A DNA stretch of 33,732 nt from a virus (taxonomy: Duplodnaviria > Caudoviricetes). Location: positions 1-33,732 of the IMG/VR virus record IMGVR_UViG_3300044670_001884, one strand, 5' to 3'. Positions 1-33,732 of the stretch are shown here, in pieces. The translations under genes and the position numbers were made by a program. The notes under the pieces were generated by a model. The model ran no database searches. It was not told where the DNA came from and was given only the letters and a program-made list of their open reading frames with translations. Numbering within the stretch: the stretch's first letter is position 1; each line of letters begins with the position of its first letter.

Positions 1-1
1 A

Positions 2-346
2 ATACTTGTCGAGTGTCCAGTTAGATTGATCTACGTACGCGTATCCTTGCTGCAATAGCCTGCCGTCGCCGTATTTCCTGCACAACAAGCTAATTTCGTA
101 CCCCACGATTTCGTTTGCTGAACCCTTCGGCTGGTCCGGCACCCATTTGTCGCTCGGCTCGCCTTGGTGCCATTCTGCCAACCAACGGAGCATGACACGC
201 AATTCGTCGTCATTGCGGTTTGCTGAAAAGATATGCGTTGCTTCTATGTCGCTGGAAGCTGGATCGAAACCGTTTCCATTGTACGACGCGTTGTAATACA
301 CGTGTTCTTCGAGGTGCCACTCGTACTCGTAACTAACTTTGCTCAT
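2..346 (-). CDS. Hypothetical early-type phage protein, 3' end runs off the window (MSKVSYEYEWHLEEHVYY...)
   Basis: Absent from the ORF track. ATG at 346 is preceded by GAAAGGT and a promoter cassette; I translated the frame open to the window edge (115 codons, no stop). Confidence 0.75.
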   Translation of the reverse strand, partial: MSKVSYEYEWHLEEHVYYNASYNGNGFDPASSDIEATHIFSANRNDDELRVMLRWLAEWHQGEPSDKWVPDQPKGSANEIVGYEISLLCRKYGDGRLLQQGYAYVDQSNWTLDKY

Positions 347-378
347 TGCTTTACCTTTCGTGTGAGCGTCAAAACCGT

Positions 379-407
379 AATTTACCAAAATCCTTGTCAC
401 GTGTCAA
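379..407 (-). promoter_or_regulatory. sigma70-type promoter P3 (TTGACA-17 nt-TAAATT, with extended -10 TG)
   Basis: Minus strand reads TTGACA CGTGACAAGGATTTTGG TAAATT, upstream of ATG 346; same architecture as two other cassettes. Confidence 0.75.
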
Positions 408-420
408 TCACGTGTCACTA

Positions 421-663
421 TCACTGATCTACTGTGATGTCGATAGATCCTGTGCTTTCGTACGCGGCCCTTGCTGCTGAAAGACTGTCAAAATAGCGAC
501 CGCAGATCCATTCTTCGCGTCTGCTTACATATCGACATACGCAAAACTCGTTTGCTAGATCGACTAAGCAAATCCACTCGTTGTATGTGTTGTATACGTG
601 CTTCGCTGTGACTACCGTCCCTCTCGCTTTCCAGCGAAAACTTTGCTGCATGTGTTCTTTCAT
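421..663 (-). CDS. Hypothetical protein (80 aa)
   Basis: Starts 1 nt after the stop of 665..862, with GGGG upstream; part of a tightly packed small-gene run. Confidence 0.7.
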   Translation of the reverse strand: MKEHMQQSFRWKARGTVVTAKHVYNTYNEWICLVDLANEFCVCRYVSRREEWICGRYFDSLSAARAAYESTGSIDITVDQ

Positions 664-664
664 T

Positions 665-862
665 TCATTTCCCCTGTTGGTGAAACGTGTAGAGTCCGAT
701 CACCTGATTTAACGACTCGCATACGACTGAAATTAACTTGTAACGACCAGAAGCTCGCAGTCCTGCTGCGTACTGATCTGCTTCGTATACTTTGGCAAAC
801 GACTTAACGGATACCCTGTCATCGACGCTGCCGCTCCACGCTTTGACTGTAAATTTTTTCAT
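665..862 (-). CDS. Hypothetical protein (65 aa)
   Basis: Strong RBS AAAGGAAGGAAAG before ATG; packed operon. Confidence 0.75.
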   Translation of the reverse strand: MKKFTVKAWSGSVDDRVSVKSFAKVYEADQYAAGLRASGRYKLISVVCESLNQVIGLYTFHQQGK

Positions 863-883
863 GTCTTTCCTTCCTTTCTTTGT

Positions 884-1135
884 TTACTGCTCGATTAGCT
901 CGTAGGGTCCGAAAACAATTTCGTAATCCTCGAGAATTTGGTCTGCGTGCAATGCGTCGAACGTTCGCAGTAGGCACTTTTCCTCGTACGGCGTGTAAGC
1001 GGAAAACTCATAAGTCACTGATAATCCCTCCTCGTTTGTGATTTCGCAGCGGTTCTCCCATTTCACAACTTCTTGCGTAAAATCGCGTCGCATGTCCTCG
1101 TTGCGGAAGTGAGCAATGATTTTTAGGTTCTTCAT
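884..1135 (-). CDS. Hypothetical acidic protein (83 aa)
   Basis: ATGA overlap with the upstream stop at 1132-1134; natural-looking composition. Confidence 0.75.
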   Translation of the reverse strand: MKNLKIIAHFRNEDMRRDFTQEVVKWENRCEITNEEGLSVTYEFSAYTPYEEKCLLRTFDALHADQILEDYEIVFGPYELIEQ

Positions 1136-1278
1136 TTTTGATCTTTCAGTTTTTTTCTAAGTCTGTGAATTTGCTTATTTTGCCGTTCGATTTTGCAAAT
1201 CGCCGCACGAAGGGCTTTTTTGATTTCCCCCTCGGATTGATCTCGCAACGCGGCTAATCTTTTGACTACTTCGCTCAT
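1132..1278 (-). CDS. Small basic coiled-coil protein (48 aa, MSEVVKRLAAL...)
   Basis: C-terminal part of the track ORF 1132..1569; ATG at 1278 overlaps the stop of 1275..1505 (ATGA), which fits coupling better than the long version that would span a promoter. Confidence 0.65.
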   Translation of the reverse strand: MSEVVKRLAALRDQSEGEIKKALRAAICKIERQNKQIHRLRKKLKDQK

Positions 1279-1505
1279 AGGTTCAACCACCTGTCGTACG
1301 TCGCAAATTCTCGTATCTGGTTTAGCACGTGGCAGATATAGCTTTTGCGTATGGATCCATATTGGTGAATTTTGCCGAATCGGAAATCTCTGCGCTGCTG
1401 AACGCACTCCGAGCAAAATCGACGCAACTGAGGCATGTCGTAGACCGTCGCCGTGTAAACGTGGTCTGCGAACACGATGTCGATATACATTGGCTCTTTG
1501 TTCAT
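1275..1505 (-). CDS. Hypothetical protein (76 aa)
   Basis: ATG 1505 is preceded by CACGAAAGGG (the leader motif of the other cassettes) and promoter P2. Confidence 0.7.
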   Translation of the reverse strand: MNKEPMYIDIVFADHVYTATVYDMPQLRRFCSECVQQRRDFRFGKIHQYGSIRKSYICHVLNQIREFATYDRWLNL

Positions 1506-1547
1506 TGATTACCCTTTCGTGAAATGAACTGAAACGTGAGAATATAG

Positions 1548-1576
1548 AATTTAGCTTCGGCTGTGTCACGTGTCAA
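1548..1576 (-). promoter_or_regulatory. sigma70-type promoter P2 (TTGACA-17 nt-TAAATT)
   Basis: Minus strand reads TTGACA CGTGACACAGCCGAAGC TAAATT. Confidence 0.7.
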
Positions 1577-1582
1577 CGCCAA

Positions 1583-1867
1583 TTACACTTCTAAAAAGTG
1601 AGCGTTATCACGCATGTTGCGTTTTTCATACTTGTCGAATGTTTGGTCGACGAGTTTTGCTCGTCGCTTGCTTTTTAGCTTTGTCCACGCCTCCGCTGCG
1701 CGTTTCATCATGTGGTCGTACCAAAACTCCTCGGTCACGTCGTTTGGGCTAACTTCGAAGTTGTCGTACAAATAGCACGACCACTCGGTTGTTCGCATAA
1801 AAGCGACAACGTTTTCTTCGACGCTAAAATGCTGAAGAATTGCGACGTATCTTTCTGTGGTGTTCAT
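1583..1867 (-). CDS. Hypothetical protein (94 aa)
   Basis: ATG 1867 is preceded by CACGAAGGG and promoter P1. Confidence 0.75.
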   Translation of the reverse strand: MNTTERYVAILQHFSVEENVVAFMRTTEWSCYLYDNFEVSPNDVTEEFWYDHMMKRAAEAWTKLKSKRRAKLVDQTFDKYEKRNMRDNAHFLEV

Positions 1868-1903
1868 TTCTCTGCCCTTCGTGTGAGTGAAACGTGAGAA
1901 CGT

Positions 1904-1932
1904 AAGATAATATCGGATTTTTCACGTGTCAA
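1904..1932 (-). promoter_or_regulatory. sigma70-type promoter P1 (TTGACA-17 nt-TATCTT)
   Basis: Minus strand reads TTGACA CGTGAAAAATCCGATAT TATCTT; shares TGGCGTTGACACGTGA with P2. Confidence 0.75.
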
Positions 1933-1969
1933 CGCCAGTCAAAGAGGAAATTCTTAAATTTCGAGCCGG

Positions 1970-2001
1970 TGGTCCGATTTGGTCCGATTTTGGTCCGATT
2001 T
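1970..2001. repeat. Tandem repeat TGGTCCGATT(T) x3
   Basis: Copies start at 1970, 1980 and 1991. Confidence 0.95.
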
Positions 2002-2005
2002 GTGG

Positions 2006-2060
2006 AAACCGGATTCAAACCGGATTCAAACCGGATTCAAACCGGATTCAAACCGGATTC
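2006..2060. repeat. Perfect 11-bp tandem repeat AAACCGGATTC x5
   Basis: Copies start at 2006, 2017, 2028, 2039 and 2050. Confidence 0.97.
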
Positions 2061-2102
2061 TCGGACATTTTCGGACATTCGGACATTCGGAGATTCGGAG
2101 AT
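2061..2102. repeat. 8-bp tandem repeat TCGGA(C/G)AT x5
   Basis: TCGGACAT at 2061, 2071, 2079; TCGGAGAT at 2087, 2095. Confidence 0.95.
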
Positions 2103-2136
2103 TTAGCGTCCGAAATTCCGAGGATAATGACGAATC

Positions 2137-2168
2137 TGTGACACTTGTGACACTTGTGACATGTCACA
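2137..2168. repeat. 9-bp repeat TGTGACACT x2 followed by the 14-bp palindrome TGTGACATGTCACA
   Basis: Copies at 2137 and 2146; palindrome at 2155-2168. Confidence 0.95.
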
Positions 2169-2334
2169 GGTGTTGCGGCACGAAATAAATATGGACATTT
2201 TCGGTTTTACGTTTTGTCCACTTTTTTGCACTCGCAAAGTACGATTAGTCTGCTGCATTTCTCGCACAAACACTTATTGCAGATGGTTTTCCCGTTTGAA
2301 TTACGTTTCCCACAATGATTGCAGGTGCTCTTGT

Positions 2335-2763
2335 ATGTCGCGGCCACGGTATGAAACTCCCGAAGATATGCAACGCGAAGCGGAAGTACGGCAAGCGTGC
2401 GAAAAAGCGTGGAGTTGCAAACTAGAAAAACTAGCTGCATACGAAAAACTAGATTATGCGGCTATCCGAGACGAAAAGCCGGTTGCGTTTGTGGAAATAA
2501 AGTGCAGAAACCACAAATTCGGAAAATTCCCAACTCTTATGTTCGGGACGACGAAAATTGAAAGAGCGTTGTTCTATCTACGAACTTTCGGGCTCGACAC
2601 TTTGCTCGTCGTGAGAGACGCGAGCGGTGAGTGCTATTACACCAAAATCGAGCCAAGCAAAATTAATTTGCATTACGGCGGCAGAACGACCAATACTCGC
2701 GATTCTGACGATGTGACGATGGTATGCCATATCGCAACCGAGCATTTCTCGCGATTGCGATGA
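2335..2763 (+). CDS. PD-(D/E)XK-superfamily nuclease-like protein (142 aa from ATG 2335)
   Basis: Motif pattern E(helix)...LDYAAIRD...FVEIKCR matches the D...ExK core. The track's upstream extension to 2161 looks non-coding; AGGTG precedes ATG 2335. Confidence 0.75.
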   Translation: MSRPRYETPEDMQREAEVRQACEKAWSCKLEKLAAYEKLDYAAIRDEKPVAFVEIKCRNHKFGKFPTLMFGTTKIERALFYLRTFGLDTLLVVRDASGECYYTKIEPSKINLHYGGRTTNTRDSDDVTMVCHIATEHFSRLR

Positions 2764-2764
2764 T

Positions 2765-2818
2765 AGCAACGACCTGCGGGCCGGTGGCGAAGGGAAGGGG
2801 AACCCGCAAGCCGCTGCT
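2765..2818 (-). terminator. 16-bp RNA hairpin at the 3' end of the late operon, between convergent genes (no U-tract)
   Basis: Minus strand AGCAGCGGCTTGCGGG pairs fully with CCCGCAGGTCGTTGCT using three G-U pairs. Confidence 0.55.
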
Positions 2819-3564
2819 TATTCCTCCACCACGGGGGCGGTTTTTGCTCGCTCGGCAAGTATCGCGTCGTATTGTGCTTGCATTTCTGCTTGCTGTGCTG
2901 CAACTGCTTCGTTCACCCCGGTGACGTCACGATTCCAAATAACGCCGCTTAATGTGTTGTTCATTTGGGGCACCCGGTGCGCTTCCATCGTGAAACTTAG
3001 AGTCGTAAATTTGGTGCTTTGGCTCGCTTCGATTGGCCCAGCCATTACACAGAGTGGAAAGTTGTAGCAAAACCAATCTTGCGCTTTGCTCGCGGGAACG
3101 GCTGCTGTGATGCGATTGTCGCGTGCCGGAACGAGAACTATTCTAAAACCGTGAGTCTGAAACAACGGTTCGCCGACTTCCCAATCGTAAATCGCGCCGG
3201 GAACTGAGTAATAGTTCTGTTGCTCAATCCACGTTCGCGTTCGCTGGCTCCAAGTTGAAAGATTGAACGACAACTGCACTATTCGGCCTAGAACCTGCCG
3301 ATCAATCGGCGGACCTTGCGGACCACCGTGCGAATCTGCTGGAACGTCGTTGAAAAACTCTCGCGTTACGATAGCTGTGTCGTCGATCTGCTGCCCCATC
3401 CAGTAAAGTTGCCCTGTCTGGCTCATCGTGTCGCCGATGTAAATATTGACGGCACCGGAAATCTTAACGTCGACTGAGTTGTTTTGTTCTGTTCCCGCGC
3501 CCGCGTTCGGGTCTGGAAGATTTCCGACTGCCTGAGGTGCAACGCGTCCTTTTCTGAGTGCCAT
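2818..3564 (-). CDS. Putative tail tube (major tail)-like protein (248 aa)
   Basis: Pattern ISGAVNIYIG...WMGQQIDD..IV..FFNDVPADSHGG..GPPID...LGR.VQLSFNL resembles the tail-tube beta-hairpin region; directly follows the adaptor gene. Recognised by eye only. Confidence 0.5.
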   Translation of the reverse strand: MALRKGRVAPQAVGNLPDPNAGAGTEQNNSVDVKISGAVNIYIGDTMSQTGQLYWMGQQIDDTAIVTREFFNDVPADSHGGPQGPPIDRQVLGRIVQLSFNLSTWSQRTRTWIEQQNYYSVPGAIYDWEVGEPLFQTHGFRIVLVPARDNRITAAVPASKAQDWFCYNFPLCVMAGPIEASQSTKFTTLSFTMEAHRVPQMNNTLSGVIWNRDVTGVNEAVAAQQAEMQAQYDAILAERAKTAPVVEE

Positions 3565-3565
3565 A

Positions 3566-4081
3566 TTAGGTTCCTCCGCCTTGCGCGGTCGGTAATCGTG
3601 TTATTGGTGGCGGGAATTGCTTTGATCGTACTGTCAAGTCGTTTCGGTTCTGTAGCTGAACCGCTGTTGGGCCCGCGTGGTCGATGATCGTTGCGTCGAG
3701 TTGTTTGGGCAAATTGAAGATGTTTTGCCCGTTTGCCAGTTTGTCTAGCAACGTCCACCACTTTTGCTGCGACGCTTCGGCGTTTGCCGGTATGGATTCG
3801 CCGCGTCGCTCGTATAGGCGAATGATCGCAAGCCCGCAAACAAGGTCTGCGAGATACGCTTTGTTGACGCCTGTAAGCGTCGATAGGTCGTCCACAGTGT
3901 ATTGGCCGCCCTGAATTAAGGCGGCTTGAACTTGTCCCGATGCTCCGTCGAGAGCGGCCAAAACCGACGGGTGTGTAGCAATAGCGCCACGGGATAGGTG
4001 CTCGCGATTATCGGTCGCAAGATCACCCACCCAATCTATGTCGTAGCGTGCTGCTAAATCATTGCCGTCGGCGTAAGCCAT
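3566..4081 (-). CDS. Mu gp36-like (DUF1320) head-tail adaptor (171 aa)
   Basis: MAYA..NDL..RY start, ALDGASGQV...Y, LVCGLAIIRLYERR, and a final LLDKLANG helix; lies just downstream of the capsid gene. Confidence 0.75.
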   Translation of the reverse strand: MAYADGNDLAARYDIDWVGDLATDNREHLSRGAIATHPSVLAALDGASGQVQAALIQGGQYTVDDLSTLTGVNKAYLADLVCGLAIIRLYERRGESIPANAEASQQKWWTLLDKLANGQNIFNLPKQLDATIIDHAGPTAVQLQNRNDLTVRSKQFPPPITRLPTAQGGGT

Positions 4082-4088
4082 AATTCAC

Positions 4089-5132
4089 CTACGGTTGAAC
4101 GCAATTAGTGAATCGGAACGCGGAAGCTGGTGCCGTTGCAACAACGTCGAAGTCGTCGACGACGTTACCGACGGTGCGGCGATTATCTTCATCGTCTTTG
4201 GTGTAAACGGTCATGTCCTCCTGAACGAACAAGTGTACGCTCGAGAAAGATGGTCCACCGGATTCGGCGACGAGGCTGCCGGGTCGCGCGAGTAGGTATG
4301 CTTGCACCGGATCGCATAGGAAGCCGCTTGCAAGCGTCGCGCCACGCTTGCTGCTAACCTTGACCGCATCCTCTACAACGATAGGAATACCATACAAATT
4401 GTCGGGTAGACCGTACTCGCCCCATTTTCCTACTTCGCCCTTAACTTGGCTGTAGGCGTCCGGGCTGCTCTTGATGTGGTCCACAATCTCTTGCGACTCC
4501 GCCATTGCGTGCGCTGCGTGTGGACTTAGAACCAACTGCAAGTCCTTTCGGCGAACGACCGAAAGCGTTGCAATCATCACTTTTTCGACCGCAAAGGCAA
4601 GCGAGCGTTTGATGTCCTGTCTTGCGACGGTCGATTGATCCCACGTGCCGGTGTTTCCGGGGATAGAAACTACGTCGCTCGAGTGATCGGTTGCCCAAGT
4701 TCCGGCAGCTTGCAGCAAGCCGTGAACTTGTTGCGTGCGAGCCGTCATTGCCTGCTGCGCTTTGATGCGAGCGTGCGACTCGACGATGTTCCAGTCCGCT
4801 TGCTCCGCACTTTTTCGACCGATAGTAAAGTCGAAGTTGTAACGCTCGGTCTGGTAATCAGCGAACGTAAACGACTCTGTGCCGTTGTTTCGCTCGGGTC
4901 GTGGCGAACCGTCCGGCCATACGAACTCGGCTAGATCGGAGCTCAAAACACGCGCCGCTTCTTCAGGCGTGATTTTTAGATAGTAACCGCTCGATTTGTT
5001 GACGTTGCTTAGCTGGATATAGCTGTTTAACGCAAAATCGTCTGGGTTACGTGAAAATTCAGTAATAAGGCGTCCCGACGCATCGAGATCCTTTACGAAG
5101 GTGTTATTACCGCCGGGATAAGCGTATGCCAT
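4089..5132 (-). CDS. Major capsid protein (HK97 fold, 347 aa)
   Basis: Size and position after protease and cement genes; LVLSP..A...LYGIPIVVED is typical of HK97-fold P/A domains; AGGA RBS. Confidence 0.85.
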   Translation of the reverse strand: MAYAYPGGNNTFVKDLDASGRLITEFSRNPDDFALNSYIQLSNVNKSSGYYLKITPEEAARVLSSDLAEFVWPDGSPRPERNNGTESFTFADYQTERYNFDFTIGRKSAEQADWNIVESHARIKAQQAMTARTQQVHGLLQAAGTWATDHSSDVVSIPGNTGTWDQSTVARQDIKRSLAFAVEKVMIATLSVVRRKDLQLVLSPHAAHAMAESQEIVDHIKSSPDAYSQVKGEVGKWGEYGLPDNLYGIPIVVEDAVKVSSKRGATLASGFLCDPVQAYLLARPGSLVAESGGPSFSSVHLFVQEDMTVYTKDDEDNRRTVGNVVDDFDVVATAPASAFRFTNCVQP

Positions 5133-5135
5133 TTT

Positions 5136-5189
5136 TTCGTCCTATTTGGGTGGGGTGTTAGTTGTGTTCGCGCCCCCGCCCGGGACGAA
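5136..5189 (-). promoter_or_regulatory. Structured leader overlapping the capsid-gene RBS
   Basis: TTCGTCC pairs with GGACGAA (covering the GGA of the RBS), enclosing GGGCGGGG/CCCCACCC. Confidence 0.45.
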
Positions 5190-5201
5190 TCTAAAGTTTG
5201 T

Positions 5202-5594
5202 CTAAGCAATTCCGATGGTTACTAGAATTTTTGCTCGACCGCCTGCGTCTGCTCCTTGCGTGCAAACTCCGGCGTAGGCAAGGCCCGAGCCGACTGCGGC
5301 AACGATTCCGTGCCCGTTTGAGTCGGGAGCGACAAGTTGCCCGGCGGTAAGGTTTGCGCCAGCAATTACTTCGCAACTTTCAGTCGCTTGATATACACGC
5401 TTGCTCTGACCGCTGGGTACAGCGTACGTGTTTGTGTTTCCGGGGATCGGTGCGTCCCATAAGCTCTCGTGCATCACTCCGATTGCTTCGTCCGTCGCGC
5501 CTGCCGTAATGACTTTGTTATCGGCTGATAGTTTGACGAACACGCTCGGATTGATATTTGCCCCTGCTTTAAATTGTTGTCCGTTACCGGCCAT
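5202..5594 (-). CDS. Capsid cement/decoration protein (DUF2190-like, 130 aa)
   Basis: Small Gly/Ala-rich protein (AGANI..FVKL...AIGV...VIAGANLTAGQLVAPDSNG) between protease and capsid genes; GAGGA RBS. Confidence 0.75.
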   Translation of the reverse strand: MAGNGQQFKAGANINPSVFVKLSADNKVITAGATDEAIGVMHESLWDAPIPGNTNTYAVPSGQSKRVYQATESCEVIAGANLTAGQLVAPDSNGHGIVAAVGSGLAYAGVCTQGADAGGRAKILVTIGIA

Positions 5595-5627
5595 TTTCGC
5601 TTCCTCTGTTTAAGGGTTGTTTTTGGT

Positions 5628-6137
5628 CTATTCTGATAGCTCGGTTTTCGCTTGCGATACTGCCTCTTGATAAGAAAGTCGTTTTCCGGCTTTGATTCCA
5701 GCGTTTACTAGATCAAGAGCTCTGTCTGCAACTTTTGCCGCAAATTTATCGCTGTTTACGTCGCCTGCGGCGAGAGTGCCGTCGTACCCGAGTGGGATCA
5801 TCGGCGAAGCTGGTGCCGACGCTGCTGCGTAATGCTGGATAAGCTCTACTCGCTTTTCAAACTCGTCGTTATCCATTTCTGAGCCGTTTGCATACAAGCA
5901 CTCGTCCATCTCGTTTTTGAGATTGACGGCTGAGTATTGGTGCGCGAGGTGAGTCAAACGCTCCTTTCGCTCTGCGTCGATTGCGTTCTGGCGTAGCTGC
6001 ACAACTTCGTGCTGCGTGGCTGCGTACATCTGCGCTTGCTCGGTTAGCAAAGAGTCGTTGTGCTTTTTGAGCTCGTTTAGCTCGGATCGCATTTGCTGGT
6101 TTTCAGCGGTTAAGGCTGCATACTGGTCGCGTCGCAT
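5628..6137 (-). CDS. Putative internally initiated scaffold (Mu Z-like, 169 aa)
   Basis: In-frame ATG at 6137 with GAGGA 7 nt upstream, at the start of the coiled-coil region. Confidence 0.5.
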   Translation of the reverse strand: MRRDQYAALTAENQQMRSELNELKKHNDSLLTEQAQMYAATQHEVVQLRQNAIDAERKERLTHLAHQYSAVNLKNEMDECLYANGSEMDNDEFEKRVELIQHYAAASAPASPMIPLGYDGTLAAGDVNSDKFAAKVADRALDLVNAGIKAGKRLSYQEAVSQAKTELSE

Positions 6138-7661
6138 AGAATTGTCCTCTGCGGTAGTGGAATAACGGTGATAGCCCTTAGTGGCTCCGAATTGTGCTGG
6201 TGGTGCTGCGGCGGCGTCTTGCGCTCCCGGTCCTGCGAGTATGCGAGCCAAAATACCCGGCTTCTTTTCTTCTGAGCCGCCTCCGCCTCCGCCCATCCCC
6301 TGAATTTTGTTCGCCACGGCGTCGACTGCCATATCCGAGCCAATCTCTTTTGCGGATTGCGTTAGTCCCTTTTTTGCGCCGCCACGTGCTGCCGCGCCGC
6401 CCGCCGTCCGTGCTGCTGTGCCTCCTGCTGCTCTCGCGGCTGTGCCTGCTGCAACTCGTCCGGCTGCCGCTAACGCCGGTGCGACGTTTCGATCAACGCC
6501 TTTTCGCATTGCTGAACCGGCTTGGTTGTTTAGCATGTTGTTCGCGTGGATCCCCTGCATCGCGGTCGTCAGCCCCATCTGACCTACGCCGTTTTGCTCG
6601 ATGGGCATTGGTGCATCTTCGACGTCCTCCTGCACGTACTCCTCCTCCATTTCGCCGCCTTCCATCATCGGGTCGCCCATCATCGGGTCGGGCTCCGCCA
6701 TCGGTGGCTCCGGCATCCCGCCCGCCATTGGATCATCCATAGGCATATCCCCGAGCTCATCTTGGCCGGTGTTGACGGGCTGTTCGTCTCCAATCATTGC
6801 GGCGGCGTTGCTAATCGTCTGCCATTCCTCGGTGCTCATTAAAGCGTTGAGCACTTCGCGAATCATGTCTTGGTCGACGGGGGTACTGCCGTACATATCT
6901 GATTTGCCTTTTTTTGCTGTTTTTAGTCGTGTATTAGAGCCGCCCGGAAACGACGCTATCGCTGGTGTCGCGTCGTATCGCTCGACGGTTATCGCTTCGG
7001 AGTCTGAATCGGCGGCATACTGCGCGGTGGTCGGAAGTGGCAATCGCGGTGCTTCCGACAACGCGGCGATGGGGTCGATATACCTACGACCGTTAGCTTT
7101 CAACTGCAACACTTCGACCGAACGATTTGGCCTGTCGCGCAACTGTTCGGTTTTGTCGTTACGCTGCCATTCGTTCGCAAAAATGCCCCATCTTGGGTTC
7201 TTTCTTCCGACCATTCCGAGCCTGTATGGTCCGACGAAACCAAGGTTTTTTGGTGGATCTGGGTCGCGATACGGTGGTGGAAGCGTGTGTTTGTCGACTA
7301 ACGCGGTGTACGCATCGGTGTCTTGTATTCTGTGATTGTTTTCGCGAACGATCTTTGTTAATTCGCTCAAATCGTAGTTTGTGATTTGCTCGGAGCCGTC
7401 TGGCCCGTAATTAACTTTTTCGTGCTCCATAAAAAACGGTCGCGGCTCCGTCGGCGAGTATTGCTCGGCTCCGAAATACTGAGCCGCTCGAGCGTACATC
7501 TCGTTGCCGCGAGCGTTGTCCCACGCTTGCCATATTACGCTGTTTCGTTGCCCCGGATCCGGTAATACCGACGCAAGTGCATAATGCGACCGCACGATAA
7601 AATCCTCTTCCGATTCATTCGCTTGCGGAACTGGCATTTGTGGCTGTACTGCTGTAACCAT
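5628..7661 (-). CDS. Prohead protease/scaffold (Mu I-like), 677 aa, with a long low-complexity middle
   Basis: N-terminal domain with candidate catalytic His (LVDKHT) and Ser (PNRSVEV...IAALSEAPRLP), C-terminal coiled coil, and canonical position before cement and capsid genes. Confidence 0.75.
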   Translation of the reverse strand: MVTAVQPQMPVPQANESEEDFIVRSHYALASVLPDPGQRNSVIWQAWDNARGNEMYARAAQYFGAEQYSPTEPRPFFMEHEKVNYGPDGSEQITNYDLSELTKIVRENNHRIQDTDAYTALVDKHTLPPPYRDPDPPKNLGFVGPYRLGMVGRKNPRWGIFANEWQRNDKTEQLRDRPNRSVEVLQLKANGRRYIDPIAALSEAPRLPLPTTAQYAADSDSEAITVERYDATPAIASFPGGSNTRLKTAKKGKSDMYGSTPVDQDMIREVLNALMSTEEWQTISNAAAMIGDEQPVNTGQDELGDMPMDDPMAGGMPEPPMAEPDPMMGDPMMEGGEMEEEYVQEDVEDAPMPIEQNGVGQMGLTTAMQGIHANNMLNNQAGSAMRKGVDRNVAPALAAAGRVAAGTAARAAGGTAARTAGGAAARGGAKKGLTQSAKEIGSDMAVDAVANKIQGMGGGGGGSEEKKPGILARILAGPGAQDAAAAPPAQFGATKGYHRYSTTAEDNSMRRDQYAALTAENQQMRSELNELKKHNDSLLTEQAQMYAATQHEVVQLRQNAIDAERKERLTHLAHQYSAVNLKNEMDECLYANGSEMDNDEFEKRVELIQHYAAASAPASPMIPLGYDGTLAAGDVNSDKFAAKVADRALDLVNAGIKAGKRLSYQEAVSQAKTELSE

Positions 7662-7701
7662 TTTGTGGTTTTAACCCTTTTTTTCGATTCATTGCAAGCT
7701 A

Positions 7702-7995
7702 TTACAAATCAATACCGTAATCAGCGCCGGGTTCGCGAGCCTCGGCGTCTGCAAAATAGATTGATAGCGTGCCCCGTATCTTTTCGTGTGCCGTCATCGT
7801 CGCCCATTTTTTCGGATCGCCGTATTCCGGTTTGTAGTGCTCAAAACTAGCAAAATCATTTACCGAATCGGCTAACTGTTCGTCGTTGCTGTACCAACTG
7901 CCATCGCCCATTAACACTAAGCAATCGCCGTTTGAGGTGTGTATTTTTGCGAGCGGTAGTATTTCCGCAATCATGTCGCTTGGCTCGGCTTTCAT
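7702..7995 (-). CDS. Small acidic hypothetical protein (97 aa from ATG 7995); candidate peptidase partner or immunity protein
   Basis: ATG 7995 overlaps the upstream TGA (ATGA) and has GAGGA upstream; the track's longer start overlaps the peptidase gene. Confidence 0.65.
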   Translation of the reverse strand: MKAEPSDMIAEILPLAKIHTSNGDCLVLMGDGSWYSNDEQLADSVNDFASFEHYKPEYGDPKKWATMTAHEKIRGTLSIYFADAEAREPGADYGIDL

Positions 7996-10841
7996 ATCAA
8001 TCCTCTTAGGGCTGCTATGGTGTAATTGAAGTGGTCGGGGCTCTTTTCGGCTAATTCGATCCAATTCTCGTAAAGTTTCTGCGCTCCCATCGTCAAAACT
8101 TCCGACGATCTTCCGCCGTTGTAGTATTTGCCGGTGTAGGCATCATTGAATCCGTTTTGTGAACCTATTTCCCACGTTTCGTATCGTTTGCCGAGCGCTC
8201 TTGTTTTGTGCTTTTGAATCGCTGCCGACTGAAACGCTTTTGTCTTTGGTCCGATTGCAGTCTTGTGGTCGATTGAATGGCATAATTCGTGAATAAGAAT
8301 TGCCGTGTTATTCGATTGTCGTGGCGACATCTTTACGGTGTCTTGGTCGAAAAAATAAGCGCTCCTGTTGTAATATACGCCGTCCGACGGCTTCGCTGTC
8401 GTTACGTCCACGCTGTAATTTGTGAGCGCTCCCCCTGATACGTGCTCGAGCCAATCTACCGCTGCATCGAGACTTTGCTGCGAAACTTGCGTATTGCCTT
8501 TTAGCTTTGCGTCAATGGCTCGTTTTCCGACTGGTCTTTTCCGATTGCTAGGCATTTTGTCAATTTCGGTTCGCAGCAACGTCCGCATCTCTCTTTCAAT
8601 CGTGGCTATCTTTTGCTTCAACTCGTCGGATTTTGTGTGGTAAGCCTCGAGCTTCGTTTCGTCGTTAAATAATTTTTCTTTCCAATATGTGTCTCTCATT
8701 TGATTGAGCTCGTCTTTCAGCGACGTTAGCTCTGTATTCATCGACTTGTTTTTTGACAATAAGCTCTTGCGATAGCTGTCTACCGCGTCGTTGGCTTGCT
8801 TGCGTAGCTTTCTTCCTTCGCTCGCTTGAACGCGGAACTTTCCGGTTTTTTTGTGGTCGTCCAACCACTTTACGTACGGCTCGCTTTTCTTCGAGGTCTG
8901 TTCGCCCGGTGCCCAAGGAAGGTGCGAATATGTGTCTGTGATGTAGGCCGGTACGTCCTCTCCCGCTTTGACGGCTTTGCGGACTGCGTTACGGTGCTTT
9001 GTCATTAGCGTGTCGAGTGCTTGGCCGTCGAACACGCTGAAATTGGCAACTGTATATCCCCACGTTTGCTCGCTATTCGTATTGGCTTTTGTCGTAAACT
9101 CGAACGCCCGTAATAGCCCTCTGCTCGGCTGGTCGTAGTCCACTGAGTAGTCTTTGTCTTTGCCGATCTTTTTCAGCATACCTTTAAGCTGTTTTTGCCA
9201 TCCTTCGACCTGCGATATTTCAGTTTGCAACTCGCGGATCGTCTCTGAATCTAAGAACGATTTTCCCGAATCGAAAACGTGTTTTTTGAATATCTTTGCG
9301 ACTTCTCCCTTGCTCCGTTTCAGTTCTTCGACCGCTTGTTTGTGTTCCAGTATTGCGCGTGCGGTAACTTGCGTGGCGTCCAATTCTTTGAGCGGCGCGT
9401 TCAATATCTTTTCGCTTCCGCCAAGTCGCTTTACAACTGAATCAAATGATTTTTTATAGGTCGTCGAGACTTTTCCCTTTTGTTCTACGTACTTATCCCT
9501 CGCGTTTTGCATTTTTTCGGTCGTGCTCGCAAATCTCCCGGCCCCTTCTTCTCCTTTTTCGACGCGGTTCGGCTTCGACGTCTTAAACTTTTTCCACTCA
9601 CCGGGGTTTTTGCTTTTCGGGTTTACCACTCCGTCGTCTGTGACGAATATTACGTGGCCTTCTTCCTCGTCATTTGGGCGCACGGTGATAAATCGGCCAT
9701 TGTCGTTTGCTTTGTAGAACTCAACGGCGTCCGCGAATGAAGTCGCTTGAAACGGGACTGAAGTAAAATCGTTCTGGTCTGCTTCTTCTTCGTCGCCCCA
9801 TATTTCTTCATCATCTCCATACCAACGATTGAAGTCGTCGGTGTACTGCGATTGCATTTGTCGCTCTATATCGGCTATTTCCTCGTAGTCTGCGTTCTGC
9901 TCAAACAACTCCTGTTTTTGATTTAGTAAATCAATAAAACCTCTCGAGTAGTCTTGCTCGAGCTCGCTGTCTTGCTCGCGTTCCTCTGCGTAAAGCGTTC
10001 CGGCACGTTCCACGATAGCGGGATTGTTTAGAGCGACTGGCTTCGGTAGCGGTTTTCGCAACGCTTCAAATACGGCTTGCTCGTCGTCGTCTCCGCCCTG
10101 CATTAAGTATCCGGCGTGCGCACGAATAATCGGCAGTAAGTTAGTTTCGTCGTCTGAATACGTTTGCCCGCTGATAATTTGGTCGATGCCAAAATCCTCG
10201 AGTCCGCGAATGTCATTAGCCGCGCGTGCTCTTGCTTGCCACGCCGACAACCCACCGGGCCGGTTTGAGAATAGCTGTCGCATTGCATCGACGATTTCTT
10301 GTGATCGTTCGTTAGTCTCTTTTTGGATTTGCTTTGCTAACTCTTTGACTCTCGCAATGTCGCTTGGTGTTGGTTCGTAACCTTCTTCAAACGCCCGTGA
10401 CTTTGCTACGTCGTCGAAACTTTCCCTTTTTTTTCGGTCTATTAGCTGTCCCGATTTGGTAAGTGCACGCCATTCGCCGGTTTCTCGGTCGAATCGCATC
10501 ACTTTCTTTACGGCTTCGCTTTGCTTCAACTTTGGTTTGCTGTTCTTCCGTACCGTACCGTCCTTGTTTTTTTGTGGTTCCTGCAAAACGAACGGTCGCA
10601 AGCCAATGTCTTTAATTTTGTATTTTGGTTTGCCTTTTTCGGGCTTATCTATTACCTCGGGTTCGTAGCCTTTCCACTTACCGGGTTTGTCGCTGCGTGG
10701 ATTTACTGTTCCATCATCCTGCACCCATATAGCTTGTTTATCTCCGTCGCCGTCCGGGTCGACTGATATAAAACGTCCCTGTTTCTCGTTGGTCCAGTAT
10801 TGATCGAGAAAGTCCGCAACTGCTTGTGCAAAAGTTTTCAT
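7992..10841 (-). CDS. 949-aa multidomain head-associated protein with a duplicated N-type module and a C-terminal zincin metallopeptidase
   Basis: ILIHELCHSID (HExxH, 8277-8291) followed by YTGKYY...SEVLTMG, supplying a likely third ligand Glu; two copies of GRFI.V.P...I.V.DDG.VNP.S..PG.WK. Confidence 0.75.
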   Translation of the reverse strand: MKTFAQAVADFLDQYWTNEKQGRFISVDPDGDGDKQAIWVQDDGTVNPRSDKPGKWKGYEPEVIDKPEKGKPKYKIKDIGLRPFVLQEPQKNKDGTVRKNSKPKLKQSEAVKKVMRFDRETGEWRALTKSGQLIDRKKRESFDDVAKSRAFEEGYEPTPSDIARVKELAKQIQKETNERSQEIVDAMRQLFSNRPGGLSAWQARARAANDIRGLEDFGIDQIISGQTYSDDETNLLPIIRAHAGYLMQGGDDDEQAVFEALRKPLPKPVALNNPAIVERAGTLYAEEREQDSELEQDYSRGFIDLLNQKQELFEQNADYEEIADIERQMQSQYTDDFNRWYGDDEEIWGDEEEADQNDFTSVPFQATSFADAVEFYKANDNGRFITVRPNDEEEGHVIFVTDDGVVNPKSKNPGEWKKFKTSKPNRVEKGEEGAGRFASTTEKMQNARDKYVEQKGKVSTTYKKSFDSVVKRLGGSEKILNAPLKELDATQVTARAILEHKQAVEELKRSKGEVAKIFKKHVFDSGKSFLDSETIRELQTEISQVEGWQKQLKGMLKKIGKDKDYSVDYDQPSRGLLRAFEFTTKANTNSEQTWGYTVANFSVFDGQALDTLMTKHRNAVRKAVKAGEDVPAYITDTYSHLPWAPGEQTSKKSEPYVKWLDDHKKTGKFRVQASEGRKLRKQANDAVDSYRKSLLSKNKSMNTELTSLKDELNQMRDTYWKEKLFNDETKLEAYHTKSDELKQKIATIEREMRTLLRTEIDKMPSNRKRPVGKRAIDAKLKGNTQVSQQSLDAAVDWLEHVSGGALTNYSVDVTTAKPSDGVYYNRSAYFFDQDTVKMSPRQSNNTAILIHELCHSIDHKTAIGPKTKAFQSAAIQKHKTRALGKRYETWEIGSQNGFNDAYTGKYYNGGRSSEVLTMGAQKLYENWIELAEKSPDHFNYTIAALRGLI

Positions 10842-13800
10842 TTAACTAGCCGCCGAATACAAAAGTTTACTGCCCCTCGGTGTTTCTTCTTCGAATGTTC
10901 CAATGTTGTGTGCCGATTTTACGTTTTCGTAACCGAAAGCTACAAACACGTCCGCCGATACCGGCGTCGAGCCCGCTGAACCCATATCCGTAATGTCTTG
11001 AAATATGATTCCGTCATGCCCTTCCTGCTCGGCATACTCCGCCCACTCTCGCGTCGACATAGCCATTTTAATTTCAAATATGTCCTCTACTAAGTCTGAG
11101 GCTGGACCCCATCCCGCCGCCATATCAATTACTTTTGCTAAGCCATAGGGGTAATTCCAGTCGGCATTATCAAGGGCTTCTAAAAACTCTTTGTATTCGT
11201 GAGAATTTTCTATTTCTTCGTCGGTGAAATAATTTTCCGATAAAACTTCCCGAAAGTAACCGTCAAGGTCATCCGCTAGTTCGGCGGTCATGCCGTCGTA
11301 GCTCCCGTAAAGCTGTTCGGCAACAAATGGAACCTGCAAAAGTTCTTGAGCGTCGAGGGATCGAACGCTTGGCGCCACTGGTATTTCGTGCCAGTTACTC
11401 CTTCCGCCCTCGACGACTAACGGGTTGTTGATTCTGAATACAAGAGGGTAAACGCCGCGCGTGCCAATTCTTGCATCTATACCGGATTCAGAAATCCATT
11501 GATTCCATCTCACAATCAACTCATCTTCCGAAACCATCGGAATTAGCTTGTCTCTGTTTGCTAATAGTGCGAGGTCTGGTACATCTTTCGAGGATGCTCT
11601 GACGACTGCATATCGCGTCATTCCTTTTTCCGGCGAGTAAAATTGCAAAAGTTGATATTTATGGCTGTTCGCAAGCGAGGAGGCTATATCTTCTACACTT
11701 GTAGCTAACACGGGTGTAATGTCATCGGTGTACCTTCCACCTGTGTATGAAGCGGCAACGTCAACGTTTGTGGACCCATACACGTGTCCTTCAACGTCGC
11801 TACCTGCCATTTCTCCGAATCCGCCGTACGATGTTCCGTGAAATATAATGAGCGGTAGGCCCTCTTCGTCGACTGCTTTGTTATTGCCTGCCCATCGGTG
11901 ATATTCTGGATTGCTTGCTACTTTTAGTTGCATTTCCTCTAGCTGGTTTCTGGCAGCCTTTGTTAATAGCTCTGTTCTTCGCTCGTCGGTTTCGCTTCTC
12001 CACTGGCGATTCTCTTCGGCGGATAGACTGTAATCTCTCGCTTGCTGGTAGAGGTCATTGATTACCCTTTTGTCATTGCTGCTTAAAGCACCCGACTCTG
12101 GAAACAACTTTGCGGCTTCATCTAGTTCCGCTGCTAACGCTAAGGCGTCATTAGGGTCGTACCGCAAGGCGGCCCGCTGCACCCGTGATGCTGCGTTTAC
12201 CATTCTTTCGTACGCCTGCCTGCCACTTTCGTCGCCGTAACCAAAGTTTGCTTCTCCATAAACCTTTTTCTCTACGTTCAGTTTGTGTTGATCGTAAATT
12301 TGCAGGTTGTACTTGTAGTCTGGGATCAGTTTTTCTTGTTCAAATGGAATTTTGTCCCACGGCATGATGCCCGCCATTAGTGCTCTGTCACGTAGAACGT
12401 CGAGTGGGCTGCGTTGGTCGACCAATGACTTGCTGATTGGTCCGCGTAGGATTTCATACTTTGTTTTTTTCGGAAGGCCGTTTTCGTCTCTTTCAAAGAA
12501 ATGTCCGTATAAGGCGTAAACGACTTGCGGTTTCCCGTCTGCATCTGTTTTTTCTGGGTCGAAACCAACCTCCTCCTCGGTTAAACCTTCGTATTCTTTC
12601 CTGACTTCATTTTCTAAGAAATTTTGTGTCTGCCTTAATGTGTCGTATAAATTAACTGCATCTACCTGTGTCCGATTTCGGTGCAACTCTGCACTTCCCT
12701 CGAGACGTGTTTTTTCTTTGGATAGGTCATCTAATTCTTTGCGATCATCGGATCCCATCTTTTGAACCTTTCCGATTGCTTCTCTTGCCTCCCTCACTCG
12801 CTGCTTTATGTGCGTGTTAGAAGTGAATACGGGATACTGCCTCTCATACAGTGAGCGGTACTTGTATTCGGTAGCGACGTACGGCTGTATTTTGCTTTTC
12901 GGTATGCGGTGCACCTGTATGTCGTCGAAGTCTAGTGGTGAACTTTTTGCTGCTTGCTCCCAGTTAAAAAAATGTTCTGCTGCTTGTTTGTTCTGTAAAC
13001 GTTCTTGCCCTTCTTCTAGCGGTTCTTTCTCGTAGGCAAGTTTGTGCCGATTGATATGGTATTGCCTCTGTTTGTGTGCGTTATAACTCAACCAATACCG
13101 CAAATTCTTTTTCTCGATCAAATTAAATCCGGCTGGATCTTGGTCTTGTAGGTTATCTTCGCTTAGGTAGGTAGCGGCGTTAGGTGCCTGAGTAACGTGA
13201 TAGTAGTATTCGTCGTTTTCTTCGTCTGGGTGGTCGTTGTCGGCTCGGTGCACCCGCTTGTATAGTTCTTGCAATTTGCTGTCTCGAGGAAACAAATCTG
13301 GAACAATGTGCGAGCGGTCGAGATAATGCTTTTTATTTTCTTCGTCGTCGCTGCCCCAAGAATGTTCTCCGTCGAGGTGGTATTCGTAGTCGCTAATTAG
13401 TTTGGCCCCGTCGTTTTTTGAAATAGGCTGCTGCATGTACGATTTGTGGTCGAACTCTTTAAAATCTTCCGGCTGCACTACCGCTTCGTTTTGTGTGTAG
13501 TTCGGTATGCCTAATGTTTGCGTTGACCCGAACCCTTCTTCGAACTTCCTGCCCGTTGGTTTTGTGATCTCTAAGTTTTTGTAAGCCCTATCCGGCTCGG
13601 GTTCTGTTCCGTCGGTCAAATTGTCTGGATTGATCGGGTCGTCCTCTGCCGCGTATTGTGCTGAGTAATAATCTTCTTCGTCGTCTGATTCGCCGCCCAG
13701 CAACTCCTGACCTCTTTCGTTTAACCCTCTGTTTTTTTGCAATTCGATTACTTGACGTAGTGCATTGCTAGTTTTGTTGTTTCCTAGCAACTCGGCTGGA

Positions 13801-15395
13801 TCTATCTCAAACCCGGCAAGTAACAAATTGTCCTCGTTGTGATAAACGCCGGTTCTATACGCGGCAAACGCAAGTTGCGCCAATGTTTCATCATCGAGGT
13901 CTGGTATAAACTCGGCAAACAATTCTTTATCGTAGATATATCCGTCTAGGCTTTCGCCGTGCGGTAGGTCGTCGTCGTCGTACTGCTGGTATTCTGTAAC
14001 TAGATTGTCGAAAATTGCTTGTGCGTTTAGTAATCGCTTGTCGAGCACGCGATTAGCCGTTTCGCTTTCGTATTTGTCGATAGCCTTTTGTAGCGGCAGT
14101 ATTCTTTCGTAACCTTTCGGTACTGGCTTTGTGTCCGCCGGTGCTACTTGCTTTGCGAGCTCTTTTACGTCTCTCAACGTAATGTTTTTTAGATTTAGTG
14201 TGCCCTTTGAACGCGGCTCCCAAAACTTCAAGTTATCTTTGACGTGCTGGAACAAATAAAACGCATACGCTGGGTCAAGCTGATTTTTGTCGACCGTAAT
14301 GCCGATGCTTTCCTCGCGAAAATCTTTATGCGGCGTTCCTACTGTTTTTTCGCTGCCCTTTCGCGTAATCCAAAAATCAGCGTTCTCGTCATTGGTCTTG
14401 GCTGTAAACGCGGGCTGTGTTTGGCGTGTTGCCTTGACCTGTGACTCAATGTCGTCAAGCAATGCTCGAATATCATCGACGTGAAACGCTAGTTCTTCGC
14501 TTTCATTTTTAATTAGCCCATAAATTGCGTCGGTAAAATTTTTCCATTGACTCGGAGCGAACGTTTCCAGCGGATTTAATTTGTCCTTGGGCTCATGTTG
14601 CGAGTTGTACCACGCTAGTTCTTTTAGCTGCCCTGAGTCTAGAAAATCGCGTATATCTTCCGAATCGCTTTGTTCGTCGTAATGCCCGTGCTCGCTCATC
14701 AGCTTCCGCGCGTGCGTCCTCTGCCCCCAATCGTCGAGCTCAAATCCTTGCGGATCGTCCGATGGGCTGACTTTCGTCATCTTTCCCGTGTCGTACACGC
14801 GAATACGTCCGTCGGGATCGACTCCGTGCTGGACCGAATCGTTGATTCTCCACCCTGCATCCCACGCTTTTTGCATCTTCTCGCGATACTCTGCAATCTG
14901 CATCGGTGACAAGGATCCGCCGATTTCTAGCTTCGGGCGTATCGTAAAGCCCTTTTCGCCGTGTTCCTCAAATTGCTGGGGAAGGAATACGTCGTGCCCT
15001 TCGTTGTATGCTTGATTGTTAATTTCGGCCTGTCGTCTTGCGTCCGCGATTGCGTGCGTGTGGTGGCGGAAATTTTGCAGATTGTAGGGTACGACCGTCG
15101 TGACTTTTGCTACGTTCCCGTCGTGAGTGTCGTAAACAAGCCCGTCGTCGCCCTTACCGAGGAACGTCCCCTGTCCGTTTCTTAGAGTGTTTATCGCCGC
15201 GTTGCTCGGGTGCTCCGGCACGTCGGTGATTTGGTTTAGGTCATCGCTGAAATGCTTTACGCTGTCCTTCGGTAACGTAAAGGAGCCTGCTTCGGGATGG
15301 TGCAGGGTAGCGTTGTGCCCGTCGTGTTCCGTTACCGTAAAGTCGTACGTTCCGGTAATTTGTCGCTGGCCGTCGACGTTTTCGTATTTCGGCAC
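10842..15395 (-). CDS. Large polyvalent protein (>=1517 aa) with kinase-like, HsdS-TRD-like, central HxT ART-like and C-terminal ART-PolyVal-like domains; probably the C-terminal part of a frameshift fusion
   Basis: LGKGDDGLVY/VAKV/D/DTG kinase-like motifs; VDEEGLPLIIFHGT...VYPLVFRINNP...GHDGIIF...VAF..ENVKSAHNIGTF. The GTG start lacks a clear RBS and the frame is open upstream through the A9 run. Confidence 0.75.
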   Translation of the reverse strand: MPKYENVDGQRQITGTYDFTVTEHDGHNATLHHPEAGSFTLPKDSVKHFSDDLNQITDVPEHPSNAAINTLRNGQGTFLGKGDDGLVYDTHDGNVAKVTTVVPYNLQNFRHHTHAIADARRQAEINNQAYNEGHDVFLPQQFEEHGEKGFTIRPKLEIGGSLSPMQIAEYREKMQKAWDAGWRINDSVQHGVDPDGRIRVYDTGKMTKVSPSDDPQGFELDDWGQRTHARKLMSEHGHYDEQSDSEDIRDFLDSGQLKELAWYNSQHEPKDKLNPLETFAPSQWKNFTDAIYGLIKNESEELAFHVDDIRALLDDIESQVKATRQTQPAFTAKTNDENADFWITRKGSEKTVGTPHKDFREESIGITVDKNQLDPAYAFYLFQHVKDNLKFWEPRSKGTLNLKNITLRDVKELAKQVAPADTKPVPKGYERILPLQKAIDKYESETANRVLDKRLLNAQAIFDNLVTEYQQYDDDDLPHGESLDGYIYDKELFAEFIPDLDDETLAQLAFAAYRTGVYHNEDNLLLAGFEIDPAELLGNNKTSNALRQVIELQKNRGLNERGQELLGGESDDEEDYYSAQYAAEDDPINPDNLTDGTEPEPDRAYKNLEITKPTGRKFEEGFGSTQTLGIPNYTQNEAVVQPEDFKEFDHKSYMQQPISKNDGAKLISDYEYHLDGEHSWGSDDEENKKHYLDRSHIVPDLFPRDSKLQELYKRVHRADNDHPDEENDEYYYHVTQAPNAATYLSEDNLQDQDPAGFNLIEKKNLRYWLSYNAHKQRQYHINRHKLAYEKEPLEEGQERLQNKQAAEHFFNWEQAAKSSPLDFDDIQVHRIPKSKIQPYVATEYKYRSLYERQYPVFTSNTHIKQRVREAREAIGKVQKMGSDDRKELDDLSKEKTRLEGSAELHRNRTQVDAVNLYDTLRQTQNFLENEVRKEYEGLTEEEVGFDPEKTDADGKPQVVYALYGHFFERDENGLPKKTKYEILRGPISKSLVDQRSPLDVLRDRALMAGIMPWDKIPFEQEKLIPDYKYNLQIYDQHKLNVEKKVYGEANFGYGDESGRQAYERMVNAASRVQRAALRYDPNDALALAAELDEAAKLFPESGALSSNDKRVINDLYQQARDYSLSAEENRQWRSETDERRTELLTKAARNQLEEMQLKVASNPEYHRWAGNNKAVDEEGLPLIIFHGTSYGGFGEMAGSDVEGHVYGSTNVDVAASYTGGRYTDDITPVLATSVEDIASSLANSHKYQLLQFYSPEKGMTRYAVVRASSKDVPDLALLANRDKLIPMVSEDELIVRWNQWISESGIDARIGTRGVYPLVFRINNPLVVEGGRSNWHEIPVAPSVRSLDAQELLQVPFVAEQLYGSYDGMTAELADDLDGYFREVLSENYFTDEEIENSHEYKEFLEALDNADWNYPYGLAKVIDMAAGWGPASDLVEDIFEIKMAMSTREWAEYAEQEGHDGIIFQDITDMGSAGSTPVSADVFVAFGYENVKSAHNIGTFEEETPRGSKLLYSAAS

Positions 15396-15481
15396 TCCGA
15401 CGGTATCGCCGATGTTGTGCCCGATGCGTGTTGGTTGCGGGCCTCCCTGCCCGTCAATCGAATCATCTTGCCCGTACCTAT

Positions 15482-16846
15482 CTACTTTTTTTTTAAGTCT
15501 GTACTGTATCGCTCGACGGCTTCGGCGAACGTACTAAAAAGCGATTGCTGGTCGGGATGGTCGTTCATTCGATCAAACATTAGCTTTTGCTTGCCCTTTT
15601 CTTTTTCGTTCTCTAGCTTGAACTTCGTCGTTTTGCTTGCTTTCTTTCCTTCGCCGAACAGACCTAGTTGATCGCCCGATTTTGCGTCCTCGTTATCGAC
15701 TTTTTTGCTCGGCATTTCGATACCGGGTTTTTCCGATTTACCTTGTGCTTGTAGTCGGTCGACTTCTTTTTTTCCGTAACTTTTGCATTGCCGGTTGTAA
15801 TCTTCCTCGTCTTTGTAGTCCGAACGTTCGAGCGGAGTCATTTCGTTCCACGGCTTCATCCCAGCGGCTGCATATTGCCCCGCTTGGAATCTTCCTTTTA
15901 GCCTGCCTACTGCTGCGTCCGCAACCTTGTCGAGAATTTTGCCGCCCGCTCGCTTTGCAAGATTTAACCCGCTCGTTTTTGCGTACCCTTCGCCGAATCC
16001 TTTGCGAAAATCGCGAAACATACTCGGTTGCTCCGGTTCCGCCGGTAGATACCCGGTTTTTGCGAGCACGTCGCGTAAAGTTTGCTGTGCATTGCTTTGT
16101 GTAATTGCGAGACGCAACTGGTGCCCGTTTTCAATAGCCTCCGGGCTCGGTAGTCCGAGCATCTGCGCAAACTCTTGTAGTTGTTGCGGCGTCGCATCAA
16201 ACGCACCTGAAGCGACGATATGGCTGTCGAGCGTTGGATCCTGTCCTTGTAACTCGATTCCTGCTTGCGTCGTTTCGTATACTGGCGGGCTCGGTATGCG
16301 CTGGCCCGGTGGTGGTGGTGGCTTAACTATCTGTTGTTGCTTTTCCGCTTCCGGCTGCGGAGTTTGTTGCGGAGTGTCCTGCTTTTGTTTTTCGTTGCCC
16401 TGTTTTTGCTTCGGCTCGGATTGCTTTTCGATTTGCCCCGACCTTAGCAATAATTCCGCCCCATCTTTGCCCATTTGTTTTACGATGGTTTTATATTCAT
16501 CTTCACTAATAACCATCCTTTCTTTCGGCTTTGGTGATGCTGTTTGTGCGCTTTGTTGCTTGTTTTGGTTTTGCATCGCAGAACGCTCGGCTGACTGTTG
16601 TTTCAGCGGCTTCGTGCCGAACGTTGCCTGCATTTGCTTATCCAACTCGTCCAATGAGCTCGGGTCTGATGTTTTTGCAACTGGCTTTTGTTTTTGCGGA
16701 GTTTGAGCCTCTACCGCTTCCCTGAACGTCGTTTTTTTCTCTGGAACGGGTGGTGGTTGCTTTTTCGGCAACGGCTGTGGCTCTAGGCTGTAACCGTTGT
16801 CCACTTGTTTTCCAAAATCATCTAGCTGTTGGTAGGCTTGTCTCAT
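15482..16846 (-). CDS. Gln/Pro/Lys-rich, largely disordered protein in the MuF position (454 aa)
   Basis: ATGA overlap with the portal stop; low-complexity composition; several QxxLF/MF motifs near the C-terminus. Confidence 0.8.
   Translation of the reverse strand: MRQAYQQLDDFGKQVDNGYSLEPQPLPKKQPPPVPEKKTTFREAVEAQTPQKQKPVAKTSDPSSLDELDKQMQATFGTKPLKQQSAERSAMQNQNKQQSAQTASPKPKERMVISEDEYKTIVKQMGKDGAELLLRSGQIEKQSEPKQKQGNEKQKQDTPQQTPQPEAEKQQQIVKPPPPPGQRIPSPPVYETTQAGIELQGQDPTLDSHIVASGAFDATPQQLQEFAQMLGLPSPEAIENGHQLRLAITQSNAQQTLRDVLAKTGYLPAEPEQPSMFRDFRKGFGEGYAKTSGLNLAKRAGGKILDKVADAAVGRLKGRFQAGQYAAAGMKPWNEMTPLERSDYKDEEDYNRQCKSYGKKEVDRLQAQGKSEKPGIEMPSKKVDNEDAKSGDQLGLFGEGKKASKTTKFKLENEKEKGKQKLMFDRMNDHPDQQSLFSTFAEAVERYSTDLKKK
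15485..15494 (-). other. Candidate -1 frameshift or slippage site (A9G, containing A-AAA-AAG) immediately before a TAG stop
   Basis: TTA AAA AAA AAG TAG in frame 0; the -1 frame reads AAA AAA AAA GTA GAT AGG TAC... without a stop into 10842..15395. Confidence 0.65.
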
Positions 16847-18441
16847 AGGTAGGTTTCCACCCTGTTCTTAAACGCTCGTTTCATTGCGGCGCCGTTTGCG
16901 CTGTTTTGTTCGATTATCTGCCCCAAATCTATCGGTTTCGACGCTGGCACTCCCGCCGGTGGCATCGCGGCCATTTGCGATTCGACTTCCGGCATCCCCA
17001 TCGCGGCCTGCCCTGCTTGCATGAACGCCGGGTTTTGCAGAACTTCGTCGCTTGCATCTGGCATTGATACTCCAATGGTGTCGGCAACTTCGTCGGCCTT
17101 TATTTTCATTCCCATATCCCACGCCATTTTCATTGAAGCAAGCCGCCGATCACTGTCCGGTTCTTCGGTGCTGATTCGGAACTGCAAGCGAATGTTTGCG
17201 CTGCCGGGAAAGTTCCATAACTGCAACGGCCTTAGAAAATCGGTGGTAATTGTTTCTTCAAGGTTTACGCTGTCATACTGAACAATATCTGCGAGTGTCG
17301 CTAGGTGAGCGTCGGCAACTCCCGAACCTAAGCCGGTCGCTTCCGCTTCGCTGCTCAATACTTGCCCGAGAATAAATCGCTTTATCTTGTGGCCCCAATA
17401 CGTCCGAATCATGTCGATGGTCGTATTGATACCACCGAGCCCGGGTTCGATTAGCCTCGGAACGTAAAGCTCTTGGTCCTCGCCGGGCTGAATCGGTGCG
17501 AGAATAATCGTTCTTCCGCCTCCCATTGCTTCCTCGGCGGCTTTTTCCGTCGCCGCTTTTTGAGCCGGGCTACCTGCTTGGTACGGCCATATCTCTACGC
17601 CAAACGCTGCTCGGTCTAAATACTCGACTACTCTCTGCAAGCACTCAATCATCGCGTACCAATCCCAATAGATATAGTCGCGGATACCGACGCCGTTAAT
17701 TCGCCCCGCCATTTTCGGCTCGAAAAACGGCGCGTCCTCAATCATGTGTTTATGCACTACCGCCTGCCGACGTTCCCACTTGTCGAGCCAATAAACAAGC
17801 CCTTCCTCTGTTGGCTGCACTTTTTGCACGACTTCGCCCGTTGTCGGATCGAGGTAGTTTCTCGGTGCCGAATATGCGGTGCTAACCCTGATGCCGACTT
17901 GGCCGTTTACGTGCTTCAGCGTGCCGTCGTCGAATCGAAACTTTAGCTTGTCTCCGTTTCGCGGACTCCAACCGTTACAGCAAATTCGATTGATACCGCC
18001 GATCCGTTTATTTTCAAACGTCCCCAGCGTCATGTACCGCCCGTACCACAGCGCCTCGAGCAAGCACCGACGCATTTCTGTGAATCGCGGCGTTTCTTGC
18101 AAAATGTCCGTCATTGCCCTGACGAGCTCCTGCTGCTCGAAGCTGCTCGAGTCCTCTGGTTCAATCGACCAGTTTTGCAGGGCTACGGCTCGCTGCCGGG
18201 CGTGCAGGGATTCCATAATCCCGCAATCATTACGCATCCGATACGCATTTTCACGCGAGTCGGCGATTGCTTGATCGGCTGATAGGTAGGAATAGCTAAC
18301 TAATCCATACCTGCCGTTCACGCTGCTGACGTGAGGCAAAATCTCGCGGCTGAAATTGGGAGCTCCCGACGTTCCTGCCGCTGGATCTTTTGCTCGGCTG
18401 TATAGAAACTCGGCTGGTAACGCTGCGTCGTCGTTTTTCAT
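16843..18441 (-). CDS. Portal protein (DUF935 / Mu gp29-like, 532 aa)
   Basis: M.NDCGIMESLHARQRAV...WSIEP, LLEALWYG, YLDRAAFG, IKRFILGQVLSS....GLGS.VA..H, LEETITTDFLRPL..WNFPG are typical DUF935 segments. Confidence 0.85.
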   Translation of the reverse strand: MKNDDAALPAEFLYSRAKDPAAGTSGAPNFSREILPHVSSVNGRYGLVSYSYLSADQAIADSRENAYRMRNDCGIMESLHARQRAVALQNWSIEPEDSSSFEQQELVRAMTDILQETPRFTEMRRCLLEALWYGRYMTLGTFENKRIGGINRICCNGWSPRNGDKLKFRFDDGTLKHVNGQVGIRVSTAYSAPRNYLDPTTGEVVQKVQPTEEGLVYWLDKWERRQAVVHKHMIEDAPFFEPKMAGRINGVGIRDYIYWDWYAMIECLQRVVEYLDRAAFGVEIWPYQAGSPAQKAATEKAAEEAMGGGRTIILAPIQPGEDQELYVPRLIEPGLGGINTTIDMIRTYWGHKIKRFILGQVLSSEAEATGLGSGVADAHLATLADIVQYDSVNLEETITTDFLRPLQLWNFPGSANIRLQFRISTEEPDSDRRLASMKMAWDMGMKIKADEVADTIGVSMPDASDEVLQNPAFMQAGQAAMGMPEVESQMAAMPPAGVPASKPIDLGQIIEQNSANGAAMKRAFKNRVETYL

Positions 18442-18443
18442 TA

Positions 18444-19424
18444 TTAGCCTCTGTCTGGGGCGCCTCTGTCCGGCGTTCCTCGGTCTGTTTGTCCGTAATC
18501 CTGTGCCGGTAGAGTGCTACGCCGGAAGCCGCGTCGGTATAGCTCGCGTTCTCGGTTCGTCGCGTTCGCCGGAAGTCTAGCATTAAGTTGGCTTGGTCTG
18601 CCAAGTGGTTTTAGATACCGCGTCCTGAAACCTTTTCGCGTCGCCTTTCTCGGAACGTACTCGCCTGTGACTGCAACAAGACGATATTGCACTTGATGCC
18701 CGAAAATCGTTCCTCTCACGCGTAGGTGGTCCCATACGGCGGATCCCGGCGATTCTATAGCTTGCGTCCTGAATCGCCTGTATTTTTGCGTTGTTACGCC
18801 GTAGTAAGCGTAAGTAGGACCGGGGCCGGTTCTCGGGGAGTTTTTGCTGACTGCCGGTGCGAGAAACGTGACATACAATATTCCAGAGGCTTTGCTTTCT
18901 GGCTGCCAAAAATACGAATAAACGTTGCTGCTCGTTACCCGCACCGCGTTCTGCATTGCAAGCTGAAATTCGTCCTCGTCGTAATCTAAGCTACGTCCAA
19001 GCGTTTCGATTTCGTCATATTCTCGCTCGCGTTCTTGCTCTGCCGCCCTTCTTCTTTGCCACTCGGCAACCCATTCGTCCTCGGTGAATCCGCGTCTACC
19101 TGCCGGGAACGGTGGCGGTAGCCTTCCTCCCGGGTCGATAATATCGTCAAGTGGCGGCCTCGGTGGTGGTGGTGGCGCGACTCCGACCGCCGGGGGCTGC
19201 GGCTGGCCTATTACTTGGTCTTGCCTGACTCGCTGAAGCCTAGACCGTAGGCCCATATCCTCGAGTCGTCTGCGGAGGCTTCGACGTATGCCCTGCCCTG
19301 CCTCGATTGGCGGCTTTTCGATGTAAACGCTGCCCTCTGTACGATTGTTGCGAGTGCCGAGCCCTCCGGGTCTACCAAGGAGAAAATCGCGTGAGAGTCT
19401 TGCAAGTCTGCTTAATGAGCTCAT
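18444..19424 (-). CDS. Arg/Pro-rich basic protein with a KTSC-like domain (326 aa)
   Basis: VTSSNVYSYFWQPES...LYVTF...TYAYYGV....Y..F....ESPGSAVWDHLR matches the KTSC pattern (~18720-18944); TAATG coupling to terL. Confidence 0.7.
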   Translation of the reverse strand: MSSLSRLARLSRDFLLGRPGGLGTRNNRTEGSVYIEKPPIEAGQGIRRSLRRRLEDMGLRSRLQRVRQDQVIGQPQPPAVGVAPPPPPRPPLDDIIDPGGRLPPPFPAGRRGFTEDEWVAEWQRRRAAEQEREREYDEIETLGRSLDYDEDEFQLAMQNAVRVTSSNVYSYFWQPESKASGILYVTFLAPAVSKNSPRTGPGPTYAYYGVTTQKYRRFRTQAIESPGSAVWDHLRVRGTIFGHQVQYRLVAVTGEYVPRKATRKGFRTRYLKPLGRPSQLNARLPANATNRERELYRRGFRRSTLPAQDYGQTDRGTPDRGAPDRG

Positions 19425-20842
19425 TACCGAATCCTGTTGTATAGATTTCGCCGCCCATTTTTTCCGAGTGATTGTAAGCTCTGTCCAAATCTGTTGTTTT
19501 CGATTTCATAGCGTTTTCGATCCGCGACCGCATCTTCCGGCTGTGTTAGCGCCGCCAATCGGTTTAACGCCGCGCTTGCTGCGTCAACTTGGTCGGCCTG
19601 AGATGATTCGGGAAACGCGGATAGCTCGCTTAGAAATTCTTGGTTCCACGGTGCTTTGACGATCCGAACGTTTCCCGCTTCGGCCTGTGCTGCTAGTGGC
19701 TGCGCTCTGGTTATTTTTGCCTGACCCGGTAGCTTTACGCCGCCGACGTTTCGCTGTGCCGAACCGCTTGCTAAATCGCGATAGACCGGAAACCCTGCAA
19801 GCATTTTTATCATTTGCTGCATTACTTCTTTGCCACCCGAACCTCCCTCCTGCTCCGCGTAAATTAGCACTTCGCCGTTGAATTTATCACTGTCGGCGTT
19901 TGCTGTTTGCAGGATTACAGTGTCGCGGTCTGCTGGGCTCCATTGCCCGCGAACAACGTCCTCAATATAGAAAATTCCTCTCGGGCAACGTGATACGCGA
20001 ACGCCTGCCGTAAACGAGCTCGTTGCGATAGTGCTTGCTGCTTTGTCCCAATACCGAACTCGCAACGCATCTCTCGGTGCTTGGTCGACGGGTATAAACC
20101 ACTCACGCCGAAACATTAACCCGTCAATGTCAATGAACTGACCGCCGAGCTCCTGAGCGGCAAGCAATGGCGATAGGTCTTGCTGCATCGAGTCGAAGAA
20201 GTCCTCTGGCAGAAACGGATTGTCCGCTGTGCTCGCCTGTATTAGCTTTACACCCTTCTTCGGAACGTACGGTATGCCTTGTATAACGACTTGATTTTGT
20301 TCATGTCCTTCCGCGCGTGCGTAGCACAATTCGAATGTCCAATGCGAGCGGCCTCGAGGTGTCATTGTAAGAATCGTCGGTCCCATCACGCCGCCGCGTC
20401 GCAACGTAGCTCTCGCAATACGCATTGCGTCAACTGGCTGATAGCTTGCCTCGTCGAGCCATAGACCACTTTTGTTAGGACCGCGTAGCTTGTCCGGTTT
20501 CTCCGCCGACCTAAAAACGATCTGTGCCTCACCGCCGTCGAGCGTTTCCCACCATATTCGTGGGTATGGGCTCATTACAACGCGGTTGAGGCAGTTTAGC
20601 TTTTCGCAATTTTCGATGAACGTCGGAACGGTAGTTTCCATTGACACGCCCGCATCGGGGCTAACTGCCATCCAGTGATCGTTGTGCCGAGCTCTTGTGA
20701 TAATTCGATAGCTGCCGATAAACGTTTTGCCGCCTCCTCGACCGCACACCATTGCGGTAATTGGATAGTCGCTCGCGAGAAAATCGGCCTGCACTTGGCT
20801 GATAGGTAGAACGGGAACCGCCTCTGCTGCCGATGCGATCAT
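19424..20842 (-). CDS. terL: Terminase large subunit (472 aa)
   Basis: Walker A CGRGGGKT, LRGPN..GLWLDEAS Walker B, TMTP coupling motif, ASTADNPFL, RNase H-like YWDKA / EQEGGSGGK / DQVDA. Confidence 0.95.
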   Translation of the reverse strand: MIASAAEAVPVLPISQVQADFLASDYPITAMVCGRGGGKTFIGSYRIITRARHNDHWMAVSPDAGVSMETTVPTFIENCEKLNCLNRVVMSPYPRIWWETLDGGEAQIVFRSAEKPDKLRGPNKSGLWLDEASYQPVDAMRIARATLRRGGVMGPTILTMTPRGRSHWTFELCYARAEGHEQNQVVIQGIPYVPKKGVKLIQASTADNPFLPEDFFDSMQQDLSPLLAAQELGGQFIDIDGLMFRREWFIPVDQAPRDALRVRYWDKAASTIATSSFTAGVRVSRCPRGIFYIEDVVRGQWSPADRDTVILQTANADSDKFNGEVLIYAEQEGGSGGKEVMQQMIKMLAGFPVYRDLASGSAQRNVGGVKLPGQAKITRAQPLAAQAEAGNVRIVKAPWNQEFLSELSAFPESSQADQVDAASAALNRLAALTQPEDAVADRKRYEIENNRFGQSLQSLGKNGRRNLYNRIR

Positions 20843-21378
20843 TTCTTTGCCTTCACGTCTATAGTGTTCGCCGCGATCTTTTCGAGCTCCGAATAGTGCA
20901 TCTGTTGCAACGAGTCAATTTCTCCGCGTGTGTGAACGATTACTTCGATAAGCCCCGATCTTGCGAGAGTGTCTACTTTTCCACCGTCGTCTTTGTGTGC
21001 CGCTACGATATTGCCGATTGCGGTATTTGCTTTTTCTGCGAGCGCGAGGAAACGCGGATCCCCGGGTGGATTGTCTGCTGTTCTGCTCTTGTCGAACGAA
21101 TCAAACGCGAGAGACAAAATTCTCCGCTGCGTCATCAACACTGTGTCGACTAAATCTTGGTGTAGCTCAATTCGCTCTTGCTTCCACGCTTCCCTGCCCC
21201 GGTCTATGGCTTTGTAAACCGTTCGCTCGCTGATGTTCAAACGCTCGGCAATCTCGGCGGTTGAATAACCCTCGAGGTGCATTGTTAGAGCGTCGCAATC
21301 TCGAATATTGGCCCGAGTCGCTAGGTCTTTCTGTTGACGCCTAGCGACTCCGACCGATTTGCTGCCATTGTTGCTCAC
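20839..21378 (-). CDS. terS: Terminase small subunit (N-terminal HTH, 179 aa)
   Basis: GYSTAEIAERLNISERTVYKAI HTH followed by helices; ATGA overlap with terL. Confidence 0.75.
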   Translation of the reverse strand: MSNNGSKSVGVARRQQKDLATRANIRDCDALTMHLEGYSTAEIAERLNISERTVYKAIDRGREAWKQERIELHQDLVDTVLMTQRRILSLAFDSFDKSRTADNPPGDPRFLALAEKANTAIGNIVAAHKDDGGKVDTLARSGLIEVIVHTRGEIDSLQQMHYSELEKIAANTIDVKAKK

Positions 21379-21381
21379 TGT

Positions 21382-22437
21382 TTATTCCCCGTTGGCGGCT
21401 GCCTCCCTCTCCATCGCTGCCATAATTTGACTGACCGACGAAGGTTTGCATTTGTCCGGGTATTGCTGTTTGAGAAGCGTGACAATCTGGTTTTTCGTGC
21501 AACCGTCGAAAGCCATTTGCCGAACCTGCTCTTTGTAGTTTCCTATTTCCTCGTAGGTGTTTATTTCACCGTTTGCCTCGCGCATTGCTGCCGCGTCCTG
21601 CCTTTCCTTCATGTATTTTTTTGCTTCGCTTAGTTGCTCGTTATCTCTTTCGCGAACTGCCGTTAGGTGCTGCTCCGCTGTCAACGATGGATTGGGTGCT
21701 TGTCCGTCAACCGGAACGCCGATTTCTCTCGCGTAGTCAATCACTGTTTGTTGATCGACGTTTTTCATTCTCGCTATTTGCTTGCTCGGAACGCCTTGCT
21801 CGAGCAATATTTCCATCGACTCCGGTGCGATGATTGGATCGGTTCTAATTGGTTTTTCGACCACAACCTTGTTCTGTTGCTTTCGGCTTTGTCGCTTCTC
21901 CCATTGTTCACGTAAATCTTCCTGCATCTTTTGGTAATGCGGGCTGACCGTCGGAACGTCCTCGCCGGATTCAATTACGTCTAGCACTCGTCGGGTGTCA
22001 GGTTGATTAAACTCGTCTTTCCAGTGATAGATTTTGGCAATTTGCGACGGCGTTACTTTTTGCACTCGCGCTAGGTAGCTGATGGATTCGAGCATGATTG
22101 GCGTTGGCTCTCGCTGAGCTCGCTGTAATGCTCTCTGCCACGCTTTCCATAGCTCCTCCGTGCCGCCGGGATTTGCGTGATGATCGTCGCGGAACTTGTC
22201 TACTTCGTCGCTCCACTCGTCTAATGCTAACACAAGCGAGTAAGCCGATTCCTCGATTTCTACGCCGCCCTGTATTTCATCGCAGAGAAGCGACCATTCC
22301 CTATCTAACTTTTGCGTAATGACTTTTACCTCGCGTCGCTGGTACTCCACTGTCGGCGCAGAGTCGTCGTTTTCCCAAGCGAGATGTTCACGCTCGAGCT
22401 CACGCACTCTGTTAGATAGCTCTTGCCAAGTTTTCAT
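21382..22437 (-). CDS. Helical protein with three HTH-like units (likely start MKTWQEL at 22437)
   Basis: KVTPSQIAKIY, GVPSKQIARMKNVDQQTVIDY and GCTKNQIVTLL..SSVSQI; GGGG upstream of ATG 22437. Confidence 0.65.
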   Translation of the reverse strand: MKTWQELSNRVRELEREHLAWENDDSAPTVEYQRREVKVITQKLDREWSLLCDEIQGGVEIEESAYSLVLALDEWSDEVDKFRDDHHANPGGTEELWKAWQRALQRAQREPTPIMLESISYLARVQKVTPSQIAKIYHWKDEFNQPDTRRVLDVIESGEDVPTVSPHYQKMQEDLREQWEKRQSRKQQNKVVVEKPIRTDPIIAPESMEILLEQGVPSKQIARMKNVDQQTVIDYAREIGVPVDGQAPNPSLTAEQHLTAVRERDNEQLSEAKKYMKERQDAAAMREANGEINTYEEIGNYKEQVRQMAFDGCTKNQIVTLLKQQYPDKCKPSSVSQIMAAMEREAAANGE

Positions 22438-22456
22438 CTTAACCCCGTAGTAAGTG

Positions 22457-22888
22457 TTAGGCTTTCGCAACGCCTGTCACGTTAAGCCCGAGTAGTAAAA
22501 TCTCTGACGAGATAGCGTAACCGAGTATCGTTAATGTCGAAGCTATTGCTAAATCCGCAACCGGCGCGATACCCCCGGCGTTCGCCGACGAAAGTACGTA
22601 AACCTCTCCTTGAGCGAGCGGCGCCGTTGCACCGAAGTCAATTTGCGTGTCCGTTCTTGCGACAACTCCGGTTTGATCTGCTGCTGCGGTTGTAAGTGAT
22701 ATTGCAAGTTGACCCGTGTTCGCTGGTTTTGTCGGATCCGTTGCGACCGCTAAATAGTATTTTTGGTCTGTGCCGTCTTGGTACACCATTTGACCTGCGG
22801 TGATTGCTTCGCCGAACTCAACCGCGCGTACTGAGCCGGTCGTTCCTGATCGAACCAAGTCGTTTGCTACCACTACAACGTCGGCCAT
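22457..22888 (-). CDS. Second cement/decoration-like structural protein (143 aa from ATG 22888)
   Basis: GEAITAGQMVY....YYLA.A...AISL...A.Q.G...LAQGEVYVLS...GGI resembles the DUF2190-type fold; TAATATG coupling. Confidence 0.55.
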   Translation of the reverse strand: MADVVVVANDLVRSGTTGSVRAVEFGEAITAGQMVYQDGTDQKYYLAVATDPTKPANTGQLAISLTTAAADQTGVVARTDTQIDFGATAPLAQGEVYVLSSANAGGIAPVADLAIASTLTILGYAISSEILLLGLNVTGVAKA

Positions 22889-22889
22889 A

Positions 22890-25800
22890 TTACTGATCTC
22901 CAAAGTGTTTTTGCGTGTAGGTAATGATTAGGTTTTTAATTTTGTCCAACGACCACTCGAGCGAGTGTTCGTGTGGCAGTTTTTTGTGAAGAGTACGACT
23001 TACGGTTTCGGCTTGCTGGTCTGTCGGCTCGCTTTTTTTGGCGTCCCATCTGTTCATGACTTTTACGACGTCCTTCGTGCATCCACACGATTGGAAGAAC
23101 AATGGGTAATCCTTGGCAAACGCATCGCCCAACGGCAACGAACTTTCTACTTGTTTCGGGACGTCCCCACCGAGCCGGGCATTGCTAAAACCGCTGCCCG
23201 CTACGATCTGTGTTTTACTTGCTTCTAAATACGCTCGCAAATTTTCCTCTGCGGTTTGGCCGCCTTGCGCCCCGCAGCACGTAACCGTCGCTGAAACTAC
23301 GTTCCAATTTCCGAACTGTGATGGTCGATTGGGCAATACGCCGCAACCGCCTTGGTTTCCGTAAGTGTCGTTACAAAACGTATTGCTTCCGCCCAGATTG
23401 GTCGGCAACGTAATGCCCCCGAAGCTCGCTGGGGACCAAGCAAAACTCACTTCGCCGTTTACGCTCGGGCACGAACCGACTGCCGTGTTTACAGACATAG
23501 TAGCCGTCGCAGTAGCTTGCACCGATGCGCCAGTTCCTACGTTTCTCCACGTGGCTTCAACGCTCCACGTGCAATTTTCACCCCCTGTTATCACGACTGT
23601 AGCCAAGTCGATTCTAACGGTATCGTTGTTATCGTTCGTACCTGTCATGTCGGCGATAGTTAGCTCTACTCCGTACGCATCGCAGTCGCCGCTGCTGTAC
23701 TGGCAATCATCGCACGTAATACAATTACTCGGAGGGTCGGGAGTAGTCGCACACGGGTAGCTTACCGTTGTCGGGTCTCCCGGTGCTGGCGTTTGCGTCG
23801 GTGCTTCACCTGTGCAATCGCAGTTAGGCAAATCCTGCGGGCAAGTTTCGGTTTGGTTCCAGTAGCCTGTGTTTTCGTCGTAAACCCACGTACAGTTGTA
23901 GTCACTACACTCGGTGCAGATACAAATATCAATACACTGAGTTTCCCCCTGCACGTAATTACAAACGCTAATTGTGTCCTTGTATAAGCAGAGCTCATTG
24001 CCCGATGTTCCGGCTGACGTAACGACGTCAATTTGCTGTAAGACGGGATTCCACGTATACGCTGTTGGTAGAAAATCGCAAGGGAATCCGTAGTGCTGTT
24101 GCTGCGTAAATGTTAAACCGCAATTACCGGCTGCCGTTGCCTGCGTGACTGAAGTTAATTGGATTGGTTCGCCGAGCATCGCCGATTCGGTAGCAAAAAG
24201 CATATACAGATGACGGCCCGGGTCGAAAGACCCAACGTATTGCGTGCCTGCTTCTTTGCATACTGTCGATAACGCAAAAACAATTTTTGGTCGACATGTG
24301 TCGGTATACGAGTTACCAAATGCTGCTGGGTTCGTTCCTTCCCAATAATCGTTTAACGCAAAGTAATCGCCCTGTGCGCTGCCTTGACCCTGAAAATCCG
24401 CGCCCGTTGCGCTGTCGAGCAATTCAACAAGGATGTATCTCGCTATCTCGCCTTCTGGATCGCCGTAGTAGCTTTTCAGAACTTCAGCAATTACCCAACG
24501 AACGTCGCTTTGTGCTTCATTGTGCGGTGCGAGCGGTGAAGTTGCTCGAGTAGTGTTTTTTCTCGACCATCGTTCAAGAATGACACGCTCGCCGGAGTCC
24601 AGCGTAAGTGCGTAGGGATTCTCTGCGTCGACTGCCCAACAATTACCCTCTTCTGTAGTAGCGTCGCGTGCCTCCATCGGAAAGTCGCGATTGGGCGATT
24701 CCGATAAGTAAAAATCATCGAGCGTAAATGAGATTGGGTACGTTTCACCCGGCATAGAAGGAGCGGCTTTGATGCAGCCATTTAGCCCCATTGCCACTGT
24801 GCCCTCTATTCTGTTTACGCTTTGCGTGCAAGTTTCCGCTTCCCAACGGTTTTCTCCCGGCGGATTGTTGCAGCCGGTAGCCGGAGTACGGTAATGAGCC
24901 GTTCCGACCGATCCACCAAGTCCCGGCGGTGTAACCCCGGAACCTGTTAGGCAGTTTGTTATGTTTTGATCTGCTTCAAATACTGCGTCAGGGAATAGGT
25001 TAAACGGATCGTATACAGTTATTGGGCTGCCGCACGTGATAGGCTGGTCTGCGTCGTCTAGGATGTTTTCGCAATTTCTAAATTGCAGAACGTAAGCCGA
25101 CCATTGCCCAGACTGAATTGACCCGACTGCGTTTATAAGCCGAAACTGTATCCACGGTGCTCCCGAGCCACCCGGCGGCCCTGCCTCACCCTGCACGACG
25201 TACCAACCATCGTTTGACTGAAAGTACACCGACAACACTGAACCGGCTGGTATGGCTTGTCCGGCTGGTGCTACTAGGTTTACCGTAATCTGCTGCGGAT
25301 TGCCGTCGTAGGGAGTCTCTGATTTGTTCGGAGAAATGTTCCCCTGCCCCGATGACGCCCCTTGCTGGATCCCGCCGCTTCCGAGCGTGACTCTCGCGAG
25401 CTCTTGATTGTGACGGTATAGAGTCTGTGTCTGACTGATATTTACCTGTGGGATAACGCCAATCGGTACAGACTTGTGCGTGGTTGCGATACTCGGGTTG
25501 TCTCCGTCGTATCCGACCTTGATGTAGGTGTAGTCCGTGTACGGGCTCCGCATCAAAGACTGCGACGAATTAGAAGGAACTCCCGCGTGAGTTACGCAAA
25601 ACTGTTTTTGCTGCCACGATCTGTTTTCTTCCGATAGCGAGGTACACAACGCATCGAATCTTTGCTCGCTTCCGCTGTCTAAGTTGCCGCCGAGATACTC
25701 TAAATAGAACGTCGAGATTGTGTGAAATTTTGGTGTATCACCGCTGGCGTTCCCCGAAGTGCCGTCCTTTTTTTCCCACGAATTGTTGTCGTAATAGTCG

Positions 25801-26738
25801 TACAGTTTCCTCGCGTCGAAGCGATATTCTTGTGCTGTTGGTGCGACTGGATTGCCACCTGCTTCGCCGAGAATAATTGGAAATCCTGCGGCTCGCATCG
25901 AAGTGACTGCCGTATCAAAGTCCTGATCGGCGTTTGAGCGTGCATAAATAAGAATCTGATTTGCTACCGGATCGAACGCTATTCTTCGTCCGGTCGAAAA
26001 CGCGATATGATCGAGCGCGTAAGCTATAGATTGCTGTGTTGAGAAATACCCGGGGTCTGGGTAGAGAAACGTCGTATCGACCTCGCCGAAAGCTGTCACT
26101 TGTGTATCAACGTCGGATACTAACGCTGTTGCTACCTGTGCCCACGTTTTATTGGTGCTGCTCTTAACGTCAAGCGTCTCTGGGTCGAATGGAGTATGCA
26201 GTAGCCTGTATCTTGCATCGACTACTGGGCATAACCACAACTGACGCGGCTCGCCGGATCCTTCCGTCGTCACGTCAAGCTGTATCGGTGTTAATAAATC
26301 TACTGGGAACTGAGCGTTGCCACCATTCGGGCCCGTCATTTCAAGCGTTACGAGACTGGCTTGTGCCTGATCCGCTGGCGGCAATCCTCCCGTTCCATCC
26401 CACGACACACCCCAAGCTGTGTCGATCAACGCTCCGATATGTTCATGCGAAACTAAAAACAGACCACGGCCAAAACGCGAAGCGCCGTTTGGGTGCAGGT
26501 AGCAATTTATTCCACACTCCGGCAAGTCGGTAAAGTTCGGTGGACCCGCTATCACACCTGTCGAGTGATTTACAATCGCCTCGTAATTAAACTCTGGGTC
26601 CGTCGCCCAAGGAAGCTCGCTATTCTTCAGGCGGCGTGAAAGGTAATTGGCTACCTGCCCGTCAATATCGAGCACGATAGGAATATTACCGGCGGTTTCC
26701 CCCGATCCGGTTTGGAACTGTATGTTTACATCGGCCAT
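22890..26738 (-). CDS. Large tail tip/baseplate-like protein with a Cys-rich C-terminal half (~1282 aa from ATG 26738)
   Basis: Long ORF in the tail block; ATG 2 nt after the upstream stop; G/T/S/N/C-rich distal half. Function inferred from position and composition. Confidence 0.6.
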   Translation of the reverse strand: MADVNIQFQTGSGETAGNIPIVLDIDGQVANYLSRRLKNSELPWATDPEFNYEAIVNHSTGVIAGPPNFTDLPECGINCYLHPNGASRFGRGLFLVSHEHIGALIDTAWGVSWDGTGGLPPADQAQASLVTLEMTGPNGGNAQFPVDLLTPIQLDVTTEGSGEPRQLWLCPVVDARYRLLHTPFDPETLDVKSSTNKTWAQVATALVSDVDTQVTAFGEVDTTFLYPDPGYFSTQQSIAYALDHIAFSTGRRIAFDPVANQILIYARSNADQDFDTAVTSMRAAGFPIILGEAGGNPVAPTAQEYRFDARKLYDYYDNNSWEKKDGTSGNASGDTPKFHTISTFYLEYLGGNLDSGSEQRFDALCTSLSEENRSWQQKQFCVTHAGVPSNSSQSLMRSPYTDYTYIKVGYDGDNPSIATTHKSVPIGVIPQVNISQTQTLYRHNQELARVTLGSGGIQQGASSGQGNISPNKSETPYDGNPQQITVNLVAPAGQAIPAGSVLSVYFQSNDGWYVVQGEAGPPGGSGAPWIQFRLINAVGSIQSGQWSAYVLQFRNCENILDDADQPITCGSPITVYDPFNLFPDAVFEADQNITNCLTGSGVTPPGLGGSVGTAHYRTPATGCNNPPGENRWEAETCTQSVNRIEGTVAMGLNGCIKAAPSMPGETYPISFTLDDFYLSESPNRDFPMEARDATTEEGNCWAVDAENPYALTLDSGERVILERWSRKNTTRATSPLAPHNEAQSDVRWVIAEVLKSYYGDPEGEIARYILVELLDSATGADFQGQGSAQGDYFALNDYWEGTNPAAFGNSYTDTCRPKIVFALSTVCKEAGTQYVGSFDPGRHLYMLFATESAMLGEPIQLTSVTQATAAGNCGLTFTQQQHYGFPCDFLPTAYTWNPVLQQIDVVTSAGTSGNELCLYKDTISVCNYVQGETQCIDICICTECSDYNCTWVYDENTGYWNQTETCPQDLPNCDCTGEAPTQTPAPGDPTTVSYPCATTPDPPSNCITCDDCQYSSGDCDAYGVELTIADMTGTNDNNDTVRIDLATVVITGGENCTWSVEATWRNVGTGASVQATATATMSVNTAVGSCPSVNGEVSFAWSPASFGGITLPTNLGGSNTFCNDTYGNQGGCGVLPNRPSQFGNWNVVSATVTCCGAQGGQTAEENLRAYLEASKTQIVAGSGFSNARLGGDVPKQVESSLPLGDAFAKDYPLFFQSCGCTKDVVKVMNRWDAKKSEPTDQQAETVSRTLHKKLPHEHSLEWSLDKIKNLIITYTQKHFGDQ

Positions 26739-26740
26739 TT

Positions 26741-27280
26741 TTAGATTTCCAAGATGCCCCAATCAAACGGCGTATTAAACGTCATGCTTAACCCCATCAT
26801 TTGCGTCTGTCCGATTTGCGTAAAGCCCGGTGGGTCTGCGACTCGGATGGATAATTGCTCGCGTAGCAAAATCCGGGTTAATGCGGTTGCGTCGTCGGTA
26901 ATTGAAAGGTCGAAGTCGCCGTGCAACAACGCTCGTAGTATTTGCCACTTTCGCTCGAGCAATCCGTCGGACTGAGATAGCAACGCTTTGCTCGCTGTTC
27001 TCGGTGCGTCGCGGACCTGCCTCACCATTGGCGTAACAACGGTCGTTGCGTTTTCTGTCAGAGTGGTGTAGCCGCCGCCTGCGAACGTGGCTTCGACAAA
27101 CGCTCCGCCTCCCGGTGCGATTGTGCAGCACTCGCGACCAATCGGGAAATCTGGTGGAATCGGTTGGTCGAGAATAAAGCAATTAGCTTCTGTGTAAGCT
27201 GGTACTTTTTCGATTAGCCGGTCGCGCATAGTCGTCAAGACTTCCATCTGCGTCGTAAAGCGTCGTACGATATTAGCCAT
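26741..27280 (-). CDS. Tail terminator/completion-like protein (179 aa)
   Basis: N-terminal helix (VLTTMRDRLIEKV), alpha/beta core and a terminal beta strand (LSMTFNTPFDW) fit the size and layout of the lambda gpU-type class; TAATG coupling. Confidence 0.45.
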   Translation of the reverse strand: MANIVRRFTTQMEVLTTMRDRLIEKVPAYTEANCFILDQPIPPDFPIGRECCTIAPGGGAFVEATFAGGGYTTLTENATTVVTPMVRQVRDAPRTASKALLSQSDGLLERKWQILRALLHGDFDLSITDDATALTRILLREQLSIRVADPPGFTQIGQTQMMGLSMTFNTPFDWGILEI

Positions 27281-29271
27281 TACGTCGTACCTTTCACGTT
27301 ATTTATCATCCGGTTTTGACTATCCACAATGTCGGACCAATTTACTTCGACCTGCTTGGCGTCGGTTTTGTCGAATGGCAGAGCTCCCGGGTTAAGAATT
27401 GCGTCGGCTGGGATCTTTTTCGTTGCCCCGTAAACCAAGCTAACTCCGATTCCCATAATTTTTGATCGACCGTCCGACGTTATTTCTGCGGGACGCATCA
27501 CAACCTTTCGGTCCAGTAGCTTGAACGTTACTCCGTTTTCGTCCTCGATTTCGTCGTTAAATTGCGGGATCACTGGGTAACGACCGAAGCGAGTTGCTTC
27601 GATTTCGTAGAACAACCGCGTGATGCCGTCGTTCATCGAGAGCACAACCGCTCCGTCTGCTGGCTCCTGACTATTCGCTGAGTAGCCACTGAGGGGCAAG
27701 TGCATTTTGCCGAGTGCAGTCTCCCACGTTGTTACAAACGAATATTCGGTGTACGGGTACTGGTATACGTTGTACTTGTCGTTATTTATTGCGTTTCCGG
27801 GGCTGTCCGGCTTGAGCCATTCTGGTTGATCGCCTTCAAGCGACGGTAGTCGCTGAATTGGATAGCGGTCGGTGTATGCTTCTTTGTTCGATGTTTCAGG
27901 TCGGTAAACGTATGGCTGCTGCCCCTTTCCGATCATTCCGTGCCAACCCGTGCACGACGATTGCAGGTAGTTCTGCAACAATCCCTGTGGGCTGTCGCCG
28001 TCGTAGGGCAACGGTGTTGTCCACGTTTTCGCGTCGTAATCTGGGTATCCGGCGGCGATCTTTTCCCCTTGCAAATTACCGGATGGCCCACCCATCATTG
28101 ATTCAATCCGCATCGCAAGCCAAGTGTATTGCGACGTCGTGTACCGCACGGTTGCTCTTAACGTAACCTCGGGCTGGTCGACCTGATCGACTAACGCGAG
28201 CTCCTGTATGATCGACGAATACTGCTGGTCGTTGCTCGATTGCTGCCGTAAATCAACGAGTCGAAGCGATAAAACTTTGCCTGCTGCTGCGATTAACCCT
28301 CGTTTGTCGACGTCCATATCGCCACGCAATTTCACGACGATATTGGCGACTTGGTTCGCTCCCATCATTGTCGTCGACTCTGTGTGCTGGCAACTCCAAT
28401 CTATCGCTGGGGCTGGTGGCGCCGCGTACGCTTGCTCGTCGACGATAGCGTAACGCATTAACGTGCCTTGCTCATCGCTTGCATAATTTTGCGAGACTCT
28501 CTTGTATCCTTTGAGCAATGGCGGCAGAAGTAGCATCCGGTGAAGCTGCACGAAGTTACGATTCCACGTTCGGATTTCACCCTCTATCGTTCGGGTTGTT
28601 TTCCAATTCGAGTCTTTCGCTTCCGTCATTCTCCACGTGTTTGAAACGATGACATTTTCGTGGTCCCGGTGTAGCCAGTCGTCATCTTCATATTCGCTTG
28701 GCTTCCCAACTTCTGCGTTAGGGTCGTTGCAATTAGTAACCGCGATTTTGAATGTGGCCGAGATTCGGATTGCTTTTCCGCCCCATATTTGCTCGCAAGC
28801 AACGTCGAGCACGTGCGGACCCGCCTCTTGGTCAAGATAATTTTCACGATCTAATTGTGTGGTCGGGTTGCCCGGATCGTCGGGCATCGTATCAGACCCT
28901 CCGTATGTCTCCTGTCCGGTGGCGATTAAAGCTGGCAATCGTCCCGTTGCATTGATCCCATTAAAGTTTTGCGCACCGAAGATAAGGTAAAAATCTCCCC
29001 TTGGGTGGATTAAACGTTTTCGCAACTGCTCATACGTACCGACGTTCCCGTAGAAATAATCTGGACCCGGCACGTACGCAAAATGGTTCTCGTCGTATTG
29101 CGAGCCAATGCCTGCGTCCTGCTGCGCGGCCTCAACTAGCGTACATTCGACGGTAATCACGAAACTATCGTATCGTGGATTGGTTCTCGATTCGTCGTAA
29201 ACCTGCTCCTGCTGGAACCGCTTTACAACGCAATCCTTCAATGCGACGCCGTTGTAATAAACAATAATCAC
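27280..29271 (-). CDS. Putative distal tail/hub structural protein (663 aa)
   Basis: Follows the tape-measure-like gene with a GTGA overlap; beta-rich pattern; no specific family recognised. Confidence 0.5.
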   Translation of the reverse strand: MIIVYYNGVALKDCVVKRFQQEQVYDESRTNPRYDSFVITVECTLVEAAQQDAGIGSQYDENHFAYVPGPDYFYGNVGTYEQLRKRLIHPRGDFYLIFGAQNFNGINATGRLPALIATGQETYGGSDTMPDDPGNPTTQLDRENYLDQEAGPHVLDVACEQIWGGKAIRISATFKIAVTNCNDPNAEVGKPSEYEDDDWLHRDHENVIVSNTWRMTEAKDSNWKTTRTIEGEIRTWNRNFVQLHRMLLLPPLLKGYKRVSQNYASDEQGTLMRYAIVDEQAYAAPPAPAIDWSCQHTESTTMMGANQVANIVVKLRGDMDVDKRGLIAAAGKVLSLRLVDLRQQSSNDQQYSSIIQELALVDQVDQPEVTLRATVRYTTSQYTWLAMRIESMMGGPSGNLQGEKIAAGYPDYDAKTWTTPLPYDGDSPQGLLQNYLQSSCTGWHGMIGKGQQPYVYRPETSNKEAYTDRYPIQRLPSLEGDQPEWLKPDSPGNAINNDKYNVYQYPYTEYSFVTTWETALGKMHLPLSGYSANSQEPADGAVVLSMNDGITRLFYEIEATRFGRYPVIPQFNDEIEDENGVTFKLLDRKVVMRPAEITSDGRSKIMGIGVSLVYGATKKIPADAILNPGALPFDKTDAKQVEVNWSDIVDSQNRMINNVKGTT

Positions 29272-30149
29272 GGGCCAAATATCCTTCTACGATCTGCGTC
29301 ACTCATTAGCGGCTTATTGCCGACATTGAAATACGAAGTGCCTTTGCCGTCGAACTTCCCATCTGAAACGTCACTAAGAAACCCGATGGCTCCGAGCGGG
29401 CTGTCGGCGGCTTGGTTTTTCTTCGCCCCGGGCAGCCAAGAGGCAATTTCTTCGATACCGAGTGCCATACCCTTCAGATATGGGAATACGTATTGAACCA
29501 GACCGTTACGCATTTCACTGACCGACGCGGCTAAATCGAGAGCGGCTCCCTGAAGCGGCGACTGTATTTCGTTCATCATGTCGCGATATTCGTTTTGTGC
29601 CTCCGAGAGCCTGCGATACTGCGGGCCCATTATCTCGCCCTGATTGATCTGGCGATTTATCTGGTCTGCCTCGGCCTGAGCGACGGCTTCCGCAATCGTC
29701 GCGTTATACATTGCGAGCCCGGCGTTCGCTTTTAACGCGGCGTTCGACAATCCGTTTAATGCTGCGTTTGCCGCCCCGATTCCGACCGTGACGCTTTGAA
29801 ACGCCCCGGCTGCCATCCCCACGTTTCTCCCGAGACTCTCCGCCGTAGAGCGTCCCGGCTGACCGCTCCGATTCGTGATGTCTGTCATCACGTCGGACCC
29901 GGTTGGATTTATGTTTTCGTTATCGTCGAATCGTTCCGTTTCGTTCGTGTTTTCTCCCGTCGGTCGTGGCTCTCTCGGCTGCGAGCTCCCTTCGGTGTTT
30001 ACCGACGTGAGTATTTCCGTTGTAGTTTCCGGCTGGGTTCGAGGCTCGCCGTTACGCGGATCGTACTGCGGCTCCGGCTGTCGCGGCTGCCGAGATTGCT
30101 GCATTATGTCGTCGATTGTTGACGATTGATTGTTTGCCTCGTTTGTCAT
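29268..30149 (-). CDS. Short tape-measure-like protein (293 aa)
   Basis: Directly after the frameshift pair; Ala/Gly-rich amphipathic helices (VGMAAGAFQSVTVGIGAANAALNGLS...) preceded by a ~100-aa disordered N-terminus. Confidence 0.5.
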   Translation of the reverse strand: MTNEANNQSSTIDDIMQQSRQPRQPEPQYDPRNGEPRTQPETTTEILTSVNTEGSSQPREPRPTGENTNETERFDDNENINPTGSDVMTDITNRSGQPGRSTAESLGRNVGMAAGAFQSVTVGIGAANAALNGLSNAALKANAGLAMYNATIAEAVAQAEADQINRQINQGEIMGPQYRRLSEAQNEYRDMMNEIQSPLQGAALDLAASVSEMRNGLVQYVFPYLKGMALGIEEIASWLPGAKKNQAADSPLGAIGFLSDVSDGKFDGKGTSYFNVGNKPLMSDADRRRIFGP

Positions 30150-30425
30150 CGTTTTGCCGCTTCCCTGTTCATCTGCGATCTGTGCCTTTCGTATTGGCTA
30201 ATCGCTTCGTCGCGTGTGTCAGTATTCGCGAAAAACCACCCTTTTCCCTGCCCCCCACTCACCGCTGTAAGAGCTCCGAGCCTTACGATTTCTGCTTGCC
30301 TAAGCCTGCTTCGGGTGCTATTTAACCACAAACTGAACGCTAGGTCGTAGCGTTTTCTGATTAGATGACATAGGTCGCCTGCTCCGTACGTAGCGGCTAG
30401 GTCCGAAAACATTACGTTTTTTTTT
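30146..30425 (-). CDS. Post-frameshift (gpT-like) portion of the tail assembly chaperone
   Basis: -1 frame (KKNVMFSDLAATYG...) is open from the A9 run to the stop overlapping the next ATG; no convincing start or RBS of its own. Confidence 0.6.
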
Positions 30426-30756
30426 GAAGCCGAAAGCACCACAAGTCAAACGCATCGACTAATCCAATGAGCTCCGCGATTGTCATACCGTTTCCCGTGC
30501 TTTCATCGAGACGCTGTATTCCGAACGCTCGAGACGCCGCATTGGCAACAATTTCCATAGAAACTGGATCATTCTGCAACGCTTCATCAAGGTGTCGTGG
30601 CAGATAGTCGGGATCGGTTTTCAATGCCATCGCTATTTGCATCGGATCCGCGTGGCGGGTTCCCTGATGCGTTTCGTAGCTGAATATGCACCGCTGCAAG
30701 TGTTCCCGACGTGCTCTTCGCTCGAGCCTTCTTTTTCGCCACCGCTGAAAAAACAT
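30412..30756 (-). CDS. Tail assembly chaperone (gpG-like, 114 aa from ATG 30756)
   Basis: Small helical ORF ending QKKT* on a slippery run upstream of the tape-measure-like gene; TAATATG coupling. Confidence 0.6.
   Translation of the reverse strand: MFFQRWRKRRLERRARREHLQRCIFSYETHQGTRHADPMQIAMALKTDPDYLPRHLDEALQNDPVSMEIVANAASRAFGIQRLDESTGNGMTIAELIGLVDAFDLWCFRLQKKT
30417..30425 (-). other. -1 frameshift slippery site (A9)
   Basis: CTT CAA AAA AAA ACG TAA in frame 0; TCA AAA AAA AAC GTA in the -1 frame. Confidence 0.7.
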
Positions 30757-30757
30757 A

Positions 30758-31390
30758 TTAGCCCCCTGTGTAAGTTGGATTTGCAAGAGCAACGAGCTCG
30801 CTTAAAAATATCTCTGACTGGTCCGGCATCGCGGCTTTGAGGCTCGCGAGAATTTGCCCGTGGTGCTCAACTTGAATCATGTAATCGCCGCTACCCCGGG
30901 TAAACGCTACGGCCCGGTAAAGGTCGATTTCAGCGTACCCGTCAAGCGTATCTACCTCGTTACCTGTAACCGACGGGTCGATATTGTTATTGACGATGCT
31001 ATTTGCTTCGACGAGCGTGCATTTAACCTTCGCTTCATCGACTGCTTCGCCGTTGAGAGCAACTTGTATTTTGAGCCGAATCATGTCGGCGGCTGGTGGT
31101 GTAGGTATCACGTTTGTAACTAAGCTCCCTGTGAACTCTGTGCCCAATGAACCGAAAGTAACGCCGTTTTGCACCTGTGGCTGTGTTGGCAACGTTAGGT
31201 TTCCCGTCGTGAAGCCGACTGCAATACCGACTCGAACGTCGTTTGGTGACGGCACCGTACCCGCTGACGGCGTAGCTGTACCTGCAAGCAAGTTGATCGC
31301 GTCGCCGTATTGGGGTGCCGTGTTAAGCACGTCCGACTCCGATGGATACAACGCTCCGAAAAACGTCGCGAAGCTATTACGTAATGCCAT
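30758..31390 (-). CDS. Virion structural protein (210 aa) with two P...V..G...G...TG.L repeats and a beta-rich C-terminal domain
   Basis: VPSPNDVRVGIAVGFTTGNL / LPTQPQVQNGVTFGSLGTEFTGSL; AGGA RBS. Confidence 0.55.
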   Translation of the reverse strand: MALRNSFATFFGALYPSESDVLNTAPQYGDAINLLAGTATPSAGTVPSPNDVRVGIAVGFTTGNLTLPTQPQVQNGVTFGSLGTEFTGSLVTNVIPTPPAADMIRLKIQVALNGEAVDEAKVKCTLVEANSIVNNNIDPSVTGNEVDTLDGYAEIDLYRAVAFTRGSGDYMIQVEHHGQILASLKAAMPDQSEIFLSELVALANPTYTGG

Positions 31391-31399
31391 TATGACGTC

Positions 31400-33139
31400 C
31401 TAGCTGATTGTTACGTTGATTGTGTCGCCCGATTGTGCTGTCGCGGTGTACTGCTGCCCTGTTTTAATGACTGTCGCCAAGTCTGTCGTGCGAGCAAGCC
31501 CGGATTGTATTTGGCTGATCGGGTGTATGTGTGCGGGCAAAATAACGAACTCATCTCCCGGCTGCGGGATTTGACTAAACGATTCCTCGAACGTAACCCG
31601 TCCGTTTGCCTGTACGAACGACAATATTGCTCTCGATTCGCCCTCGAGAGATCCCGAAACAAATAACAATAACGCGTTATCGAACGCTTCATCGACGTAG
31701 CCTGTTATGCCACTGTCGAACGCCGAAGCTGTCGGCGTGGTCGTATTTGTTACCGTACCGTCGACCGACAAATTGCTTTTACGCAACTGATCCATCAATT
31801 TTCCGAACGTACCCGCCGCTTTATAGCTTGCGTATAAGGCGTCCCATACGGCTGACGCTGTGCCCGCCGCATCGAGTGGCGTGCTTTGCGAAAGAGCCGC
31901 AACCGATCCTGAACTAGCTGCTGTAAGGGTCGTATCCGTTTGGACTAATGCCTGCAACGCAGCAAGATCGAACCCTCCGACCGTGACGCTGCCACCTCCG
32001 CCTCCCTGCGACAGTTTCGCGACGGATCCGGTAGCCGCTGTCGTTTCCCCTGTGTCGGTATTCGCAAACTTTGCTAAAGCGGCCTGCGTCAAATCGCTGA
32101 TTTCGTTTTCTGAACGTAGAATCGAAACAAGACTTGCCGGGTCGACCGTCGGCGAGGAAAGAGCCAGCGTCGCAAACTGCGCGAGTGCTGCTGCTGTCAT
32201 TGCTCCGACGGTAACATTGCCTCCTGCACTCCCTTGTGAAAGCTGGGCAACCGAACCGCTTGTGGCTGACGTCTCTCCCGTATCTGTGTTCGCAAATTTT
32301 GCGAGTGCAGTTTGTGTAATATCTCCCACCGTTACGTCTCCGCCTGCGGACCCTTGTGCAAGCGCCGCGACCGAGCCCGTTGTAGCGCTGGTTTCTCCTG
32401 TGTTGAAGGTAATAAACTTTGCGAGGCTCGTGTCTGCGAGCGTTACGTACCCGTCCGTTGCCGTAATCGACAAGTCGCCGAAGTTTGTGGGGGCACTTGC
32501 CGCAAGCAACGCACTATCTGTACCTCGCATATTACCCGCTGTAACCGTTCCCGATACGTCTATCGCCAAAGAGGTAAAGTTCGGCGGTGCGCTTATTGCG
32601 AGCAAAGCACCATTTGTTCCTCGCATGTCGCTGTTCGCTGAGCACGTCGCGACGGTAGTGACGTTGCTGACTGCTCCCGCCGCCGTGTTAATCGCTCCGC
32701 CGGTAACGATGTCGGTGGCGGAAACCGTGGATCGGCTGCTTACCGCTGCGTCGAGATTTGTCAGCCCGAGACTTGCTGAATCACGTAGATCGACCGCCAA
32801 CAAACAAACGCGAATTACTTTATCGAGAGCTCCGGCGTATTTGATTGTTAGCGTCACCGATGCGGCGGTGGTCGCGAACGCTGCGTTGGGAACGTGTAGT
32901 TGGTAAATACCCGGCATGTTAGTTGAATCGACTTCCGCCCACACTCCCGACGTGTAAACGGCTCCGGGTAAGCCGTTCGCGAGAGTGTATTGCACCGACG
33001 TTGCGCCTTCTATCACGTAACTCGCGACCGCGTTCACGCCGTTAATGCCAGTGAGCCCCTGACCTGTAGTGCTGTCTCGCATCATCACTTCGATGATTTT
33101 CGAAGTAGTATTACGCTCTAAAGTTTGGTCGAAAGCCAT
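31400..33139 (-). CDS. Ala/Thr/Gly/Ser-rich repeat-containing fibre-like virion protein (579 aa)
   Basis: Two 32-aa MRGT..ALLA.SAP.NF repeats and five ~40-aa LAKF...TGET.A..GSVA.L.QG repeats. Confidence 0.65.
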   Translation of the reverse strand: MAFDQTLERNTTSKIIEVMMRDSTTGQGLTGINGVNAVASYVIEGATSVQYTLANGLPGAVYTSGVWAEVDSTNMPGIYQLHVPNAAFATTAASVTLTIKYAGALDKVIRVCLLAVDLRDSASLGLTNLDAAVSSRSTVSATDIVTGGAINTAAGAVSNVTTVATCSANSDMRGTNGALLAISAPPNFTSLAIDVSGTVTAGNMRGTDSALLAASAPTNFGDLSITATDGYVTLADTSLAKFITFNTGETSATTGSVAALAQGSAGGDVTVGDITQTALAKFANTDTGETSATSGSVAQLSQGSAGGNVTVGAMTAAALAQFATLALSSPTVDPASLVSILRSENEISDLTQAALAKFANTDTGETTAATGSVAKLSQGGGGGSVTVGGFDLAALQALVQTDTTLTAASSGSVAALSQSTPLDAAGTASAVWDALYASYKAAGTFGKLMDQLRKSNLSVDGTVTNTTTPTASAFDSGITGYVDEAFDNALLLFVSGSLEGESRAILSFVQANGRVTFEESFSQIPQPGDEFVILPAHIHPISQIQSGLARTTDLATVIKTGQQYTATAQSGDTINVTIS

Positions 33140-33140
33140 T

Positions 33141-33731
33141 TTAATTGTCCTCGATGACGATTACGTTGCCCCCGCCCGACGGTAGTTGATCTAACAAATA
33201 TCTGTATTGATTAACCGTTGTGTTCGATAGGTTCGCTGCGTAGAGATCACGCAAGTCGATCCCGCCTTGTGAGGTGTTCAGATTGAAGTCCGTGTTAGCT
33301 CCATCTACGAACGGATCCGTTGGCAACTGGATCGGATAAAGTGTGTCGCTGACCCCTGAAATGGAGCCAAAATCTTTTGTGTTAAATGGAAGTTTCGGCC
33401 AACGAAAATTTGTGACTTCATACGTAATATTCCCGTCGAACTCTCGACAAAAATCGTAGTCGGTGTTTGCCCCACCTGAACCCCACCAAGGATTAAAAGC
33501 ATTTCCCGAACCAGTCAAAACGCAATCGACCAATTTAACGTCATCTAAACACTCTTGCTGAGTTACGGTTTTGCCTGAGATAAAACGCGAAATATCGAAA
33601 ATGCAATTTGTGAAAAGATGCCTGTTGGTGAAGCTCGTAAGAGGATCGGTGTAATAGGCGCCCGTTGGATTGTAGAACAAACATTTGTAGGCGGTCATAT
33701 TTGTTTTCCACCGAACGGGAGTGTTATAAAA
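33141..33731 (-). CDS. C-terminal part of a larger protein, possibly a parallel beta-helix tail appendage; 5' end outside the window
   Basis: Frame is open upstream of the track's ATG 33698 to the window edge (FYNTPVRWKTN-M); YKCLF / FTNCIF / LVDCVL coils and DPFVD.ANTDFNL resemble beta-helix C-termini. Confidence 0.55.
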   Translation of the reverse strand, partial: FYNTPVRWKTNMTAYKCLFYNPTGAYYTDPLTSFTNRHLFTNCIFDISRFISGKTVTQQECLDDVKLVDCVLTGSGNAFNPWWGSGGANTDYDFCREFDGNITYEVTNFRWPKLPFNTKDFGSISGVSDTLYPIQLPTDPFVDGANTDFNLNTSQGGIDLRDLYAANLSNTTVNQYRYLLDQLPSGGGNVIVIEDN

Positions 33732-33732
33732 C

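Follow-up and report, generated by a model that had tools for sequence, protein, structure and literature searches.

Between the portal gene and the prohead protease/scaffold gene of an uncultured aquatic phage we found a block of tightly coupled ORFs, here called A, B, C and D, that encodes several enzyme domains and no MuF domain detectable by profile. The block is a MuF-less variant of the phage polyvalent proteins, probably working like the MuF toxins and the internal proteins of T4 and lacking the domain by which MuF toxins are recognised. In its broad outline this idea has been published, under the name of phage polyvalent proteins (Iyer et al. 2017, main text, PMC5512222), and the locus adds to it a scaffold-end helix, a slip site and a MuF-type peptidase pair. 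The original prediction, of a multi-enzyme payload independent of MuF, stands with regard to the missing MuF, the several enzyme domains, their swapping, the slip site and the shared motifs, whereas a TRD and a second ART domain were not confirmed.

The window is the whole stretch of 33,732 nucleotides, a 33.7-kb virus record that is ~77% complete. Its minus-strand genes are ordered terminase, a 326-aa gene, Mu-type portal, A, B, C, D, a 677-aa gene, cement, major capsid and adaptor, which places the block among late virion genes, with the portal on one side and the protease/scaffold gene on the other. Host-related labels were Planctomycetaceae for a protease homologue, Alphaproteobacteria for a C homologue and, for one contig, a position inside a Gammaproteobacteria MAG. 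A search for look-alike stretches in other genomes found none. The genes and domains are as follows.

16843..18441, minus strand: Mu-type portal, Portal_Mu (DUF935), E = 5.6e-32; upstream boundary of the slot
15482..16846, minus strand: ORF A, 454 aa, with a P/Q/K-rich N-terminus, a small helical region and a C-terminal helix plus VERYS motif
15474..15494, minus strand: conserved -1 slip site (A9-G, then the stop of A), which would yield an A-B fusion of ~2000 aa
10842..15533, minus strand: ORF B, polyvalent protein, an open frame of 1563 codons; 1517 aa if read from a GTG (10842-15395)
14679..15212, minus strand: minimal protein-kinase-fold domain, B108-285, from predicted fold and Atlas clusters
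14151..14414, minus strand: DUF6943-like domain, B374-461 (24/30 Atlas matches), earlier called "TRD-like"
13647..13661, minus strand: AQYAA motif in an acidic linker, ~12 residues past the insertion point of a 174-aa module found in a relative
12801..13238, minus strand: possible second ART-like domain, diverged here, suggested by a motif pattern in relatives
10845..11954, minus strand: ART-PolyVal domain with inserts, ending in LLYSA (PF18760, E = 3e-6)
7992..10841, minus strand: ORF C, 949 aa, with two repeat copies and a C-terminal peptidase
7995..8543, minus strand: zincin-like HExxH...E metallopeptidase at the end of C, of the type seen at the C-terminus of some MuF proteins
7702..7995, minus strand: ORF D, 97 aa from an ATG, acidic; by its position a candidate inhibitor or immunity protein of the C peptidase
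5628..7661, minus strand: predicted prohead protease fused to scaffold, 677 aa, with a tyrosine-motif-rich scaffold and a SYQEAV helix at its end

The four ORFs had been predicted at 454, 1517, 949 and 97 aa in tight coupling. They are real and abut or overlap: the portal stop overlaps the start of A, the ATG of C directly follows the TAA of B, and the stop of C overlaps the ATG of D, for which the ORF program gives 120 aa from a TTG. The predicted acidic linkers are also present, at B617-640 (38% D/E) and C335-360 (46% D/E). As to the flanks, the DUF935 portal was confirmed, but the supposed Mu I-like protease had no Mu-like protease match in Pfam and its model matches gp21 and herpesvirus proteases.

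ORF A matched no family in profile searches. B joins at least two disparate predicted activities in one chain, a kinase fold and an ART-PolyVal domain. Structure model and Atlas clusters agree with the kinase-like domain that had been foreseen: the nearest named clusters include Kinase-PolyVal and T7 kinase, the kinase part of the B model has a pLDDT mostly of 70-87 with two short low stretches, and all 50 matches listed against VIA are kinase-fold chains (best Z 11.3), as Foldseek also finds. This fold search was run with the multi-domain B model and the matches listed cover its kinase part, for which (B108-285) the modelling supports a kinase fold. The canonical kinase catalytic loop is D-x4-N; the loop here is atypical, D-x-x-Q, and invariant in 6/6 sequences.

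Where one or two ART-like domains had been proposed, one was recovered. The ART-PolyVal domain scored 28.5 bits in the window, under the Pfam cut-off of 31.2, with relatives reaching 81.9 bits, and PF18760 was found in 8/11 B homologues. The possible second ART, for which a search of representatives found 2 proteins, had no family or fold support in profile and fold searches. Nor was the TRD-like label confirmed: the region is only DUF6943-like, its model has a pLDDT under 50, and a sequence search of the PDB gave no match, so that TRD stays a possible resemblance. Across the block, fold and profile searches upheld the kinase, one ART and the HExxH peptidase but neither the TRD nor the second ART. 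Searches of PDB sequences with profiles of the DUF6943-like, kinase, peptidase and protease domains returned nothing informative, and a search of a phage collection gave one weak match to B.

The cargo diverges much faster than the portal or the capsid. Against three complete genomes, identity was 98/95/91% for the portal and 96/84/79% for the capsid, compared to 66/43/33% for A, 59/41/33% for B and 79/40/34% for C. Domains in the slot also swap among related phages: the DUF6943-like domain sits in A, not B, in some relatives, and more distant lineages have other domains. In the closest relative (L001, 14725-15240, plus strand) a 174-aa extra module lies ~12 residues before the AQYAA site of B; the window has none. 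This module, with the pattern GFI-x-DG..DHR..AIRFD, occurs in B of relatives and in L056; it has no Pfam match and one weak PHROG match, of function not known. Four distant lineages (protease 37-46%) have ART-PolyVal, InPase, LPD1, LPD3, zeta-toxin, GNAT and SAM-lyase-like domains in the slot, and one distant relative fuses cargo to portal in a protein of 1970 aa. Because the slot holds other polyvalent domains in distant relatives, we regard the block as a MuF-less variant of the polyvalent proteins. Domains typical of that family are PF18760, the Kinase-PolyVal cluster and the zincin peptidase here, and LPD1, LPD3 and InPase in the distant relatives. G005 has a serine protease gene, which we take to be trypsin-like, at the centre of its cargo slot (L010, 17433-18374, plus strand).

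ORF A ends in nine A followed by G-TAG, after which the -1 frame leads on into B. The 19 letters of this site are identical in the window, L001, L003 and L008. An assembly error at the A run was ruled out: in contigs of three other studies the run is crossed with no indel (3/4; the fourth does not reach it), and the same A/B frame offset is kept in 3 relatives. The annotated GTG of B (15395) is GTT in L001, and in the 31 codons before it 7/9 changes fall at third positions, making it unlikely as the main start of B. Without a conserved start of its own, B probably arises as a minor product of -1 slippage, fused to A; a fusion of ~2000 aa is thus a likely product in this phage, judging from the sequence. 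The marks of a programmed -1 frameshift were found, namely a conserved slippery site, an open -1 frame under selection and no alternative start. Hairpins downstream of the site, considered without a shuffle control, differ among genomes. An A9 run permits transcriptional slippage too. A stop, GAGGA and an ATG make up the junction, in place of the slip site, in L005, L006, L015 and L052-L054, a set that includes near-duplicates. With a slip site in some relatives and a separate start in others, B can be made either way. The frameshift that had been proposed is consequently backed by a conserved -1 site, but its supposed role in setting the dose is not, as a separate start replaces the site in related phages. 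Read-through from B into C was rejected as not conserved: the two genes share a frame in the window, whereas in L006 and L015 they do not. A second A9 run (30412-30442, minus strand) ends a 126-aa ORF of the tail region, where an overlapping ORF leads to the next gene; this may be a tail-chaperone frameshift.

The 677-aa gene had no protease match in Pfam, NCBIfam or PHROG, nor in the phage collection. Its N-terminal domain was modelled with a pLDDT of 86.6, and the three best matches of the model were T4 gp21 (Z 6.7, rmsd 4.4, 117 aligned), the VZV protease (Z 6.1) and the HCMV protease (Z 4.8). These scores are modest (Z under 8, Foldseek E-value 0.14). H125 and S181 are invariant in 105/105 aligned sequences. 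The product is predicted to be a prohead protease of the gp21/assemblin fold, of a family with at least 271 members that has no profile in the libraries searched. Two variants of the gene were seen among relatives. In L056 (9674-12601, plus strand) a second copy, of the scaffold alone, comes after the protease/scaffold gene, and two tandem cement-like genes come next. In G005 (L030, 6765-9346, minus strand) protease and scaffold lie in two overlapping reading frames, which may reflect a split gene, a frameshift or an error.

The scaffolds of this family are rich in a tyrosine motif, x-E-[RK]-Y-[SA], in the context [VK]-E-[RK]-Y-[SA]-[ARK]. From 120 of the 271 homologues we removed 16 near ones and one fusion, and 95/103 of the rest had the anchor that delimits the scaffold. 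The motif occurred 476 times in these scaffolds vs 106 expected (4.5-fold), and above expectation in 94/95. The window's own scaffold sites are kept across relatives, two of them directly after the protease domain. The simplest reading is that they are self-digestion sites.

In the cargo, a simple rule found no enrichment of the motif (67/601 tyrosines vs 53 expected). A profile trained on 89 other scaffolds recovered 52/601 cargo vs 65/1398 control tyrosines (p = 5e-4) and 11/15 of the tyrosines directly before a PR..GxF tag, and within-protein shuffles gave p = 0.035 for near and 0.025 for far relatives, although related genomes are not independent in these statistics or in those of the helix below. 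In the window alone the count was 9 vs 6.5 (p = 0.21, not significant). The cargo signal is real at the level of the family and weak in this genome alone. Of the predicted short shared motifs, therefore, their presence in both cargo and protease/scaffold was borne out, but not an enrichment of tyrosine sites within the window by itself. The motif is conserved at ORF ends and module borders, and the top sites in the window include A447, B627, A288, C690 and B1559. Strong sites are missing from the stretch that separates the kinase from the DUF6943-like domain and from that separating the possible ART from ART-PolyVal, so cutting of B into single domains is not supported.

Scaffold C-terminal ends have the form [IV]-[ST]-[YWF]-x-E-A-L, and the window's own scaffold has its SYQEAV helix at 5658-5675. 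A cargo motif, [ST]F-x-E-A-V, scores like this scaffold helix in the near clade only. Four copies are found in A and C.

16712..16729, minus strand: scaffold-like helix in A, aa 40-45; rank 9 of 10,644 positions
15503..15532, minus strand: helix plus tyrosine at the end of A, aa 439-448; top of 10,644 positions, tyrosine score 4.2
10797..10835, minus strand: N-terminal helix plus tyrosine of C, aa 3-15; F4, V8, L12 and Y15 invariant in 23/23
9714..9740, minus strand: internal helix plus tyrosine of C, aa 368-376; F369, A372 and Y376 invariant in 23/23, helix-profile rank 6

A pattern devised by eye from the same sequences gave 11 matches in the cargo of three near genomes vs 0.37 expected. With a profile built from 74 of 97 distant scaffold ends, the best of the 10,644 window positions was A438 (12.5 bits), compared to 12.1 for the window's own scaffold end; other cargo copies ranked 6, 9 and 14, and a tail-region protein ranked 3 (11.5). 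The profile found 11 matches vs 2.4 expected in the cargo of the near clade and was not enriched in the four distant lineages (2 matches in 9,795 aa). In C, two copies of a ~55-aa repeat each open with a scaffold-like helix plus tyrosine. This repeat is confined to the C family (23 proteins, with 8000 candidates scored), in which the helix residues are invariant in 23/23 proteins, many only 32% identical. In P22, assembly requires the helix-turn-helix at the scaffold C-terminus, and fusion to truncated scaffold gets cargo packaged (PMC9962691). Taken together, the helix match, the invariance of the C helices and the P22 precedent make loading by mimicry plausible, on sequence grounds.

The mechanism that we tentatively favour, with a little less than even confidence, is that of a MuF-less polyvalent cargo that is loaded by scaffold-like helices, cut by the prohead protease into few multi-domain pieces and injected. 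Short helices resembling the last helix of the scaffold would load A, B and C into the assembling prohead; the A-B fusion would carry the helices of A, and C its own. The predicted prohead protease would cut the cargo at scaffold-type tyrosine motifs. The pieces would be injected with the DNA, and the predicted kinase, ADP-ribosyltransferase and peptidase would act on the host, while D would restrain the peptidase in the producing cell. A broader form, that MuF has been replaced by molecular mimicry through a two-part address code of capsid-binding helix and cut sites, with swappable domains and a slip site that sets the load of the largest chain, is possible but doubtful.

Precedents for such cargo exist. 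The internal proteins and Alt of T4 and the ejection proteins of jumbo phages are head cargo that bears a short targeting peptide and is cleaved by the prohead protease at a motif also present in the scaffold. They are mostly single proteins whose N-terminal propeptides are cut after glutamate. The protease fold here is the same as in T4 (gp21), by the model. Unlike in T4 and jumbo-phage cargo, the signals here recur within polyvalent chains and at their ends and are centred on tyrosine. The P22 scaffold tag offers a second parallel, as the C-terminal helix region of that scaffold suffices to bring cargo into the procapsid (PMC9962691); tagging there is engineered, whereas here a natural copy of the helix in the cargo is suggested by the sequence.

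It could also be that the cargo is packaged but that helix and tyrosine together form a single recognition signal of the maturation protease, with loading achieved differently (through portal contact, the repeat domain or a PR..GxF tag) and an incidental resemblance to the scaffold end. The cargo helix does usually have a tyrosine within 14 residues after it, and one relative, as noted, fuses cargo to portal. The tag, PR..G[KRQ][FW], is repeated in slot proteins of L010, L056, L060 and L044 (18 in cargo, 2 in controls). Distant lineages lack a helix match, yet have 14/18 of the cargo tags. However, the terminal helix of the scaffold, which fits the same profile, has no tyrosine motif after it, and the strict tag has 0 matches in the window, where only degenerate forms occur (e.g. 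C425-437). We consider this explanation unlikely.

The C-terminal end of C raises the question of a second processing enzyme. The HExxH peptidase domain that had been proposed there held up, its HExxH...E being invariant in 23/23 C homologues, and it matches the domain that ends the MuF proteins of two cultured phages, Flavobacterium phage pippi8-1 and Bacillus phage BpsS-36. Both of those MuF-peptidase genes directly follow the portal and are each followed by a small ORF. D is kept after C in near relatives; compared to the small ORFs of pippi8-1 and BpsS-36, and to other small ORFs, it shows no detectable likeness, and in this it differs from those phages. With a MuF-type peptidase and a small ORF behind it, C and D resemble the toxin and immunity genes of a MuF locus from which MuF is missing, and D, from its position, likely restrains the C peptidase in the producing cell. 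One could instead suppose that the packaged cargo is processed by this metallopeptidase or not at all, and that its tyrosine motifs are mostly chance or relics. Zincin-like peptidases have been proposed as processing enzymes (PMC5512222, main text), and the invariance of HExxH...E and the window-only motif statistic fit this. We find it rather improbable: the scaffolds share the motif strongly and it is kept where ORFs end and modules meet, some distant slots have no HExxH-type peptidase by Pfam, and a peptidase that comes last and is followed by a small ORF is the layout of a toxin and its immunity protein (PMC5576092).

MuF polymorphic toxins (Jamet et al. 2017, PMC5576092) resemble the block in lying directly after the portal, in a C-terminal metallopeptidase and in a small ORF thereafter; 20% of them have such a peptidase and 89.4% a small ORF after the gene. 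The block likewise has a C-terminal toxin-type domain and then an ORF of <150 aa (the peptidase and the 97-aa D). Unlike MuF toxins, it has several enzyme domains over three ORFs and no detected MuF domain; the N-terminal MuF1/MuF2 domain (PF04233, PF06152) that characterises these toxins was not found. PF04233 matched 0/1 own record and 0/5 and 0/2 related records, and PF06152 0/5 related records, while control genomes were positive in both searches; all seven relatives were at least 99% complete. The genome-wide search for Phage_Mu_F thus gave no match in the window or in seven complete relatives, and, as the original prediction had noted, an HxNCRC-type motif is absent from all slot proteins. 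By profile, then, the slot proteins are without a detectable MuF domain.

A highly diverged MuF fold might still hide in A or C and make this an ordinary MuF polymorphic toxin locus. Slot, peptidase and small downstream ORF are the same as in MuF genes, and MuF3 and MuF4 were missed by earlier profiles (PMC5576092). This is nevertheless highly improbable given the absence of PF04233 and PF06152 from the records searched and of any MuF family match among the C homologues (0/23). The C profile aligns to the MuF protein of pippi8-1 over the peptidase only (118 columns, probability 97.7), and A and C have one cysteine each. That the proteins are late cytoplasmic factors acting in the producing cell, as is allowed for ARTs of such a kind that counter immunity against the packaging machinery (PMC9503650), is even less probable in view of the portal fusion in a relative, the motifs shared with the scaffold and the polyvalent protein found by proteomics in phi24B virions (10.64898/2026.04.10.717836).

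The nearest described relatives are the phage polyvalent proteins of PMC5512222, which are large, multidomain and encoded near virion genes, with ART-PolyVal, truncated kinase and zincin peptidase domains, and are proposed to be injected; relatives of the present phage add InPase, LPD1 and LPD3. In the main text of PMC5512222 processing by the zincin peptidase is proposed; the motifs of the present locus instead suggest the prohead protease and the scaffold, and a slip site connects two of its ORFs. A count of the words "linker", "short motif" and "frameshift" in that main text gave 0 for each (the supplement being outside this count). In the literature search, which covered titles and abstracts and had subscription papers and supplements outside its scope, we found none describing scaffold-mimic loading or prohead-protease cutting of polyvalent proteins. 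For the MuF-less polyvalent proteins, loading and processing now both have concrete, mutable sequence candidates, and the scaffolds of the protease family give a predicted cut motif. If the helix does serve as a loading tag, nature would have its own version of the engineered scaffold tags, and the helix would aid the search for cargo genes in uncultured phages.

Two further genes of the window deserve mention. The 326-aa gene in the gap between terminase and portal (18444-19424, minus strand) carries a weak KTSC-like domain and closes with short G[TA]PDRG repeats, and similar genes occupy the same position in the distant relatives L010 and L060. A PDDEXK_14 nuclease gene (2161-2763, plus strand, E = 7e-28) lies on the strand opposite to the structural genes.

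Follow-up and report, generated by a model that had tools for sequence, protein, structure and literature searches.

The head region of the phage genome analyzed here (a 33,732-nt stretch, hereafter the window) probably encodes a conserved, programmed -1 ribosomal frameshift, by which one gene would yield both a 454-aa protein (A) and a 2001-aa fusion with the frame downstream (A-B). We assign this reading a rough probability of 0.55; that recoding of some kind takes place at the A9-G-TAG site is, judged from the sequence, very probable. The shift site stands in phase and is conserved, gene B has no conserved start, and one derived lineage has replaced the arrangement with a B gene that has its own ATG.

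The putative shift site and its conservation

Gene A ends with TTA AAA AAA AAG TAG on the minus strand, in which the heptamer A_AAA_AAG occupies 15491-15485 and the zero-frame stop 15484-15482. The -1 frame contains no stop from K-K-K-V-D-R-Y through to the GTG at 15395, and the fusion joins 454 and 1547 residues to 2001 aa. The original prediction, in which the 454-aa ORF and a 1517-aa ORF are joined by the -1 frame into a protein of ~2001 aa, is thus confirmed in its end sequence and open frame. The -1-frame peptide YGQDDSIDGQGGPQPTR is encoded upstream of any start codon. Within the element G-TAG-ATA-GGT-AC the zero-frame stop is followed by a +1-frame stop at 15480-15478, and the -1 frame reads V-D-R-Y. 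A single copy of the 20-nt site motif is present in the window, against none in 100 shuffles, and the coding strand has two runs of at least nine A in the window, at this site and at the tail-chaperone site. The 86-nt gap, earlier called anomalous, is indeed the widest between the genes from 33698 to 7992 (others -31 to +9 nt); a separate 330-nt gap further along is filled by a conserved 97-aa ORF. All features are listed in Table 1.

Table 1. Features of the shift site, its genes and the surrounding head region (window coordinates).
Feature	Coordinates	Strand	Remarks
A9 run	15486..15494 (15494-15486)	-	overlapping A_AAA_AAA and A_AAA_AAG heptamers, both in -1-shift phase
3' element G-TAG-ATA-GGT-AC	15474..15485	-	identical in 5/5 lineages
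Trans-frame linker, shift site to annotated GTG	15396..15485	-	encodes conserved R-x-G-H-x-x-G
Predicted 3' RNA structure, possible stimulator	15438..15474	-	CGGGC (15474-15470 or 15453-15449) pairs with GCCCG (15442-15438)
Putative Tyr tag T-F-x-x-A-V-x-x-Y, end of gene A	15506..15532	-	may serve in capsid targeting or as a protease site
Gene A, short product of the zero frame, 454 aa	15482..16846	-	ORF; mostly low-complexity
Gene B frame, polyvalent-type cargo	10842..15494	-	1550 codons from first K; annotated 1517 aa from GTG
Minimal protein-kinase-fold domain	14640..15260	-	G-loop FLGKGDDG, invariant K, D..Q, D-x-G-K; most of C-lobe missing
DUF6943-like 117-aa module	14085..14435	-	ESM Atlas 0.96-0.97; BLAST E 1e-25 to 1e-31
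C-terminal ART-PolyVal-like region	10845..12107	-	Pfam PF18760; ends in conserved (L/V/M)Y(S/Q/A)A
Portal gene of Mu type, immediately upstream of A	16843..18441	-	Portal_Mu E 6e-32
Second cargo gene, 949 aa	7992..10841	-	two Tyr-tag-like motifs and HExxH near C-terminus
Candidate prohead protease/scaffold	5628..7661	-	precedes cement and capsid genes; invariant H80, H125, S181, E183
Tail-chaperone predicted -1 shift, comparison site	30417..30425	-	A9, CAA AAA AAA ACG; same run at 7/7 loci

On the sequence evidence, the site belongs to a family of aquatic phages, in which the A9 run directly before the stop is conserved. Conservation of heptamer and stop in relatives had been proposed as a check, and A9/A10-G-TAG-ATA-GGT-AC is also present in four lineages besides that of the window. 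Among these five DNA lineages the run is A9 in four and A10 in one (L008), and A_AAA_AAG lies in zero-frame phase in 5/5. Identity to the window ranges over 57-90% in the A C-termini and 54-93% in the kinase regions of the site-bearing lineages in these alignments (L035, which has the site, was left out). Synonymous change is suppressed: 7/7 junction codons are identical across the five lineages versus 16/132 other amino-acid-invariant codons (Fisher p 1.4e-6). These counts leave out L040, which ends before the junction, and 12 distant kinase loci (29-39% identity), in which no comparable junction was seen. As to hosts, a 92% portal match was found on a 44.7-kb contig of a Gammaproteobacteria MAG and a 44% match in a Planctomycetaceae MAG.

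The lineage without the shift nests among the shift lineages in the trees of the portal (98/100), the A C-terminus (99/100) and the kinase (98/100). It has lost the A-run and the excess 3' structure, and its B starts from its own ATG (TGA-GGAT-ATG); at the tail-chaperone site it keeps A9. A separate B is found in 3/6 viral contigs and in 4/9 close metagenome contigs covering the junction. An obligatory A-B fusion is not supported, as the nested lineage encodes this downstream protein behind an ATG of its own.

Since the site is a homopolymer, it could be an assembly or sequencing error that breaks a single ORF. The choice between A9 and A10, which was to be read from raw reads, was judged from contigs: those of five of the eight runs (X1, X3, X4, X5, X8) span A9 gap-free and show no fused state. 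X1 is the possible source run, and the count excludes X2 and X15 (site uncovered) and X10 (flank too short); letter differences from the window amount to 27/2001 in X5 and 16/889 in X8. Because contigs are gap-free in four runs beyond the possible source, and because the break recurs in four divergent lineages, we rejected this explanation, whose probability is negligible.

A related idea is phase variation, in which the phage DNA itself toggles between A9 and A10 and the fusion is switched on in a subpopulation. Homopolymers are described as DNA slippage sites (PMC3711429), L008 has A10, contigs can mask rare variants, and two database proteins (P0028, P0038) run on past KKK. However, L008 owes its extra A to the CAA codon ahead of KKK, with the -1 relation unchanged, the tails of P0028 and P0038 are not V-D-R-Y, and the fused state appears in no contig or locus covering the site. 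Longer in-frame fused A homologues were absent among 1764 candidates in what was a weak search. We regard phase variation as very improbable.

The GTG at 15395, said earlier to lack a clear RBS, is preceded by 16 nt that contain just an adjacent GGA. We rejected it as a conserved start: the codon is GTT in L001, and the invariant residues R23, G25, H26 and G29 of the B frame precede V34, the annotated GTG. Annotated starts are scattered in 12/14 B homologues with this N-terminus (P0021 and P0022, both without it, are omitted) and the same MPEQPG start occurs in 2/14; a conserved shift would mean that such proteins are routinely annotated with wrong starts (12/14 database homologues). Gene B could nevertheless be separate: ribosomes might reinitiate, or translation be coupled, at an internal or non-canonical codon, with the KKK tail kept for protein reasons. 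One lineage does encode B separately, and L008 has a TTG near the GTG position. Yet we found no start codon column common to the five shift lineages; in L001 the -1 frame is closed by a stop one codon ahead of KKK, and no start codon appears until codon 92, which already falls within the conserved domain. V-D-R-Y is moreover conserved in the -1 frame ahead of every candidate start, and a protein constraint leaves the codon-level invariance unexplained. A separately started B in the shift lineages is therefore improbable, though less so than phase variation.

The two predicted products and their head-region setting

The C-terminus of gene A consists of a conserved module, then the Tyr tag and then KKK; no Pfam or PHROG family matched the protein. 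KKK is terminal in 12/12 A homologues, and among 16 close profile-search matches 13 end in KKK, two in KKK plus a tail and one in KR. The C-terminal module also occurs in frame inside polyvalent proteins of 1.2-3.5 kaa in distant relatives. Most of these large proteins (15 of the 17 scanned) carry Pfam domains, mainly LPD1/3/5 and InPase; the kinase is absent from 28/28 distant module-bearing proteins, and the module from every B homologue examined.

Gene B encodes, by sequence and predicted structure, a polyvalent-type cargo with a kinase fold and a weak ART-PolyVal match. Its kinase motifs derive from an alignment of 17 members, and the AlphaFold model has a pLDDT of 85. All 50 PDB matches listed by Foldseek are of the kinase fold (best E 7e-5); Pfam missed the kinase in the window and gave no kinase family for any of the 17. 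Whereas the window has the DUF6943-like module in gene B, L008, L035 and L006 have it in gene A. PF18760 reaches E 6e-6 in the window, its 27.4 bits falling under the cut-off of 31.2, which 6/8 relatives pass with the best stretch on a middle copy. Two traits of polyvalent proteins are thus present, namely at least two disparate domains (kinase fold, DUF6943-like module, ART-PolyVal-like region) and a location among virion genes, between the portal and the cement/capsid genes. The same findings agree with the original prediction that these are head-cargo genes and that the long form bears enzymes, which are enzyme-like and predicted.

A half copy of the Tyr tag, V-D-R-Y, follows in the -1 frame past the shift, so that the motif flanks the site. 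It is confined to head-cargo and protease genes, with 17/255 Tyr in cargo ORFs versus 0/426 in the remaining ORFs, counted in relatives that had no part in defining the pattern (p 4e-8, an optimistic value because these relatives are akin to the window). This arrangement suggests release by a protease. B lacks the long tag at every locus scanned, even in the lineage with a separate B gene, and piggy-backing on A therefore cannot be required. The HExxH of the second cargo protein presumably marks a zincin. Assignment of 5628..7661 as the prohead protease is only a lead: an ESM match to Mu-like_Pro (0.88) is itself no firmer, the predicted fold has a pLDDT of 45, and the profile gave no credible match against PDB. 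Neither the protease domain nor the portal had a match among 50,697 phage records.

Ribosomal frameshifting and transcriptional slippage as possible mechanisms

In the ribosomal reading, tandem Lys-tRNAs would slip on A_AAA_AAA or A_AAA_AAG beside the stop, possibly aided by structured RNA 3' of it. The B part of the A-B form would bring the kinase-fold and predicted ADP-ribosyltransferase domains. Both forms would enter the prohead via Tyr-containing tags; there, cleavage behind the last tag of A and at V-D-R-Y, shortly beyond the shift, may release the enzymes to be injected. The arrangement probably serves mainly to set how much B is made relative to A, and not as the sole route of B into the head. 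That the long form is rare, as first proposed, is not supported; in E. coli, a reporter with a 9-A cassette is described as shifting at 40% (PMC3711429).

Structure downstream of the site was evaluated from RNA folds predicted without pseudoknots. Both CGGGC copies of the hairpin proposed earlier do pair with GCCCG in these folds, but the pairing is specific to the window, L001 and L003 and insignificant in the window, whose fold 3' of the site is not unusually stable (z -1.1; shuffle p 0.30). Over the 75 nt past the stop, fold z ranges from -0.9 to -3.6 in the shift lineages and from +1.0 to +1.6 in two no-shift loci, and the excess structure across the shift lineages has a combined p of 0.003-0.005. 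The strongest predicted hairpins begin 15-31 nt downstream; the usual stimulator stem is described as starting 5-8 nt after the heptamer (PMC4066793). Pairing in that interval did not exceed shuffled controls (combined p 0.61 at +7), and a specific stem 6 nt past the heptamer, good in chosen fold lengths, was rejected after the shuffle over five lengths (p 0.61). No shared SD-like 5' stimulator was seen upstream of the site by eye across lineages. Such elements are present in dnaX and ~56% of IS elements, and are optional.

Programmed transcriptional slippage is possible, although less probable than a ribosomal shift. The host RNA polymerase would add one A, and the A10 mRNA would give the same fusion, with the same products and role; A8 or A11 mRNAs would stop two codons on, at the +1-frame TAG. 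That stop is present in 5/5 lineages and is made by the codons GAT (35% of Asp) and AGG (10% of Arg). The codon before KKK likewise always ends in A although its residue varies (TTA, GTA, CAA). The run counts at least nine A at 5/5 head sites and exactly nine at 7/7 tail-chaperone sites, whereas the heptamer needs six. Runs of nine A or T are described as slipping efficiently in vivo and are used by Thermus dnaX (PMC5009743, PMC3711429). Also to be set against the ribosomal shift is the invariant G, for which the Val in the Tyr motif is a second explanation.

On the other side, the 9-A run is also explained by two overlapping heptamers. The excess 3' RNA structure, gone where the site is gone, is what a ribosomal stimulator would look like; in slippage it can play no part, because a polymerase at the run has yet to make it. 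A conserved 5' stem was not found (z -2.0 to +0.6). The 949-aa homologue of relatives tolerates an in-frame A9, but bare A_AAA_AAG is tolerated too, so this does not discriminate. We favor the ribosomal -1 shift over slippage because both recoding sites of the phage are A9, and the two mechanisms may act together.

Comparison with known systems

The phage frameshifts described in the literature we read concern tail chaperones and capsid or tube extensions. Among titles and abstract starts we found none for a head-cargo or polyvalent gene of a phage, in line with the original prediction that head-cargo recoding is less familiar than the tail-chaperone case; subscription papers fell mostly outside this search, and supplements (cluster lists of PMC3711429, PMC10885494) could hold one. 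A conserved head-cargo frameshift would add recoding as a dose control over injected-enzyme copies per virion. The family offers natural controls (the lineage with a replacement start codon, the module placed before or after the junction, and the second A9 site in the same genome), with which short reporters could tell ribosomal from polymerase slippage and probe the dosing model directly.

The frameshifts of E. coli dnaX and the IS3 family are alike in heptamer A_AAA_AAG, phase and 3' structured RNA (here across lineages). Here, by contrast, an A9 run is followed directly by the stop in a phage head-cargo gene, no SD-like 5' stimulator was seen and a stem at 5-8 nt is unsupported. Thermus thermophilus dnaX shares a run of nine (A/T) and, close by, a stop that closes the unproductive frame, but slippage there leads to a shorter product and here would lead to a longer one.

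Lambda G/GT likewise pairs a short zero-frame product with a C-terminally extended -1 product in a set ratio. The lambda products are described as absent from the virion, their genes preceding the tape measure gene (PMC5009743). Our site does not lie in a tail module before a tape measure gene but follows the portal gene, between portal and putative protease, with an extension of 1547 aa of enzyme-like domains. In T3/T7 gp10B, Lactobacillus A2 and Listeria A118/A500/PSA, a virion-gene frameshift also adds a domain to a fraction of copies, and in-frame fusions occur in other phages. There, the proteins extended are described as those of the shell or the tube, and the added domain is mostly Ig-like (PMC5009743); our frameshift would instead append a multi-enzyme polyprotein to a putative internal protein.

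Polyvalent proteins (Iyer et al. 2017, PMC5512222) and MuF-effector fusions (MuF-VIP2, PMC7302621) are also large multidomain proteins among virion genes, and polyvalent proteins share the truncated-type kinase and an ART-PolyVal-like domain; the module of A occurs inside LPD/InPase proteins. They are described as in-frame, with 'frameshift' occurring 0 times in the main text of PMC5512222; unlike them, our protein has no MuF domain and its kinase matches no Pfam model. T4 internal proteins and Alt are described as sharing a short capsid-targeting tag, removed by the prohead protease (PMC5694885). The Tyr motif is likewise short, common to head-cargo proteins and absent from other genes, with putative cleavage; it differs in being Tyr-ended and in occurring also at C-termini and between domains, with no sequence relation.

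By analogy, and only tentatively, the family may follow a Gag-Pol-like head strategy. A frameshift would lengthen an abundant tagged core protein into a kinase/ART polyprotein; this would be packaged along with the core, and the prohead protease would cut it at the Tyr four residues past the shift. The dose could be tuned between lineages by modules crossing the junction or by a coupled start replacing the shift, and both recoding sites of the family perhaps rely on A9 slippage. Retroviral Gag-Pol also joins a structural part to frameshifted enzymes that are released by a protease; the likeness is an analogy without sequence relation.

The junction between genes A and B

The 33.7-kb window is one contig of a tailed phage with near relatives of 43-45 kb, and the sequencing runs that bear it are mainly estuary, mollusc, freshwater and sediment metagenomes. 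On the minus strand, a large terminase, a 326-aa gene and a Mu-type portal (E 6e-32) precede gene A (454 aa) and gene B (1517 aa as called), followed by a 949-aa HExxH gene, a 97-aa gene, a likely protease/scaffold, a cement-like gene and the likely major capsid gene. The conserved 97-aa ORF, which overlaps the stop of the 949-aa gene, is possibly an immunity-like partner. Upstream of the protease gene lies a conserved promoter-like TAGCTTGCA with a TAAAA/TATAGGAT-like box behind it.

The predicted -1 frameshift site (TTA AAA AAA AAG TAG) is present at the end of A. In the -1 frame no stop interrupts the reading from K-K-K-V-D-R-Y past the annotated GTG of B, giving the proposed A-B fusion of 2001 aa. 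Runs of at least nine A occur only twice on the window coding strand, here and at the predicted tail-chaperone site. An assembly artefact is contradicted by gap-free bridging in contigs from five of eight sequencing runs, a contig-level comparison with rare variants below its reach. Two of the five come from strains 1.3-1.8% different from the window; the other three runs leave the site uncovered (two) or have too short a flank (one).

The run and stop, whose conservation the original prediction proposed to test, recur in related genomes: A9/A10 followed by G-TAG-ATA-GGT-AC was found in 3/6 viral and 5/9 close metagenome contigs covering the junction, representing five lineages after merging of duplicates (window, L001, L003, L008, L035). 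Identity among these extends to 7/7 junction codons, versus 16/132 other amino-acid-invariant codons (Fisher p 1.4e-6, for related lineages and with a dual-coded Val codon). The KKK C-terminus is present in 12/12 protein homologues of A from one homologue set; among 16 close profile matches, 13 end in KKK, two in KKK plus a tail and one in KR. The GTG was rightly doubted as a start, being GTT in L001 and having four invariant residues upstream. No start codon column common to the five lineages was found, and database starts of B homologues are therefore scattered (12/14 gene calls). In locus L031, the B frame ends after 1027 codons, shorter than in near-identical relatives.

Coordinates of features in the window and in related loci (L-numbers)
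Feature	Locus	Position	Strand
Gene A	window	15482..16846	minus
Annotated GTG of gene B	window	15395	minus
DUF6943-like module, 117 aa, 3' of kinase-fold domain in B	window	14085-14435	minus
97-aa ORF	window	~7702-7995	minus
Promoter-like element	window	~7665-7700	minus
Promoter-like element	L056-L060	just before 4001	
Tail gene, 1290 aa	window	22890-26762	
Tail site	window	30412-30442	minus
Portal with extension	L010	9875-15787	
Portal with extension	L052	6051-13238	
Portal with extension	L054	9920-13066	
KKK runs, 949-aa homologue	L006	18487, 18763	
KKK runs, 949-aa homologue	L059	2054, 2330	
Shorter B frame	L031	7998-11081	
~65-aa ORF	L005	10063-10263	
~65-aa ORF	L007	~4036-4225	

Ribosomal shift or transcriptional slippage as candidate mechanisms

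Recoding of some kind at the A9 site is very probable (about 0.9). We lean slightly towards a ribosomal -1 shift: across shift lineages the 3' region is more stably folded than shuffles (combined p 0.003-0.005), an excess that disappears together with the site. Against it count the weak 3' fold of the window itself, a stem not above shuffles (p 0.61) at the 5-8 nt spacing given as usual in the available text of PMC4066793, and the lack of an SD-like element common to shift lineages. RNA-polymerase slippage on the A-run, a rather doubtful alternative, would agree with a head-site run that is never below nine A, an invariant +1-frame stop and a tail site that is A9 in 7/7 loci; nine-A runs are also described as slipping in vivo and as used by Thermus dnaX. 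Both processes may act together. In-frame A9 runs and bare A_AAA_AAG are tolerated in the neighbouring gene of relatives, so context counts under either model.

In-frame A8-A9 runs (KKK) occur in the 949-aa homologue of L006 and L059, where no sign of recoding was seen. The tail site (exact CAA AAA AAA ACG in the window and L025-L030; heptamer A_AAA_AAA; 3' folds z -0.2 to -3.3) is a candidate for slippage-driven G/GT. The long A-B form, originally thought rare, need not be so, given the 40% reported for a 9-A cassette in a reporter (PMC3711429, as far as available).

A lineage without the A-run

The A-run is absent from the remaining junction-covering contigs (L005, L006, L023, L036-L039), where TGA ends A and the ATG of B, preceded by GGTGAGG, follows four bases on. 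The junction has no excess 3' RNA structure in the two loci of this kind tested, and the tail A9 site is retained. This lineage is nested among shift lineages in the portal, A C-terminus and kinase trees; in the terminase tree it is sister to L007, and a protein sharing the A N-terminus of L007 ends in KKK. Given the nesting and this KKK end, the shift is probably an ancestral feature that underwent a single replacement. From the no-shift lineage it is clear that the junction serves as a control point and, since B is encoded separately, that the A-B fusion is dispensable. In the same lineage (L004, L005), the 1290-aa tail gene is split into an ORF of ~449 codons and one of ~810 codons, which overlap at ATGA.

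Cargo modules, Tyr motifs and known phage frameshifts

The first domain of B has a predicted minimal protein-kinase fold (pLDDT 85; 50/50 Foldseek matches listed are kinase folds), which Pfam does not recognize. The DUF6943-like module, which by eye we take to resemble a restriction specificity domain, lies inside A, not B, in L008 (A residues ~347-460), L035 and L006; placed before or after the shift, its copy class would differ between lineages. The B C-terminus has a weak ART-PolyVal match under the cut-off. In distant relatives, proteins of 1.2-3.5 kaa contain the last module of A in frame, many of them also with LPD, InPase, PBECR3 or RadC domains; the fusion would thus rebuild an architecture unbroken elsewhere, with downstream domains that differ. 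One distant protein with the A C-terminal module (P0068) has an additional 2H/Acb1-like domain, pointing to anti-defence cargo in this wider family. In distant relatives L010, L052 and L054, the portal is fused in frame to extensions of 1048-2395 codons, that of L052 containing the B kinase domain. The kinase-fold domain resembles the C-lobe-truncated kinases described in polyvalent proteins but differs in being Pfam-negative; for polyvalent proteins near virion genes, packaging and injection have been proposed (both from the accessible part of PMC5512222).

The Tyr motif (S/T)-F-x-x-A-V-x-x-Y, together with shorter forms of the type Y-(A/S)-A, is present in A, B, the 949-aa gene and the putative protease gene, with one match in the other 18 proteins scanned; the pattern was written after inspecting the window. 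On relatives, it matched 17/255 tyrosines in cargo ORFs versus 0/426 in other ORFs. A full tag ends A and a half copy starts the -1 frame. B has no full tag even as a separate gene, which speaks against strict piggy-backing. The T4 capsid-targeting sequences (available portion of PMC5694885) offer an analogy by which the motifs could be targeting and protease sites; the identity of the putative protease gene is only a lead. An extra ~65-aa ORF with CxxC pairs and a Tyr tag at its start lies between portal and A in L005 and L007.

Literature searches, mostly outside subscription journals and judged on titles and the start of abstracts, turned up no paper on a recoded head-cargo or polyvalent gene. 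In the text available, the phage frameshifts given by the review PMC5009743 are those of tail chaperones, of extended capsid and tail-tube proteins and of Cro, nearly all annotated cases in PRFect are tail chaperones (PMC10885494), and MuF-VIP2 is an in-frame fusion (PMC7302621). Judged from sequence comparison, a classic shift signal in a new gene class is well supported.
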